NCBI GenBank assembly: GCA_017465545.1
Contig: JAFTVY010000054.1
Location: 4,613 to 68,612 of the forward strand
Origin: Ruminiclostridium sp.
GTDB taxonomy: Bacteria > Bacillota > Clostridia > Oscillospirales > Ruminococcaceae
Direction of reading: 5' to 3'
DNA length: 64,000 nt
The translations under genes and the position numbers were made by a program. The notes beneath the pieces were generated by a model. That model was given only the letters and a program-made list of their open reading frames with translations, did no database searches and was not told the origin of the DNA. Shown here one piece after another: positions 1 through 64,000 of this stretch. Within the stretch, counting starts at the first letter, position 1. Each line of letters opens with the position of its first letter.

Positions 1-1
1 A

Positions 2-85
2 TACGAGGGTATGCGCCACAGCATATTGCAGGAAAGGGAAAGGGTATCGGTCTACGGGGATATTGTCCGTATTGTCAGGGCATAA
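2..85 (+). CDS. 3' end of a probable alpha/beta hydrolase (partial, runs off the window start)
   Basis: Frame 2 reads YEGMRHSILQERERVSVYGDIVRIVRA*, resembling the 'Y.G.RHEILNE..R..VY.DI' C-terminus of lysophospholipase-like hydrolases. Not in the ORF track. Confidence 0.5.
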   Translation, partial: YEGMRHSILQERERVSVYGDIVRIVRA

Positions 86-111
86 CGGATTACAGTCTGT
101 AGCTGTACCTA

Positions 112-474
112 TCAGTGATAGCTTATCGGCTTCTGCCCGAATTTTAAAAGTATTTTTGAATACAGCTCCATATCAATACTATAAAAGGGAGTTGAGCTTT
201 TCTTCATATCATTTTCATAAAGCTCAAAATTCATAAGTATTTCGCTGTAATCCTCTGTGTGGTAGAAAACGCACAGATAATAGCGGTTTTTCTCCGCATA
301 ATAGTTGACGGGAGTCAGAGTGAGTACGTTATTTATATCCTCTTCCAGCGACGCTGTAAGCTCGGCTGGCTTTAAATAGCAGAACTGCACCTTTTTTGAA
401 CAGGGCATGGTTTTTGCTTTTTTTGCAAGAGGCGGCTCGGCAGGCGTTTTATTTTTCTTGAAAAATCCGAACAT
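112..474 (-). CDS. hypothetical protein (120 aa)
   Basis: ORF with AGGAG RBS; no recognisable motif. Confidence 0.6.
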   Translation of the reverse strand: MFGFFKKNKTPAEPPLAKKAKTMPCSKKVQFCYLKPAELTASLEEDINNVLTLTPVNYYAEKNRYYLCVFYHTEDYSEILMNFELYENDMKKSSTPFYSIDMELYSKILLKFGQKPISYH

Positions 475-660
475 GACAGCTTCTCCTTATAAATATCTTA
501 TTTTCTAAAGTATAACACAGCTGTCAGAAAAAGTCCATATTTATTTTATTCTTTTAATCTAATTATTAAACTAATTTCTGTCTTTTTTCACGGTATTTTC
601 ACATAACGGGGATATACTGTAAGCATAGAACAAACCACAGCAGGAGAAAGGAAGTTTACT

Positions 661-2031
661 ATGAACGGTAACAATTTCGATAGCGGCTATAATAACGGTT
701 ATAGTCAGAATTATAATCAGTCCTATGACGTTAATAATAATCCTGTTCAGACTGGGACTCCGCCTCAGCCTAAAAAGGAAGGTAAGGCAGGCTTTGTGGC
801 AGGTATCATAGCAACCGCACTTGTAGTAGGCGGCGTAGCTGGTTTTGCAGGCTCTGTAATAGGCAACAATCTCGGTACGGTTTCGCTCCCCACCATAAGC
901 GGAAGTGAAACACCAGGTGAGGATAACGGAAATACAAGCTCTTCTGAAGAGGAGAAGACCGAAAGCTCAATACCAAAGCCTGAGACTACCATTGATCTGT
1001 CAGGTGCTCCGGTAACAAGACCTCTTGACGAAGAAAAGATAAACGATGCAACCAACAGCCATCTTCTTAACGCCGAGGAGCTTTATGCCAAGGTAAAGGA
1101 TACCGTGGTACTGCTTTATAACTATCAGGACGTGCAGGGCTATGACGAACCCGTGCTTTCGGGTAGTGCCAGCGGTGTAGTATTTACCGCCGACGGATAT
1201 ATCATAACCAACGCCCACGTTGTAGCAAACGCTACGAAAATGACAGCGGTAGTATATGATTACGAAAACGACGAAATCACCCACGAATACGAGGCTACGA
1301 TAATAGGAAGCGATACCTCCACCGACCTTGCGGTAATAAAGGTAAACCGTGACGAGCCCTTCAAATACGCACTTCTGGGCAACTCTGAGACAGTCAGGGT
1401 AGGTCAGGATATATGTGTACTCGGTAACCCCAAGTCCCTTGTAAGCACTCTTACAAAGGGTATAGTATCAGGACTCAACAGAGCTTCATATTCAGGTAGC
1501 GGATACGGCTGCAGCAGTATCCAGATAGATGCGGCTATAAACTCAGGTAACAGCGGCGGCGGACTTTTCGATATGTACGGCAACGTTATCGGCATCATCG
1601 ACTATAAGATGGTTTCCACTGGCGGTACTACTTCAGTTGAAAATATCGGCTTCGCAATCTCTATAGACGAAGCAAAGCCCGTTATAAACGATCTTATGGT
1701 TCACGGTTACGTTACAAACCGTCCCGGTCTTGGCATAAACGGTCAGGATATCAGCGAATACAATGCACAGCGTGAGGGTATCCCCTATGCAGGCGTGTAC
1801 GTTACCTATATTGCCGAGGATAAGCCGGTAGCAAAGAGCGGACTTCGTGAGGGCGACGTTATCACAGCGGTTGACGGTGTTCTTACTCCCACAATTAACT
1901 CTATTCAGACCGAGGTTGTAAAGCACAACGTAGGCGATACGGTAGAGCTTACGATTTACCGTGCAGGTATCACGGGCAAGTATAAGGAAATGAAAGTTAC
2001 AGTTGAGCTGTCAGAGCTTAACCTTCAGTAA
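661..2031 (+). CDS. htrA: HtrA/DegP-family membrane serine protease with PDZ domain
   Basis: TNAHVV, DLAVIK and INSGNSGG catalytic motifs, one TM helix, C-terminal PDZ (GLREGDVITAVDG). Confidence 0.93.
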   Translation: MNGNNFDSGYNNGYSQNYNQSYDVNNNPVQTGTPPQPKKEGKAGFVAGIIATALVVGGVAGFAGSVIGNNLGTVSLPTISGSETPGEDNGNTSSSEEEKTESSIPKPETTIDLSGAPVTRPLDEEKINDATNSHLLNAEELYAKVKDTVVLLYNYQDVQGYDEPVLSGSASGVVFTADGYIITNAHVVANATKMTAVVYDYENDEITHEYEATIIGSDTSTDLAVIKVNRDEPFKYALLGNSETVRVGQDICVLGNPKSLVSTLTKGIVSGLNRASYSGSGYGCSSIQIDAAINSGNSGGGLFDMYGNVIGIIDYKMVSTGGTTSVENIGFAISIDEAKPVINDLMVHGYVTNRPGLGINGQDISEYNAQREGIPYAGVYVTYIAEDKPVAKSGLREGDVITAVDGVLTPTINSIQTEVVKHNVGDTVELTIYRAGITGKYKEMKVTVELSELNLQ

Positions 2032-2068
2032 AGCGTACAAGATTTTTTCATAAATAACTCCTCAAAGC

Positions 2069-2096
2069 AAAAGAGACGGTGAAAGCCGTCTCTTTT
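2069..2096 (+). terminator. intrinsic terminator after htrA
   Basis: AAAAGAGACGG-tgaaag-CCGTCTCTTTT hairpin. Confidence 0.8.
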
Positions 2097-2115
2097 GTTC
2101 TTTTCTCATAAAAAA

Positions 2116-2140
2116 TCAGGAGAGCCTGAGGCTCTCCTGA
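2116..2140 (-). terminator. terminator after the TetR gene
   Basis: TCAGGAGAGCC-tga-GGCTCTCCTGA perfect hairpin. Confidence 0.75.
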
Positions 2141-2160
2141 ATCGCTGTTTCTTTTTTTAT

Positions 2161-2871
2161 TTATATACCCTTTAAAAGATTTTCAAGCGCCTTGTCGCTG
2201 GTGTCATAAACGAATTTTCTGAATTCCTGAAGTACGTTCTTGCCTGCGGCACGATAGTCCATAGAAAGACATTTCTCTATTTTTTCAGGGCGTAACTCCT
2301 TGGGTATATTATGTATACCCATAATTGCATTGAGTGCGCCACCTATACGAAGCTCAAGAGAAGCAGAGCTTTCCGTAGTCATCAGCGTTGCGTATTCGAT
2401 ACCTGATACAAGCATTTCCGCTTCGGCAAACTGCTCGTCTGTCCAGTCGGGACAGTATTCTCTGAATACGTTCTTCGCTCTCTTGGTGTCGTTTCTTCTT
2501 ATCATATCCAGAGTGATCTCGGATTTGTATGCGGATAGGTAAAAATCCTTTATATTGGCGTCCTCCTCGCAGGCTGCCGCCATTGAGGTAAGCTCAAAGC
2601 ATATTGCAAGTACCAGGTTTACACCCTCGTCAATATATTTTTTCATTTCCTTCCACTGAAAATCTATCAGCATTTCAACAAGAGCCCCCAGAAGATATTC
2701 CTTTGTAGGGAAATAAAACGTAAGGTTTCCTGTACTCATACCAAGCTCGTCACTTATAGCCTTGATGGTTGTTTTAGAATATCCCTTTTCTAAAAACATC
2801 CTCGTAGCTACTCGTATAATTTCGAGCTTTGTAAGGTCTGATTTACTTATCCGTGCCATACCGTCCTCCAA
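2161..2871 (-). CDS. TetR/AcrR family transcriptional regulator
   Basis: N-terminal HTH: ATRMFLEKGYSKTTIKAISDELGMSTGNLTFYFPTKE. Confidence 0.92.
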   Translation of the reverse strand: MEDGMARISKSDLTKLEIIRVATRMFLEKGYSKTTIKAISDELGMSTGNLTFYFPTKEYLLGALVEMLIDFQWKEMKKYIDEGVNLVLAICFELTSMAAACEEDANIKDFYLSAYKSEITLDMIRRNDTKRAKNVFREYCPDWTDEQFAEAEMLVSGIEYATLMTTESSASLELRIGGALNAIMGIHNIPKELRPEKIEKCLSMDYRAAGKNVLQEFRKFVYDTSDKALENLLKGI

Positions 2872-2984
2872 ATAGAATTGTTTGCTATCTTATTTTAGCA
2901 TATATACTACATAATGTCAAGAGTATAAATTAAATTTGTTTATTTTTTACAATATCGGGGAAATACTATTTATACGGATGCCGT

Positions 2985-3026
2985 TTATCGCATAAATTGA
3001 CAATATATGCGATAATATGATATAAT
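2985..3026 (+). promoter_or_regulatory. sigmaA promoter overlapped by a 31-bp palindromic operator
   Basis: TTGACA (2997-3002) and TGaTATAAT (-10 at 3021-3026). TTATCGCATA-a-ATTG-a-CAAT-a-TATGCGATAA is centred on the -35 box. Confidence 0.75.
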
Positions 3027-3070
3027 TACAATACGTTAAAAGTTAGTGAAATAACCTTCGGAGGTCGCTT

Positions 3071-3820
3071 ATGAACGAATATCTGCAAAGTGTAAACGCA
3101 GGCTACTTCTACCTGCTGGTAGCCGGTGTAATGGCTTTTATCACAGCCATATGTGTAATCTTCCTTGTGAAGAGCTACAGAGCGGGAGTTAAAATAGGTA
3201 TGGACAAAAAGGTGCTGAAAAAGACCATTATGGCAAGTGCATCCTTTACTCTTCTGCCTTCCATCAGCATATTGCTGGGCGTTATCGCATTAAGCGGTAC
3301 GCTGGGAGTACCCTTCTCCTGGCTTCGTTTATCGGTTATCGGGGCGTTACAGTACGAGCTTAACGTTGCCGAGATGTCCGCACAGAGTCTTGGTATGCCG
3401 GGACTGAACGTATCAGGACTTGACCCCTCCGCCTTTACGACAATAGCTCTTGTTATGACGGTGGGAATTTTAGGCGGTGTACTATGCTGTATATTCTTCC
3501 TTAAAAAATATCTGAAAAAGCTTTCCGGCAAGCCGAAAAAGGCAGGCGAAACGGCTAAGAAGAGCTTCGGCGCATACGCTACGACAGCTATGTTTATAGG
3601 TCTTTGTGCCGCATATATCGGCTCTTATATCGGTAAAGCCATACCAAGAGAGGGTTCTGATATAATGCCGCTTATCGTAGCGGCAATAGCTGGTATCGTT
3701 ATGGCGGTATTTGAGTTCTTTATAAGAAAAAAGAACGTAAAGGTGCTTGAAAACTTCAGCCTTGCGGCAAGTATGCTTATAGCAATGGCGGCGGCAGTCG
3801 GAATTGCCGCAATTATATAA
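3071..3820 (+). CDS. DUF5058-like membrane protein
   Basis: Multi-TM; LGVPFSWLRLSVIGALQYE motif typical of the family as I recall it. Confidence 0.75.
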   Translation: MNEYLQSVNAGYFYLLVAGVMAFITAICVIFLVKSYRAGVKIGMDKKVLKKTIMASASFTLLPSISILLGVIALSGTLGVPFSWLRLSVIGALQYELNVAEMSAQSLGMPGLNVSGLDPSAFTTIALVMTVGILGGVLCCIFFLKKYLKKLSGKPKKAGETAKKSFGAYATTAMFIGLCAAYIGSYIGKAIPREGSDIMPLIVAAIAGIVMAVFEFFIRKKNVKVLENFSLAASMLIAMAAAVGIAAII

Positions 3821-3833
3821 AGGAGGTAGCGGT

Positions 3834-4541
3834 ATGAATAACGAAAATATTATGGTAACTGAGGAAATATCCGCAGAGCAGCAGTTCTTTAATGATTTCA
3901 ACAAAAGCCTCCACAAGATAGGCAGAATATGTCTTATAGCCGCAATTATCATCCTTGTTGCCGTCCCCTTTGTATACGGTGCGGCAAACAACGTTATGCC
4001 TGATATAGGCGGATTTTTAAACGGACTTTTCAGAGTAGGTATTATCTATTATCCCGTAGCCCTTGCTGAGTTTTTGGTATATGCTCCTATGCTGGGCGTG
4101 GGCGGTAGCTATCTTTCCTTTATTACGGGAAATATCACCAATATGAAGATACCCTGCGTAATGAATGCCAAGGATATAGCAGGCACAGAGCCGGGTACTC
4201 CCCAGCACGAGATTATTTCTACAATCAGCGTTGCCACAAGCGCTATCGTTACAACTCTCGTAATAGTAGTGGGCGTTATCCTTTTAGCACCGCTTCAGCC
4301 GGTGCTGAGCAGTGAGCTTTTAGCTCCCGCCTTCAATAACGTAGTACCTGCACTCTTTGGAGCATTAGGTCTTAAATACTTCCTTGACAGCCCGAAGATT
4401 GCAGTGATCCCCTTACTTTTACTGTCCTTACTTTGCATTTTTATCCCATCACTTATAAGTCAGACAAGTCTGCTTTTACTCCCAAGTGGCGGTCTTGCAC
4501 TTGCAATCGGTTGGTTCTTATTCAAAAAGAATAAGCTATAA
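3834..4541 (+). CDS. multi-pass membrane protein, partner of DUF5058
   Basis: ATG at 3834 after GGAGG; GGSYLSFITGNITNMKIPC motif; hydrophobic helices. Confidence 0.8.
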   Translation: MNNENIMVTEEISAEQQFFNDFNKSLHKIGRICLIAAIIILVAVPFVYGAANNVMPDIGGFLNGLFRVGIIYYPVALAEFLVYAPMLGVGGSYLSFITGNITNMKIPCVMNAKDIAGTEPGTPQHEIISTISVATSAIVTTLVIVVGVILLAPLQPVLSSELLAPAFNNVVPALFGALGLKYFLDSPKIAVIPLLLLSLLCIFIPSLISQTSLLLLPSGGLALAIGWFLFKKNKL

Positions 4542-4550
4542 GGAGGAAGT

Positions 4551-5999
4551 ATGGAAACAGCACTTATAATTCTTGGTATAATTTTCGGACTGATAGTATT
4601 ACTGCTTCTTGTTATGGTTGTAAGAGCGGCAAGCTTAAAGCCTCATAAATCAAGGAATGCGGTATTTGTTCCCGATAAGAGCGACAGAGCGAAAAGCTAC
4701 GGCGAAAAGCTGTCAAGGATGATACAAAGTGAAACGGTATCCAGCCGTTTTGATAGCGACAGAACGAAGTTCTATGAATTTCATAAAACCCTGGAGGAAT
4801 TATTTCCTCTTGTACATAAGAATCTCACTAAAAACGTCTTTGACGGCAGTCTGCTTTTCAAGTGGCAGGGAAAAAGTGATAAGAACCCCATTATGCTTAT
4901 GAGCCATCAGGACGTTGTCGAGGCAAACGGCAACTGGAAGCATCCGCCCTTCAGCGGTCATATTGACGAAGAGGGCAGAGTATGGGGCAGAGGTACCGTC
5001 GATACTAAGGGCAGCCTGTTCTGTATATTCCAGGCGGTAGAGGAGCTTCTTGCAGAGGGTGTGACTCCCGTTCAGGACGTATATATTGCAAGTAGCTGTA
5101 CCGAGGAATGGAGCGGCAACGGTGCGCCTGCAATAGCAAGGTATCTTAAAAAGAATAATATAGAAATTGCGCTTTTGCTTGACGAGGGCGGTATGATACT
5201 CGAAGAGCCTATAAAGGGCGTAAAGGGTATATACGCTATGGTGGGCGTAGTGGAAAAGGGCTACGGCGACCTTAAATTCATCGCAAGAGGTAAGGGCGGT
5301 CACGCCAGCGCACCTCCGAAAAATACTCCCCTTGTAAGACTCGGAAAATTTATGGCATATGCCGAAAAGCATAATCCCTTCAAGGCGAAGCTTACTCCCA
5401 CCGTTACTGAGATGTTTACAAGAATAGCTCCCAATATGAGCTTTCCTTTAAGACTTGTCTTTGCCAATCTGTGGATCACAAAACCGCTTTTAGCAAAGCT
5501 GTTACCCGGTATCAGCTCCGCCGCAGGTGCGATGACAAAGACGACCTTAGCCTTTACAAAGGCGGAAGGCTCCGCAGGTCTTAACGTACTGCCGCAGGAG
5601 GCCTACGTTACGGGTAATATGCGCTTTATCCATCATCAGCCGAATGAGGAGAGTATAAGGATAATCAGCGAAATGGCGAAGAAATTCGATATAGAGACTG
5701 AAATAATATATCAGGATAAGCCCTGCCCTATAGTGGATTATAAATCAGACGCCTTTGCCCTTGTGGAAAAGGTCTGCAATAAGGTTTACCCCGACGTACT
5801 GGTAAGCCCTTACGTAATGACTGGCGGCACAGACTGTAAATTCTATAGCGAGGTCAGCCGCAACAGTATAAGATTTGCACCTTTGTACATAAATCCGGGA
5901 CAGTACAGCACCATCCACGGACTGGATGAAAATATCTACAGCGGCGCATTACCGGGCTGTGTAGATTTTTATAAGGAAATTATAAAGACAGAAAAATAA
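4551..5999 (+). CDS. M20/M25/M40 family metallopeptidase (membrane-anchored, Gly-X carboxypeptidase-like)
   Basis: SHQDVV, GRGTVDTKG, EE, GGHAS, GGTD and IHG motifs; N-terminal TM. Confidence 0.9.
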   Translation: METALIILGIIFGLIVLLLLVMVVRAASLKPHKSRNAVFVPDKSDRAKSYGEKLSRMIQSETVSSRFDSDRTKFYEFHKTLEELFPLVHKNLTKNVFDGSLLFKWQGKSDKNPIMLMSHQDVVEANGNWKHPPFSGHIDEEGRVWGRGTVDTKGSLFCIFQAVEELLAEGVTPVQDVYIASSCTEEWSGNGAPAIARYLKKNNIEIALLLDEGGMILEEPIKGVKGIYAMVGVVEKGYGDLKFIARGKGGHASAPPKNTPLVRLGKFMAYAEKHNPFKAKLTPTVTEMFTRIAPNMSFPLRLVFANLWITKPLLAKLLPGISSAAGAMTKTTLAFTKAEGSAGLNVLPQEAYVTGNMRFIHHQPNEESIRIISEMAKKFDIETEIIYQDKPCPIVDYKSDAFALVEKVCNKVYPDVLVSPYVMTGGTDCKFYSEVSRNSIRFAPLYINPGQYSTIHGLDENIYSGALPGCVDFYKEIIKTEK

Positions 6000-6020
6000 A
6001 AATTGTCGGGAAAAATTCAA

Positions 6021-6129
6021 AATGAAATCGTGCCTATGGCGGATGAAATATTTGCCTTCGGCAAATGTTGTGGAATCAATAGCCAAAGGCAATTGATTCC
6101 ACAACTTCGTGCAAGGCACGGAACATCAC
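6021..6129. repeat. REP-like array of short hairpins (copy 1)
   Basis: GCC-tat-GGC, ATTTGCC-ttc-GGCAAAT, GTTGTGGAATCAAT...ATTGATTCCACAAC and TTCGTGC-aag-GCACGGAA. The reverse complement matches units at 22453-22490. Confidence 0.7.
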
Positions 6130-6152
6130 TTTTTAATTTGTCCTTGACAAAT

Positions 6153-6189
6153 AAAAAAATCCGCTTCATTTTCAGAAGCGGATTTTTTT
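6153..6189. terminator. bidirectional intrinsic terminator
   Basis: A7-TCCGCTTC-loop-GAAGCGGA-T7 between convergent genes. Confidence 0.85.
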
Positions 6190-6194
6190 GGTAT

Positions 6195-7067
6195 TCAGCA
6201 GGCCTTCGCTTTGCTGTTTCTGTAGCTGTTGGGGGATACGGAAACGTATTTCTTGAATATTCTCGCAAAATAGTTGGGATCGTTGAATCCGCATTTTGCG
6301 GAGATCTCTCCCATTGAAAGAGAGGTTTCCGTAAGTAATGAGCAGGCGTGCTTTATTCTCAGCTGAAGGAGGTATCTGTGGGGTGTTACTCCGTAGGCTT
6401 CTGAAAAAAGTCTTATAAAGTGCCTTTGTGAATAATGGGACAGCAGTAAAAGATCGTTCATGCACACGTCCTCGGTGAAATGATTCTCCATATGAGCCGC
6501 CGCATAGGCAATGCCGTCGATCTTGTCGCTGTTATTACTGTCCTGTGTGTTTGTATACTGTCTTGATAATTCTACTACCATCTGTAAAAAGTAAGAAAGA
6601 ACAAGTGTTTTCTTTCCCGGCTCCTCCGATTCATATTCTTTTATCGCTGTGCTTATCAGGCTTTCAAGAGCGCTGAATTCCTTCATAGCGAGCTTTAGTT
6701 TATTCTGATACCCCTGAGTTTTGATGAAATGCGGTTCTATCACGAACAGCGAATGAAAACCGGGGTATTTTCTGATGTCATAGGACGTCAGCATTTTCGG
6801 ATCGAACATTACGTTGCATATCCTGAAATTTTCTGCGTTTGTGTAGCCGTGGGCTACCTCACTGCCGACTACAAAGACATCGCCCTTGCTTATATCAAAG
6901 GTCTCGTCTCCGACCTTGTGCACCGCCTTGCCCTCCAGTACGATAACAAGCTCGGAAAAGTCTCTGTGTACGTGCATGAACATATCGTTGTTTTCGTGGA
7001 AGCCATAACCGATGTGGAAGGGAAATTCCGTGTCATCGGTAAAAAAACTGAGCAGCATCCAGTCCAT
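6195..7067 (-). CDS. AraC family regulator with cupin sensor domain
   Basis: HVHRDFSEL cupin; C-terminal ISAKCGFNDPNYFARIFKK double HTH. Confidence 0.93.
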   Translation of the reverse strand: MDWMLLSFFTDDTEFPFHIGYGFHENNDMFMHVHRDFSELVIVLEGKAVHKVGDETFDISKGDVFVVGSEVAHGYTNAENFRICNVMFDPKMLTSYDIRKYPGFHSLFVIEPHFIKTQGYQNKLKLAMKEFSALESLISTAIKEYESEEPGKKTLVLSYFLQMVVELSRQYTNTQDSNNSDKIDGIAYAAAHMENHFTEDVCMNDLLLLSHYSQRHFIRLFSEAYGVTPHRYLLQLRIKHACSLLTETSLSMGEISAKCGFNDPNYFARIFKKYVSVSPNSYRNSKAKAC

Positions 7068-7081
7068 GTAAAACCTCCCTT

Positions 7082-7834
7082 TTATTTTCCGTAGGGAGCA
7101 TCAAATTCTCTTTCAGCCTTTGCAACCGCCTCTTCAAGAGTCATACCCGCAAAGTTCTGCGCACCTAAGAATCTGCCTGATTTCTTATCGTCAACGAATG
7201 CGCCTACCACGATGCCGGGGATTGCGCTTTCGGGAGCGTTGGGAGCGTGCTGTCCGCCAAGATCGGTTCTGCACCAGCCGGGATCGGTAAGGTTTATCAT
7301 AACGTCCGTGCCGTTTACTGTAGAGCCCAAGTCAATAGTAATCTTATCGAGTGCCGCCTTACTTGCAGAATAGCCTGCCTGCTGAGGCTCTAAAGCAATA
7401 CCGCTTGTGGTATTTAAGATTCTGCCAAAGCCCTTTGCTATCATTTTAGGCATAAAGTGATAGCATATCATAGCGGGGGCTATCGTGTTTATCTTGAAGC
7501 TCTCTGTATAGTCGGAAACGGGAGTGCTGAAATATTCTGTTCTGTAGGCAATCTGCATACCTGCGTTGTTGAGTACGATATCAACGTCAACGCCGAAGCT
7601 GTCGATTTCGTTCAGCATTGCGGCTACAGAGTCAAGATCTGATAATTCTGCCGCTACGGCATAAGCCTCTACGCCAAGTGCCTTTACTTCTTCCAAAAGC
7701 TTTTCCGTGTGGCTCTTGTCTCTGCTGTGGAGAATAAGATTACAACCCTGCTCAGCCATAAATAATGCTGTCAGTCTGCCGATGCCTCTTGCGGCACCTG
7801 TAATGAATGCCCATCTGTTCTTTACACTTATCAT
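7082..7834 (-). CDS. short-chain dehydrogenase/reductase
   Basis: TGAARGIG, LNNAG and YSASK catalytic motif. Confidence 0.92.
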   Translation of the reverse strand: MISVKNRWAFITGAARGIGRLTALFMAEQGCNLILHSRDKSHTEKLLEEVKALGVEAYAVAAELSDLDSVAAMLNEIDSFGVDVDIVLNNAGMQIAYRTEYFSTPVSDYTESFKINTIAPAMICYHFMPKMIAKGFGRILNTTSGIALEPQQAGYSASKAALDKITIDLGSTVNGTDVMINLTDPGWCRTDLGGQHAPNAPESAIPGIVVGAFVDDKKSGRFLGAQNFAGMTLEEAVAKAEREFDAPYGK

Positions 7835-7860
7835 TGGTTTACTTTCCTTTCCGTTTTATC

Positions 7861-8883
7861 TTATGCTAATATTTCTGCCTTGGCCTTTTCAAGTGCGGCA
7901 ATGACCTTGTCGCACCACTTGTCGAATTCTTCGTCCTCTACCTGTAATTCCTTATGAGCCAGAACGTATTCTATAACCTTTCTTACGCCCTGGTCGAATC
8001 TTACTTCGGGGTTAAAGCCAGGTACCGCTTTTTTGAGCTTGCTATTGTCGAATACTACGGAATTTGCCTTATCTCCGATAAGCGAGCCGTTGAAATCATA
8101 ATGGCTTACCTTATGAAGGAAATCGGAGGGTACGTAGTATGCATTCAGCTTTACGCCCAGCACGTCTGCAATAGCGGAATAAATCTGATTCCAGGTAAGG
8201 GTTTCGTCGGTCGTTATCTGGAAGCTTTCGCCTATGGCGTGGATGTTACCCATAAGACCGATAAAGCCCTTTGCAAAGTCTGTGTTGAAGGTCATAGTCC
8301 AGAGTGAGGTGCCGTCGCCGTGGATAATAACCGGCTTACCCTCCATCATTCTCTTTACTACCTGCCAGCTGCCCTTGTCACCGTGTACGCCTAAAGGAAT
8401 ACTTCTTTCGTCATAGGTGTGACTGGGACGGATAATCGTTATCGGGAAGCCGTTTTCACGGTACATCTTCATTAAGAATTCTTCGCAGGCTATCTTGTTT
8501 CTTGAATATTCCCAGTAGGGATTTGCAAGGGGAGTGCCTTCGTTTATGCGATAGTCGGATAAGGGCTTCTGATAAGCAGATGCGGAGCTTATATACATAA
8601 ACTGCTTTACCTTGCCGTTAAAGAGTCTGTAATCTCTTTCAAGCTGGGCGGGTACAAAGCCGATGAAATCGCATACCGTGTCAAATTCCATACCCTGAAG
8701 TGCCGCCGACGCTTCAGCCTCGTTATTGATGTCAGCCTTTATCACCTTCACGTTTTCGGGTAATTCTGCCGTTCTTGTGCCTCTGTTGATAAGGTACAGC
8801 TCCCAGTCAGGGTTTTCTGCCAGCTGTCTTGTGATAGCCATACTGATAGTACCTGTACCGCCTATGAATAACGCTTTTTTCAT
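7861..8883 (-). CDS. NAD-dependent epimerase/dehydratase family (extended SDR)
   Basis: GGTGTIS, YISSASAY and YSRNK motifs. Confidence 0.88.
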   Translation of the reverse strand: MKKALFIGGTGTISMAITRQLAENPDWELYLINRGTRTAELPENVKVIKADINNEAEASAALQGMEFDTVCDFIGFVPAQLERDYRLFNGKVKQFMYISSASAYQKPLSDYRINEGTPLANPYWEYSRNKIACEEFLMKMYRENGFPITIIRPSHTYDERSIPLGVHGDKGSWQVVKRMMEGKPVIIHGDGTSLWTMTFNTDFAKGFIGLMGNIHAIGESFQITTDETLTWNQIYSAIADVLGVKLNAYYVPSDFLHKVSHYDFNGSLIGDKANSVVFDNSKLKKAVPGFNPEVRFDQGVRKVIEYVLAHKELQVEDEEFDKWCDKVIAALEKAKAEILA

Positions 8884-8892
8884 AATTCCTCC

Positions 8893-10071
8893 TTAAAGCT
8901 CTGCCTTAGCCGCAATTGTGTAGATAGCTCTTACGTCCTCTTCGGACAGTCTTACAAAGCCCCAGGTTCTGTCCTTGATGCCCATATTCTTTGCAAGGGT
9001 GGGGATATCCTCTTCCTTTGCACCAAGCTCCTTAAAGTTTATCGGCATACCGATGCTGTGTAAGAAGCTACGGAAACGCTTTATACCTTCGAGAGCGGTT
9101 GCTTCGGGATTCTCAAAATTCATCTGACAACCGAATACTCTTACCGCCATCTGGGCGAATCTCATAACGTCGTGCTTGTATACGAATTCCATCCAGGCGG
9201 GCATTATTACCGCAAGACCTGCACCGTGTGCCACGTCGTACATACCTGATAACTCATGCTCGATGCCGTGGCTGTTCCAGTCCTGACTTCTGCCTACGCC
9301 GACAATATTTGTATGTGCCACAGTACCTGCCCACATGATATTTGCTCTTGCTTCGTAGTTTTCAGGATCGGCAATGACTCTGGGAGTTTCCTTTACCATT
9401 GTCATAAGCACCGCTTCACAAAGTCTGTCGGTGATTTCTACTTCCTTTGTGTTGGTGAAATATCTTTCGAATACGTGAGCCATAATATCGGTTGCACCGC
9501 AGGCTGTCTGGTAGGGAGGAAGGGTAAAGGTAAGCTCAGGATTTAAAATAGAGAATTTCGGTCTTAATAAATCAGAGCCTGCTCCTCTCTTTTCCATTCC
9601 GTCTTCCTTTGTTATTACGGTATCGCCTGAGCCTTCGCTACCTGCCGCCGCAATGGTGAGAACGGTAGCTACGGGTAAAGCCGCCTTGATAACAGCCTTT
9701 CCGCAGTAGAAGTCCCAGAAATCTCCCTCGTAGCATACGCCTGCCGCAATAGCCTTTGCGCTGTCTATTACCGAGCCACCGCCTACAGAAAGAATAAAGT
9801 CGATATTTTCTTTTCTGCAAAGCTCAATGCCTTCGTATACCTTGCTGTCACGGGGATTGGGCCTTACTCCGCCAAGCTCCGTAAAGCAGATGCCGCAGTC
9901 TGTGAGGGATTTCTTTACTCTGTCAAGAAGTCCCGATTTTACCGCAGAGCCGCCGCCAAAGTGAAGAAGTACTTTCGTACCGCCGTGCTTTTTTACGTAT
10001 CTGCCGCAGTCGTTTTCCGTGTCCTTACCGAATACGAATTCCGTAGGACTGTAAAAGCTGAAATTATCCAT
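8893..10071 (-). CDS. iron-containing alcohol dehydrogenase (BdhA/YqhD-like)
   Basis: GGGSVIDSAK, TIAAAGSE, HGIEHELS and HGAGLA motifs. Confidence 0.92.
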   Translation of the reverse strand: MDNFSFYSPTEFVFGKDTENDCGRYVKKHGGTKVLLHFGGGSAVKSGLLDRVKKSLTDCGICFTELGGVRPNPRDSKVYEGIELCRKENIDFILSVGGGSVIDSAKAIAAGVCYEGDFWDFYCGKAVIKAALPVATVLTIAAAGSEGSGDTVITKEDGMEKRGAGSDLLRPKFSILNPELTFTLPPYQTACGATDIMAHVFERYFTNTKEVEITDRLCEAVLMTMVKETPRVIADPENYEARANIMWAGTVAHTNIVGVGRSQDWNSHGIEHELSGMYDVAHGAGLAVIMPAWMEFVYKHDVMRFAQMAVRVFGCQMNFENPEATALEGIKRFRSFLHSIGMPINFKELGAKEEDIPTLAKNMGIKDRTWGFVRLSEEDVRAIYTIAAKAEL

Positions 10072-10107
10072 ACCGTTTTCCTTTCTGAATAAAAAGTTTA
10101 TCTTGAT

Positions 10108-11040
10108 TTATTTACTACCGTAATACTCTCTGACTACCTGCTGTGCCAGCTTGCCGTATATATCGTAGCCGCCGTGAGTCTGTGCCTTTTCTATGGGGTA
10201 TTGACGCCAGGTCCAGTCCCATATGCAAAAGCCCTTTGCCCATTCTCTCTTGTCGCAGGCGTCAAACATTGCCTTGTACCAGTCCGCCTGTCCCTGCTGG
10301 TCAATATCGCCTCTTACCGACCAGTCGTTCGGTACGAGATTTGCATTCTTTACCGACATACAGCCGCATTCTGCAAAGAAGAAGGGCTTGCCGAACTTCT
10401 TTACTACCTTTTCTATTCTGTCAAGCTGTTTTTCCCAGTCGTTTATGGGATAGTATCCGCTGGAGGATATTACGTCCACCGCATCCCACCAGCTTACGTT
10501 ATGCTCCTGATATTTATCCGTATTGTAGGAAACGAGACCGTCGTACACCTTGCGGATTTCGGAAATCACCTGACGCCATTCTGCGTCTCTCTTTTCCGAT
10601 TGTACCATCTCACAGCCTGCTATAAACATCTCACATTTTTCCTGCTGTGCGATTTTGGCGTAGTGGCATTGAAACTCCGTGTACGATCTGAACCAGTTGC
10701 ACCACTTCGGTTCGCAGATAACGTCCTCGTCGAAGAAGCTGATATGCGCACGCCAGGTACCGTTTCTGCAGTTTACGGTAGGCTTTAAGCATACTCTTAA
10801 ATTATGCTTTTCCTTTGCATAGCGTATCATTTTTATAAGCTCCTCGTCGGATAGCGTAGCGCAGGAGCTGAAATCGATACTCTCCGACTGGGGAGTGTCC
10901 TGCAGTCCGTTGGGAACGAGGATGATAAAATCCGCATTCGTGAGCTTTACAAGATTGTCGAGGCTGTCATATGCCTCATCCTTCTCAAAGGTGCCTCTTG
11001 GTGCAAAGGGAGCGAAGGTAACTCCTTTTATGAAATCCAT
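10108..11040 (-). CDS. glycoside hydrolase family 113 (beta-mannanase/mannosidase-like), no signal peptide
   Basis: LKPTVN, WRAHI, GCEM, SGYYP and FFAECG motifs typical of GH113; start taken at MDFIKGVT. Confidence 0.8.
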   Translation of the reverse strand: MDFIKGVTFAPFAPRGTFEKDEAYDSLDNLVKLTNADFIILVPNGLQDTPQSESIDFSSCATLSDEELIKMIRYAKEKHNLRVCLKPTVNCRNGTWRAHISFFDEDVICEPKWCNWFRSYTEFQCHYAKIAQQEKCEMFIAGCEMVQSEKRDAEWRQVISEIRKVYDGLVSYNTDKYQEHNVSWWDAVDVISSSGYYPINDWEKQLDRIEKVVKKFGKPFFFAECGCMSVKNANLVPNDWSVRGDIDQQGQADWYKAMFDACDKREWAKGFCIWDWTWRQYPIEKAQTHGGYDIYGKLAQQVVREYYGSK

Positions 11041-11195
11041 TATATATATCCCTTTCACAATAGCAATAATCTGCTGATATAAAAAGTCAGAAAAATGCTA
11101 TTTATTTTTTAAGAAAAGTATATCATTTCTCTTATTACTGTGCTATAATAAATTTATAAATAAATTGTAAAAATCTATCATAGGAGGTTTTTGAT

Positions 11196-12077
11196 ATGCA
11201 CTTTCTCTTTGAAGAATCCGACGTTTTGAGAACGCCGGTGGAATGCTTTTATTTTGATGCCAACTGTGAGAATTTCCCCGTAAAACCCCATTGGCATTAC
11301 TTTGCCGAAATGATTTTCATAATAGAGGGCTGTGCCGATATGTACTGTGGCGAGCGCAGATATATAGTGAGCGAGGGAGAAATGATATTTTTCCATCCCA
11401 GAACTGTACATTCTATCCATAGTGCTAACGGTAAAAAGCTATTTTATGCCGTAATGAAGTTTGATATAAACCGACTTAATATGACCTCCGACTATGCGCC
11501 GAAGCTCCGCAGTATCTTTCACAGCGCACAGAAAAGGGAAATGGAGATAATGTTTCCCGAAGGTATATGCGCTGAGGTAAAGGCAGAGGAGATATTCAGA
11601 GAATGCATAAGCGAGGCGCACGGCAGAGGCTACGGAAGTGATATTATTGTAAAATCCCGTATATATGAGCTTCTGATAAGGATACTGCGCATATGGCAGA
11701 GGGACGGCTTTACCATTGACAACGAGATCTACGCCGACGACAGCACTCCTGATATAAACAATATAACCGAGTATATCGACAGTCACATAAGCGAGGGCGT
11801 TACAGTAGAGGAGATAGCGAGAGAATGCCGTATGAGTTATTCCTACTTTGCAAAGAAATTCCTGCAGGTATACGGCAAGACCTGTAAGGAATATATAGAG
11901 GAAATACGGCTTTACAAGGTGGAGGAGCTTCTGCTCTACACCGACTTTGACCTGACCTATATCAGCAACGAAACCGGCTATTCCGACTGCAGTCATATGA
12001 TAAAGAGCTTCAAGAAATATAAGGGCGTTACCCCGAAGCGCTTCCGCACCGAAAAAAGAGCGGGCGTCAATACTTGA
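11196..12077 (+). CDS. AraC family regulator, divergent from the GH113 operon
   Basis: PHWHYFAE cupin; ETGYSDCSHMIKSFKK HTH. Confidence 0.92.
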   Translation: MHFLFEESDVLRTPVECFYFDANCENFPVKPHWHYFAEMIFIIEGCADMYCGERRYIVSEGEMIFFHPRTVHSIHSANGKKLFYAVMKFDINRLNMTSDYAPKLRSIFHSAQKREMEIMFPEGICAEVKAEEIFRECISEAHGRGYGSDIIVKSRIYELLIRILRIWQRDGFTIDNEIYADDSTPDINNITEYIDSHISEGVTVEEIARECRMSYSYFAKKFLQVYGKTCKEYIEEIRLYKVEELLLYTDFDLTYISNETGYSDCSHMIKSFKKYKGVTPKRFRTEKRAGVNT

Positions 12078-12148
12078 ATTTTTATTCATAATATGATACA
12101 ATATATTAAATATAGCTTTAATGAGAACAAAAAGAAGGAAATGACGTA

Positions 12149-13024
12149 ATGAGAGATATATATACAGACGAAAAATGCCCCGTATGTACCATCGCCTTCA
12201 GAGAAGACGACGACGTGGTGGTCTGCCCCGACTGTGGCACTCCCTATCATCGTGATTGCTACAAGAGTCAGGGCGGCTGCGTTTTTGCCGACAGACACGG
12301 AAGCTACACCTGGAAGGGCGATAAGCAGGTACTTAAAGAGCATTGCGAAAATATACACAGCGCAAAGATGAAAAAGCTTGCCGACAGCGAGGATGACGGC
12401 ATAGATATGACTACCGTCCACTCGGTGGAGGAGCTGAGAGAGGCGATGGACAGACAGCTTCTGAAGCAGCAGAAGGATTTTCCCGCGGTTGACGGAGTTG
12501 ACGCTGAGGAGCTGGTCAAGTTCTGTGGGAAGAATGCGGCGTATTATCTGCCTGTTTTCAGAGATATAATCAGCCGTGGACAGATACTGAAGCTCAATTT
12601 TTCAGCCTTTATCTTTTTCCCGCTTCATTGCTTTTTCAGAAGAATGAATCTGTTCGGCGTGATGATGCTTTTATTTATCATGCTTTTCGGAGAAGCAAGA
12701 GTGCTTATGGCGGATCCCGGCAACCTTCTCGGAATCGCACCCGAAATGGCACAGCTCTTTACGGTGCTTGCATCGGCGGCGATGCTGGCGATTCAGGTGT
12801 TTGTGCTGATGTTCTTCAATTTCTTCTATTTCCGTTTTGCGTTAAAGAAGATACGCAGTATAAAGAACGAATTTGCATCCTACAGCAGAAGAGAGGTGCT
12901 TCAGCGCATTTCGGAGGCAGGCAGACCGAGTCTTTTCAGCGGACTTGCCTTTGGTGTGTGTGCGGTGATAGTTATTTCTCTCGGCTTTCAGATACTTAAT
13001 AATTACCTCGGAGTAGCAATATAA
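12149..13024 (+). CDS. prokaryotic RING-finger / DUF2628-like membrane protein
   Basis: CPVC...CPDCGTPYHRDC...C zinc-finger pattern; C-terminal FNFSAFIFFPLHCFFRRM plus TM helices. Confidence 0.7.
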   Translation: MRDIYTDEKCPVCTIAFREDDDVVVCPDCGTPYHRDCYKSQGGCVFADRHGSYTWKGDKQVLKEHCENIHSAKMKKLADSEDDGIDMTTVHSVEELREAMDRQLLKQQKDFPAVDGVDAEELVKFCGKNAAYYLPVFRDIISRGQILKLNFSAFIFFPLHCFFRRMNLFGVMMLLFIMLFGEARVLMADPGNLLGIAPEMAQLFTVLASAAMLAIQVFVLMFFNFFYFRFALKKIRSIKNEFASYSRREVLQRISEAGRPSLFSGLAFGVCAVIVISLGFQILNNYLGVAI

Positions 13025-13057
13025 AATAACCGTAATTTTATGAAAGGAGTGACAGAA

Positions 13058-14908
13058 ATGGGTAAGCTCAAGGCTCTTTATATGAGCAACTATATTACCG
13101 CCTCGGTGAAGGAAGAAGAATTCACAGAACAGCCCGAGGCTAAAAAAAGCATACCCTTTTTAATCTGGCTCTCCTTTTTCGTTATCTATTCGGTGATGGG
13201 GCTGTTTATAAAAACGGTAAGCTTCAGCGGAGAATTTCTTCCCGCCGCCTGCGCCTCGGTGCTGACGGGCAGGGACTGGTTCTCGGTTATGCCTGCTCCC
13301 GATAGCTTGGGACAGCTTCTGCAGGGTATATTCTATCTTCCGTCTATGCTGATTTTCAGAGAGCCTATTGCCCAGTATGCCTCATATATGGTGATAAGCG
13401 CTATGATATATGCCCTTATCCCTCTTATGGCGTACAGAATGACGCTACGCTTTTCTGTAACGAAAACACGACAGAGAGTGCTGACAGCCTCTGTCTGCGG
13501 ACTTTTACCCGCCATTCTCGGCGGCTCGCGTTTTCTTGTGACCGAGCCCTTTACGGCGGTTATTGGTTGGGCACTTCTTATGCTTCTTACCGATGACCTT
13601 AAAAGCGACAAGAAAAAGAAAATGCATCTGCTTAGTTCTGTCGGTGCAGGTGCGCTGTGCGGCTTTGCCTTTCTTATAAACAATACGTATTTTTCGCTTT
13701 TTGCCGCAATACTTATATATCTTATCTTCCTGCAGGCGTCAGGCAGAAGCAAGCCTGTCAGCATAACCGTATTCTTTATTACCTTTATGCTTATAGCTGT
13801 ATCGGATCATCTTTTCACTATGTTCTTTGCAGGAAGCTCCCATATAGTGAGCGGAAGCGATATTCTTGACAGAGTGACAGCCGCCTTTCACGGCTTATGC
13901 ACTACCCCTGTGGAGCTGTTTATCCATATAGGCGGCAGAGCCTACTATCTGACGGTAGCCTCCTTCGGTCTGGCTACAGCGGCAATAGCTCTTATAATCA
14001 TAATATATCTTAACTACATAAGAAAAAAGAAAAGAAGGACGGAGCAGTTCTACAGCGAAAATATCTATCTTTTCGGCATACTTATTTTTATAATCACGGT
14101 GACGGCGATACTCACAGACAGCTTTTTATCTCTTGGCAGACCGATAATAAGCCAGGAGCAGATGTTCAGTGCAATACCCGTTTATCCCGTAATATCGGCG
14201 CTGGTATTTCTGTTCTTTATCTATCTTCAGCGCTATGGTGCTACCTACGTAAGGGTAATGGCTATGATAAGCCTTATCGGACTTGTTTCGGTAGCGGCAA
14301 TAATTATCTGCTCGGACACAGCGGACAAAATAAACGCCTTTATCACAGCGCAGAGTCAGGGAATATCCGCCTTAAAGCCGGGCTTTGAAACAACGTCAGC
14401 TCTTACGGGCGATACTATGATATACCCCGTACTCTTTATATTTACCGCCTTTGCGGCAATAATCCCGATAGTATGCTGTGCAAAGGAATACGCCCATAAA
14501 ATCACCGTTCTTGTTGCGGCAGGGCTTATTCTCTACAGCTCGGTATTCACGATAATAGACACCTGCGCTACCTATAATGCGAAGGCAGAAAGCACGATAA
14601 CCTCCGTTACCGAAACGTCAGGCTTCATAAAGCACGGCGACAAGGGAGAAATGCCCTGCGTCGCAGTCTATTCTGCGGATACACAGCTTGCAATGAATAT
14701 GCAGTACTTCAATCAGGACAGCGAGGTTGTAAGGATAAGCTCGCCTGAGCTTGTTCCCGACAGCTGTTATCTTGTAACCGATACCGACGTAAAGCCTGAC
14801 GGCTATGCGGTGCTGGTCGGCAGAGCAGGGGATTTAAGCGTTTACGCCTGCGGCGAAGAGGCGGTGCTGTATCACGAACAGACAACTAAAAACGAACTCA
14901 CAGACTAA
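13058..14908 (+). CDS. large polytopic membrane protein (possibly GT-C fold)
   Basis: About 14 hydrophobic segments plus a C-terminal soluble domain; the GT-C resemblance is weak inference. Confidence 0.65.
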   Translation: MGKLKALYMSNYITASVKEEEFTEQPEAKKSIPFLIWLSFFVIYSVMGLFIKTVSFSGEFLPAACASVLTGRDWFSVMPAPDSLGQLLQGIFYLPSMLIFREPIAQYASYMVISAMIYALIPLMAYRMTLRFSVTKTRQRVLTASVCGLLPAILGGSRFLVTEPFTAVIGWALLMLLTDDLKSDKKKKMHLLSSVGAGALCGFAFLINNTYFSLFAAILIYLIFLQASGRSKPVSITVFFITFMLIAVSDHLFTMFFAGSSHIVSGSDILDRVTAAFHGLCTTPVELFIHIGGRAYYLTVASFGLATAAIALIIIIYLNYIRKKKRRTEQFYSENIYLFGILIFIITVTAILTDSFLSLGRPIISQEQMFSAIPVYPVISALVFLFFIYLQRYGATYVRVMAMISLIGLVSVAAIIICSDTADKINAFITAQSQGISALKPGFETTSALTGDTMIYPVLFIFTAFAAIIPIVCCAKEYAHKITVLVAAGLILYSSVFTIIDTCATYNAKAESTITSVTETSGFIKHGDKGEMPCVAVYSADTQLAMNMQYFNQDSEVVRISSPELVPDSCYLVTDTDVKPDGYAVLVGRAGDLSVYACGEEAVLYHEQTTKNELTD

Positions 14909-14921
14909 AAAAGGATAAGCT

Positions 14922-16271
14922 ATGCCTATACTAAAGAAAAAACAGAAAACCATGCAATCGTCGAGAGTACTTTTTCTCGGCTTTGCTGTTATTATTCTTA
15001 TTGGTGCGTCGTTGCTGTGCCTTCCCATATCTTCAAAAAGCGGCAATTTCACAGACTTTATCGATTGCCTTTTTACCGCTACCAGTGCCACCTGTGTAAC
15101 CGGTATAACGGTATTCGACACCTATACGCAGTTCTCCTTTTTCGGTCAGGGCGTTATACTCATGCTGTTTCAGGTCGGTGGACTCGGCTTTCTTGCCTTT
15201 GTAACCTTCTTCAACTTCCTGCTTGGTAAAAAAATGGGTTGGTCATCGGTAAAGACGGCGGCAGCAGATTTCACCTCTGACGCCTTGCTTACACCACGCA
15301 AGCTCTTTTCGGAGATTATACTTTACTCCCTTGCTATAGAGCTTTTCGGAGCGCTTCTGCTTATGACGGTATTCATCCCCGATTTCGGGGCCTATGGCGT
15401 ATTTATGTCGGTATTCATGTCGGTATCCGCCTTCTGCAACGCAGGCTTTGACGTTATGGGCATTGCCGGTGGAATAGGTAGTTATTCGGATAATCCGATA
15501 GTTATTTTTACCCTGCTTCTTATGATTTTTATGGGTGCTATAGGCTATCTTGTATGGCACAACGTTATACATTACAGAAAGCTGAAACGCCTCACCTTTC
15601 ATACACGTATCGTAATTCTGATGACTGCAGTATTTACGTTGATTGCTTTTATAACGGTATTCACTGCAGAATATTCGAACGTCGGAACTATAGGTGGAAT
15701 GCCCTTGCCGGAAAAAATAATGAATAGTGTGTTCTTCAGCATCAGCGCAAGAACGGCAGGCATCAACACCTTTGATCCGTCAAATCTGACATCTTTCACC
15801 AAAATAATAATAACCCTGCTTATGTTTATAGGTGCGGCTCCTGCTTCTACGGGCGGTGGAATAAAGGTAACTACAGCTGCGGTGGTGTTGGCTACAGTAA
15901 TATCCGTTCTTAAGGGTGACGAGGATATACACATTTTAGGTCATAAGCTGAAAAAGGATGCTATATTAAAAACTCTGACGGTGCTTGTACTGTCAATAGC
16001 TATGGTGTTGCTTTCATTTATAGCAGTACATCGCTGCGTTCCTCATATTCCTATGCAGAATGTGCTTTTTGAGGTGGTATCAGGCTTTTCTACCTGTGGT
16101 AGCTCACTTGGAGTTTCGGCACAGCTTGATACTGTAGGAAAATTGGTTATGGTACTCACTATGCTTACCGGCAGATTAGGCCCTATCACCATTATGATGT
16201 CGCTTATGATAAGAAATAAAAAGAAGAGTAAGAACAAGATTCTCCCTGAGGATGATATACTGGTAGGTTAA
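14922..16271 (+). CDS. TrkH/KtrB-family potassium uptake membrane subunit
   Basis: TATSATCVTG, SAFCNAGF, SARTAG, GGGIK and FEVVSGFSTCGSS pore motifs. Confidence 0.92.
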   Translation: MPILKKKQKTMQSSRVLFLGFAVIILIGASLLCLPISSKSGNFTDFIDCLFTATSATCVTGITVFDTYTQFSFFGQGVILMLFQVGGLGFLAFVTFFNFLLGKKMGWSSVKTAAADFTSDALLTPRKLFSEIILYSLAIELFGALLLMTVFIPDFGAYGVFMSVFMSVSAFCNAGFDVMGIAGGIGSYSDNPIVIFTLLLMIFMGAIGYLVWHNVIHYRKLKRLTFHTRIVILMTAVFTLIAFITVFTAEYSNVGTIGGMPLPEKIMNSVFFSISARTAGINTFDPSNLTSFTKIIITLLMFIGAAPASTGGGIKVTTAAVVLATVISVLKGDEDIHILGHKLKKDAILKTLTVLVLSIAMVLLSFIAVHRCVPHIPMQNVLFEVVSGFSTCGSSLGVSAQLDTVGKLVMVLTMLTGRLGPITIMMSLMIRNKKKSKNKILPEDDILVG

Positions 16272-16272
16272 T

Positions 16273-16992
16273 ATGCAGGAAAGCTTTGATTTAAACGGAA
16301 TAAAAATATATGTAAGCGATGACCACCGCTTCGGCACAGACGCCTTTCTGCTGGCTGACTATGCGGCAGTACGCCCCTCCCACAAGGTATGCGACTTATG
16401 TACGGGTTGCGGCATAATACCTCTGATAATGTGCAGAAAAAATCCGCCTAAGGAGATCTACGGCATTGAAATAATGCCGGATGCTGTGGAGCTTTTTAAT
16501 AAAAGCGTCAGCGAAAACGGACTTTCAGACAGAGTAAAGCCGGTCTGCTGTGACTTGAAAACACCCGAGGGCGTACCCACGGAATATTTCGATATAGTTA
16601 CTGTAAATCCGCCCTACTGGAAAAAAGGCTCAGGCGAAGAGCGGCTTTCCGAAAAGCAGGCGGCGGCAAGGCACGAAATACTCTGCGATATAAACGACGT
16701 GGTAAAGACCTCAGCAAGACTTTTAAAGTATGGCGGCAGTCTTAAAATGTGCCAGATACCTCTGCGACTTGCGGACGTTATCTGCTCTATGAGAGCAAAC
16801 GGCATAGAGCCAAAAACCATAACTCCCGTAGTAAATCATATCGGGGACAAGCCCTGGCTGTTTCTTATAAGCGGCAAAAAGGGCGGTAAACCGGGTATGG
16901 AGATAACTCCCGAGTTTGCGGTATACGGCGAGGGTAACGAGTATTCTGCCGATATGCAGAAAATATACGATATAAATTCAGAAAAGGAATAA
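16273..16992 (+). CDS. tRNA1(Val) adenine(37)-N6 methyltransferase family (YabB/TrmN6-like)
   Basis: FGTDAFLL, DLCTGCG, NPPY and ARHE motifs; adjacent to rsmI as usual. Confidence 0.85.
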   Translation: MQESFDLNGIKIYVSDDHRFGTDAFLLADYAAVRPSHKVCDLCTGCGIIPLIMCRKNPPKEIYGIEIMPDAVELFNKSVSENGLSDRVKPVCCDLKTPEGVPTEYFDIVTVNPPYWKKGSGEERLSEKQAAARHEILCDINDVVKTSARLLKYGGSLKMCQIPLRLADVICSMRANGIEPKTITPVVNHIGDKPWLFLISGKKGGKPGMEITPEFAVYGEGNEYSADMQKIYDINSEKE

Positions 16993-16995
16993 ACA

Positions 16996-17823
16996 ATGTC
17001 AGGAAAGCTTTATATAGTAGGCACTCCCATAGGTAATCTGTCGGATATATCACCAAGAGCATTGGAAACGCTTGCCAAGGTGGATTTTATAGCGGCAGAG
17101 GATACGAGAGTCAGCGGAAAACTCCTTCAGCACTTCGGTATACACAAGCCTATGGTGAGCTATCATAAATTCAGCGGCAATAAAAGAGGCGAGGACATTG
17201 CCGAAAGACTGCGTCAGGGAGAAACCTGCGCAATAATCACCGATGCGGGTATGCCTTGTATTTCGGATCCCGGCGAGGAGTTGGTAAGGGACTGCCACAC
17301 CTACGGCATAGAGCTGGAAAGCGTACCAGGTCCCAGCGCCGCAATCACCGCCCTTTGTATGAGCGGACTTGATACCTCCCGCTTTTCCTTTGAAGGCTTT
17401 TTAAGTGTAACCAAAAAGCAGAGAGAGGAGCATATTGAGGAGATAAAGGACTTTACCCGTACCCTTATTTTCTACGAAGCTCCCCACAAGCTGAAAAATA
17501 CCCTTCAGGATCTGTATGACGCTCTTGGCGACAGGCAGGCGGCACTTTGCAGAGAGCTTACCAAGATTCACGAAGAGGTGATAAAGGGAAGTCTGTCCGA
17601 GCTTATTGAGTATTACAGAGAAAAATCCCCCAAGGGTGAATACGTTTTGGTTCTTGAGGGAAAAAAGAAGGATGAAGAAAACGCAGAGCTTACTCTTGAC
17701 GATGCGGTAGCTATGGCTCAGGCTCTTATAGATAAGGGAGAAAAGCAAAGCGAGGCTTGTAAGAAAATAGCGGCGAAAACAGCCTTCTCAAAATCAGAAA
17801 TTTACAAGGCGTTGCTCTCCTGA
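16996..17823 (+). CDS. rsmI: 16S rRNA (cytidine1402-2'-O)-methyltransferase
   Basis: LYIVGTPIGNLSDISPRA, AAEDTR, DAGMPCISDPG, YEAPH and RELTKIHEE motifs. Confidence 0.95.
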   Translation: MSGKLYIVGTPIGNLSDISPRALETLAKVDFIAAEDTRVSGKLLQHFGIHKPMVSYHKFSGNKRGEDIAERLRQGETCAIITDAGMPCISDPGEELVRDCHTYGIELESVPGPSAAITALCMSGLDTSRFSFEGFLSVTKKQREEHIEEIKDFTRTLIFYEAPHKLKNTLQDLYDALGDRQAALCRELTKIHEEVIKGSLSELIEYYREKSPKGEYVLVLEGKKKDEENAELTLDDAVAMAQALIDKGEKQSEACKKIAAKTAFSKSEIYKALLS

Positions 17824-17915
17824 TACAGCGGAAAAATACCCCGAAAAAATAGATTTATACAATTTTATACACTATACACAAAATCAGAGCGTAAAATTTG
17901 TTTAAAATACCGCCC

Positions 17916-17944
17916 TTGAAACGAAAACGATTTCTTGCTATAAT
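17916..17944 (+). promoter_or_regulatory. sigmaA promoter of the GH94 gene
   Basis: TTGAAA-17 bp-TATAAT with extended TG; GAAAACGATTTC near-palindrome in the spacer. Confidence 0.65.
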
Positions 17945-18035
17945 AGAAACAGACAATAAAAAGTCACAGAATGCCCTTTTAAAAAAACGGTTTCAGGTTT
18001 TTCGGAAGGGCTTTAAAAATAAGGAGGATATTCCA

Positions 18036-20429
18036 ATGAACTATGGACATTTCGACCTTGCGAACAAGGAATATGTCATCACAAGACCTGACACACCTTC
18101 CGCATGGGCAAACTACTTAGGCTCACCTGAGTACGGTGCAATCATTTCAAACAATGCAGGTGGCTACAGCTTTGTAAAGTCAGGTGCAAACGGACGTGTT
18201 ATCCGTTACCGCTTCAACTCTGTTGCCAACGACCAGCCCGGCCGTTACATCTATTTAAAGGATAACGACACAAACGAATACTGGTCTGCTTCCTGGGCAC
18301 CCGTGTGCAAGCCTCTTGACGAATTCAAGAGCGAATGCCGTCACGGTACAGCATATACAGTTATCACATCCGAGTACAAGGGCATCAAGTCCGAGGTTAC
18401 CTACTACGTTCCCAAGGGAGCAATTTACGAGGTATGGGCAGCCAAGGTTACAAACACAAGCGACAAGCCCAGAAACATCAGCGTTACAGGCTACTGCGAA
18501 TTCGTTAACGATCCCAACTACGAGCAGGATCAGGTTAACCTCCAGTACACACTCTTCATCACACGTACATACTTCAAGAATAACTACATCCACCAGATGC
18601 AGAACGAAGTATACAACCCCACTTCAGGACGTTTCCTCGGTCTTTCAAGAGCAAAGGCTGACGCTTTCTGCGGTGACCGTGATTCCTTCGTAGGCTCCTA
18701 CAGAAGCTACGCTAACCCCAAGGGTATCGAAAACGGACTCAAGGGTGACTTAAACTACAACACAAACTCCTGCGGTGCGCTCCAGAGCGACGTTGTATTA
18801 CAGCCCGGTGAAACAAAGGAATTCACCTACGTTCTCGGCGGCACAAAGACAGACGCTGAAATTACAGAGCTTCTCGCAAAGTATGACGAAGCAGGCGTTG
18901 TAGAAAAGGAAGTAGAAGAGCTCAAGAACTACTGGCACTCAAAGCTTGACAACCTCCAGGTAAACACACCTGACGCTGACTTCAACAATATGGTAAACGT
19001 ATGGAATGCATATAACTGCTTTATCACCTTCATCTGGTCAAGAGCGGCTTCCTTCCAGTACTGCGGTCTCAGAAACGGCTTCGGCTACCGTGATACTGTA
19101 CAGGATATCCAGGGTATTATCCACCTTGCTCCCGAAATGGCAAAGGATCAGATAGTATTCATGCTTTCCGCACAGGTTACAAACGGCGCTGGTCTTCCCC
19201 TTGTTAAGTACACACACAAGGCTGGCGAAGAAAACCACCCCGACGAAAATGATGAAAATACAGCATACGCTAAGGAAACAGGTCACCCCAGCTATCGTGC
19301 AGACGATGCTTTATGGCTGTTCCCCACAATCTACAAGTACATCAGCGAAAGCGGCGACAGCGCATTCCTTGATGAAGAAATTCTTTACGCTAACGATGGC
19401 GAAAAGGGTACAGTATACGATCACTTAAAGAGAGCTATCAGCTTCTCTATGAATAACCTCGGTACACACGGTATGCCTGCAGGTCTTCACGCTGACTGGA
19501 ACGACTGCCTGAGACTCGGCAAGAAGGGTGAATCCACCTTCGTTGCATTCCAGCTTGTATACGCTCTCAAGATTTTAAAGAAGTATGCAGAAGAAAAGAA
19601 CGATGCAGAATACATCAAGTACCTTGAAGCTGAAATGGCTAAGCTTGACGAAATTCTTTCCGCTTGCTGGAACGAAGACAGATGGATCAGAGGCTATAAA
19701 GAAGACGGTACTGTTATCGGTCAGAGAACAGATCCCGAAGCTTCTATGTGGCTCAACCCCCAGTCCTGGTCAGTTATCTCCGGCTTTGCAAGCAAGGAGC
19801 AGGCTGAAAAGGCTATGGACAGCGTAGAAAGAGAGCTTAACACACCTTACGGTGCAATGGTTATGTATCCTCCCTACGTAAAGCACGGCTTCCCCGGTGC
19901 TCTTATGCAGTGCTTCAACAAGTGCACAAAGGAAAACGCAGGTATCTTCTCACAGCCTCAGGGTTGGCTCATCCTTGCAGAAAGTAAGCTCGGACACGGC
20001 GACCGTGCATACAAGTACTGGAAGGAAGCAGCTCCCGCAACCTACAACGATAACGCAGAACACAGAGTTCTCGAGCCCTACGTTTACGGTCAGTTCGTTG
20101 AAGGTAAGGACAGCCCCTTCGCAGGTCGTGCACACGTACACTGGCTGACAGGTACAGCTTCTACAGTTATGGTAGGTACAACAGAGGGTATCCTCGGTCT
20201 TAACCCCGAAACAAAGGGTATCGTTATCGATCCTTCTATCCCCTCCGAGTGGAAGCAGTTCACAATGGATAAGACCTTCCGTGGCAAGAAGCTCCACGTT
20301 ACGGTAAACAACCCCGACGGCAACCAGCACGGTGTTAAGTCTGTAACAGTAAACGGCGAAAAGATCGAAGGCAAGCTTATCCTTGACTCTATCTTAAAGG
20401 CTGAAAACGACATCGTTATTGAAATGTAA
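18036..20429 (+). CDS. GH94 phosphorylase (cellodextrin/chitobiose phosphorylase-like)
   Basis: EYVITRPDTP N-terminus, GFGYRD, catalytic DWND and WLTGTA motifs; ATG 18036 after AAGGAGG; strong codon bias. Confidence 0.9.
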   Translation: MNYGHFDLANKEYVITRPDTPSAWANYLGSPEYGAIISNNAGGYSFVKSGANGRVIRYRFNSVANDQPGRYIYLKDNDTNEYWSASWAPVCKPLDEFKSECRHGTAYTVITSEYKGIKSEVTYYVPKGAIYEVWAAKVTNTSDKPRNISVTGYCEFVNDPNYEQDQVNLQYTLFITRTYFKNNYIHQMQNEVYNPTSGRFLGLSRAKADAFCGDRDSFVGSYRSYANPKGIENGLKGDLNYNTNSCGALQSDVVLQPGETKEFTYVLGGTKTDAEITELLAKYDEAGVVEKEVEELKNYWHSKLDNLQVNTPDADFNNMVNVWNAYNCFITFIWSRAASFQYCGLRNGFGYRDTVQDIQGIIHLAPEMAKDQIVFMLSAQVTNGAGLPLVKYTHKAGEENHPDENDENTAYAKETGHPSYRADDALWLFPTIYKYISESGDSAFLDEEILYANDGEKGTVYDHLKRAISFSMNNLGTHGMPAGLHADWNDCLRLGKKGESTFVAFQLVYALKILKKYAEEKNDAEYIKYLEAEMAKLDEILSACWNEDRWIRGYKEDGTVIGQRTDPEASMWLNPQSWSVISGFASKEQAEKAMDSVERELNTPYGAMVMYPPYVKHGFPGALMQCFNKCTKENAGIFSQPQGWLILAESKLGHGDRAYKYWKEAAPATYNDNAEHRVLEPYVYGQFVEGKDSPFAGRAHVHWLTGTASTVMVGTTEGILGLNPETKGIVIDPSIPSEWKQFTMDKTFRGKKLHVTVNNPDGNQHGVKSVTVNGEKIEGKLILDSILKAENDIVIEM

Positions 20430-20444
20430 TAACTAAATAATATA

Positions 20445-20478
20445 AGGGGAAGTCCGCAAGGATTTCCCCTATATTTTT
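20445..20478 (+). terminator. terminator after GH94
   Basis: AGGGGAAGTCC-gcaa-GGATTTCCCCT followed by a T tract. Confidence 0.8.
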
Positions 20479-20573
20479 TATCCTGCCGTCTGCCATTTTT
20501 AACCTTTGACAAAATGCCTAAAACAAGGCGGTGTAAAGGGAAAAATTTTCTGCTTTTAAAGCTCGGAAAAGCC

Positions 20574-20602
20574 TTGACAATTGAGTTTACAGGGAGTATA
20601 AT
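20574..20602 (+). promoter_or_regulatory. consensus sigmaA promoter of guaB
   Basis: TTGACA-17 bp-TATAAT. Confidence 0.8.
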
Positions 20603-20767
20603 TATAAACAATAACACTCTGTTTTCACAGAAAGAAAAGTAAAGAAAAAAGGCTTTTATCCCGCTATGCAAGAATACTCTGAGGCAAGCATACAGCACGG
20701 TTTGTATATTTGCCTCAAGGTTATTCTTCATAAAAGGACAAAGTCTTGTAAGGAAAGGAAAAAAGTT

Positions 20768-22276
20768 ATGGCTTTTATTTACTCTGAACCCTCACACACC
20801 TTTGGCGAATATCTGTTAGTACCCGGATATTCATCTGCAGAGTGCATCCCTGCAAACGTATCTCTCCGCACACCCGTTGTAAAGTTCAGAAAGGGCGAAG
20901 AAAGCTCTATCTACATGAACATTCCTCTGGTATCCGCTATCATGCAGTCAGTATCTGACGACAAGATGGCAGTTGCTCTTGCAAAAGAGGGCGGTATCTC
21001 CTTCATCTACGGCTCACAGTCAGTAGAGGACGAGGCGGCTATGGTTGCCCGTGTAAAGAGCTACAAGGCAGGCTACGTAAAGAGCGATTCCAATCTCTCT
21101 CCCGATATGACTTTAGCTGACGTACTTGCTCTCAAGGAAAAGACAGGTCACTCCACAATGCCCGTAACAGAAGATGGTACGGCAACAGGCAAGCTTGTTG
21201 GTATCGTTACAGGCAGAGACTACAGAGTTTCCAGAATGGCAAAGGACACAAAGGTAGCAACCTTTATGACTCCTCTTGAAAAGCTCATCACAGCTCCCGC
21301 AAGCACAACACTCAAGGAAGCAAACGATATTATCTGGGATCACAAGCTCAATTCCCTTCCTATCGTTGACGAAAACGGCGTACTTATGTACTTCGTATTC
21401 AGAAAGGACTACGAACAGCATAAGGAAAACGTAAACGAAATATTAGACAGCGAAAAGCGTTACATAGTAGGCGCAGGTATCAATACAAGAGACTATGCAG
21501 AACGTGTTCCCGCTCTTGTAGAAGCAGGCGCAGACGTTCTTTGTATCGACAGCTCCGAGGGCTACTCCGAATGGCAGAAGCTCACAATCGACTGGATAAG
21601 AGCAAAGTACGGCGACAGCGTTAAGGTTGGTGCAGGTAACGTAGTAGACGGCGAAGGCTTCCGCTTCCTCGCTGACTGCGGTGCAGACTTTATCAAGGTT
21701 GGTATCGGCGGTGGCTCTATCTGTATCACACGTGAACAGAAGGGTATCGGCAGAGGTCAGGCTACAGCACTTATCGAAGTATGCAAGGAACGTGACAAGT
21801 ATTTTGAAGAAACAGGTATCTATATTCCCGTATGCTCCGACGGTGGTATCGTTCACGATTATCATATGACTCTTGCTTTAGCTATGGGTGCAGACTTCAT
21901 CATGCTCGGCAGATACTTCTCACGCTTTGACGAATCTCCCACAAACAAGCTCTTTGTTAACGGCAGCTACGTTAAGGAATACTGGGGCGAGGGCTCTAAC
22001 CGTGCAAGAAACTGGCAGAGATACGATATGGGCGGCGACAAGAAGCTCTCCTTCGAAGAAGGTGTTGACAGCTACGTTCCTTATGCAGGTAGCCTCAAGG
22101 ACAACGTAACAAGATCCCTTGCAAAGGTTCGTTCTACAATGTGCAACTGCGGATGCCTCAACATCCCTGATTTCCAGAAGAACGCAAAGCTTACGTTAGT
22201 ATCTGCTACAAGTATCGTAGAAGGCGGCTCACACGACGTTATCCTTAAGGAAAACAGAGGCGCAAAGTCTGAATAA
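20768..22276 (+). CDS. guaB: IMP dehydrogenase
   Basis: [11 protein letters not shown] pair, catalytic [11 protein letters not shown] and YWGEGS motifs; start taken at MAFIYSEP. Confidence 0.95.
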
Positions 22277-22335
22277 TATTTTTTGAGAAACCTCTTTTTT
22301 CAAAAAAGCACAGATTGTATAAACCAAAAATACAG

Positions 22336-22363
22336 GTACCCTTGCTTTTGCAAGGGTACTTTT
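22336..22363 (+). terminator. terminator after guaB
   Basis: GTACCCTTGC-tttt-GCAAGGGTAC-TTTT. Confidence 0.8.
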
Positions 22364-22386
22364 GTATAAACAGGGTTGTGTTCAAA

Positions 22387-22550
22387 GTGATGTTTCGTGC
22401 TTTGCACGAAGCGATGCACGGCTATGCCGTGTGATGTTCCGACTCTGTCGGAGTGATGTTTCGTGCTACGCACGAAGTTGTGGGAATCATATGCTCACAA
22501 AATCATAGATTTTGTCAACTGCCGTAGTTATTGCCATAGGCAATAACTAC
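22387..22550. repeat. REP/BIME-like tandem hairpin array (copy 2)
   Basis: Four consecutive 20-24 nt units, each G(T/C)GATG followed by a 3-nt-loop hairpin, then two more ATA-loop hairpins. Confidence 0.75.
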
Positions 22551-22607
22551 TTACTTTAGGGCAATTGATGGATTTTAAATTCCGCCTGCGGCACCCCAAA
22601 ATTATGA

Positions 22608-22635
22608 GGCTGTAAAAACGTAAGTTTTTACAGCC
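22608..22635 (-). terminator. terminator after htpG
   Basis: GGCTGTAAAAAC-gtaa-GTTTTTACAGCC. Confidence 0.7.
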
Positions 22636-22652
22636 CCTGCTTTTATATTCAG

Positions 22653-24533
22653 TTACATAAGTGAACAGATTTTATTTGTAAAATCAACGGGATCCTCTAT
22701 TGCAATACCTTCTACTAAAAGCGCCTGATTGTAAAGCAGATCGCCATAGAGAGCCAGCTTTTCCTTGTCGGTCTCGAAAAGTGCCTTCAGCTTTTCGTAG
22801 ATGGGGTGGGAGGCGTTTATCTCCAGTACCTTTTCAGCCTTGGCGTTGTGTTCGTTAGGCATATGGGAAAGTACCTTCTCCATCTCAATGGATAAAATAC
22901 CGTCAGAAGTGAGGCATACAGCGTGGGATTTAAGAACACTTGAAAGTCTTACGTCCTTTACCTTACCGCCAAGGGAGTCTCTTATAAATTCGAGTACCTC
23001 CTTGCTCTCTTCCTTCTTTGCCTTCATCTCTTCCTTCTCTTCGGGGGTTTCAAGATCAAGGTCGCCTGCGGATACGGATTTGAACTGCTTGCCGTTGTAG
23101 TCTACCATCATCTGCATTACGAATTCGTCAATGCTGTCTGTAAGGTAAAGAATCTCATAGCCCTTATCCTTGATAAGCTCGGTCTGGGGGAGCTTGTCGA
23201 TCTTATCCACGTCATCACCGCTGGCAAAGAAGATATACTGCTGTTCTTCCTTCATACGAAGAGTATATTCTTCAAGTGTAACGTACTTCTTGTCGGCAGA
23301 GGAGTAGAACAGTAAAAGATCCTGAAGTAATTCCTTACCCTCGCCAAAGCCGTTATATACACCGAACTTAATCTGCAGTCCGAATGCCTTCCAGAACTTT
23401 TCGTACTTTTCTCTGTCATTCTTCAGCATCTTGGAAAGCTCGTTCTTTATCGACTTTTCGATTCTCTTTGCAATGAGCTTCAGCTGTCTGTCGTGCTGTA
23501 AAAGCTCTCTTGAAATGTTGAGTGATAGGTCGGAGGAATCCACAAGGCCTTTCACAAAGCTGAAATGATCCGGGAGCAGATCTCCACATTTATCCATGAT
23601 AAGTACACCGTTTGAGTAGAGCTGAAGTCCCTTTTCGTAGTCCTTTGAGTAAAAATCAAAGGGCGCCTTTGCAGGGATGTAGAGCAGAGCCTTATAGGTA
23701 GCTGTACCCTCCGCCTGAGTGTGGATATGAGCTATAGGATCCTCATAATCAAAGAACTTTTCCTTATAGAAAAGATTGTATTCTTCGTCAGTAAGCTCCG
23801 ACTTGCTCTTGTTCCAGATGGGGATCATACTGTTTAAGGTCTCTATCTGATAGTGAGTTTCGTATTCGTCCTCTGTGCCTTCCTTCAGATGGCTGTGACC
23901 TACCAGCATCTTGATGGGGTAGCGGATATAGTCGGAATACTTCTTGACGATACCTCTTATCTTATATTCGGTAACAAAATCCTCGTAATCCTCTTCTTCG
24001 GTGGATTCCTTGATTTTAAGAGTGATTACTGTACCATAACTATCCTTTTCGGTTTCGGTGATGGTGTAGCCGTCTACACCCTCGGAATACCACTTGTACG
24101 CTGTATCACTGCCGTAAGCCTTTGTTTCCACCGTAACGGAGGAGGCTACCATAAACGCAGAATAGAAGCCTACGCCGAACTGTCCTATAACGCTGATATC
24201 ATCCTTATCAACGTCGCTGTTCTCATTCTTGAACTTGAAGGAGCCGCTCTGGGCGATAACACCTAAGTTATTTTCAAGCTCTTCCTTTGTCATACCGATA
24301 CCGTTATCGGTGATGGTAAGTATTCTGTTTGCCTTGTCAAGGGCTAAATCTATCGCAAAATCCGTTCTTGTGATGCCGATATTTTCTGTCATTGACTTGA
24401 AGTACAGCTTATCCATAGCGTCGCTGGCGTTACTGATAAGCTCACGGAGGAATATCTCCTTGTGAGTGTAGATAGAATTTATCATCATATCAAGAAGTCT
24501 TTTGGACTCCGCCTTAAATGCCTTTTTTGCCAT
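22653..24533 (-). CDS. htpG: molecular chaperone HtpG (Hsp90)
   Basis: [30 protein letters not shown] and LNISRE motifs. Confidence 0.97.
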
Positions 24534-24569
24534 TTTTTCTGTTCCTTTCTTTTGTGCCGTTTATATTTT

Positions 24570-24596
24570 TTAGCACTCTACCTTTGAGAGTGCTAA
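24570..24596. promoter_or_regulatory. CIRCE element (HrcA operator)
   Basis: Exact TTAGCACTC-N9-GAGTGCTAA upstream of htpG; minus-strand TTGACA-16-TATAAT promoter at 24601-24628. Confidence 0.97.
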
Positions 24597-24727
24597 TTAT
24601 ATTATATCACTTTTTTATGATTTGTCAAGAGAATGTTTTACTGACTTCTTGGATTATGGACAAATAAATAATCCCTCGATACAGCATCTGTGCTTCTCAA
24701 GGGATTTATAGTTCAAGTCGATATTTA

Positions 24728-25492
24728 TTATGGCGTAATTTCTTTTATTTCCGCTTTTCCGGTCATGAAATCAAAAACAAGTGACTTATTATTTTCCGTG
24801 TCATACAGAATATTATCGGTTATCGTAAAATTATCCGAGAGATTTTTGTAATTTATAAATCCCGTATCGTGAAAAGTGAATCCTTTATTGTTTATAATTG
24901 TAAAAAATCTGGATAATGTTACAGCGTTTTCTCCGTAAGAAGGATGGCATTTATATTTTACGATAACGAGCGGATATTCTTTTCCGTCTTGCACCATAGT
25001 TTCTACTAACATAATATCCTGTGTATCATCATTCTTATACAAAATCGTACCTGTTTGACTACCATCGCTATGAGCTGCAATAAATTCATCCGCCAATGCT
25101 TTCCCGTCCATGGATGCTATCAGCTTCATTCTGGCAAAATAACAATCTTCCTGCATATTCAGAGTGTTGGCGACAAGCGTAAATGTGTATTCTCCAAAGG
25201 TCTTCTCAGCAAGCATCGCATATCTGTAGTATGAGAGATCCATAGCTATGGCATCAGGTGCGTATGGGATCTCCGACAGCGGAACGGCTTCGGAAAGTAT
25301 CTCGTCGTTTTTTTTATTCGCAGGTTTATATTCAGAATTTTCGTCAGAGCTATCCTCTGTAGCACTTCCTATCGAAATATCAGGGAAAGAGCTGCTTGTT
25401 GATGAAGTTGTATTGTTATTGCAGGCGTTAAATGACAATACAATAGCTATCAGAATTATCGTCGTTTTTAATAACTTAAATCCATGCTTCAT
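24728..25492 (-). CDS. lipoprotein of unknown function
   Basis: MKHGFKLLKTTIILIAIVLSFNA-C lipobox followed by a Ser/Thr linker; AT-rich. Confidence 0.75.
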   Translation of the reverse strand: MKHGFKLLKTTIILIAIVLSFNACNNNTTSSTSSSFPDISIGSATEDSSDENSEYKPANKKNDEILSEAVPLSEIPYAPDAIAMDLSYYRYAMLAEKTFGEYTFTLVANTLNMQEDCYFARMKLIASMDGKALADEFIAAHSDGSQTGTILYKNDDTQDIMLVETMVQDGKEYPLVIVKYKCHPSYGENAVTLSRFFTIINNKGFTFHDTGFINYKNLSDNFTITDNILYDTENNKSLVFDFMTGKAEIKEITP

Positions 25493-25520
25493 AAAATGAC
25501 TCCCTATACACGATTGTATA

Positions 25521-26432
25521 TCAACTGTATATGTACTTATCATCACTGACGTCGGTTGTTCTTGCAATTATCCATCCATCATAGCTTGCACTAAAATCAA
25601 ACTCATCAAAGGTTATAGTATGAAGTCCATAATACAAATCGTCATTGTGCGGATCAAGAATGTTCATTATTTGCATTTGTCCGTTATAATAAGATATTGT
25701 AACATAGTGTTGAAATGTAGCGTTGTTATAGTAATCAAAATCTGCCGTATCATCTACAAGATAAATTGGACAAGCATCAAGTCTGAGACTTTCATAAACA
25801 TAACGCTGTGCATGATAATAAGTGTAGCTGGTAAAAGCTTTCACCTTATATTTGTATGTCTCGTGCTCATAATGTGTATTAAGATAATCTCTCATAGAAC
25901 CGATAAATGCACCGCCGCCCCCTTGTTTAAATGTTAATTCATCAGCGACCTCTTCCTGTTTGTCTTCCTGTTCTTCTAAATCGGTAATATAATCAAATTT
26001 TCCGTTGCCGATCAGAGCTTGAACGATTGAAGCCGGTCCGCAATAGTTATTTTGGCTTTGTCTTACAGCAATAACGTTGTAAGGAGCATAAAAAATACCT
26101 GTCGAAGGATTCCCTGCGCGTAAGCCATATAAGGATAATTCGGAAGTAGTCGGAAGAAAGGCATCTTGTATTGTATCCTCAATAATGTGTAAGGCTTCGA
26201 TTTCGTCATACAGATAGTATTGCATGAACTGTTCTGAAGAAACAACGTCTTCGATGATTGTATTGATCTGAGATTCGTACCCTGGGTGCTGTGCAATATA
26301 GGAGTTCTTTATTGTGTTCACTCTTATATCAAGGGTGTCAGATGCATTATCTGCAAATGCAGAAGTGTGCAGAGTAGAAAGAGTGCATAGTGCAGAAAGC
26401 GTTATTATTGAAATCCTGTTTAAAATTTTCAT
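25521..26432 (-). CDS. secreted C39-like (papain-fold) cysteine peptidase
   Basis: Signal peptide; RQSQNNYCGPAS (Q..C), QHYVTI (H) and ILDP (D); consensus promoter at 26454-26482. Confidence 0.75.
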   Translation of the reverse strand: MKILNRISIITLSALCTLSTLHTSAFADNASDTLDIRVNTIKNSYIAQHPGYESQINTIIEDVVSSEQFMQYYLYDEIEALHIIEDTIQDAFLPTTSELSLYGLRAGNPSTGIFYAPYNVIAVRQSQNNYCGPASIVQALIGNGKFDYITDLEEQEDKQEEVADELTFKQGGGGAFIGSMRDYLNTHYEHETYKYKVKAFTSYTYYHAQRYVYESLRLDACPIYLVDDTADFDYYNNATFQHYVTISYYNGQMQIMNILDPHNDDLYYGLHTITFDEFDFSASYDGWIIARTTDVSDDKYIYS

Positions 26433-26501
26433 AAGAATTTCCTCCTTTTTTTTATTATACAATATCAATTGTTTAATGTCAATAGCTGTTACACTAAATT
26501 G

Positions 26502-27818
26502 TCACTTCGGATGTTTCGCTACGTCTTTCGCCAAATACCCATAAACGTCCCTGCTGACTACAATTCCGTTTTTAAGAGTATATTCCTTCTGCAGATAATC
26601 GTAATATGCTCCCGGACTTATGATACCTGCGGTATTTATTATATCTGTACCCGCCTTTGACAAAATACTGTCCGCAAGCAAAACGCAGTTTGTACTCATA
26701 ACGAAATAGCTTTTCCATTTACCGCTCTTAAATTTATAGAATCTTGCTCCGGTGCCGTGCCAGAGCTTACTGCAATAGTCGGAAAAATCGGAAAGCTCTG
26801 CTTTCCTGCCTTCATACGTGGCCTTTTCAAAGGGACAGCGCCAGCGGTAGGTGGTCTTCTTTATTCTTGCCATTTCCCGTCTTACTCTTCTTATCTGCTT
26901 GTCGGATAAAAGCAGACCGAAATCTATTATCATCTGCTTGTCGGCAGAAATGCCGTAGCTTATATATTTATCATAATCCGCTATAAACATAACTCCGTCG
27001 CCTACCGCACCAAACAGCCTTTCGGAGGAGGCGTCATAGTTGCCGTAGGACATGACCTTGTTTTTATAGGCTATATCGCAATGCCCTACCATTCCTACCC
27101 CATCCATAGAAACGTGAATCAGTACGTGGATATTTGCTCTCTTGTCGTCGTCAAAGGCTTTTTCTTCCTTTAAAAGAGCGTCCACGTCGATCTCTCTTGA
27201 ATCCAGTCTTTTGCTGTAGGTCTTTAAAACCGCTAAGGGGGAGAAGGTGGAGACTGCCAGTGGCAGGGAAAATCTTATTCTGCGTCGCAGTATATTCTTT
27301 GCCCTTCGGGGGAGTATCTCCCTTGCAAAGTCCTTAAGCTCGGTAATGCCGTATAAAATGCAATACACTCCGACTACCGCAGAAAGCCAGCCCGCTGACT
27401 GAAAGGCTCCCGTCAGCATCAGTATTGCAAAGACAAAAAAGAACAAGAATGCAATAAAATCCGTCGGAAAATCCTCCGTACCGTTATTTACCGAATGTAT
27501 GCAGTCTATAAGCTTGATTATTCCGTTCAGCATAAGGTAGAGGGAAAATATAATTGTCACAAGCGCAATACTTGTGAAGGGAAACAAAAACGTAAACAGA
27601 CCTATAAAAAGGTTTATTATACAGCTTAAAAGTCGGGTTTTCCTTTTTGTAAACATTCCCTTCAGCAATCTGTGCAGACCGTTTATTATAATAAAAAGTC
27701 CGCCGATTCCTGCAAGGGGTACGATAAGCAACTCGCCCTTTATAAGTGCTGAAATTCCGAGCGTTATCATAGCCGAGCCGTATAAAAACAGCCATATGGC
27801 ATTTATTCGTTTTTTCAT
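26502..27818 (-). CDS. DUF308/HdeD-like membrane protein with C-terminal soluble domain
   Basis: Six N-terminal TM segments; the C-domain has GHCD, SYGNYD and TNC motifs. Confidence 0.7.
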   Translation of the reverse strand: MKKRINAIWLFLYGSAMITLGISALIKGELLIVPLAGIGGLFIIINGLHRLLKGMFTKRKTRLLSCIINLFIGLFTFLFPFTSIALVTIIFSLYLMLNGIIKLIDCIHSVNNGTEDFPTDFIAFLFFFVFAILMLTGAFQSAGWLSAVVGVYCILYGITELKDFAREILPRRAKNILRRRIRFSLPLAVSTFSPLAVLKTYSKRLDSREIDVDALLKEEKAFDDDKRANIHVLIHVSMDGVGMVGHCDIAYKNKVMSYGNYDASSERLFGAVGDGVMFIADYDKYISYGISADKQMIIDFGLLLSDKQIRRVRREMARIKKTTYRWRCPFEKATYEGRKAELSDFSDYCSKLWHGTGARFYKFKSGKWKSYFVMSTNCVLLADSILSKAGTDIINTAGIISPGAYYDYLQKEYTLKNGIVVSRDVYGYLAKDVAKHPK

Positions 27819-27874
27819 ATTTTACCTCCCTTCTGAGGTCTTGACAAATCTTAAAAATATGATACAATAATATA

Positions 27875-28211
27875 GCAACTTTATTGTGCGGTCGCGGGGT
27901 AATACCGTGAGGAAAGTCCGGGCATCACAGAGCAGGATAGCTGTTAACGGCAGCCGAAGGCGACTTCAGGGCAAGTGCAACAGAAATATACCGCATTATT
28001 TATAGTGTAAGGGTGGAAAGGCGAGGTAAGAGCTCACCGTAGAGCGGGAGACCGTTTCTATCTGTAAACCCTATCCGATGCAACACCGATTGGTTCTGTG
28101 GAAAAACCGTCTGCTCGACGGTCACAGATTAAGGTGGCTTGATTTTTCCGGCGACGGAAAAAGTAGATAGATGATCGCACACGACAGAACCCGGCTTATA
28201 GATAAAGTTGC
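27875..28211 (+). ncRNA. rnpB: RNase P RNA, bacterial type A
   Basis: GAGGAAAGTCCGGGC, AGTGCAACAGAAA, GGTAAGAGC, TAAACC and ACAGAACCCGGCTTA landmarks; terminal helix GCAACTTTAT/ATAAAGTTGC; TTGACA promoter at 27841. Confidence 0.97.
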
Positions 28212-28225
28212 TTTATTTAATTATA

Positions 28226-28259
28226 ACACCACGATCCCGTATTATAAAGATCGTGGTGT
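28226..28259. terminator. bidirectional terminator between rnpB and folC
   Basis: ACACCACGATC...GATCGTGGTGT followed by a T tract. Confidence 0.75.
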
Positions 28260-28265
28260 GTTTTT

Positions 28266-29516
28266 TTATTCCTTTATCATTTTTCTCATAACCGAGGCAA
28301 GGTAGAGTGAGCCGGTTATCATTGCATAGCCCTTTTCTCCTGCCTTGTCGCAAAGCTTTTCAAGAGCAGCGGATAGATCCTCCTCGCACTGTGCCACCGC
28401 ACCAAGAGTCTGTGCAAACTGCATAAGCTCTTCTTTAGGCACACAGCCGTCTGCAAAGCCGTCTATGAATATTACTTCTGCGAATACCGGTAATATCTCC
28501 TTTAACGCACCCTGCCAGTCCTTGCTTTTAAGCATACCGATAACGGCATAAACGGGGCGCTTGTCAAGGGCCAGAAGCTCTCTTGCCGCTCTCATAGCGG
28601 AAGGGTTGTGAGAGCCGTCGATTATATAACGGGTATCGTCCTTACGTATCATTTCCATTCTTGCAGGAAGAACAGACTTTTCCAGTCCCGTGAATATCTG
28701 CCCGTACTGAAGTCCTAACTTTCTGCAGGCTTCTATTGCACAAAGGGCATTCATTATCTGGTGCTTGCCCGACATCATAAGGTGGTAATTACTGCCCTTG
28801 TAGGAAAAGAACACCTCGCCTGCGTCCATATCTATTATCTGCATACGGTTTATATCAGGAATTATAAGCTCTGCTCCGAATCCCTTGGCTTTTGCTTCTA
28901 TAACCGAAGCCGCCTCTTCCGACATTACCGCCGCTACGCAGGGTACGGCAGGCTTTATAATTCCCGCCTTGTGAGAGGCTATTTCGGGGATGGTATCGCC
29001 AAGTAAGGCTGTATGGTCAAAATCTACTGAAGTAATAACGCTTATATCGGGAGTTATTACGTTGGTGCAGTCAAGAGTGCCACCGATACCGGTTTCTATT
29101 ACCGCATAATCTACCTGCTCCTTGCTGAAATACAGAAAGCCGATGGCGGTAAGTATCTCAAACTGTGAAAAGCCGTCTATACCGGTCTCGTCAACAGCCA
29201 CCTTTACCTGCTCGCAAAGGTGAGCAAAGGCGTGCCGTGAAATGCTCTTGTTGTTGAGCTGTATTCTTTCTTCTATACAGGTTATGTAGGGGGAGGTGAA
29301 TTTGCCTACGGTCTTTCCCGATTTATAAAGGGCATTGCTGATATATTCGGTGGTACTGCCCTTGCCGTTTGTTCCTGCTATATGTATGCTTCTGAAATCC
29401 GTGTGGGGATTTCCGAGCTGTCTCATAAGCACCACAAAACGGGCAAGATTCTCCATAGGCTTGCCTGATTTTGTATAGCTGTCTACGTAAGCAATTGCTT
29501 GCTCATAGGTCATCAT
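28266..29516 (-). CDS. folC: folylpolyglutamate synthase/dihydrofolate synthase
   Basis: HIAGTNGKGST, FTSPY, FEILT, ETGIGGTLDCTN, DHTALLG and DGSHNP motifs. Confidence 0.93.
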   Translation of the reverse strand: MMTYEQAIAYVDSYTKSGKPMENLARFVVLMRQLGNPHTDFRSIHIAGTNGKGSTTEYISNALYKSGKTVGKFTSPYITCIEERIQLNNKSISRHAFAHLCEQVKVAVDETGIDGFSQFEILTAIGFLYFSKEQVDYAVIETGIGGTLDCTNVITPDISVITSVDFDHTALLGDTIPEIASHKAGIIKPAVPCVAAVMSEEAASVIEAKAKGFGAELIIPDINRMQIIDMDAGEVFFSYKGSNYHLMMSGKHQIMNALCAIEACRKLGLQYGQIFTGLEKSVLPARMEMIRKDDTRYIIDGSHNPSAMRAARELLALDKRPVYAVIGMLKSKDWQGALKEILPVFAEVIFIDGFADGCVPKEELMQFAQTLGAVAQCEEDLSAALEKLCDKAGEKGYAMITGSLYLASVMRKMIKE

Positions 29517-29542
29517 CTGATGTTGTCCTTTCTCTGAAGGGG

Positions 29543-29959
29543 TTATGACTTCATAAGTCCGATAAAGCTTCTTGCCTTGTTTACAATGAGCTTGTCATTG
29601 TCATAGGCAAGTAAATTGTGCGCCTGACCTATCTCTACCCAGCGTATATCTGCAATCTCCTCAAGCTGAGGGATATAGTCGTAGTTTCTTGCTCTTGCTA
29701 CGAAATAGACAACCTCTTTTCTGGCGTCCTTGCGGGGTGAGTAGGTTACCGTCTCTCTGAAGCCTGCGTCAATATAAACGTCGATGTTGGTTTCTTCCTT
29801 TATCTCTCTCTTTGCAGTCTCTTCCTCTGTCTCATCTCCCTCGACGTGTCCCTTGGGAAAAGACCAGTAGCCGGATTTCAGGTGTTTTATCAGCAATATT
29901 TCGGTATTGCCGTGAAACTTCCTGTAAACTATGCCACCACAGGATTTTTCATAAATCAT
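29543..29959 (-). CDS. NUDIX hydrolase (Ap4A hydrolase-like)
   Basis: Nudix box GHVEGDETEEETAKREIKEETN; YEKSCG start. Confidence 0.9.
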   Translation of the reverse strand: MIYEKSCGGIVYRKFHGNTEILLIKHLKSGYWSFPKGHVEGDETEEETAKREIKEETNIDVYIDAGFRETVTYSPRKDARKEVVYFVARARNYDYIPQLEEIADIRWVEIGQAHNLLAYDNDKLIVNKARSFIGLMKS

Positions 29960-30144
29960 ACTATGATGATTCTCCTTTCCATTCCGCCTATTATCTGCGG
30001 ATAAATTATAACTAACCTATAGTATACCACAGATTTTCTCTTTTGTCTATAAAAATTTGCCATTTCTTAATTCAAAACCGAAATTTCCCGAAGCAAAATA
30101 AAAGGAAAAAGCCTGAGAATGAAGTCATTCCCAGGCTTTGTTTA

Positions 30145-31440
30145 TCAGCTTTTCAGCTCGTTTTGTGCCTTTTTATAAAGATACTCGGTAGCAAACTGGA
30201 TTTTCGTTGCATTGAAGCCGTCACTCTTCGGAAAAAGAAAATAGGTGTTATCAAGAGTGGACAGCGTTATGCATTGTCCCTTGCCACGATAATCATATTC
30301 GGTATGTACCGACAGCATAGAAAGAGGAGGAAAGGTCATAGTCTGCTCTTTGTCAGAGCCGTAATCGGTGAAGGTAAGTGAAAAGCCGTTTTCGTCGTGT
30401 ATAAGTCTTCCTTCGCCACAGTCGATGAAATTCTTCGCATTGGGCAGGGCGTGTATTTCTACCGTGCAGTTAAGGCTGTAATTCCCGCTGTCTATTTCTT
30501 TCTCGACCTCTTTTCTCTGCCATTCGTACCAGTCGGGAATATGAGATAGCGGAAATTCCGAATCGTTCTTCAGCATCCTGCCGTACTCGGTCATATAGTA
30601 TCTGCTGTGACAGTTTTGGCAGATGATCTCTGCGCCCTTGCTTGTCATAGAAAACTCGGTATCGCAATCAGGACAACGATAAAGCACCTTATGAAGTCCC
30701 TCGGCACGGAAGTTATCGGTTATCGCCATTTTGTTATCATACTGCCATTTATATTCGTCATAGGTGAGATATTCTGACACTCTTTTTTGTATCTCGTCAA
30801 GGGAGAGACTTGCCGTTTCTTCCTTTGTGATAAGCTGGCAGATATCGGCGGAAAGCCGTACTTCCTTTCTTTTCTTTAAATTCCATATAGGCGACTGCAG
30901 ATAGTTGCCGTGCATATTTATCGTCACCACGGGAACTCCGAGCTTTTTTATCATCTTGCCGACAGATACGGGTATATCGGTGCTTGTGCCTACGTTTGCA
31001 TATCTTGCCTCGGGGTAGATTACAAGTATCCCTTTACGCTCCAGCACTCTTCGGATATTCTTTACAAGTGCCATATCGTTTACGAATTTTCTCGTACCAA
31101 GACAGCCTACCTGCCTGTATATCCACTCTCCGAAATACTCAAAGCCTTCAAGCTCTGAGATATAATTTGCTCTGTGGGGAAACAGCGCCAGCGGAGTAAC
31201 GTAAAAGTCCATAAAGGCGTGATGAGAGCCAAGCACTAAAAAGGGTGGCTTTAATCCCTTCATATTCCTTTTATTTATTTTAAGTCCCGTACCTGAGGTG
31301 AGCAGTCTGCACAGAAGCCATATAACGGGTGTCAGAAAGAAATTCTGCTTTGGCGGTATGCGGTGACGGTCAAAGGGAGTAGTATCGATTTTACCCCGCT
31401 TTCTGACAGTAAGAATGCTTTGTCCTTTTATATTCTTCAT
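30145..31440 (-). CDS. PlsC-like acyltransferase with C-terminal extension
   Basis: SHHAFMD and YPEA acyltransferase motifs; CPDC/CQNC zinc ribbon. Confidence 0.75.
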   Translation of the reverse strand: MKNIKGQSILTVRKRGKIDTTPFDRHRIPPKQNFFLTPVIWLLCRLLTSGTGLKINKRNMKGLKPPFLVLGSHHAFMDFYVTPLALFPHRANYISELEGFEYFGEWIYRQVGCLGTRKFVNDMALVKNIRRVLERKGILVIYPEARYANVGTSTDIPVSVGKMIKKLGVPVVTINMHGNYLQSPIWNLKKRKEVRLSADICQLITKEETASLSLDEIQKRVSEYLTYDEYKWQYDNKMAITDNFRAEGLHKVLYRCPDCDTEFSMTSKGAEIICQNCHSRYYMTEYGRMLKNDSEFPLSHIPDWYEWQRKEVEKEIDSGNYSLNCTVEIHALPNAKNFIDCGEGRLIHDENGFSLTFTDYGSDKEQTMTFPPLSMLSVHTEYDYRGKGQCITLSTLDNTYFLFPKSDGFNATKIQFATEYLYKKAQNELKS

Positions 31441-32865
31441 TTATATAGTTATATCCTCTCTGTCCTTTAAAAGATAGCGTTTTATCGGCGGTACAAGGCT
31501 TAAAAGAAAATACAGCAGTCCAGTACCGATAAAGGAAAATCCCGTTGGAGTAAGATAGAAAAGCACCATATTGTGTATCTCGCCTGTAATGGGATTGTAC
31601 ACCATAAGCGACATTATAACGCCTGCCACAATGCATAACAGTCCCACTATATTAAAGCCCTTCGTATAATCATACGCCTTATGACCTTTAAGACCGAAGG
31701 CGGCACGGATGGAGAATTTCTGCCGTCTTACAAAGAAGAAATCCACAAATAAAAGTGCGGCAAGGGGAGCGTATATGCAAGCGCCTATCGTAAGGAAGGA
31801 GCCGAAGAATTCTATTATTCTGCCCCAGATACAAAGTAAGGTCACGTACAGCCCCAGTATCAGTATAAGCAGGGTATAGCTTGCCTTTTTAAAGGAGGAT
31901 TTCAGCATAACGCCGTAGATGTAAGAGCCTACCGCCTGAGTTCCTATATTGGCAAAGGCTACAAGGAGAAGCGAGCTGAAGGCAAGTGCAGGTACTGATA
32001 ACGTAGCCAGCATTACAGTAGGATCGTCTACCATTTCTCCCGTTACGTACTGCATAGCTATAGACATAACTGCGCCTACCACTACAAAGAAGGAACCTGA
32101 AAAGCCCTGACCGAGTACACCTGCCCAGAAGCCTGAATTTTCGTTCTTTGTTATTCTCGGCACCTCTGCCATACCGCCCACAAGGGTTATTACAAAGGCA
32201 AAGTTTGCTTCAATGGAAATTATGTAGGGGATTATATTAAGCTCACCCTCAGGTCTTGCAGGCTTGTAGTTCCAGATTGCATCAAAGGGTACAGAAGAAA
32301 AGCCGACTATTACTACCACTACGCCCAGCAGTAAAAGTAAGGGTACTAAAATTCTTGTGGTCCAGGTGATAGCACCCAGTCCCTTATATGCTATAAGAGT
32401 ACCTATAACTACGCAGAGTATTGCCAGTACCGTATGCGCTCCGTCAGGCAGGGTAATGCCGAACAGCCCCGCAAGATTTCCCATCGACGAGGCGAAAAGA
32501 TCCGCACACACCGCATACCAGGGGTAATTTATCAGAATTATTATAACTGTCATAACCAGTATTCCGTTTTTGCCGAACACACTCCGTAGCCATACCCATA
32601 TATCTATGCCGTAGCGTACCGACAGTATGACGGGTAGCTGATAGATGACAAGCATCAGTATCGCACCGAAAAATGCACCGATAAGCAGCTGTTTAAAGCC
32701 TACAAGGGTAGCAAGATAAGTACCCTGAGTATAGCTCCAGGTGGCTATGCAGTAGCCTGAAAGTATAAGAAGGGCGTCTATAAAGCCGTAGAGCTTTTCC
32801 TTTTTCAAAACGGGAGCTATGCCGAAGAACGCCTCTTTTTCTACCGATTTATTTACGTTGCTCAT
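31441..32865 (-). CDS. NCS1 (cytosine/purine/thiamine) permease family
   Basis: About 12 TM segments; NYPWYAV, DPTVML and YAPLAALLFVDFF motifs. Confidence 0.8.
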   Translation of the reverse strand: MSNVNKSVEKEAFFGIAPVLKKEKLYGFIDALLILSGYCIATWSYTQGTYLATLVGFKQLLIGAFFGAILMLVIYQLPVILSVRYGIDIWVWLRSVFGKNGILVMTVIIILINYPWYAVCADLFASSMGNLAGLFGITLPDGAHTVLAILCVVIGTLIAYKGLGAITWTTRILVPLLLLLGVVVVIVGFSSVPFDAIWNYKPARPEGELNIIPYIISIEANFAFVITLVGGMAEVPRITKNENSGFWAGVLGQGFSGSFFVVVGAVMSIAMQYVTGEMVDDPTVMLATLSVPALAFSSLLLVAFANIGTQAVGSYIYGVMLKSSFKKASYTLLILILGLYVTLLCIWGRIIEFFGSFLTIGACIYAPLAALLFVDFFFVRRQKFSIRAAFGLKGHKAYDYTKGFNIVGLLCIVAGVIMSLMVYNPITGEIHNMVLFYLTPTGFSFIGTGLLYFLLSLVPPIKRYLLKDREDITI

Positions 32866-32876
32866 ATTTATCCCCC

Positions 32877-33050
32877 TTACGTTATAAACGCTCCGCCTAT
32901 AACAAAGGCAAGGCATATCACGCCGACAAGGGCGGTAAATATATAGTCTTTCTTTGAAAAGCGGCGGGGAAATTCGTAATTGTCCTCTTCCATCACCGCA
33001 ATTCGTCTTTCTATTTCATTATTAAGCTCTGTTAAGTCTGTCTTTTTCAT
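32877..33050 (-). CDS. 57-aa single-TM protein (not in ORF track)
   Basis: MKKTDLTELNNEIERRIAVMEEDNYEFPRRFSKKDYIFTALVGVICLAFVIGGAFIT*, with an AAGGA RBS, directly upstream of the permease. Confidence 0.75.
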   Translation of the reverse strand: MKKTDLTELNNEIERRIAVMEEDNYEFPRRFSKKDYIFTALVGVICLAFVIGGAFIT

Positions 33051-33060
33051 AATATATCCT

Positions 33061-33894
33061 TTATTTAAAAATCATCGTTGCCCAGAACTTCAGTATTTCG
33101 GGAAGATCCGGGAATTTCGCATTTATAAGGGCAAGAACGCTTTCAGAATCGGTAACCGATATATCGCTTAAATTCTGTAAAAGCATAGTTTCATCACCCT
33201 TTACAACGTAGCCTACCGCTACCGGAGCGTAAGCTACTCCGCCTATAGAAACGTGGGTAGAAAAGGCACAGCCTGCAACCGATACAACGCCGAAGCCGAT
33301 ACCCGAAAGATTCATTATTCCGACGCCGATACCTGCTATAGCAACGATACCCGCACTTATACAGCCTACTGACAGCAATGCCAGAGCAAGCACACCGAAG
33401 GCTATAACGCCCAGCGACAGTACGCCTATGCTGATAAGTCCCTTCGCAATAAGTCCCACGGAAAATATACCCGTAGCAAAATTTCCTATGGCGATTACGC
33501 CCTTTGCCTTGTAGCCACCAAAACCGCAGTTTATATGTACAAGCGGCAGATTCTTTATCTTAAGTCGGCTTTCATATTCCAGATGAAAGGAGCTTTCAGA
33601 AGAGCCGCTTTCTGCAGGAAGAGAAGACTCCTCCTTTTCGCTTTCAACGGCTTCTTCAGAAGGAATATCCTCTTTTTTGCCGCTTATAAGCTCATCGGTA
33701 GAAACTGAGAAAAACTGACTTATCGTTACAAGGTTCAGCATATCAGGGTAGGCGGTACCCTTTTCCCATTTGGAGATAGTCTGTCTTGATACCGACAGCA
33801 TTTCTCCCAGCTCCTCCTGGGAAAGTCCCTTTTCTTTTCTTAAATTCTGAAAATTTTCGCTGAACTGCATTTGTCTGTTTTCCAAAATACCCAC
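33061..33894 (-). CDS. XRE-family HTH fused to a Gly-rich membrane domain
   Basis: LRKEKGLSQEELGEMLSVSRQTISKWEKG followed by GVIAIG-type repeats. Confidence 0.85.
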   Translation of the reverse strand: MGILENRQMQFSENFQNLRKEKGLSQEELGEMLSVSRQTISKWEKGTAYPDMLNLVTISQFFSVSTDELISGKKEDIPSEEAVESEKEESSLPAESGSSESSFHLEYESRLKIKNLPLVHINCGFGGYKAKGVIAIGNFATGIFSVGLIAKGLISIGVLSLGVIAFGVLALALLSVGCISAGIVAIAGIGVGIMNLSGIGFGVVSVAGCAFSTHVSIGGVAYAPVAVGYVVKGDETMLLQNLSDISVTDSESVLALINAKFPDLPEILKFWATMIFK

Positions 33895-33928
33895 TCCTGT
33901 CCGATTATACCCTTATGGTGAGGGTGTC

Positions 33929-34474
33929 TTACAGAAGCATTGTTACCCAGCTTCTGAAGGGCTCCCATATACCGGGCAATGCTTCGTTTATTATACTGTT
34001 GAAGGCGTCTGCTCCGCTTTGCATAAGCGTTCCTATATCCGCAACCGACAGACTTACTTCTGCCTTTGTAACAAGTCCCATGGCTACGGGAGCTATGGCA
34101 AAGCCACCGAAGGCGACCTGACCGCCTACCGCTACACCGCCTACGCTGGCAACTCCTAAGGCAATACCGCCAAGGGAGAATATGCCTGCGGCAATACCGC
34201 CTATTGCGATAATTCCCAGCGAAAAGCCTGCCGAAACAACAGCACCAAGTCCTATAAGACCTATAACGAACAGTCCCAGAGAGATAAGTCCCAGAGAAAA
34301 TCCACCCATTGCTATAAGTCCTATTGAAATAACTCCCTTACTCACGTTGCCTATAGCGACAACGCCCTTTGCTGTTTTCGCTCCCACTCCTATGCTTATT
34401 GATACAAGAGGGAGCCTGCCTATCATTTTCTTACTGCTGTATTCGTACTTCAGCTTCCTTATTTTTTCTACCAC
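33929..34474 (-). CDS. stand-alone Gly-rich membrane protein, paralogue of the neighbour's C-terminal domain
   Basis: EY.S...I..LPLV.I..G....AKGV.AIGN shared with 33061-33894. Confidence 0.8.
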   Translation of the reverse strand: MVEKIRKLKYEYSSKKMIGRLPLVSISIGVGAKTAKGVVAIGNVSKGVISIGLIAMGGFSLGLISLGLFVIGLIGLGAVVSAGFSLGIIAIGGIAAGIFSLGGIALGVASVGGVAVGGQVAFGGFAIAPVAMGLVTKAEVSLSVADIGTLMQSGADAFNSIINEALPGIWEPFRSWVTMLL

Positions 34475-34743
34475 CGTAATACCTCCTTTGCTGTGGTTTT
34501 TACAATGGTAATTCTAAATCAGAAGCGGAATTTTTTCAAGAAATCAACGTTTCCTTTTGTGTAAACAACTGTTGACATCCGCATTGTTATGCGGAAAATG
34601 AGCTGTTATTCCATAGATGATTATATCACTACTGCAATAAATTGTCAAATTAAATAACGAAGGTATTTGCACCCTGGATATTGACAACGAGGGTAAAAGT
34701 GGTAAAATTATATATAGTAATTTTTTTATAAAGGGAGGCTGTT

Positions 34744-35160
34744 ATGAATATAAAGGTAAAAATAAAGCAGATAGGTTCACGTCGTGACAGGATCGGCGAG
34801 GTACCCTTTATGATAGAAAACAGACCTGACACGGTGGCGGCATTTATAACAGAGTGCGTAAAAACTCTTGTAGCTCTGCAAAAAGACAGAATAAATAAAA
34901 GCAAGCTAAAGCCCTTGTCCGAAGCCGAGCTTGAAGCTATGAGCGAGGTAGGAAAAATTGCCTTCGGCGAGCTATTTAATAAAAAAGAAGCAGACTGTGA
35001 CGAGGCTGTCAGCAACGCTCTTAAAGCCTATGAGGACGGGTTGTTCCGTATATTTATAGACGAAGCAGAAGCAGGTAGCCTTAATGACAGTATAGAAATC
35101 AGTGATGACAGCGTAGTGACCTTTATAAAGCTTACTATGCTTGCAGGCAGACTTTGGTAA
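34744..35160 (+). CDS. conserved hypothetical protein, possibly beta-grasp/ubiquitin-like
   Basis: GGAGG RBS; promoter at 34681-34708; C-terminus VTFIKLTMLAGRLW. Confidence 0.75.
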   Translation: MNIKVKIKQIGSRRDRIGEVPFMIENRPDTVAAFITECVKTLVALQKDRINKSKLKPLSEAELEAMSEVGKIAFGELFNKKEADCDEAVSNALKAYEDGLFRIFIDEAEAGSLNDSIEISDDSVVTFIKLTMLAGRLW

Positions 35161-35170
35161 AGGAGCAGAT

Positions 35171-38100
35171 ATGAAGATATTTTCTAAGGAAGAGCAGGCA
35201 AGAATCTTCGCCCTTGGTGATGATTATAATAAAAAGCTGATAGCAGAAAAGGGATTAAGACGGAAAAAGATAGGAAAAGAATATCTTTCCTTTATTGAAA
35301 TATCAGAGGACGATTCCTGCAATGAGACGTATAATATTTTCTGTCAGGCGCTTATAGAAGGGAAAATAAAAAAGCCTTCGGAATTTTTCAAAAAAGGCTT
35401 GTTCAGAAAAAACGGCTCTTCGCTTATCGGTACGGCAATAAGAAAGGAAAGGGCTGAGGACTTTCTTTATTATATAGACCATCTGGAGGAATACCCTTAT
35501 TCCGTATCCGCATACAGACGTTCCTTCCGCACGGCGGACAGGATAAACGTTGCCGAAAGGGTAAGGGAGGTAGTACGCACTCTGTGGCGCTTTGATGATA
35601 CCGACGCTGATATCTGCGATATACTTGAAGAAAATCTTCCTGAGGAGCAGATAGGCTACAGAAGGCGTTACCGCTACAGTCAGCCGGAGCTGGAGATAAT
35701 TATTGCGGCTGAAATCGATCTTGGCAATAAAAGGCTTATAAAACTGCTTACCGACGTTATAAGCTGTGAATCGGACGTGTTCCCGTCTGCCGAAATGATA
35801 AAGGGCATTGTAAAAAGCCATAATAACGAGCTTCATATTCTTCTGGGAAAGATGTTGCTTGCGGCAAGACTTCAGGAGGGATTGCGCCAGGCTATCTGCG
35901 AAAATATTGACTGCGGTACTGCAATGGCATTCAGTACTCTTTTTAAGGTAATTGAAGAAAACGATCTTATCAGATATTCGTCGGTAAAAAGAGCTGTAGG
36001 CACCTGGCTCGGGCTTATAAATCCCGATACCCGTGATCTGGAAAGAGTCAGCGCAAAGACTGTAAGGCTTATCTGCGAATGCCTTTGTGATATGGAAAAA
36101 AGAAAAGAATATCTTAAAGCTGAAGACAGTATGCAGATATACGTAGCGCTATGGTCCTGTGGCTTTTACGAAGTAACGGATATGATGAATCAGATACGTC
36201 TGCTGATTATAGAGGGCAGCAGACATCAGGCTTTGACTGCAGGTTATGCGGCAAGAAATATCGATAATAAAGGATTCTGTCACTTTACGGGTGCTATGGC
36301 GCTTGCAAAATATCAGGATGATACAGAAATGCTTGCGGTTTATCTTCCTTGCTTTATGAATGATGTATCAAGCAAAATAAGAACTGCCGTAAGAGTAAAC
36401 AGCGGAGCGTGGGTATATTGTGACGGCGGCTACAGATACGTGGCAAACGAAACGAATGATTACAGTGAGAAAACCACCTTCCCACTTAGCGATTATTTTA
36501 AAAACGACGAAGGTGCAAGGACGTATTATGAAATACTGAAAAATATACGTAGCAACGTAAAAAACAAGGAGCTTACCTTCTCACCCTGCATATTCCCCTG
36601 GTTTTCCGCTTCTCTCGAAAAGAGCGACATTGCATTGAGGCTCTGTGCTATCGCAGGCGGTCTTAACGATAACAAGATAACCGACGAAGCGGTAGCCTTT
36701 ATTCCCGAAATACAGGACGGAAGATTTGCCGCTCTCACACTGCTTCTTACAAAGCCCGAAACAATACTTCAGCGAAAGGCTCTTACATCCGCACTTTGTG
36801 ATAAGGAAAGCTATACTCGTTCTACCGCCTTTGAGGTTATAAAAAAGGCGGAGCTTGATGACGAAAACTACCTGCAGATGGAAGAAATGTTAAGATACAA
36901 GGCGGCTGACGCCAGAGGAAATCTTATAAGCCTTATTCTTGCAAGGGATGATAACAGTGTATATGCGTCAATAGAACGTCTTCTTTCTGATAAGAAGGAG
37001 GAAAGACGTACTGCGGCGCTTGATATGGTTATGCTTGTTTCAAAGGATGAGACGAGAACAGAGCTGTATCTTAAATGCATCGGGCTTGTAAAGAAAATTA
37101 CGTCGCCCACTACGAAAGAAAAAATACTGATAGAGGGTATTATCGGAACAGGCAAAGAGGAAGAGATAAAAGCTCCGTTATTTACTGTGGCGGATAAATA
37201 CATACCCGTAGTTTCAGATAACGACTTTTACAGAAGCTGTGTGGATCGCTTTATGCAGGTGTTCCCCTCCTCTGCGGTAGGGAATATCCTCTATCCTGAC
37301 AGCTATAAAAAGCCGTCTGCAAAGGGCGAATGCGCCGAAAAAACAGAAATATACGAAAAAATCGGAAAATTGTGCGCTCTTATAGAGGCACACGGCGAGG
37401 ATGAGTTCAGGGATTACTGCGACAGCGAAATATATACTGTAGGAAGTTGTAGTACCCATCAGTTTTATACAAAGGACGAAAACGGCAGAAGAACGGTTCC
37501 TTTAATGGATGTGTGGCAAAAATGGTTTGATGATAACGTAACCGACGAAGCTATGCTCATAAGACTTTATCTGCTGATTTCCGTACCTGCTATCAGTAAC
37601 GATTTTACGGATTTTGCGAAAAAGTTTATAGATACCCTTTACGGCAAGGGCTTCTCGGAATATACCCAAGGAAGCTACAGCGGTAAGGCAGGACTTATCG
37701 TAAGTGAGCTTATGCTGAAGGGCATAGGAACGGTATTATCCGAAACCTGCGAAAAGCTGGCGGTTGCCATTGCTCTATGGCTGTGTAAGGTAGCGGATGA
37801 GGATTTAGTCTACAGATATACCGTCAGAGGCTATGCAAACGAAAGTGTTTTGTATTCCCATAATCAGATAAGCGGTATTCTTACCTTTATGAGGGTAAAG
37901 AATGACGAAAGGGCAGAATATATACTGCCGCTGATTGTTACCGTCTATAACAGGACTGTAAAGAGATATGAAGAGCTTAAGGGCAATACTGCCCGCTATC
38001 TTTACAGCAGATTTAACGGACTTAATTCGCCTGATATATATGCCTATATCATTGCGGCATACCGTGGTATAATCAGTGAAAAGGCTCTCTACTGCTTTAT

Positions 38101-40411
38101 ATATGACAGCGATAACACGCATAACGCCCTTTCGGTTTTATCGAATATTGCAAAGGTGTTAAAGGAAAAGGGCAGACTTGTAGCCTCAAGAGAGCGTTAT
38201 TGGTCGGCGGCGTATAAAGAACAGGCGGCTTTCTATCTTGTAAGCAAGAAGGACAGAAACGAGCCCTTTACCGAAGAGGAAACAAAGCTGCTCAGATATG
38301 CCGAGAGCATTTACGAAAAGGTCATAGAGCGGATTCTTTCTACCGAGCTAAAACGAGGAGATACAAAGACGGAATATTCCGAATTTGTAAGATCAATTTC
38401 CCGTATATACGGTATGGAGAATTTTGTAGCGATACTGTCAGCTATGGGTAAGGATACCCTGGAGCGTTCTGCCTACAGCACCGAAACAAAGAGAGCCTCC
38501 CTCAGTCATCTGCTCGGCGTATGTGTACCCTATGAGGACGAAAACTGTGAAAAACTGAGAGAGCTTTTAAAGGATACCGACATTACCGAAAAGAGACTTA
38601 TCGAGGCGGCACTCTATTCTGCGGAATGGGTGGATATCGTCGGAGAATATCTTGGCTGGAAGGGCTTTGTCAGCGGTGCATATTACTTTATGGCACATAT
38701 GAACGAAAGCTTTGACGATAAGAGAAAGGCGATAATCGCAAAATATACTCCTCTTTCCGAAATAGAGCTCAATGATGGCGCCTTTGACGTAGACTGGTTC
38801 AATTCTGCTTATAGCGAGCTTGGTGCAAAGCGGTTTGATATGCTTTACAATGCGGCAAAATATATCTCAGACGGAGCAAAGCATTCAAGAGCAAGAAAAT
38901 ATGCCGATGCAGTCCTTGGCAAAATGGATGCAGAGGAAACAGCAAAGACTATATCGGACAAGAGAAACAAGGATCTTGTAATGGCGTATGCGCTTATTCC
39001 TTTAAAGGATGAGGAGGATATTATAACAAGATATCTTTTCCTACAGCAATTTTTAAAGGAAAGCAAAAAGTTTGGCGCACAAAGAATTGCCAGCGAAAAG
39101 AAGGCTGTGGAAATCGCAATGCAGAATCTGTCGATGAATGCAGGCTACGATGACGTAACAAGACTCACTTTACGTATGGAAACAAAGCTTGTAGAGGACA
39201 ACAGGAGTCTGTTTGAAGGTGAAGAAATCGACGGCGTTATCGTAAGACTTTCCGTAGACGATGACGGTAAGGCGGCTGTAGTGTGCGAAAAGGATGGAAA
39301 AACGCTTAAATCCGTCCCCGCAAAGCTCAAAAAGAATGAATTTCTGCTTAAAGCGAGCGACATGAAAAAGAAGCTTACAGAACAGTATCGCAGAACCAAA
39401 GCGATGTTTGAAGCGGCAATGGAAAACTACACCGGATTCACCTTCGGCGAGCTGGTCGGTCTGCTCTCAAATCCCGTTATAAAAGCGATAATAGGAAGAC
39501 TGGTATTTGAAAGCGACGGACGGTATGGTGTAATATCGGAAAACGGCATTTCGGATACCGAAGGAAATACCATCACACTCAGCACAGATTCGGTTATCAC
39601 GGTAGTTCACCCTATAAGACTGTTCAAGGATAAATGCTGGTCAGCGTGGCAGAAATATATATTCGATAACCGTATAGCCCAGCCCTTCAAGCAGATATTC
39701 AGAGAAATTTATCTGCCCACAGAGGAAGAAAATCAGGCTGTCCGTTCTCTGCGCTATGCAGGAAATCAGATTCAGCCGAAAAAGGCGGCGGCTTGCCTTA
39801 AAACAAGAAAATGGGTAGCAGATATAGAGGATGGTCTGCAGAAGGTATACTATAAGGAGGATATTATAGCCTGCATCTATGCTATGGCAGACTGGTTTTC
39901 TCCCTCGGATATCGAAGCGCCCACGCTGGAATGGGTAGCCTTCTATGACAGAAAAAACGGCAGGGAATTAAAGCTGTGCGACATCCCTGAAATTATCTTT
40001 TCGGAGGTAATGAGAGACGTGGATATGGCGGTGAGCGTTGCTCACGTGGGTGGTGTCGATCCCGAAGCGAGTCACTCCACTATCGAAATGCGCAGTGCAG
40101 TTATTTCCTGCACTCTGCCTCTTTTCAGGCTTACAAACGTTACTCTTAAAGGAAATCACGCACATATAAAGGGCAAGTACGGAGAATATACCATCCATCT
40201 CGGAAGTGGTGTTATCCATATGGTTGGCGGAACTATGATAGCAGTACTGCCGGTACATTCACAGCACAGAGGAAAGCTGTTCTTACCCTTTATTGATGAC
40301 GATCCCAAGACCTCGGAGATACTGACGAAGATTCTTTTCTTTGCCGAGGATAATAAGATAAAGGATCCTGCGATACTCAGCCAGATACAGCATTCGGATG
40401 TGATCAGCTGA
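35171..40411 (+). CDS. giant DUF4132/DUF5724-type helical-repeat protein
   Basis: C-terminal QPFKQIFREIY...FSEVMRDVDMAVSVAH...HLGSG signature of DUF4132; ATG 35171 after AGGAG. Confidence 0.85.
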   Translation: MKIFSKEEQARIFALGDDYNKKLIAEKGLRRKKIGKEYLSFIEISEDDSCNETYNIFCQALIEGKIKKPSEFFKKGLFRKNGSSLIGTAIRKERAEDFLYYIDHLEEYPYSVSAYRRSFRTADRINVAERVREVVRTLWRFDDTDADICDILEENLPEEQIGYRRRYRYSQPELEIIIAAEIDLGNKRLIKLLTDVISCESDVFPSAEMIKGIVKSHNNELHILLGKMLLAARLQEGLRQAICENIDCGTAMAFSTLFKVIEENDLIRYSSVKRAVGTWLGLINPDTRDLERVSAKTVRLICECLCDMEKRKEYLKAEDSMQIYVALWSCGFYEVTDMMNQIRLLIIEGSRHQALTAGYAARNIDNKGFCHFTGAMALAKYQDDTEMLAVYLPCFMNDVSSKIRTAVRVNSGAWVYCDGGYRYVANETNDYSEKTTFPLSDYFKNDEGARTYYEILKNIRSNVKNKELTFSPCIFPWFSASLEKSDIALRLCAIAGGLNDNKITDEAVAFIPEIQDGRFAALTLLLTKPETILQRKALTSALCDKESYTRSTAFEVIKKAELDDENYLQMEEMLRYKAADARGNLISLILARDDNSVYASIERLLSDKKEERRTAALDMVMLVSKDETRTELYLKCIGLVKKITSPTTKEKILIEGIIGTGKEEEIKAPLFTVADKYIPVVSDNDFYRSCVDRFMQVFPSSAVGNILYPDSYKKPSAKGECAEKTEIYEKIGKLCALIEAHGEDEFRDYCDSEIYTVGSCSTHQFYTKDENGRRTVPLMDVWQKWFDDNVTDEAMLIRLYLLISVPAISNDFTDFAKKFIDTLYGKGFSEYTQGSYSGKAGLIVSELMLKGIGTVLSETCEKLAVAIALWLCKVADEDLVYRYTVRGYANESVLYSHNQISGILTFMRVKNDERAEYILPLIVTVYNRTVKRYEELKGNTARYLYSRFNGLNSPDIYAYIIAAYRGIISEKALYCFIYDSDNTHNALSVLSNIAKVLKEKGRLVASRERYWSAAYKEQAAFYLVSKKDRNEPFTEEETKLLRYAESIYEKVIERILSTELKRGDTKTEYSEFVRSISRIYGMENFVAILSAMGKDTLERSAYSTETKRASLSHLLGVCVPYEDENCEKLRELLKDTDITEKRLIEAALYSAEWVDIVGEYLGWKGFVSGAYYFMAHMNESFDDKRKAIIAKYTPLSEIELNDGAFDVDWFNSAYSELGAKRFDMLYNAAKYISDGAKHSRARKYADAVLGKMDAEETAKTISDKRNKDLVMAYALIPLKDEEDIITRYLFLQQFLKESKKFGAQRIASEKKAVEIAMQNLSMNAGYDDVTRLTLRMETKLVEDNRSLFEGEEIDGVIVRLSVDDDGKAAVVCEKDGKTLKSVPAKLKKNEFLLKASDMKKKLTEQYRRTKAMFEAAMENYTGFTFGELVGLLSNPVIKAIIGRLVFESDGRYGVISENGISDTEGNTITLSTDSVITVVHPIRLFKDKCWSAWQKYIFDNRIAQPFKQIFREIYLPTEEENQAVRSLRYAGNQIQPKKAAACLKTRKWVADIEDGLQKVYYKEDIIACIYAMADWFSPSDIEAPTLEWVAFYDRKNGRELKLCDIPEIIFSEVMRDVDMAVSVAHVGGVDPEASHSTIEMRSAVISCTLPLFRLTNVTLKGNHAHIKGKYGEYTIHLGSGVIHMVGGTMIAVLPVHSQHRGKLFLPFIDDDPKTSEILTKILFFAEDNKIKDPAILSQIQHSDVIS

Positions 40412-40426
40412 ATAATTTAATAAAGG

Positions 40427-40462
40427 AAACGTCCCTTGGTTTTTTGCCAAGGGATGTTTTTT
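40427..40462 (+). terminator. terminator after the DUF4132 gene
   Basis: AAACGTCCCTTGG...CCAAGGGATGTTT followed by a T tract. Confidence 0.75.
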
Positions 40463-40630
40463 CGGCTTCCAACCCCCGAAAATCAATATCCTCCATAAAA
40501 TACTACAATATTGTGCAAAAACGTAACAAAAAGAACATTTTTATGATAACTTTATAACTTAAATTACATTATACTAAAATTACGGAAGGAAAAGTATCGA
40601 ATATTATTCATACAGAAAGGAAGTATTATT

Positions 40631-42505
40631 ATGAAAATAAAAAAGATAGCGGCACTTTTATCTGTTTTATGTACAGCCGGTATACTTACAACCGCCTGCA
40701 ATTCAGATAGCGCGCCCATCACCTCAACCCCCGAAACCACAGTACCCTCCACCTTAAAGGAGGAGTACAACTCAACCCTTGAAAGCATCGATACAGGTGC
40801 TACAGAAAAGCTTGAAAACGGCGAAGTAGTATGGCTTTCTACCTGGGATATAAATCCCATCAACGGCAAGGCTATGCCTACCGAGTTAGAGCTTTTCAAG
40901 AATCAGTACGGCGGTTCTATCAAGTTTATCCAGTGTACCTTTGAGGAGAGATTTGAAAAGCTGTCAACAATGGTGCTTTCGGGCGATTCACCGGATATGT
41001 TCCCGGCGGCTGACTTAGACGTATTCCCGAAATGCTCAATGAATAATCTTTTTGCTCCTTTAGATGACTATATTGATTTTTCCGAGGATTTATGGGCTGA
41101 CATCAGCCACCTCAATGACGTTTATACCCTCAACGGCAAGCATTACGTATGTAACTTCTCCGCTGATGCAGGTATTATAATGATCTATAACAAGAATACC
41201 ATCGCAAATAATAATCTTGACGATCCTGCAGAGCTTCTTTATGACGGCAAGTGGGACTGGGATTCCTTCAAGAAGATGATGATTGATTTCTGCGATCCCA
41301 AGGAAGATAAGTATGCAATCGACGGCTGGTGGTTTGAGCAGGGCTTTTCACTTACAACGGGCGTACCCTACGTGGGCTACGAAAACGGCCAGCTTGTAAG
41401 CAATCTTGATAACCCTCTTGTAAACAACGTCCAGGAATTCATGCAGATGATGAATCAGGAAGAGTTACCCTTCCCCAAGGCAGAACACGAATGGCAGGTA
41501 GTTCCCGCTAATATTGCCGCAGGTAAGACTCTTTTCTATCCTGTAGGCGTATGGCAGCTTTACGAGGCTGATCTTACAATGTTCGGCAAGCCCGGTGAAA
41601 TCATGTTCGTTCCTATGCCTAAATGTACTTATACGGATAAGCATTATTTACCTGCAGGCGTTGACGCTATGGCAATGGTAAAGGGTGGTAAGAACCCTGA
41701 GGGTACAGCGGCATTCATGAAGTGCAGAAGAATTGCGGCAACCGATCCCGCCACTCTTGAAATCCAGAAGAATCAGTTCTACGAAGATTACAAGTGGACT
41801 GAAGAAATGATGGATATGTATATAACCGTCAAGGAAATGACCAACGAAAACCCCGTATTCGACTTCTACGGTGCAGTATCCAGCAATCTTAACGGATATA
41901 TTCACAATCCTATGAAGGAAGCCTTCAACTCCGGTGCATCCTGGACACAGACAAAGGAAAGTATCAAGGGCGGCGTTGACGCAGAAATAGAAAAGGCAAA
42001 CAAGACGCTTTCAGAGCTTAACCCCTACAAGCCCGTTGAACCTCCAGCACCCGTTGTAAACAGAACACTCTCAGAAATCGGAGACGACGGCATTCTTTAC
42101 GAGGGCGAGCCTATAGAAATCGGTACGTTATGGAACGGTGACGAAGCTATCAAGGTAACCTCCAACATATTAGCAGAGCTTGACCAGTCCAAGAAGTACG
42201 CTATCGATATGGAGGTAGTAGGCGGTACGGCAGAATATCACGTTGTAATGTTCCGTGTAAATATGGCTAACTGGCCTGCTATCAAGAGCGACGGTTCTCT
42301 TACAGACGACGGCGGATGTGCAATCGATACAGGTGCCGCAAGCTTCACGGTGGTTCTTGACGCTGACGATATCAAGAAGGCATCCGAACAGGGCGGTCTT
42401 ATCATCTGGGGACACGATTATAAGGTTTCAAAGATAAGACTTTACGAATGCAGCGAAGACACAACTACAACTCCCGCCTTCGTAGCTGAAGAAAGCGCAG
42501 AATAA
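40631..42505 (+). CDS. carbohydrate ABC transporter solute-binding lipoprotein with an extra C-terminal domain
   Basis: Lipobox ILTTA-C; SBP motifs (SGDSPDM, YDGKWDWD, FVPMPK); Pro-rich linker then a roughly 130-aa beta-rich domain. Confidence 0.8.
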   Translation: MKIKKIAALLSVLCTAGILTTACNSDSAPITSTPETTVPSTLKEEYNSTLESIDTGATEKLENGEVVWLSTWDINPINGKAMPTELELFKNQYGGSIKFIQCTFEERFEKLSTMVLSGDSPDMFPAADLDVFPKCSMNNLFAPLDDYIDFSEDLWADISHLNDVYTLNGKHYVCNFSADAGIIMIYNKNTIANNNLDDPAELLYDGKWDWDSFKKMMIDFCDPKEDKYAIDGWWFEQGFSLTTGVPYVGYENGQLVSNLDNPLVNNVQEFMQMMNQEELPFPKAEHEWQVVPANIAAGKTLFYPVGVWQLYEADLTMFGKPGEIMFVPMPKCTYTDKHYLPAGVDAMAMVKGGKNPEGTAAFMKCRRIAATDPATLEIQKNQFYEDYKWTEEMMDMYITVKEMTNENPVFDFYGAVSSNLNGYIHNPMKEAFNSGASWTQTKESIKGGVDAEIEKANKTLSELNPYKPVEPPAPVVNRTLSEIGDDGILYEGEPIEIGTLWNGDEAIKVTSNILAELDQSKKYAIDMEVVGGTAEYHVVMFRVNMANWPAIKSDGSLTDDGGCAIDTGAASFTVVLDADDIKKASEQGGLIIWGHDYKVSKIRLYECSEDTTTTPAFVAEESAE

Positions 42506-42543
42506 TTTTTAAAAAAGTATCTCCTCACAAAATAAACGAGCAT

Positions 42544-42567
42544 CCCCACGTTCGCAGGAACGTGGGG
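42544..42567. terminator. bidirectional terminator
   Basis: CCCCACGTTC-gcag-GAACGTGGGG between the SBP gene and the cotJC 3' end. Confidence 0.75.
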
Positions 42568-42602
42568 ACGTTCTTATTGATCGGACCTTCGCCCGTTTTT
42601 CA

Positions 42603-42755
42603 TCAGCAGATTTTTTCCTGCAGAATATCAAGCACCTCTCCGAAGCGCTGGAAGTGTACTACCTCCCTTTCACGAAGGAACTTGATAACGTTAGCTACGT
42701 CGGGATCGTCGCACATTCTTAAAATGTTGTCATAGGTAGCACGGGCTTTCTGTTC
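42603..42755 (-). pseudogene. cotJC: 3' half of a cotJC / manganese-catalase family gene, cut by the integrative element
   Basis: Reads EQKARATYDNILRMCDDPDVANVIKFLREREVVHFQRFGEVLDILQEKIC*, matching the CotJC C-terminus. It has no own start or RBS, and similarity ends about 30 bp from the recombinase stop. Confidence 0.85.
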
Positions 42756-42782
42756 TGGTGCAATTATGCAAGCACAAACTTT

Positions 42783-44336
42783 TCAGAAATTCCAGTGGAT
42801 TTCTATGGGAACATCCCTTGTTCCGGGGATTCGTTTGCCGATAGATATGTAATCAATCAGAATTTCCACGATTTCACGGTCAAGATGCTCCAGATTGGTG
42901 TATTGCTCGATCAGTTCACGGCGATTATCTCCGACAGCTATTTTTCCATCAATGTCAGCTATCTGTTTTTCGCCCTCTGAGACGATGCTTTGCAGGCGAT
43001 CCTTCTGGACGGTAAAATCCTTTGTCAGCTCTTCAAAATCCTTGTTCGTTATCAGGCCCTTGACCTTATCCATGTAAAGCTCTCTGATGCCTTTAGCATA
43101 CTCTTCGATTTTATTGCGGTACGCAGTAAGATCCTTCTGTATGCGTTTTTTCTGTGCCTGAAGATTGTTGCAGAATTCTATGTTCTGCTGTAACTCGTCC
43201 TTGTCAAGAAATTCTTCGGAAAGTCGGTTTAATTCGGCAATCACAAGCTTTTCCAGACGGTCAACCGATATAAAAGCACCTTCACAGGCATCCTTTGCAA
43301 CGTGACGGTTTGAGCATTGCAGGTAGTGTCTGTTGCCGTTTTTTGATGATCTCATAATGTAACCGCAACCGGCACACCGTGTTTTCTTGGCGAATAAACC
43401 GATCGTTCCGATTTCAAAGGGCTTTGCACGCTCTTTAACCATATGCTGTACTCTGTCCCACAGTTCTCTGTCAATAATAGGCTCGTGTGTTCCCTCGACA
43501 ATGTACCACTGACTTTTAGGTCGTGGTTTATTCTGTTTTGTCTTGTAGGAAACACTGCCGTATTTACCCTGAACCATATTGCCGATATAGATTTCATTCG
43601 TCAGCATATCGGATATCGCAAAGTATTTCCATAGCGTGCTGTTTTTCATCTTCGGCTGCTTGTAGCGAAGACCTTTTATACGCTTGTATTCAGTTGGATT
43701 TGGTATGCCTCGGTCATTAAGTATTCGGGCGATTGCGGTTTTACCGTAACCCTTTGAAAAGAGGGTAAATACTTCCCGTACTACAGCGGCGGCTTCCTCA
43801 TCAATGATAAGATGACCTTTTCTTTCGGGGTCCTTCTTATAGCCATACAGTGCAAATGCACCGATGTGGAAACCATTTTCCCGCCTGCTTGTAAGAACGC
43901 TGCGGATGTTTTCCGACATATCCTCAAGATACCATTCGTTTACAAGTCCGTTGATCTGGCGTGATTTTTTGTTGCCCTTGTTTGCGGTATCGGCGTTATC
44001 TATGATACTTATAAAGCGGATACCCCAGATAGGGAAAAGTCCGTGTATGTACTTTTCAACCAGCTCAAGCTCACGGGTAAAACGTGATTGGGTTTTGCAG
44101 AGGATGATATCGAACTTTCGTTTTTCAGCATCGTTCAGCAGACGATTGAATTCGGGACGACGCCTGTCAGAACCCGTATAGTCATCATCGCTGTAGATGT
44201 CGAATAATTCCCAGCCTTGTTCTGTGGCATATTGCAGGAGCATTGCCTTCTGGTTTTGTATGCTGACCGAGTCATCGGTTTCAAATTGCTTGTTTCTATC
44301 TTCTTCGGATAATCTACAATAAATAGCTACTTTCAT
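42783..44336 (-). CDS. large serine recombinase (TndX/TnpX-like integrase)
   Basis: YCRLS catalytic Ser, KTQSRFTR, recombinase domain, CAGC..C..C zinc ribbon and coiled coil. Confidence 0.95.
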   Translation of the reverse strand: MKVAIYCRLSEEDRNKQFETDDSVSIQNQKAMLLQYATEQGWELFDIYSDDDYTGSDRRRPEFNRLLNDAEKRKFDIILCKTQSRFTRELELVEKYIHGLFPIWGIRFISIIDNADTANKGNKKSRQINGLVNEWYLEDMSENIRSVLTSRRENGFHIGAFALYGYKKDPERKGHLIIDEEAAAVVREVFTLFSKGYGKTAIARILNDRGIPNPTEYKRIKGLRYKQPKMKNSTLWKYFAISDMLTNEIYIGNMVQGKYGSVSYKTKQNKPRPKSQWYIVEGTHEPIIDRELWDRVQHMVKERAKPFEIGTIGLFAKKTRCAGCGYIMRSSKNGNRHYLQCSNRHVAKDACEGAFISVDRLEKLVIAELNRLSEEFLDKDELQQNIEFCNNLQAQKKRIQKDLTAYRNKIEEYAKGIRELYMDKVKGLITNKDFEELTKDFTVQKDRLQSIVSEGEKQIADIDGKIAVGDNRRELIEQYTNLEHLDREIVEILIDYISIGKRIPGTRDVPIEIHWNF

Positions 44337-44405
44337 TGTTTCACCTATAAGATAACGACAAGCTGTTCCAAGCAGTCATTATACCACATAAAAAGGTATT
44401 TGTCA

Positions 44406-44570
44406 TCATAATTCGCATAAATTTATAACTTTTCCTTTCTCTAAACGGTTGATAAGCTCTGTCCATATTTTCGTGTATTCCTTTGTGCTTGTAGTAGTTC
44501 CTCCGTTTTTGAAAATGCTTACGCAAATTGCCTGTTTGTTGCTTGCTTTGGGGTTACTCTTCTGTTCCAT
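44406..44570 (-). CDS. 54-aa protein upstream of the recombinase (not in ORF track)
   Basis: MEQKSNPKASNKQAICVSIFKNGGTTTSTKEYTKIWTELINRLEKGKVINLCEL*, with an AAAGGAG RBS. Confidence 0.65.
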   Translation of the reverse strand: MEQKSNPKASNKQAICVSIFKNGGTTTSTKEYTKIWTELINRLEKGKVINLCEL

Positions 44571-44988
44571 CTGTAAAATCTCCTTTCTTTATTTTCAGTA
44601 CATTTTATGAGTAAAAGCAAGTCTGTTATTACTGGTATAAATGACGGCTCTTCAGACGGCTATCAGCATAGCTCCACGGGAGTTTCACCCTTGCTCTCTC
44701 GGCAACCTTACCCATTGCTTGCGACGCTTTTAACGCTCGAACTGTGGCTATAAGGGAGTATCATTGTACTTTTTATCTCATCATCGCCCATAAACTGCTA
44801 CATTTATTCCACGATACGGGTTGATCGCTCGTTTGCTCTGATGCAAAGTCATGGCGACCGCTCGCACGGCTCAAAGAAAAAAGAATGTATCCGATTTGCC
44901 CTATACTGCGTGTCGTTATCTTACAACGCTTTCTTTGTCAAAATATATTACGCCTGGAGAAAGGGACTATCGCAGGTGCATATATCTG

Positions 44989-45249
44989 CTAAATCTTAAA
45001 TTTAAGAACTGCCTCAATAAGCCTTGACTGAAGCCTGATTCTTACATCCTCATCAACACCATAGTATGTGTATCCTTCTTTTTTACGAAATCGTCTCACG
45101 GATAAGTAGGTGATGTACTTTTCATAGTGGCTGAGTACTATATTCATAGCTTCAGGTTCACCGGCGTTGGCTGAAAGGATAATCGGAAGCGGTAATAAAA
45201 CCTTATCATCCCGATTGTGTTTGATGTCATTCTGATCCTTCATCTGCAT
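44989..45249 (-). CDS. small HTH protein of conjugative-transposon regulatory modules (Tn916 Orf8-like)
   Basis: ANAGEPEAMNIVLSHYEKYI...DEDVRIRLQSRLIEAVLKF pattern. Confidence 0.8.
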   Translation of the reverse strand: MQMKDQNDIKHNRDDKVLLPLPIILSANAGEPEAMNIVLSHYEKYITYLSVRRFRKKEGYTYYGVDEDVRIRLQSRLIEAVLKFKI

Positions 45250-45667
45250 GCTCCTCCAAATATTGTCGCAGAATTTTCAATATACATTTTCGACTATACT
45301 GTGCCGTACTTCTTGGTATGTGGTATCGCTTTGCAATACTTGCATCACTCATATTGCAAAAATAATACAGTTCAATAGTATTCTGCTTGTCCTCGGGCAA
45401 TGCTTCAATGGCTTTATACAGAAGCTCGGGAGTTATTTTTTTACCACCTGCAAGTATATATTTGCCACGATTTTCATTGCTCATCTGCATCTGAATGGTA
45501 TGTAATTGGTTTAGTTCCTTGAATGTCAGATCGGAAAAACATACATAGTGCTTTCTGTAGCGTTTCGCATCTCTGTGTGCATTAATTGCCTCACGCTTCA
45601 GAACCTTTTTGCAAAAGCCGTTAAAAGCACATTGAATCTGAAGTGGAGTCCTTGTAGAATCGCTCAA
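45227..45667 (-). CDS. sigma70 region-4 domain protein (Tn916 Orf7-like)
   Basis: IQCAFNGFCKKVLKREAINAHRD and LYKAIEALPEDKQNTIELYYF..SDASIA; TTG start after GGAGGTG. Confidence 0.85.
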   Translation of the reverse strand: MSDSTRTPLQIQCAFNGFCKKVLKREAINAHRDAKRYRKHYVCFSDLTFKELNQLHTIQMQMSNENRGKYILAGGKKITPELLYKAIEALPEDKQNTIELYYFCNMSDASIAKRYHIPRSTAQYSRKCILKILRQYLEEHADEGSE

Positions 45668-45838
45668 GATAATCACCTCCTTTCGCAACCGCGAAAGCGG
45701 GGTTTTTTCCCTTCCACTACCTACAACACCAAGTTTTAAAACTGCCAAAGAAAATCGGCTAATTTCACAGTAATTTCATATACATTTCAGATAGTTTTCA
45801 CAAATAAACGGTTTTTTGGGGAAATTGGTGAGAAAAAA

Positions 45839-45862
45839 GCTCCTTCGCAAAAGCGAAGGAGC
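45839..45862 (-). terminator. terminator after the ABC operon
   Basis: GCTCCTTCGC-aaaa-GCGAAGGAGC with a minus-strand T tract. Confidence 0.75.
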
Positions 45863-45969
45863 GGGAGATAATTTTTTTGAAAAGATACATTGCGCGATTG
45901 AGATTTAACGAAAATTTCAGGTATATATCTTTATTGAATTTGTTGAAATACAAATTTGTAGTGAGACTG

Positions 45970-46644
45970 TTATCTGGTTAAGTCCGTGTCTGATACTATC
46001 TTTCCATCAGACAGTTCGATTATTCGGTTGCATTTTTGGGCTATTTGTTTATCGTGAGTAACAATTACAATCGTTTTACCTTCCTTGTTAAGCTTTAAAA
46101 ACAGTTCCATAATTTCCTCTGATGTTTTGCTGTCAAGAGCACCTGTAGGCTCGTCGGCAAGAATCAGAGACGGATTGTTTATAACTGCTCTTGCGATAGC
46201 TACTCTTTGCTTCTGACCACCGGAAAGTTTATATGATGGAGTGTCCTTTTTTTCACTTAATCCGACAAGATTTAAAATATCTCTGATGGATTTTTCTTTA
46301 TTTAGATTTTTCTTACTATATATAAGCGGGATTGCTATATTCTGACTTACCGTGTATCTTTCTACTAAAGCAAAGTCCTGAAGGACAATGCCAATTTCCA
46401 TATTTCTTAATCTTGCCTTTTCTTCTTCGGGAAGTGACGATGCTTTTTTCTCATTTATGTAATACCCACCTTCCGATGCACTATCGAGCAGTCCCATAAT
46501 ATTGAGAAGAGTGGACTTACCACTACCACTTTTACCTATAATTGCAACCAGTTCTCCGTCATTTATTTCAAAGCTGACATCATTGAGAGCCCTGACTTCT
46601 TCTCCACCATAAAATATTTTGGTAAGATTTTTTATTCTGAACAA
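45970..46644 (-). CDS. ABC transporter ATP-binding protein (MacB/LolD-like)
   Basis: GKSGSGKST, LSGGQKQR and LADEPTGALD motifs. Confidence 0.95.
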   Translation of the reverse strand: MFRIKNLTKIFYGGEEVRALNDVSFEINDGELVAIIGKSGSGKSTLLNIMGLLDSASEGGYYINEKKASSLPEEEKARLRNMEIGIVLQDFALVERYTVSQNIAIPLIYSKKNLNKEKSIRDILNLVGLSEKKDTPSYKLSGGQKQRVAIARAVINNPSLILADEPTGALDSKTSEEIMELFLKLNKEGKTIVIVTHDKQIAQKCNRIIELSDGKIVSDTDLTR

Positions 46645-47769
46645 TTATTTTCCCTCCCTGATAGACGATAAGATGGATAATCTCTTTAATTTTACCGCAA
46701 ATGGTATTATTGTAATCAAAAGCACTGCAACGCCTGTTATGGCAATGCCTGTTGCGGCAATCACTGTTCTGAATATCAACGATGCAACCACTCCGCTTGT
46801 GAATATTACGATAAAGCTACCTGCACTTACTCTCAATAAAATATTTGAAAGTTTTGCTCCGCATATTCTGTGGATTAATAGCTCTGTCAAATTTCTTCTT
46901 ATAAAAAGCATGGCTGATTGTATCAAACAAAATATTGCAAGCGTTATAATTATAAGTGAAATTATAATTAGCGGTGCCGCTGTCTGCGTTGACATATGAT
47001 TAATAAGCTGCTTTGTTCCGCTGAGTGAAATAAAATTAAAAGGATACATCCCAAGCTTTTCCGCATAATCGTTTATAGCCTTCAGCTGGGCTTTGTCATC
47101 GGAATAAATCAGCGAGGAGGGATATTCATAATGGTTTTGTTTCATACAAGACAAGCTTTTTACAGGGAAAAGTACATCTGAATCAACACTTACAGGTTTA
47201 CTTCTTTCTCCCGCAAGATTTATAATCTTTTGTCCATCCTTTAATATCCCTATTACTTTATATTTATTGTGATAAAAATCACCAACCTTATAGCTGTCTT
47301 TATAGTAATTGCCCAGTATTACGGGAGTATTTTCCATAGTGTCGCTGTAGTATTCTTCTTCTAGAAAAAGCCGTCCGCTTTCCGTTTCAAGTTTATAGAT
47401 ATTAAAGAAATCCTCTGAAACAAAGGTCATAGTGTAGCTGTTTTCACCCGCATCGATGAAGTTGTGACTATAACCAGATGCTTTGAAATTTTCCGCTATG
47501 TAATAGCTTAATTTTCTTTCTGTTTCAATATCCATCTCGGTAACGGTGATGCCGCTGAATGTGTAGATTTCTGTGCTGATTTTACCGTAATACTTGTCGG
47601 AGAAATTAAAGCTGTCAAGATTTTCTATTGTATCGTTGGTATAGTTTGCTATGCCGATGATGTTACCAATTACAATGAATGCTATAAGAGTCTGAATGGT
47701 TAGCAGGATAAAGAATTTTTTATCCGCTTTGATGTCCGAAATAATTAGCTTTATGTATTCTTTTATCAT
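46645..47769 (-). CDS. FtsX/MacB-type ABC permease
   Basis: N-terminal TM, large extracytoplasmic loop, ELLIHRICGA motif and 3 C-terminal TMs. Confidence 0.85.
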   Translation of the reverse strand: MIKEYIKLIISDIKADKKFFILLTIQTLIAFIVIGNIIGIANYTNDTIENLDSFNFSDKYYGKISTEIYTFSGITVTEMDIETERKLSYYIAENFKASGYSHNFIDAGENSYTMTFVSEDFFNIYKLETESGRLFLEEEYYSDTMENTPVILGNYYKDSYKVGDFYHNKYKVIGILKDGQKIINLAGERSKPVSVDSDVLFPVKSLSCMKQNHYEYPSSLIYSDDKAQLKAINDYAEKLGMYPFNFISLSGTKQLINHMSTQTAAPLIIISLIIITLAIFCLIQSAMLFIRRNLTELLIHRICGAKLSNILLRVSAGSFIVIFTSGVVASLIFRTVIAATGIAITGVAVLLITIIPFAVKLKRLSILSSIREGK

Positions 47770-47770
47770 T

Positions 47771-48811
47771 TTAAAGCCTCCTTAATTCAGCAACTTGTCC
47801 GTCTGAGAAATCTGCGGCACAATCGCAGGATACAACTAAACTGACAAGCATTAAAAACAAAGAGGATATAAAGCCTGCTGTAAGCTCGATTCTACCTAGA
47901 AAAAAAGATACAACAGGTAGATTTGAAACTATCAGAGTCAGTAAAAATCCTAAAAAAACACCTGTAAGTGATGTAATCAGATAGTATTTGAATACAAGTC
48001 TTTTGATGTCATTATCACTCGCACCACATATCCGCCTTGCCATAATTTCTGATTTTTTCGAGCCTATCCAGGAGCTTGTAAAAACCCCAGCATTAATAAC
48101 AAGCAAAAGCCCTATCAGGAGAATTCCTATAACTATGATAATTTTATCCGGACCTATAACATTATTTTCTTCTTTTACTTTGGGCATTTTAGTTACTGTA
48201 AAATCTGCCTCTCGATTCTTTTTTTGTATCTTTTCTCTGAACTGCTCGCTGACAGTTGACGTTTCTTCATCAGCATCAATTATAATTGTTATGCCTTTGA
48301 ATGTTACATCGCTGTTTTTTAATCCAGCTATGTTAAGTAAAAAGTCAGGATTGTCGGATCCTGAATATATATCAAGTCCTGTTATCTGATAATCCTCTCC
48401 CATTAAATTTATGGTAGGCTGTTGCTCTATTTCCATTGAATACGGCAAAAGCACGGTTTTTATTACTGCCTGCGGCGTTTCACTTCTAAGATCAAGCGAT
48501 TGCCAGGAACTTTTTAATGCACTGTCGTCTTTGTAATTGTATAGAATGTAACCTGTCTGATTATAGGTTGTAAACTCTATTGCACCCTTTGCTTTACATT
48601 CTGAGAGCACATTAATAACATCAGTGTAACCAAGTGCATTGCTGGAATTATTATCCTGCGTTAGCACAATATACTTTGCATTATCTGAAAATTGATTTAT
48701 TATATCAGCTCTACCTTTGTTGATAAGCATTGATATAAGGAATGTGCAAAGAAAAAAGGTGGCCGTAAAAAAAGCTAATATCATACCGCTTTTATAAAAT
48801 ATCTGTTTCAT
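47771..48811 (-). CDS. FtsX/MacB-type ABC permease
   Basis: Same topology; EIMARRICGA motif. Confidence 0.85.
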   Translation of the reverse strand: MKQIFYKSGMILAFFTATFFLCTFLISMLINKGRADIINQFSDNAKYIVLTQDNNSSNALGYTDVINVLSECKAKGAIEFTTYNQTGYILYNYKDDSALKSSWQSLDLRSETPQAVIKTVLLPYSMEIEQQPTINLMGEDYQITGLDIYSGSDNPDFLLNIAGLKNSDVTFKGITIIIDADEETSTVSEQFREKIQKKNREADFTVTKMPKVKEENNVIGPDKIIIVIGILLIGLLLVINAGVFTSSWIGSKKSEIMARRICGASDNDIKRLVFKYYLITSLTGVFLGFLLTLIVSNLPVVSFFLGRIELTAGFISSLFLMLVSLVVSCDCAADFSDGQVAELRRL

Positions 48812-48846
48812 GGTTCATCCGTTCTTTCGAAAATATAATTGCAGAG

Positions 48847-48878
48847 TATATCCCCATCGTTGTTTCGATGGGGATATA
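48847..48878. terminator. strong hairpin between the secreted-protein gene and the ABC operon
   Basis: TATATCCCCATCG-ttgttt-CGATGGGGATATA. Confidence 0.6.
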
Positions 48879-49060
48879 TTTATAATCGAAAAAGGTTATC
48901 TTACACTGAGTATAATTAAACAATAACTTTATCTCTGCAAAAGAAAAACCTACTTTTAAGTTTTTTATTGTAAAAAACTTTATAATATTTTACGCTTAAC
49001 TTTCAACAGCTAATATTGCTTCCTGGTAAAATTATAAATCAAAAAGCGTCACAATGCTAT

Positions 49061-49516
49061 TTAATAGTTGTAGCAAAACACCTTATATCTTGTTGAGTAT
49101 CCCTGAAGAAGTGTTCCTACTCCGTAAAAAGTACATTGTGCAGAATCTGTGAGGTTGCTTGAAACAATTGTTCTACTTTCATCTGTGAAATAATCGCATA
49201 AATAATAAGTGTATACACGTTCATTAGATGTTATTGTAGTAGGCATGGTCCCTTTCTGGCATTCTGTATTTGGCCAGGCATTTTCATATGCTTGAACAAA
49301 AATTTGACTTATGTGTTTACCATAGCTGGTACCGTAACCGCCACTAGCTGGGTATGAAGGTGTGAACTCACCAGAAATATATGTTCTGAATGCATTAGAA
49401 TCATAGTATATTCGCATAGGCAGACCTTCGTTAGCTGCTGATGCGACTAATGAAAATATTGATGTTAGCATTATAGCAAGTACTAATATGCTGCAGAAGC
49501 ATTTTTTGATTTTCAT
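49061..49516 (-). CDS. secreted 151-aa protein, bacteriocin-like context
   Basis: Sec signal ending ASA-A; aromatic-rich mature part with 4 Cys; lies between agrD and the ABC exporter. Confidence 0.75.
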   Translation of the reverse strand: MKIKKCFCSILVLAIMLTSIFSLVASAANEGLPMRIYYDSNAFRTYISGEFTPSYPASGGYGTSYGKHISQIFVQAYENAWPNTECQKGTMPTTITSNERVYTYYLCDYFTDESRTIVSSNLTDSAQCTFYGVGTLLQGYSTRYKVFCYNY

Positions 49517-49650
49517 AAGTATTCCTCTTTCCGCTCTTGATTATGAGCATACATCTGTTTCATTTTCGTTGGTTTTGAGTTGCTGAAAACTCGCACCTAT
49601 TCACCCTAACAAAGGAATTTAATAATAGGGAGAATAGGTGCATAGTTTAA

Positions 49651-49785
49651 TTACTTGCAAAGCTTCTTTAAGTTTGCAGGTTCCTTGGGCTGGTATGTTC
49701 CGTAATAAGATGCGGTACCGCAAGCCTTCTTTGCCATAGACATAGATACGCGTGCTATGGTCTTAGCAATGCTCTTCTTTAACAT
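49651..49785 (-). CDS. agrD: AgrD cyclic-lactone autoinducer precursor (44 aa, not in ORF track)
   Basis: MLKKSIAKTIARVSMSMAKKACGTASYYGTYQPKEPANLKKLCK*; amphipathic leader, YQPKEP signature, GGAGGTG RBS, overlaps the agrB end. Confidence 0.9.
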   Translation of the reverse strand: MLKKSIAKTIARVSMSMAKKACGTASYYGTYQPKEPANLKKLCK

Positions 49786-50377
49786 TGTGACTACACCTCC
49801 TTTGTATTGTTTTTTCTATTTTCGCCATGACTGCAACTGTGAACAGGGTTACAATCATCAGAAATCCGTATTGTAATTTAAAAGTTATTAAGAATATTCC
49901 GATAACGGAAATTAAAAAAGATATTATGATTGAAAATATTTTGTGCTTTTTCTTTTGGTAAGTATCTATCGGTTTATGTGGATTTATTACCGGTGCCAAA
50001 ATGGAAATAGATGATACAGACACAGTAGCGATTATTACTCCGCAAAATATTATAATTTCATTAGAGAAATAAAGATTAAGTAATTTGCTTATACAACAAC
50101 ACAATGTGAATGAAAGAGAAAAGATCAAATTGCACTTAAAATACGTTGATGCGTGATATCCACCGCAAAAAGATCGAAGAGGAATAAATGACAAAAGAAA
50201 GAATACTGCGAGCAGAAAATCATTCATAATAAAGCTGATAACAAAAATTAATGTAAAGTTTAAAACGGAAGAAAGCGTTATTTCTATTCCATACCTATAA
50301 ACATCAATCATATCGTCTTCGATATGAATATTTTTCTTCATAAAAGAAAGAATAATTTCTGTGGTTTCCTTTATCAT
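49763..50377 (-). CDS. agrB: accessory gene regulator B peptidase
   Basis: VYRYGIE, PLRSFCGGYHA..YFKC and APVINPHKP motifs. Confidence 0.93.
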   Translation of the reverse strand: MIKETTEIILSFMKKNIHIEDDMIDVYRYGIEITLSSVLNFTLIFVISFIMNDFLLAVFFLLSFIPLRSFCGGYHASTYFKCNLIFSLSFTLCCCISKLLNLYFSNEIIIFCGVIIATVSVSSISILAPVINPHKPIDTYQKKKHKIFSIIISFLISVIGIFLITFKLQYGFLMIVTLFTVAVMAKIEKTIQRRCSHNVKEEHC

Positions 50378-50532
50378 TCATATCACCTGATGTGATAATA
50401 TAATAAAATGAACATGTTGTCAATGCTTCTGGGAAGTTCGGCAATATCTTGTGATGTTCGGTAACAAATATTGTGAAAAATAAAAAAACAAGGCTTATAG
50501 CAAAGTATAAGTCTTGTTCAAAATGATTGTAT

Positions 50533-51852
50533 TTATATGTGGTGATATAAAATAACATTACAGAAAAACATGTTATTTTTTTCGTAAAAGTCACAGCAAC
50601 CTTTATATTTTTCGGCAATCTGATTTATCGTTTTAAGTCCGAATCCGTGAATTTCTTTATTGCTCTTTGTAGTTTTAAGCTTGCTGTTTTTAGATAAAAC
50701 CGATTCACTTATAGAATTACCAATGGTAATTATTATTTTGGTTTCGTCTGTTGAAGAAATACAGCAGTTTATTCCTTTGTATCCGTTTTTGTCTCGGCAA
50801 CAGCCTTCGATAGCATTATCAAAAATATTTCCAAGCAGGTTACAGAAATCTATATCTGATACTCCTGTAAAATTTGTGTTACAAGAAATGACGACTTCAA
50901 TCCCCTTGCTTTTGGCAATAGATATTTTGGTGTTAATAATGGCGTTTATAAATGCATTTCCTACATCTACAGAAGCACTTAATTCGTTAACCTGATTAGA
51001 GCATTTGTCAAGATATTCACCCATTTCTCTGTATTTATGCTCTTTGTGAAGCATTGACAGTACTTCTATGTTTTGCTTCATGTCATGTCGCACACGCCTG
51101 GTTTCTTCATATTGATTTTTTACCATCTGTGCATACTGAATTCTATGTTCTTGTTCCTGCTTCTCGATTTTCAGCTTAATCGCTTCATTGTTGCTTTTAC
51201 TCATAAGTGTTGTTATGTAGAAGCACGTTACATTTAAGATAATCAATCCGAATTCTGCAAAAAGAAGAACACGATGCTCGTTATATTGCAGGTTAATACG
51301 GAGTTGCACCATATGTATGAGGGTAATAGAGATGAGTGAAACAACAAAAACCGAGATTATCAGCGACCATTCTTTTGTTTTGAGTGCTACATCTTTGTTA
51401 GTGGTGATTTTAAGTATGATTCCGAAGATATATACAAGCAGTATTTGCACACTCATTACAGCTATGAATCTTTCCACTGAGTAGGTAGTATATATGTTAG
51501 TAATATCGTTCGAGAATGCCGCAGAAACCACACTGGTAACCAATGCACTTGTAGAAGCAATTATCACATTGGTTATAATTGAAATAAATATTTTTTTGAT
51601 AAGTGAGCCAGGCAAAAACAGCGAATAAATAAAGAACTGAACCGTGTAAATTACGCCATAAACGCCTTCGTATAAAGTCAGCCGGTTTACGATTGTTACA
51701 ATAATTGCAAAGGATAAGCTTCCTATAATATAAAGCAATTTTCCGTTTCTGGTGCTAAGATCTTGTTTCAGAAACTTGTTTATAAAATAGCACACAACGA
51801 AATTCTCAAATAGAGTTACTGTTGTTTCAAAGATTGTCCATATAATGTCCAT
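50533..51852 (-). CDS. agrC: AgrC-like GHKL sensor histidine kinase
   Basis: About 6 TMs; RRVRHDMKQ, NLLGNIFDNAIE and HGFGL motifs. Confidence 0.9.
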   Translation of the reverse strand: MDIIWTIFETTVTLFENFVVCYFINKFLKQDLSTRNGKLLYIIGSLSFAIIVTIVNRLTLYEGVYGVIYTVQFFIYSLFLPGSLIKKIFISIITNVIIASTSALVTSVVSAAFSNDITNIYTTYSVERFIAVMSVQILLVYIFGIILKITTNKDVALKTKEWSLIISVFVVSLISITLIHMVQLRINLQYNEHRVLLFAEFGLIILNVTCFYITTLMSKSNNEAIKLKIEKQEQEHRIQYAQMVKNQYEETRRVRHDMKQNIEVLSMLHKEHKYREMGEYLDKCSNQVNELSASVDVGNAFINAIINTKISIAKSKGIEVVISCNTNFTGVSDIDFCNLLGNIFDNAIEGCCRDKNGYKGINCCISSTDETKIIITIGNSISESVLSKNSKLKTTKSNKEIHGFGLKTINQIAEKYKGCCDFYEKNNMFFCNVILYHHI

Positions 51853-51862
51853 GTAAGACTCC

Positions 51863-52588
51863 TTAAAGTACCTCGCGGGTGAAATATTTGTACCTATCCG
51901 AAAAATCGTTTTTACATCTTCGGCTGATTGTTATTTTTTCGTTGTTTTTCAGATGAACAGTGTGATTTGGATAATCAATCCATTTGATGTAATTCATATT
52001 GACAAGAAAGCGACTGTGAGTTTTTGCAAAATGCTTTTCGGGTAAAAGTTCGGTGAATGATTCCAATGTTTTTCGAACTTTTGTCTTTTCTCCGGATATG
52101 AGAGTTATTTCTAGATAATTCGCTTTGCTTGACACACATACAATGTCTTTGATAACAATTCGTTTTTCTTCTCTGTACGGAAGTTCTATAGTGATAGTCT
52201 TTGATGTTTCGAGAAAAACAGCTAATTTTTCGATAACATTTTTTAAATAAATATCCATTGCGTGTTCATTGCCCTTGTACACGAAATGGAATGGTCTATA
52301 ATCTAGACTGCTTTGAATTAATTGATTTTCAGTTGTAACAAATACTATTACAGTTTTTTCGGACAAATCCCGAATGTCTTTTGCAACATCGAACCCGCTC
52401 GTTTTAGGCATAAGTATGTCCAAAAAAACTACATCGTAAGGTTGTGCGTGATGTGCAGATAATAAATTATCACCATAAAGATATTTATCGACATCGCATA
52501 TGATGTCATAAGTTTCAAAATACATTTTTGCTTTTATTGCTATGCTATCTAGAAAAGCCTTATTATCATCACATACAGCTATACGCAT
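51863..52588 (-). CDS. agrA: LytTR-family response regulator (AgrA-like)
   Basis: IAVCDD, VFLDILMP receiver; KTHSRFLVNMNYI LytTR domain. Confidence 0.92.
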   Translation of the reverse strand: MRIAVCDDNKAFLDSIAIKAKMYFETYDIICDVDKYLYGDNLLSAHHAQPYDVVFLDILMPKTSGFDVAKDIRDLSEKTVIVFVTTENQLIQSSLDYRPFHFVYKGNEHAMDIYLKNVIEKLAVFLETSKTITIELPYREEKRIVIKDIVCVSSKANYLEITLISGEKTKVRKTLESFTELLPEKHFAKTHSRFLVNMNYIKWIDYPNHTVHLKNNEKITISRRCKNDFSDRYKYFTREVL

Positions 52589-52733
52589 TTGTATTTTTCC
52601 TCCACGCAAGTATATTAAAAATTCATTTATATAATATATTGATTGAAAATATATACACTTTGTACACCTTTGTACACAGTTCCTTCATTTTGTAGTACAA
52701 TTATTGAAACGGATGTAAGGAGATGATGAACAA

Positions 52734-53108
52734 ATGAGCTTTTCTACAATACTTCGAGAACTCAGAGAACTTAACGGCTACACACAAAAGGACCTTGCAG
52801 AAATGCTTCACTTGTCCAAAAATGCTATTTCTCATTATGAAAAAGGCATTAATATGCCTAATATTGAAACACTGACTAAAATAGCTGATATATTTGGTAC
52901 ATCTGTCGATTATCTTATTGGTAGAACCAATATAAAAATAGACTATAATAAATTGACATCCCAATTTACTCGTTCAACAACGTTGGACAAAATTATTGAT
53001 GTATTGGCTTCGCTTGATTCTGAACATCGTAAAGCGGTTCTGGAAACGCTTGACTATGCAAAATGTCACAATGAAGTTTTAAAAGAAGGAAAGAAACAGA
53101 AAAAATAA
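52734..53108 (+). CDS. XRE-family HTH repressor
   Basis: LRELRELNGYTQKDLAEMLHLSKNAISHYEKG. Confidence 0.9.
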   Translation: MSFSTILRELRELNGYTQKDLAEMLHLSKNAISHYEKGINMPNIETLTKIADIFGTSVDYLIGRTNIKIDYNKLTSQFTRSTTLDKIIDVLASLDSEHRKAVLETLDYAKCHNEVLKEGKKQKK

Positions 53109-53416
53109 CAATATCTTTTCTGTTGTCTTGCATTATGTAAAGTTGCAGTTTGATTTGTAAGGTGAAACTGTAAATATTACGGTTTATTTGTTTTAAAGAT
53201 TTTTTCTCAAATATTTGTGTTTATTATATCATAAATAATCAATTAATTCAAGTTAATAATTTTTAGCCATGAGCAATATAACACGATCTAATGAAAAGCT
53301 ACACCTATGTGTGGCTTTATTTTTTTGCAAAAAACAATCAAATTTAAAAAGTTAAAATCAAAATGCTACTTATTTTAATATAAAGGTTTACATATTCAAA
53401 ATTTCGACAAAACTTA

Positions 53417-53473
53417 ACAAGATATTACCGAACTTCCCAGAAATATTGACAACACATTATAACGGAATATAAT
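53417..53473 (+). promoter_or_regulatory. promoter sharing a 38-bp upstream block with the agrB promoter
   Basis: TTGACA (53446-53451)-16-TATAAT; 35/38 identity with the reverse complement of 50415-50452. Confidence 0.75.
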
Positions 53474-53505
53474 TAAAATAAATATATAAGGTTAATCTTG
53501 CAATT

Positions 53506-55032
53506 ATGCAAAAGATTGAAGCTGATAATTTTTATGGAACAGTTATTAAGTTGCATTTGAAACACAACTATAGTTGTGAGCGTTTGTTGAATTATATTAT
53601 CGAGACGTTTGTCTACCCCAGTGTAAACATCTGTATGATTGATATTGATGAATTGGAAAAAACATATAATCCTTTAATTAGATCCGAATCATTTGAAAAT
53701 ATATTAAGCCATCCGTATAAATTAATCTATAGTTATAATCGGTATCTAGATGAATGCAACAAGCATTTAAAACCGTTAAATGAACAGAAAAAATTACTTA
53801 GTAATGTGTATCAAGAATTGGATAAATTGTACATGTGGCTTGATGTTAATAGAGACATAGATGAGGATTTCTCGGATAAGGATAAGGTTAAATTTTTTCG
53901 TAAAAAACTTAAATTAATTACTAAGGATATCGAACAGATAGAATTATTGCCTGCCTTTGAGTTGTCTCATAAGCAAATCAATGAAGAGCAATTATTTAAC
54001 GATATTCAATATTATCTAGATCATCTTACTTTTTATAAAGATAAAATTGAGAGTTTGATTGACACAAATAATAAAAAAAGAAATATGTATAGCAAATGTT
54101 CGCGTGATATATCACAAGATGACGTTTTATTTGATGTTCCGTGGGATTACTGTATAATCGTTTTTGACTCTGAGTTTAGCATTTCTGACATAGTTTTCGA
54201 TCAACAGATTGATCTTTCTAACAAAATGGGAATTGTATTGACGCACCATAGTGTAAAGGACTTTGATGAAGGATATGAATATTCATCAATAAATGGGTTG
54301 TTGTTTTCAGATGGTGAAATTTGTAATTCCATATCCAGGCTTTCTGGACATTATTATCGTCAAGTTGCGCATAGCAAGTATGATGATTATGTGTTCATAG
54401 GGGGGATGAATAGTGATTTCGATTTTTCTGAAATAGTTGACGAATGCAAAGATCAATATGATGGTATCGATGAGTTTTGGATCGATAAGGTCTTTTCGCT
54501 TGTTATATGTGAAAGCGATGGATTTCATTTTTACAGCGATGTAACAGAAAACGAATTAAATGCAAAAAAACATCGAAAAAACGATATATTTATAATCTCT
54601 ACTTTAATAGATAATTATCTAATATCTTTTCAAGATAAATTATCAGAGGATGATTTGATTAACGTAAGTAATCTTGGGATAATACTGGATAAAGATAAAA
54701 ATCTTTTATGCCAGGATGGTATCAAATTACAAGAAAATTTATTCGATTTGTTCCCTATAGGCTACACAAAAATTCGATGTAATTTAACTGCTTCTTCAAA
54801 AATGATTCTCAACGTAACACGTCATAAAATAAGCGAGATTCATAGCGAGATTAATCCTTGGATTGAAAAAACTGCTTTTTGTATACAAAAAAGCATTTTT
54901 AAAAATGTAAATACCATATTAGGCGAATTGTCAATGCAATGCGGTAATTGTGATCTAAACAATCGTGATTTCTCTAATCTGATATCGAATAAAATAAGGC
55001 ATCAATTTATAACTAAAGTATTAAAGTCGTAG
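53506..55032 (+). CDS. hypothetical protein (508 aa), possibly the C-terminal part of an Hsp90-like ATPase family protein
   Basis: AT-rich ORF; begins with GTVIKLHLK and has a late LNVTRHKI motif. Confidence 0.65.
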   Translation: MQKIEADNFYGTVIKLHLKHNYSCERLLNYIIETFVYPSVNICMIDIDELEKTYNPLIRSESFENILSHPYKLIYSYNRYLDECNKHLKPLNEQKKLLSNVYQELDKLYMWLDVNRDIDEDFSDKDKVKFFRKKLKLITKDIEQIELLPAFELSHKQINEEQLFNDIQYYLDHLTFYKDKIESLIDTNNKKRNMYSKCSRDISQDDVLFDVPWDYCIIVFDSEFSISDIVFDQQIDLSNKMGIVLTHHSVKDFDEGYEYSSINGLLFSDGEICNSISRLSGHYYRQVAHSKYDDYVFIGGMNSDFDFSEIVDECKDQYDGIDEFWIDKVFSLVICESDGFHFYSDVTENELNAKKHRKNDIFIISTLIDNYLISFQDKLSEDDLINVSNLGIILDKDKNLLCQDGIKLQENLFDLFPIGYTKIRCNLTASSKMILNVTRHKISEIHSEINPWIEKTAFCIQKSIFKNVNTILGELSMQCGNCDLNNRDFSNLISNKIRHQFITKVLKS

Positions 55033-55555
55033 AGTTCATATAAGAGATTTGCATTGCGATATGGCTCTGGCGTGGAGCGTAATACAAGTGTTGTCTTATA
55101 ACTTTTTTACAAATTTGCTTCACAAAAACCACCCCCCACCGCGTTATTAAATATAGACACTCGGGAAAACGGTCTTACTTTTTACTTATCTTATCGTCTG
55201 CCTTTTCTTTTCAGGCAGTTGATACCCACAATACAAATGCAATAAAACTTAAAATAGACCAAACCAAATCCGAATCCGGACAAGCAAAGCTCCGGAATGC
55301 TCCGCCATACAAAAGACCGCTTTTCCTGAATGTTTATATATAAATAAAATATCAACATAAAATCTTTACAGATTTGTCTTGGTGCATCTCTGTTAAGAAT
55401 ATATTATAAGAACCACACGCCGTCTCCGAAATCATAGATTTCGACGGCTGAGTGAACCTTGTTATATATGTTTGTGCTTCGCACCTGCAACCTATCAGTT
55501 GCTTTATGGGAACAAGTTCCCATAACATATATTATCACAAATGGAGGATTTTTAA

Positions 55556-58500
55556 ATGAACAAACCACTACGCCGGGTAATCTCGGCAGCTCTGGCATTA
55601 TCCCTTTCGGTAACGCTTGCGGTAAATGCCTATGCAGAGGCGTCTGCAAACTCATATAGTCAGGAGGCTGCAAGTGCCGGTTATGCCAGAAAAGGACAGT
55701 ATGTGCTGTTCTCTACAGGCGAAAATGCGATGCAGCTTAATACAACCAAAACCACGGTAAACGGAAACCTTTATGCCGGCGGCGATTTAAACTCCTATAG
55801 TGGTGAGGTCGATGTCAATGGTAAAACCGTAATTGGCGGTAAGCTGTACAAGCATGATTATACTGTATGGGACAGCTATATTTTTGAAGAAAATGCGGAC
55901 AAGCAGTCCTTGGATAATGATGCGCTTGATAGTGCTTTCACCTCTATGCTGGGTGAAGATTATCTCACTCACGAATATTGGTATACCTATAGTGGATCTG
56001 AGGTTACAGGAGATGCTTCGATATATGCCAAAAGCGGACTTCAGTATTGTGCTGATTCCGTAAACATTTCGGGTACTCTGATATCGGATAGCTATATGAT
56101 GATAAGTGCATCCAAGGCATTTACTACAGAAGGCGAAATAAATATGTATGTTAAGAACGGCAATGTCGGCATTTACGCAGGTGAAGTCGATATTGACGGC
56201 GTTCTTTACGCACCGAATGGTACAGTACAGATATGTGCGACAGATGTTGACATAAGCGGTATGATCATCGCCAAGGAGATTCAGATAAGTGCACAGAATG
56301 TTACTATCAGCGAAAATCTTACTCTTTCTGTGGCTCAGTATGTGAAATGCTATGAGGATCAGATTTTTGCTATAAATGCAGAATATAACGCAGAAAGCAA
56401 AAATATAGATGTTGCCCTCGCAAGCACATATCCGGGCGGAGCATATAGCATATACACCTCCTGTGATGGAGAGGAATATCTGCTGAATGGCACAACGACT
56501 GAAACAAGCTATAGTTTTGTTGCGGATGAAACTGCAGATGTAATTTATATAAAAGCGGTACAGACTTATGATAACGGAGTTTCTCTTAATTCCAATATCG
56601 TAAAGATGGTAGCTGATGAAGAGCTGGGCTTCGTTCAGGAATATGTTGATACAGACAGCGACGGTCTTATTGATATGTATGAGCATATTTTTGGCAGTGA
56701 CATAGAAAACCCCGACACAGACGGAGACGGCTTGTCCGACTTTGTCGAGGTAATGATGTCTGCTACAGATCCGCTTTATATCGACTCTGACGAAGATGGA
56801 ATCGCTGACGGCGACGAGGACTGCGACGAGGATAAATTAACAAATTTACAGGAAATTGCATATAATACAAGTATCGTGTCAGAAGATACCGACAGTGATG
56901 GCCTTACCGATTATGAAGAAATTTTCACGTATGGCACAAAGCCTGAAAACCCTGATACAGACGGCGATACCATAAATGATGGTGACGAGGTCTCTATTGG
57001 TTTTGATCCTCTCAGTGCCGACTCTGACGGTGACGGAACAGACGACTGCAAGGAAAAGATAAGGCAGACCTATGTTCACGATGTTGAAAATGAAGATTGT
57101 GCCGTTGACGAGGTTATTGTTGACATTGAGGCTACAGGAAATATACAGGCTACAATGTCAGTTGAAAGCGTTATGGGCATTGATGTTCTCTGCTCAAATG
57201 TGGCAGGCCTTGTAGGCGAGCCCTTTGAGATAAACACCACATCTGAATTTGATGAAGCTACCATTACCTTTAAGGTAGATGCAGAAAAGCTCGACACAGA
57301 AATTGACAATCTGGTTATAGTGTGGTATGATGAAGATAATCGCGATTTTGTGATTATGGATACAGTATACGATTTTGAAAATAACACACTCAGCACCGTA
57401 ACCAATCATTTCAGTCTTTATTTTATTTCATTTAGAAAAGAAATGATGGAATACAATAAAGGAACTGCTATAGAGGAATATTATCCGGATATTCAGCTTC
57501 CTGATGTTATTTTTATTGCAACCGGTATGCAGGTGGAAGATGGCACTGCAGAAAATGGTTTGCAAGGTCAGCTTATATCCGATTATTTAGCCTTATCTGA
57601 AGCGGATACAAATCCTGCTATCGCATACAATGCGACAGAAATAATGGTACACAATGGTATATCTTATGAAACCATTGTATCATTTGGTTCGTATAAAACA
57701 GAGGTTGACAACGCATTACAGACCATTGACGAAACCAAGGTGTCTTATGATGGATATGCGGCACTTGCGGCGGCAGTCGGAAAATTCTCATCTGTTGCTT
57801 ACACAAGAGAACACAAAAAGGCAATTGTTGTATTCACTTATGGTGGAAACGAATATGCAAGTGATGATTGGATAGAAGCAGCTATAGAACATAATATAAC
57901 TGTTTGCGTTGTAGCTCTTGGGGACAGCTATTTACTTTCGCTGAAAGAAATAACCGAAAAAACTGGTGGTATATTTGTAACAGCGTCAGATAGTAATGCT
58001 ATGTCAAAAATTTATGACAAGCTTACTAGCTATGACTTATATGACTCCGATATCGACGGATTACCCGATGTGTTTGAAACTGCGGGTATGAAACTGCCTA
58101 CAGGTGAAATTATACGCACCAATATTGATAAGCCTGATAGTGACGATGATGGTTTACTCGACGGAGAAGAAATTGCCTATACCATAAATGACGGCTATGT
58201 TAAATTCAAGCTTGTTTCTAACCCGACATTAGCGGATAGTGATGGGGATGGGTATGATGACAAACACGATTCTACTAAACTTGTATCATCTGTAAGAAAA
58301 ACAGTACTGAAAGAAAATTATATTTCGGTAAAATATGATATGCCAGAATATGATAAAGTTGAACGCTGGGATAATCGTGGTAGTGAAATTTCTTATGGTG
58401 GAAATCAATCTTGGTTTTATAACAAAGATCTAAATATGGGCAATTCAAGAATTGAAAAAAGTGGATGTGGGTTGATAGCAATTTGTGATACTCTTTTATA

Positions 58501-59152
58501 CTTAGCTGAACGTGGAGTTGTTACAATCCCGTTTAATGTTAACCATAGCATATTTGACGATTATGAGATATCAAAAGGAAATCTTTCCCCTTTAGATTGC
58601 CCTTATGACCTTTCATCATATATGCAATATGTTACTGAAATGGAATATTTGAGATTTAATGTTATCAGCTATATTGGCTTGAATGGATTCGATATGGCGA
58701 ATACAATTAATACTTATTTTAAGGGTACAATTTCTGCAAAATGGCAATTTTCTCCTCGGTATAGCAATCCTATTGATCAGAAGTTTATTAATTATACATT
58801 TTTTCAACAGGTCACAGATATGATTAATAATGATATTCCTGTAATTCTTTCGATTGGTCCGTTCAGTTCTGGCGTGTATTTTTATAAATTAGATGAAGTT
58901 AACGACTCCTTACCAAGCTACATAGTGGATTATTTTTGTTACGAGGATCGAGATGGAGATGAAAAATATGAGGCATATCCTTGCTTAGTAAAAGGTCATT
59001 ACGTAACTGTAACAGGAACCGTTGTGGATACCGAAACTAATAAATTGTGGTTGCGAATTTCTTCATGGGGACACGAATATTATATAGATTATTTTGAATA
59101 TTCACCTCAAATAGGCCTATTTACAAACATACTTTGCATATCAAAGGAGTAA
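55556..59152 (+). CDS. secreted multidomain protein: beta-helix-like N-domain, DxDxDG Ca-binding repeats, degenerate vWA, C-terminal papain-fold peptidase
   Basis: Signal peptide; about 10 D(T/S)DxDG repeats; KKAIVVFTYGG / LKEITEKTGG vWA features; YGGNQ..SGCG (Cys971), GHYVTVTG (His1148) and SSWG. Confidence 0.8.
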   Translation: MNKPLRRVISAALALSLSVTLAVNAYAEASANSYSQEAASAGYARKGQYVLFSTGENAMQLNTTKTTVNGNLYAGGDLNSYSGEVDVNGKTVIGGKLYKHDYTVWDSYIFEENADKQSLDNDALDSAFTSMLGEDYLTHEYWYTYSGSEVTGDASIYAKSGLQYCADSVNISGTLISDSYMMISASKAFTTEGEINMYVKNGNVGIYAGEVDIDGVLYAPNGTVQICATDVDISGMIIAKEIQISAQNVTISENLTLSVAQYVKCYEDQIFAINAEYNAESKNIDVALASTYPGGAYSIYTSCDGEEYLLNGTTTETSYSFVADETADVIYIKAVQTYDNGVSLNSNIVKMVADEELGFVQEYVDTDSDGLIDMYEHIFGSDIENPDTDGDGLSDFVEVMMSATDPLYIDSDEDGIADGDEDCDEDKLTNLQEIAYNTSIVSEDTDSDGLTDYEEIFTYGTKPENPDTDGDTINDGDEVSIGFDPLSADSDGDGTDDCKEKIRQTYVHDVENEDCAVDEVIVDIEATGNIQATMSVESVMGIDVLCSNVAGLVGEPFEINTTSEFDEATITFKVDAEKLDTEIDNLVIVWYDEDNRDFVIMDTVYDFENNTLSTVTNHFSLYFISFRKEMMEYNKGTAIEEYYPDIQLPDVIFIATGMQVEDGTAENGLQGQLISDYLALSEADTNPAIAYNATEIMVHNGISYETIVSFGSYKTEVDNALQTIDETKVSYDGYAALAAAVGKFSSVAYTREHKKAIVVFTYGGNEYASDDWIEAAIEHNITVCVVALGDSYLLSLKEITEKTGGIFVTASDSNAMSKIYDKLTSYDLYDSDIDGLPDVFETAGMKLPTGEIIRTNIDKPDSDDDGLLDGEEIAYTINDGYVKFKLVSNPTLADSDGDGYDDKHDSTKLVSSVRKTVLKENYISVKYDMPEYDKVERWDNRGSEISYGGNQSWFYNKDLNMGNSRIEKSGCGLIAICDTLLYLAERGVVTIPFNVNHSIFDDYEISKGNLSPLDCPYDLSSYMQYVTEMEYLRFNVISYIGLNGFDMANTINTYFKGTISAKWQFSPRYSNPIDQKFINYTFFQQVTDMINNDIPVILSIGPFSSGVYFYKLDEVNDSLPSYIVDYFCYEDRDGDEKYEAYPCLVKGHYVTVTGTVVDTETNKLWLRISSWGHEYYIDYFEYSPQIGLFTNILCISKE

Positions 59153-59158
59153 TGTGAA

Positions 59159-59815
59159 ATGTGTAAAGCGATTAAAATCGGCTTGATAATCTGTAGTTTT
59201 ATTTCAGTAACCCTGATAATACTTCATATATCAGTTATTGGTATCTGTTGGGGACTTGACATTTTTAAAACAAAAGACTTAGCAGATTTTATCGGGTGGG
59301 ATAATATAGAATATGTGACAGCAGACGATACTTACATAAATTTGATACTTCATTCTTCATCATACGATAGTATAGAAAATAAAAATAATCTTTCTGAAAC
59401 AGAAAGAGTTCTTAATTATCTCGAAAGGATAAATTCTTATATAAACAGTAACGATCATTACAAAAAAATGAAGGTGAAAATTCAGTATGGGGAAAGGCTC
59501 CGCAATGTAATCGGATTGTCAAATGTAGTGACCTTTGCAAATTATTCTCTTTCAGGAAAAAATGAAGAACGCTACGATGGTTTTTATAGTATAATGTGGG
59601 AAGATGGTATTCCTATCGAATTTGGTTTCTTTCATGTTTCGCCCTGGAACAATATGCGTGAAATAACGTTTTGGAACTATTTTGCTCCAGAAAATCCTGA
59701 AGAAATAAAAAACTTGACAAAGCTTGATTACCTTTATTTTCATGAGAAGTTAGACGAAGAAATCTATAATGAGCTTTGCACTTATGCGCCTTGGTGTGAA
59801 ATAGAGGTAAGATAA
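59159..59815 (+). CDS. membrane-anchored/secreted protein, candidate immunity protein
   Basis: Starts 6 bp after the upstream stop; N-terminal hydrophobic helix. Confidence 0.7.
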   Translation: MCKAIKIGLIICSFISVTLIILHISVIGICWGLDIFKTKDLADFIGWDNIEYVTADDTYINLILHSSSYDSIENKNNLSETERVLNYLERINSYINSNDHYKKMKVKIQYGERLRNVIGLSNVVTFANYSLSGKNEERYDGFYSIMWEDGIPIEFGFFHVSPWNNMREITFWNYFAPENPEEIKNLTKLDYLYFHEKLDEEIYNELCTYAPWCEIEVR

Positions 59816-60077
59816 TTTGATAGATGTATAAGCTATCTATCTTATTAAACGAGCCAAACACCTATCCCTGACACATATTGCCATGTCGGGGTGGGTGGTT
59901 TGAGACGAGTTTGGATAGGAATTTGGTGTCTAAAACGAACTAAATGTCATAAGATGGTTAACAAACAGTTTAATGGTCATTAATAAAAATGTAAAAATGA
60001 TGAAGAAAACGCCGTGTTTCAGAAGTTTGATTCATTATTCAGAAAAATGAAAGAAAACAGAATGCTAGCGGAGGAAA

Positions 60078-60521
60078 GTGATGAGACAGAGTAAACAAAT
60101 AATTTCAGCAGTAATTTTAGCACCTGTTATTGTGCTTTTGATTTCGGTTTATTCAAATGTGGTGCATATATTATTTAATCAATTATCTGATTTCTTCTAT
60201 GAAAATCATTTTATGTTTATTCCGCTATCAGTAATTAATATACTGGTGCTTGTTGCACTTGTATTTTTGCCAACTTTATTCGTGACACGAAAATTTAGAA
60301 TTAAGCCTATACATACAATTATCAGTTGTGTTATTATTTACCTGATATATTCTGTAGTGCCGTTTCTTCCATTCGTATTTATTGAAATTTCAGGCTATTT
60401 CAGTTCGGTTAGCTACGTATTATCTTCATGGATAGAGGTGCTTGTAGTATCATTCGTTGCAGGAGTTATTATGTTTGTTACCTGCTATATTGCAAATAGA
60501 AAAAAAGATAAAACAACTTAA
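60078..60521 (+). CDS. small 4-TM membrane protein
   Basis: GTG start after GGAGG; hydrophobic throughout. Confidence 0.65.
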   Translation: MMRQSKQIISAVILAPVIVLLISVYSNVVHILFNQLSDFFYENHFMFIPLSVINILVLVALVFLPTLFVTRKFRIKPIHTIISCVIIYLIYSVVPFLPFVFIEISGYFSSVSYVLSSWIEVLVVSFVAGVIMFVTCYIANRKKDKTT

Positions 60522-60524
60522 TTT

Positions 60525-61835
60525 ATGGCTCGAAAAGAGGATGTATATATGAGGCAAGCAAATAGCACAATAAAAGGTTATTTATATCAGTTCAATAAAT
60601 CAATTCTCGAAATATTAAGTGCTGATGACGAAGCTTCTATAACACTTGAAGGAGTTATTGAAGATATAGATATACAATTGCCAAATGCAACTTCTACGAT
60701 TCAGTGTAAATACCACGAGGATGCTAAATTTACCATGTCTAGTGTAGCTGCTCCTATTTTGGAAATGATATGTCACTATAATGAGTGTGTTGCATTAGGT
60801 AAAAGTACTAAATATATTTTATTTGCACACTATGCTGAAAATGTTGACCAAATTGATACAGATGCTTTTGAAAAACATATATCATCAACTACCAGCAAGG
60901 AACTACAACTCTCGTATTTTCACAAAATTTATACTATTCCCGATGCTTCAATACTTAATCTTGCAAATAAGCCTAAGAAAAGTAAAGAAGATAAGACGAA
61001 GATTTTAGATTACTATACATCTAATAGGCCTTTGCGCTTGTGCTTAGATTTGAGTAAATTTTGGGAATGTTTTGAATACGTACAAGCGGAAGAATTTGAA
61101 GAGCTAAAAGACAAGGTGATTGAAAAGTTGTGCGAGCAAACGGATCGCCAAACTGCCGAAGATTTGTATTACCCTAACGCCTTTTCGATGGTTGCTAACC
61201 TTTCTTCCGAGTCAGAAATTAGTAATCGAACTGTTGACAAACAAAGCTTTATTGAAGAACTAAAATCAAAAGAGACTGTTCTTATAACGAAATGGATGTT
61301 GGCTGGACTGGATAGAAAGAAAATTTTGCAAGCAAAAAAAATGCATTTGTCTGCTTCTTTTTCATTGAACACAGCAATTCGAGCTTTTGTGTTTTCGGAG
61401 CGCTTTCACACATCAAACGAAGAACAAATAATTCCTTTTATTCAGGAATATATCGCTAAGTATTACAAGAAGAAAGCACTTCAAAGACCGCCTCTGTTTG
61501 TTTTTGAAAATGGCTCCGATATAATTCAAAAAGTAATATTGGGATTACATAAGTATCAAAAAGCAGTAAATAGCGGATTGGTTGGAAATGTATTTATGCC
61601 TGACAGTTTTGTAAACAACACGGATTGTTCTTCAGAGTTTGTATGCAAAATAGCATCTTTGGAAAATATAACTACCACAATTTTTGAATCCTGTAATGTG
61701 AATCAATTGTATATTATTGGGGATGTGTCAGCTGAATTAAGTAGTTCAAATTATTACACAGAGCAAATTGAAATTGAAGAATTGAATGTATTGAGGTATT
61801 TGGTTAATTTGGAAAGAAACTTGGAGGTGTCATAA
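60525..61835 (+). CDS. DUF4297/Cap4-like PD-(D/E)xK nuclease, anti-phage associated
   Basis: ANSTIKGYLYQF...EGVIEDIDI...IQCKYHE nuclease core. Confidence 0.8.
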   Translation: MARKEDVYMRQANSTIKGYLYQFNKSILEILSADDEASITLEGVIEDIDIQLPNATSTIQCKYHEDAKFTMSSVAAPILEMICHYNECVALGKSTKYILFAHYAENVDQIDTDAFEKHISSTTSKELQLSYFHKIYTIPDASILNLANKPKKSKEDKTKILDYYTSNRPLRLCLDLSKFWECFEYVQAEEFEELKDKVIEKLCEQTDRQTAEDLYYPNAFSMVANLSSESEISNRTVDKQSFIEELKSKETVLITKWMLAGLDRKKILQAKKMHLSASFSLNTAIRAFVFSERFHTSNEEQIIPFIQEYIAKYYKKKALQRPPLFVFENGSDIIQKVILGLHKYQKAVNSGLVGNVFMPDSFVNNTDCSSEFVCKIASLENITTTIFESCNVNQLYIIGDVSAELSSSNYYTEQIEIEELNVLRYLVNLERNLEVS

Positions 61836-61838
61836 GTA

Positions 61839-63611
61839 ATGATTGAAATAGGAAAAGTTATAAATAGCACTCCTGGCACAATACAGGTGTTGCTAAATAG
61901 TATAGAGGTCTTTGATCAAAATAAATCGAAGATTAAGGTTTCAAAATATTTATCTATCGAGGATGGTAACGACTTATACATACTTGCATCAATTCAAAAT
62001 GTGTGCGCTGTTCAATCCAAAGATGCAGATACAATTAACTATACGGTTTCTTGCGCACCGATAGGATGCTATTCAGAAACTGATATTGGAATTTCTTTTA
62101 GGCAAGGTGGTGTCAATCTTCCTTCGCCTACGGAACCAGCATATTTGCCGGATGACGAAGTCATTAATGCGATTTTTAGTAGCAATGATAATTTTTCGTT
62201 CCAAATAGGAAGCCTTTCTAATAATAATGCGGTAAACTATTTTGTGGATGGAAATAAGTTTTTTGGAAAGCATATAGCCGTTGTAGGCTCTACGGGTTCT
62301 GGTAAGTCTTGCGCGGTTGCTCGTCTCTTGCAAAATATAATGAAGATCAATAATGGTCACAATGAAAATGCCGATTCATTGAAAAATTCTCATGTTATTA
62401 TTTTTGATATTCATTCCGAGTATCAATCGGCTTTTAAACTTGCAATTGAAGAAAACTTTAGTGTAAATTGTCTTGATGTTGAAAAACTTTGTTTGCCGTA
62501 TTGGTTAATGAATTCTCAAGAATTAGAGGCTCTTTTTATAGAAAGCAATGAAATGAATTCTCACAATCAAACATCGCAATTCAAGAAAGCTGTAATTCTC
62601 AGTAAGGAAAAACACAATCCCACTATGGAGCATATCAACTATGATACTCCGGTGTATTTTGATATATCTGAAGTGTACCGGTATATCAAGAACAAAAACA
62701 GCGAGGTTATAAATAAAAACGATACATTGCCACATCTTCCTAAACGTAGTGATGGAACGATAATAAGCGATGCTGACAATGTATATTTGAATGAAGATGT
62801 AACTTTTGCAGCGACAAGCACCGCCAAAGAGTCAAAGACATCAAATGGTCCTTATAATGGGGAGTTTGAGAGATTTGTAACTCGTTTAGAAACAAAGCTA
62901 TCTGACAAGAGACTCAAATTTATAACTGCGCCAAAAAAAGAAAGTGGTGAAGAATTTAAAACAGAAGATTTTGATGTTATTCTTCAACAATTCTTGGGGT
63001 ACATAGACAAAAGTAATGTTACCATTATCGATTTGAGTGCTATACCTTTTGAAGTTCTCAGCATTGTTATTAGTTTGCTCTCGAGAGTTATTTTCGACTT
63101 TGCTTTCCACTATTCAAAACTTCGTCACACATCGGGTTTGGTTAATGATATTCCTTTTATGCTTGTATGCGAAGAAGCTCATAACTATATACCTAAAAAT
63201 GGTGGCGCAGAATATAATGCTTCTAAGCATTCTATTGAGAGAATAGCTAAAGAAGGTAGAAAATACGGATTGAATTTAATGGTTGTAAGTCAAAGACCTT
63301 CTGAAGTATCAGAAACCATTTTCTCACAATGTAACAATTTTATTGTTCTGAAATTAACTAATGTGAACGACCAAAACTGTATTAAAAATTTGCTACCTGA
63401 TAATAATTCTTCGTTGGTTGATACTCTTCCTACTTTAGCGGCTGGTGAATGCCTAGTAGTCGGAGATGCTGTTCCTCTTCCTGCTGTTGTAAAAATGAGT
63501 ATGCCAAATCCTACACCAAGTTCTAGCAATGTTAATGTTTATGATGAGTGGAATAAAGATTGGATTAATATTGCGTTTGAAGAAATTATAAAGCGCTGGA
63601 GAAAAGAGTGA
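61839..63611 (+). CDS. HerA/FtsK-family ATPase, anti-phage associated
   Basis: HAS-barrel N-terminus; GSTGSGKS, FDIHSEY, VCEEAHNY, KEGRKYG and SQRPSE motifs. Confidence 0.92.
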   Translation: MIEIGKVINSTPGTIQVLLNSIEVFDQNKSKIKVSKYLSIEDGNDLYILASIQNVCAVQSKDADTINYTVSCAPIGCYSETDIGISFRQGGVNLPSPTEPAYLPDDEVINAIFSSNDNFSFQIGSLSNNNAVNYFVDGNKFFGKHIAVVGSTGSGKSCAVARLLQNIMKINNGHNENADSLKNSHVIIFDIHSEYQSAFKLAIEENFSVNCLDVEKLCLPYWLMNSQELEALFIESNEMNSHNQTSQFKKAVILSKEKHNPTMEHINYDTPVYFDISEVYRYIKNKNSEVINKNDTLPHLPKRSDGTIISDADNVYLNEDVTFAATSTAKESKTSNGPYNGEFERFVTRLETKLSDKRLKFITAPKKESGEEFKTEDFDVILQQFLGYIDKSNVTIIDLSAIPFEVLSIVISLLSRVIFDFAFHYSKLRHTSGLVNDIPFMLVCEEAHNYIPKNGGAEYNASKHSIERIAKEGRKYGLNLMVVSQRPSEVSETIFSQCNNFIVLKLTNVNDQNCIKNLLPDNNSSLVDTLPTLAAGECLVVGDAVPLPAVVKMSMPNPTPSSSNVNVYDEWNKDWINIAFEEIIKRWRKE

Positions 63612-63760
63612 TTCTATACATTAAGTGAACAACCCAAAAAGGTTCTATGTTTCTCTAAACTGAATTGTATTAATGTGATTGTTACTGTGAAACGGCACCC
63701 AAGTAAAGGGTAAAGAAAATTTAAACCAAATTAAGTACAATTTCTTATCACTTCTTCTTA

Positions 63761-64000
63761 TCACTTATTGATTGTACTACTCCCCACCCTAAACCCCAAA
63801 CTACTCTTTCCCCCATCCTTCCTGTACCTCTGTTCCGTCGTAACAAGTCCTGCACCTCGCAGGTCGTTCAGCGCACGGATAACAGTACGGCGGGAAAGCT
63901 TCAGATCGCTTGCAATTCTGCCTATTGATGGCCAGCATTCGCCTTTTGAATTTGCTCTGCCGTCAAGGTAAATATAGACAGAAATCGCTCTGTGTTCTAA
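63761..64000 (-). CDS. winged-HTH protein typical of clostridial ICE/IME backbones (partial, 5' end outside the window)
   Basis: LEHRAISVYIYLDGRANSKGECWPSIGRIASDLKLSRRTVIRALNDLRGAGLV...GGKSS. Confidence 0.75.
   Translation of the reverse strand, partial: LEHRAISVYIYLDGRANSKGECWPSIGRIASDLKLSRRTVIRALNDLRGAGLVTTEQRYRKDGGKSSLGFRVGSSTINK

Follow-up and report, generated by a model that had tools for sequence, protein, structure and literature searches.

A large serine recombinase element splits the spore-coat gene cotJC at a fixed codon in gut Clostridia and may be excised during sporulation

Introduction

Rebuilding of a mother-cell gene by excision of an intervening element is a textbook oddity, with a handful of cases in Bacillus and Clostridioides. 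In a stretch of 64,000 nucleotides of Ruminiclostridium sp. (GenBank assembly GCA_017465545.1, contig JAFTVY010000054.1, positions 4,613 to 68,612; the window), the spore-coat gene cotJC is interrupted by an integrated element. The question raised by this locus is whether the element simply disables its target or leaves the gene during sporulation such that a functional copy is restored. Excision during sporulation was proposed from the letters and their open reading frames without database searches (the sequence-only reading), and here we follow up that proposal by comparison with related loci.

Targeting of cotJC by intervening elements is already known, and the present element is another case. 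Interruption of the gene was reported from Laceyella sacchari (Galperin et al., 2022; bioRxiv 10.1101/2022.02.25.481979), and cotJC is among the targets of such elements according to Abe et al. (2013; Mol Microbiol 90:415), as cited in bioRxiv 10.1101/2021.11.22.469490. Target gene and kind of element are as here, and these reports are brief listings. A search of the available literature gave no family-wide description, att sites, promoter or candidate recombination directionality factor (RDF) for gut Clostridia.

Results

The interrupted gene can be rejoined in frame

The minus strand of the window carries the 3´ segment of the host cotJC at 42603..42753, as seen from its translation, Pfam and gapless alignment to intact orthologues. 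It comprises the last base of the Glu141 codon, codons 142-185 and a stop codon at 42603-42605, includes the second ExxH metal-ligand motif (REREVVHFQRF), and matches positions 147-197 of the Pfam Mn_catalase profile above the cut-off (E 2.5e-10). The minus-strand frame 42603-42782 is free of stops and translates as KVCACIIAPEQKARATYDNILRMCDDPDVANVIKFLREREVVHFQRFGEVLDILQEKIC; beyond the 45 host codons, the remainder of this open frame of ~59 codons belongs to the element and imitates the target sequence (IIAPE vs DLAAE). The sequence-only reading described a 50-codon 3´ half of cotJC. The stop-free fragment is real, but its host-derived part, the final 45 codons out of 185, amounts to a quarter of the gene and not to a half.

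The 5´ part was expected to lie with cotJA and cotJB at the far end of the element, and was found with both genes on a separate contig of the same genome (C60, 9897-10303). It matches positions 1-151 of the Mn_catalase profile (PF05067; E 7e-34), with cotJA (PF11007, E 1.6e-11) and cotJB (PF12652) upstream, and the cotJABC operon is divided between two contigs by the insertion. A profile search of the genome for a second intact cotJC, a check named in the original proposal, gave the two parts as the sole Mn_catalase matches.

Joining of the two parts in silico at a GA dinucleotide common to both results in an in-frame CotJC of 185 aa, as predicted, with 85-89% identity to intact same-genus orthologues over the full length and no gap at the junction. 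The conserved DLAAEQKARATY is recreated by this step. The motifs EELGHLE, AAEQKA and REVVHF are all in register with the orthologues, and the joined protein has both ExxH motifs and the bridging Glu, a full ligand set that is absent from either part on its own.

The host genome has spo0A, spoIVA and spoIIID with open reading frames, and a sigma-K-type motif, AC-N16-CATAGAATA, is found 35 nt upstream of cotJA. In C. difficile, the CotJC homologues and the cotJB2-cotD operon are sigma-K-dependent (PMC3789822). The motif and the C. difficile precedent suggest that cotJC is expressed in the mother cell of the present organism.

The element boundaries are defined to the base

The insertion point is the GA of the Glu141 codon within the conserved metal-ligand motif DLAAEQKA. 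By sequence comparison, this GA, the first two bases of the codon (42754..42755, minus strand), is the crossover dinucleotide common to attL and attR. On C60, attL reads ..GCGGCGGA up to the boundary and GGGTACG beyond it; the corresponding parts of attR are ..TTGCACCAGA and ACAGAAAGC. The element-side half-site of attR (the P arm, AAAGTTTGTGCTTGCATAATTGCACCA; 42756..42782, minus strand) fills the 27 bp between the junction and the recombinase stop codon. Together with the P´ arm at the opposite end of the element (GGGTACGCCATCGTAAGAACAAACT on C60), it forms an imperfect inverted repeat, and it is kept downstream of the recombinase stop in most of 80 loci described below. In two other species that carry the same element (L015 and L016), the DNA matches the window through ...ATTGCACCAGA and differs from the next base on. 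Because identity stops right after the GA, the boundary of the element is fixed to the base. The junction had been placed near 42755-42761, about 25 bp from the recombinase stop; the GA lies at the edge of this range, with the exact distance being 27 bp.

The same attL and attR junctions are found in eight complete loci, and the natural attB of a relative (L012), GCGGAACAGAAAGC, is identical to the in-silico join. Scanning metagenome_contigs for the predicted attP and genome_contigs for the predicted attB, with exact as well as degenerate patterns, yielded 0 matches, an uninformative outcome because the patterns demand an exact match.

The assembly consists of 112 contigs and the two gene parts are on different contigs with no overlap, as would be seen if they came from different organisms combined in one metagenome-assembled genome, or if the fragment were the remnant of a decaying pseudogene. 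We consider such an artefact very improbable. Each part is attached to a long stretch of host DNA, 42.7 kb within the window (corresponding to ~47 kb of C57, the contig in question) for one and 10.3 kb of C60 for the other, and the two are at an equal level of ~87-89% identity to same-genus orthologues. Around the same GA, the two element ends match each other as imperfect inverted repeats, and the same architecture is present on single contigs in eight other genomes. Neither part has stops or frameshifts, in agreement with the initial impression of an intact rather than decayed fragment.

A TndX-like recombinase and a cargo-loaded element

The gene next to the fragment was taken for a large serine recombinase (LSR) from the outset, and its Pfam domains leave this assignment standing: the intact protein of 517 aa (42783..44336, minus strand) has Resolvase, Recombinase, Zn_ribbon_recom and DUF4368 domains (PF00239, PF07508, PF13408, PF14287). 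This is the architecture of the TndX/TnpX type, including the C-terminal extension. A full-length alignment with annotated TndX gives 31% identity; by sequence comparison, the LSR is a distant TndX relative outside the Tn5397 and Tn4451 families. No close phage recombinase was found. A second recombinase gene in the genome is located at the end of contig C43, where the neighbours are uninformative.

Based on the junctions, the body of the element occupies 42754..64000 of the window. It spans 21,778 bp to the end of C57 and a further 2,172 bp on C60 (10304-12475), i.e., at least 23.9 kb; no overlap was found between the ends of C57 and C60, and the middle is unassembled. The GC content is 35.5% in the element vs 44.1% in the flank. 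With two gene parts, att junctions and an LSR of its own, the locus is an integrative element splitting cotJC, as originally described. The element is at least 24 kb long and was inserted by its own LSR at one fixed position in the gene.

Upstream of the recombination module is a pemK RNA motif (Rfam RF02913; 44674..44767, minus strand; 40.3 bits vs a gathering score of 34.8). The motif is also found in five other loci (L017, L024, L026, L028 and L046) but not in minimal elements, and lies outside the minimal module. It accounts for the structured, conserved block upstream of the small ORF that had been considered as a riboswitch or an intron fragment. The minus strand further encodes a regulatory pair (44989..45748) composed of an HTH_16 protein (44989-45249) and a sigma-70 region-4 protein (45227-45748), assigned by Pfam and the NCBIfam sigma-70 superfamily, which we take to resemble orf7/orf8 of Tn916.

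The cargo was assigned by Pfam unless otherwise stated. A block on the minus strand (45970..52609) encodes two MacB/FtsX-type permeases together with an ABC ATPase (45970-48811), followed in coordinate order by an ORF of 151 aa and by AgrB, a GHKL kinase and a LytTR regulator, which make up an agr-type cassette (49763-52609). The plus strand encodes a 1198-aa protein with a VWA domain (55556..59152) and a DUF4297 + HerA anti-phage pair (60525..63611), the latter from NCBIfam matches that are both below the equivalog cut-offs (NF042945, E 4e-52; NF042944, E 9e-184). The HerA-type ATPase (61839-63611) was also considered as a conjugation ATPase and rejected, NCBIfam identifying it as the HerA partner of the anti-phage pair. 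The search for conjugation genes in the assembled part gave an HTH_36 protein, DUF4314 and, where C57 ends, a truncated VirD4-like C-terminus whose T4SS-DNA_transf match (E 0.016) is below the cut-off. No phage genes were found in the assembled 24 kb. The element is probably conjugative or mobilizable.

Codon 141 of cotJC is the target of a large family

More than 583 relatives of the LSR were found in genome_contigs, and 80 loci of Lachnospiraceae, Oscillospiraceae and other gut Clostridia were retrieved. Close relatives (79-100% identity) sit at the same codon, with a cotJC 3´ fragment downstream, in 66 of the 80. Cultured carriers of this recombinase family include Anaerotruncus colihominis JM4-15 (L051), Lacrimispora indolis SR3 (L024) and Parablautia intestinalis (L072). 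All 20 carrier genomes searched have cotJC as fragments broken at the present site, with an additional intact copy in one only. Codon 141 is the attB of the recombinase from a very large element family, which occurs in hundreds of gut Clostridia species. Elements down to 3.7 kb retain an intact recombinase and the small ORF described below. Other LSR lineages target two further sites in cotJC, such that three lineages converge on this gene, near codons 30, 63 and 141.

The insertion in this gene can be read in two ways. B. subtilis cotJ mutants still sporulate, and cotJC is therefore probably dispensable. The DNA encoding DLAAEQKA could then be no more than a conserved, widespread and safe landing site, with plain insertional inactivation of the gene and spores formed without CotJC. 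One LSR relative in another species is 100% identical, which implies very recent transfer and active spread, and after transfer this recent intact gene halves need no selection as explanation. The element is reversed in ~9 loci, which also fits inactivation; Anaerotignum lactatifermentans DSM 14214 (L028) is a cultured carrier with this orientation. The finding that, in 20 of 20 carrier genomes, those cotJC fragments of both kinds that were detected are open argues in the other direction, as does the convergence of three recombinase lineages on one small gene.

A small ORF with a sporulation-type promoter motif

A conserved ORF of 54 aa (MEQKSNPK...CVSIFKNGGTTTS..YTKIWTELINRLEKGK; 44406..44570, minus strand) was recognized from homologues across loci. 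It is present in 55 of 69 loci examined, mostly 54-91 nt upstream of the recombinase ATG (range 54-287 nt). It matches no Pfam or NCBIfam family above threshold, and its relatives in a search of 5.8 billion proteins are all unnamed or "hypothetical". By analogy to GirX and SprB, we consider it a candidate RDF.

Promoters were assigned solely by motif matching. Conserved columns in a 27-sequence alignment reveal a putative sigma-A-type promoter of the recombinase, TGACAA-N13-TGGTATAAT (44378..44405, minus strand), with 16 nt between TGACAA and TATAAT and an extended -10. A putative sigma-E-type promoter, ATA-N17-CATAAAAT (44602..44629, minus strand), is located 31 nt upstream of the small-ORF ATG. 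The pattern ATA-N16-18-CATAnnnT is found at this place in 47 of 55 loci vs ~1% of random 78-nt windows and 0.5% of shuffles, and is retained with a divergent spacer in minimal elements. Consensus motifs for sporulation sigma factors were taken from PMC3789822, by which the -10 element CATATAGT / CATAAAAT is of the canonical mother-cell type. The promoter region also has a conserved spacer, GGACTTGC or CGTACAAG. The GGACTTGC form fits no part of the promoter explanation proposed here.

The spacer could point to an additional binding site, and excision could be timed in a different way, with the motif being recognized by a sigma factor of the forespore (sigma-G type, GAATA-N17-CATA) or another regulator. 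The -35 region, GAATA(G), is compatible with a forespore sigma-G promoter too, and GAATAG fits the B. subtilis sigma-G -35 consensus, GHATR. The small ORF, being without detectable family, may not be an RDF. We find timing of this kind improbable: the -10 is that of mother-cell promoters, and spores would lose the element if it were excised in the forespore, an outcome not easily squared with its prevalence.

The recombination module bears on insertional inactivation as well. Under this explanation, excision would be low and constitutive or governed by the regulators of the element itself, serving transfer and uncoupled from sporulation. It is a serious rival because the LSR is related to TndX, in architecture and by full-length identity, and the recombinase of Tn4451, of the same type, is reported to integrate and excise without an RDF and to excise for transfer (PMC5704250). 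The conserved sigma-A-type promoter, the sigma-like and HTH_16 regulators and the pemK RNA motif upstream of the module are all in keeping with it. Insertional inactivation is less easily reconciled with the 3.7-7 kb elements, which keep the sigma-E-type motif before the small ORF and have lost the sigma and HTH_16 genes, or with the minimal element L095, which has no sigma-A promoter between small ORF and recombinase. Overall, we see it as a real possibility, although it is not the one we favour.

Discussion

One attractive possibility is that the element is excised in the mother cell. Recombination of attL and attR at the GA would release it as a circle and restore the intact 185-aa CotJC. 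The recombinase would be made constitutively from the sigma-A-type promoter, and the ~50-aa ORF, behind its sigma-E-type promoter, would act as a directionality factor or activator that sets off excision ahead of firing of the sigma-K-type cotJ promoter. The forespore would retain the element, and the same reaction could serve horizontal transfer in vegetative cells. The sigma-E-type motif before the small ORF and the sigma-K-type motif before cotJA provide circumstantial support for developmental timing. Excision during sporulation is plausible because the layout of promoters, ORF and recombinase is that of sprA/sprB in SPbeta and girC/girX in gin, and we regard the mechanism as a whole as evenly balanced between belief and doubt.

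A broader and more tentative suggestion is that cotJC serves as a general developmental landing pad in gut Clostridia, used by at least three unrelated LSR lineages (at codons ~30, 63 and 141), each at a conserved metal-ligand motif and each with a micro-ORF behind a sigma-E-type promoter, which would make these ORFs new families of tiny RDFs. If so, the mother-cell programme would include transferable elements, here with agr and anti-phage cargo, in addition to decayed prophages. The mother-cell chromosome would lose its elements at every sporulation while the spore copy is inherited, and some genomes would need two to three excisions in one cell for one coat protein.

Sporulation is the main between-host transmission route for gut Clostridia. 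Developmental timing of the family would tie a large fraction of the transferable elements of the gut microbiome, and with them quorum-sensing, bacteriocin-like and phage-defence cargo, to this process. Without such timing, the family would be a clear example of mobile elements that use a conserved, dispensable gene as a safe harbour. In addition, the defined attB/attP pair with its GA core and the conserved ~50-aa candidate RDF of a TndX-like recombinase could give orthogonal recombination tools.

Among known systems, Tn5397 and Tn4451 share the domain architecture of the recombinase (TndX and TnpX), including the C-terminal DUF4368, the GA found at their ends as the crossover dinucleotide, and the Tn916-like neighbouring regulatory genes. 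They differ in that identity is only 31% and in that the present recombinase is preceded by a small conserved ORF that has a promoter motif of the sporulation type. The present family is moreover strictly specific for one cotJC codon; for TndX and TnpX, several targets that contain GA can serve.

The skin elements in sigK (B. subtilis, with SpoIVCA, and C. difficile) also rebuild their gene precisely upon excision, in our case in silico, and the C. difficile element has a directionality factor (PMC5025042). The difference lies in the target: sigK encodes a regulator the reconstitution of which gates late sporulation, whereas the product of cotJC is a structural or enzymatic component of the coat, the loss of which is probably tolerated. 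In gin, located in gerE of B. cereus ATCC 10987, sporulation-specific excision is carried out by the recombinase GirC with the nearby 42-aa RDF GirX, which has no recognisable motif (PMC5595907); GirX promotes excision and represses integration. Like the present element, gin is a non-phage intervening element with a tiny ORF near the recombinase, and the 3.7-7 kb relatives (L095-L098) are equally stripped down. Target gene and recombinase lineage are different, and the present copy is large, cargo-loaded and apparently still transferable.

Finally, SPbeta in spsM of B. subtilis, with the integrase SprA and the directionality factor SprB, is likewise an LSR element that interrupts a mother-cell sporulation gene, and its recombination unit has the order att-int-rdf (PMC6957869). 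The present element is known from sequence alone, targets cotJC instead of spsM, is no phage, has a TndX-like recombinase, and its small ORF has no relative among named proteins. In SPbeta, the integrase is reportedly constitutive, and timing is set by a small factor under sporulation control. The layout that we propose mirrors this, the recombinase being preceded by a sigma-A-type promoter and the small ORF by a sigma-E-type motif, and in both cases one excision reaction would serve horizontal spread as well.

Results

The minus-strand frame at window positions 42600-42782 translates as KVCACIIAPEQKARATYDNILRMCDDPDVANVIKFLREREVVHFQRFGEVLDILQEKIC, followed by two stop codons, and matches positions 147-197 of the Pfam Mn_catalase profile (CotJC family; E 2.5e-10, 40 bits against a cut-off of 27 bits). 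Directly upstream, at 42783-44336 on the minus strand, is a gene for a 517-aa protein that is a large serine recombinase (LSR) judging by its Resolvase, Recombinase, Zn_ribbon_recom and DUF4368 domains. Translation and Pfam domains thus bear out the sequence-only reading, which had placed a cotJC fragment next to a recombinase here, and had pointed to a 5´ half with cotJA/cotJB, in-frame rejoining and a possible second intact cotJC as matters to look into. Searching the whole genome (2.6 Mb, 112 contigs) with PF05067 gave exactly two matches and no second intact cotJC: the window fragment itself and C60:9897-10307 (profile positions 1-151, E 7e-34) on another contig of this genome. The 5´ part on C60 ends in ...ADLMEDLAAE-GTPS and a stop, and is preceded by cotJB (PF12652, E 8e-20) and cotJA (PF11007, E 1.6e-11); a sigma-K-type motif, AC-N16-CATAGAATA, is found 35 nt upstream of the cotJA ATG.

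The element-host junctions read GATCTGGCGGCGGA/GGGTACGCCATCGTAAGAACAAAC on C60 (attL) and AAAGTTTGTGCTTGCATAATTGCACCAGA/ACAGAAAGCCCGT on the reverse complement of the window (attR). Both contain GA and align in register around it, placing the crossover at window 42754-42755 and a 27-bp element-side arm at 42756-42782. The element-side arms of attL and attR are imperfect inverted repeats of one another, as would be expected for the attP (joined element ends) of a serine integrase. When the flanks are joined in silico at GA, a 185-aa ORF results that reads ...DLAAEQKARATY... across the join and terminates at the gene's own stop codon. The product aligns end-to-end, gapless at the junction, with intact CotJC from three genomes of the same genus (85-89% identity), and the join equals the natural empty site (attB) of one of these, L012: GCGGAACAGAAAGC. 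Two MAGs of other species (“uncultured Ruminiclostridium sp.”, L015 and L016) carry this element too; their recombinases share 100% and 99% identity with that in the window. Their DNA equals the window base for base up to ...ATTGCACCAGA and diverges from the next base into a diverged cotJC flank; the identity stops exactly after GA and thereby fixes the element boundary independently. A near-identical recombinase beside a diverged flank suggests that the element moved between species very recently. These data demonstrate that integration was site-specific and that cotJC could be reconstituted exactly, in agreement with the earlier proposal that an element splits the gene and that excision could restore it.

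GC content drops from 44.1% to 35.5% rightward across the junction. Counted from there, the LSR is followed by a 54-aa ORF (44406-44570), a pemK RNA motif (Rfam RF02913; 44674-44767, minus strand; 40.3 bits against a gathering score of 34.8), an HTH_16 and a sigma-70 region-4 protein (Pfam) that we take to resemble Tn916 orf8 and orf7, an ABC ATPase with two FtsX-type permeases, an agrB/kinase/LytTR cassette, an HTH_3 protein, a 1198-aa VWA protein and, last, a DUF4297 and HerA anti-phage pair as cargo (60525-63611, plus strand; NCBIfam NF042945 and NF042944, both below equivalog cut-offs). The pemK motif separates the HTH_16/sigma-70 regulators from the module of small ORF and recombinase, and may attenuate read-through into this module; it recurs in the ICE-type relatives L017, L024, L026, L028 and L046 and is absent from minimal elements. 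Sequence at the end of the contig containing the window encodes the C-terminal part of a VirD4-like coupling protein (weak match, E 0.016) and an HTH_36 protein; genes for a HipA_C-like and a DUF4314 protein lie in the element sequence on C60. No overlap exists between the two contig ends, hence the element is at least 23.9 kb and its middle portion is missing from the assembly. We regard it as a probable integrative conjugative or mobilizable element; no close phage relatives were found. A second, unrelated LSR gene (37% identity) is cut by a contig end elsewhere in the genome (G000:C43 13189-14003).

A collection of species-representative genomes contains more than 583 relatives of the LSR, the best 80 of which (79-100% identity) are from Lachnospiraceae, Oscillospiraceae, Anaerotignum, Anaerotruncus, Lacrimispora, Parablautia, Pseudoflavonifractor and others. 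A cotJC 3´ fragment is found downstream of the recombinase in 66 of these 80 best-matching loci, and loci in which the fragment is immediately adjacent share one junction, ..ATTGCA[G/C]CAGA/RCARAARGC, at codon 141. About nine loci (L028, L029, L031, L034, L035, L054, L070, L092 and L093) have the opposite orientation at this site and read ..TTGCACCA-TC-TGCTGCCAT.., the reverse complement of the cotJC 5´ part; for such a reversed insertion, the central dinucleotide of attP would have to be flipped. In each of the 20 carrier genomes that were searched in full, cotJC is found only in fragments broken at codon 141; most have both pieces (1-150 and 147-198), and a single genome has an intact copy in addition. 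Where both pieces are on one contig in the same orientation, they enclose elements of 3.7 to ~17 kb with the same attL and attR, and join in frame. The smallest relative (3.7 kb; L095, G050:C1 170800-176300) comprises the recombinase, the small ORF and one 425-aa ORF. Parablautia intestinalis (L099/L072, G056:C64) has two tandem elements inside cotJC, one recombinase being intact and the other broken into pieces, with an attP-like junction, ..TTGCAGCAGA/TGGGGCAGTCTCGTAAGAAC.., between them.

In the genus of the window, cotJC is split more often than intact, at three places near profile positions 30, 63 and 148, each within a conserved motif. Insertions near positions 30 and 63 involve different LSRs (489 to 557 aa) that also adjoin the 3´ fragment. 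In L106 (G049:C4 53481-106456), cotJC is in three pieces with elements of ~12 kb and ~40 kb between them. L109 (G014:C14 58503-63687) has an intact cotJC followed, 4.5 kb downstream, by an additional 3´ fragment that may be a scar or an element-carried target copy. In a single-contig genome of the same genus as the window (G017:C1), parts split near codon 63 are found at 198620-198805 and 873266-873640 (L107, L108), 675 kb apart and in non-collinear arrangement. If these parts recombined, the chromosome would be resolved into two circles; the arrangement could stem from rearrangement between elements or from assembly error.

Alignment of the LSR-upstream region across 27 loci revealed three conserved features: a sigma-A-type promoter, predicted in the window directly before the LSR (44378-44405; TGACAA, then TGgTAtAAT with an extended -10), an ORF of ~50 aa, and a sigma-E-type motif, predicted at 44602-44629 (ATA-N17-CATAAAAT). 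The ORF (consensus C.SVFKSGE.TT...FT.KWIELIN.LEK) is present in 55 of 69 loci examined, has no family match above threshold in Pfam or NCBIfam, and has unnamed or hypothetical relatives in protein databases. The sigma-E-type motif (consensus ATA-N17-CATATAGT) precedes its ribosome-binding site and ATG by 15-35 nt. ATA-N16-18-CATAnnnT occurs in 47 of 55 loci compared to ~1% of random 78-nt windows from the same loci and 0.5% of shuffles, a measure of conservation rather than of independent occurrence because the loci are homologous. Minimal elements of 3.7-7 kb retain ATA-N17-CATACGTT around an unrelated spacer, pointing to the promoter elements themselves as the part under constraint. A CATA-type -10 element is common to C. 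difficile sigma-E and sigma-K promoters (PMC3789822). L095 has no sigma-A promoter between small ORF and LSR, which may leave the sigma-E-type promoter as the only one to drive its recombinase. The codon-63 lineage (L105, L106) has a different conserved small ORF upstream of the LSR (..HREF.[FY].G...P......EN..FLL..QKA.L.SLEKRKL.T..), preceded in L105 by ATA-N17-CATAAGAT, and has the spacer motif CGTACAAG in common with minimal codon-141 elements.

Discussion

Interruption of cotJC is listed by Abe et al., according to a citing preprint (bioRxiv 10.1101/2021.11.22.469490), and a skin-like element was noted in Laceyella sacchari cotJC (Galperin et al. 2022, bioRxiv 10.1101/2022.02.25.481979). 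In the searchable literature, we found no account of the gut-Clostridia family, its att sites or the module of promoter and small ORF. The family-wide picture and the candidate recombination directionality factor (RDF) are the parts worth following up.

Judged from sequence features, sporulation-timed excision is plausible, with the odds evenly balanced. Several observations count against such timing. TndX is a distant full-length relative of the LSR (31% identity), and the Tn4451 recombinase, of the TndX-like type, is reported to integrate and excise without an RDF (PMC5704250). The element has its own regulators, and its very recent spread between species means that intact gene halves need no selective explanation. 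B. subtilis cotJ mutants suggest that cotJC is likely to be dispensable. The -35 GAATA of the small-ORF motif, whose spacer is conserved as well, would also fit sigma-G. Pattern scans for the predicted attP in metagenome contigs and attB in genome contigs, which detect exact matches only, returned none.

In favor of sporulation-timed excision, the host has intact spo0A, spoIVA and spoIIID, and the motifs suggest a constitutive integrase combined with a tiny protein under a predicted sporulation-type promoter. We take this layout to match sprA/sprB of SPbeta. It is also reminiscent of gin, where girC works with girX as the LSR may with the small ORF here (PMC5595907; PMC6957869), GirX being a 42-aa RDF without recognisable motif (PMC5595907).
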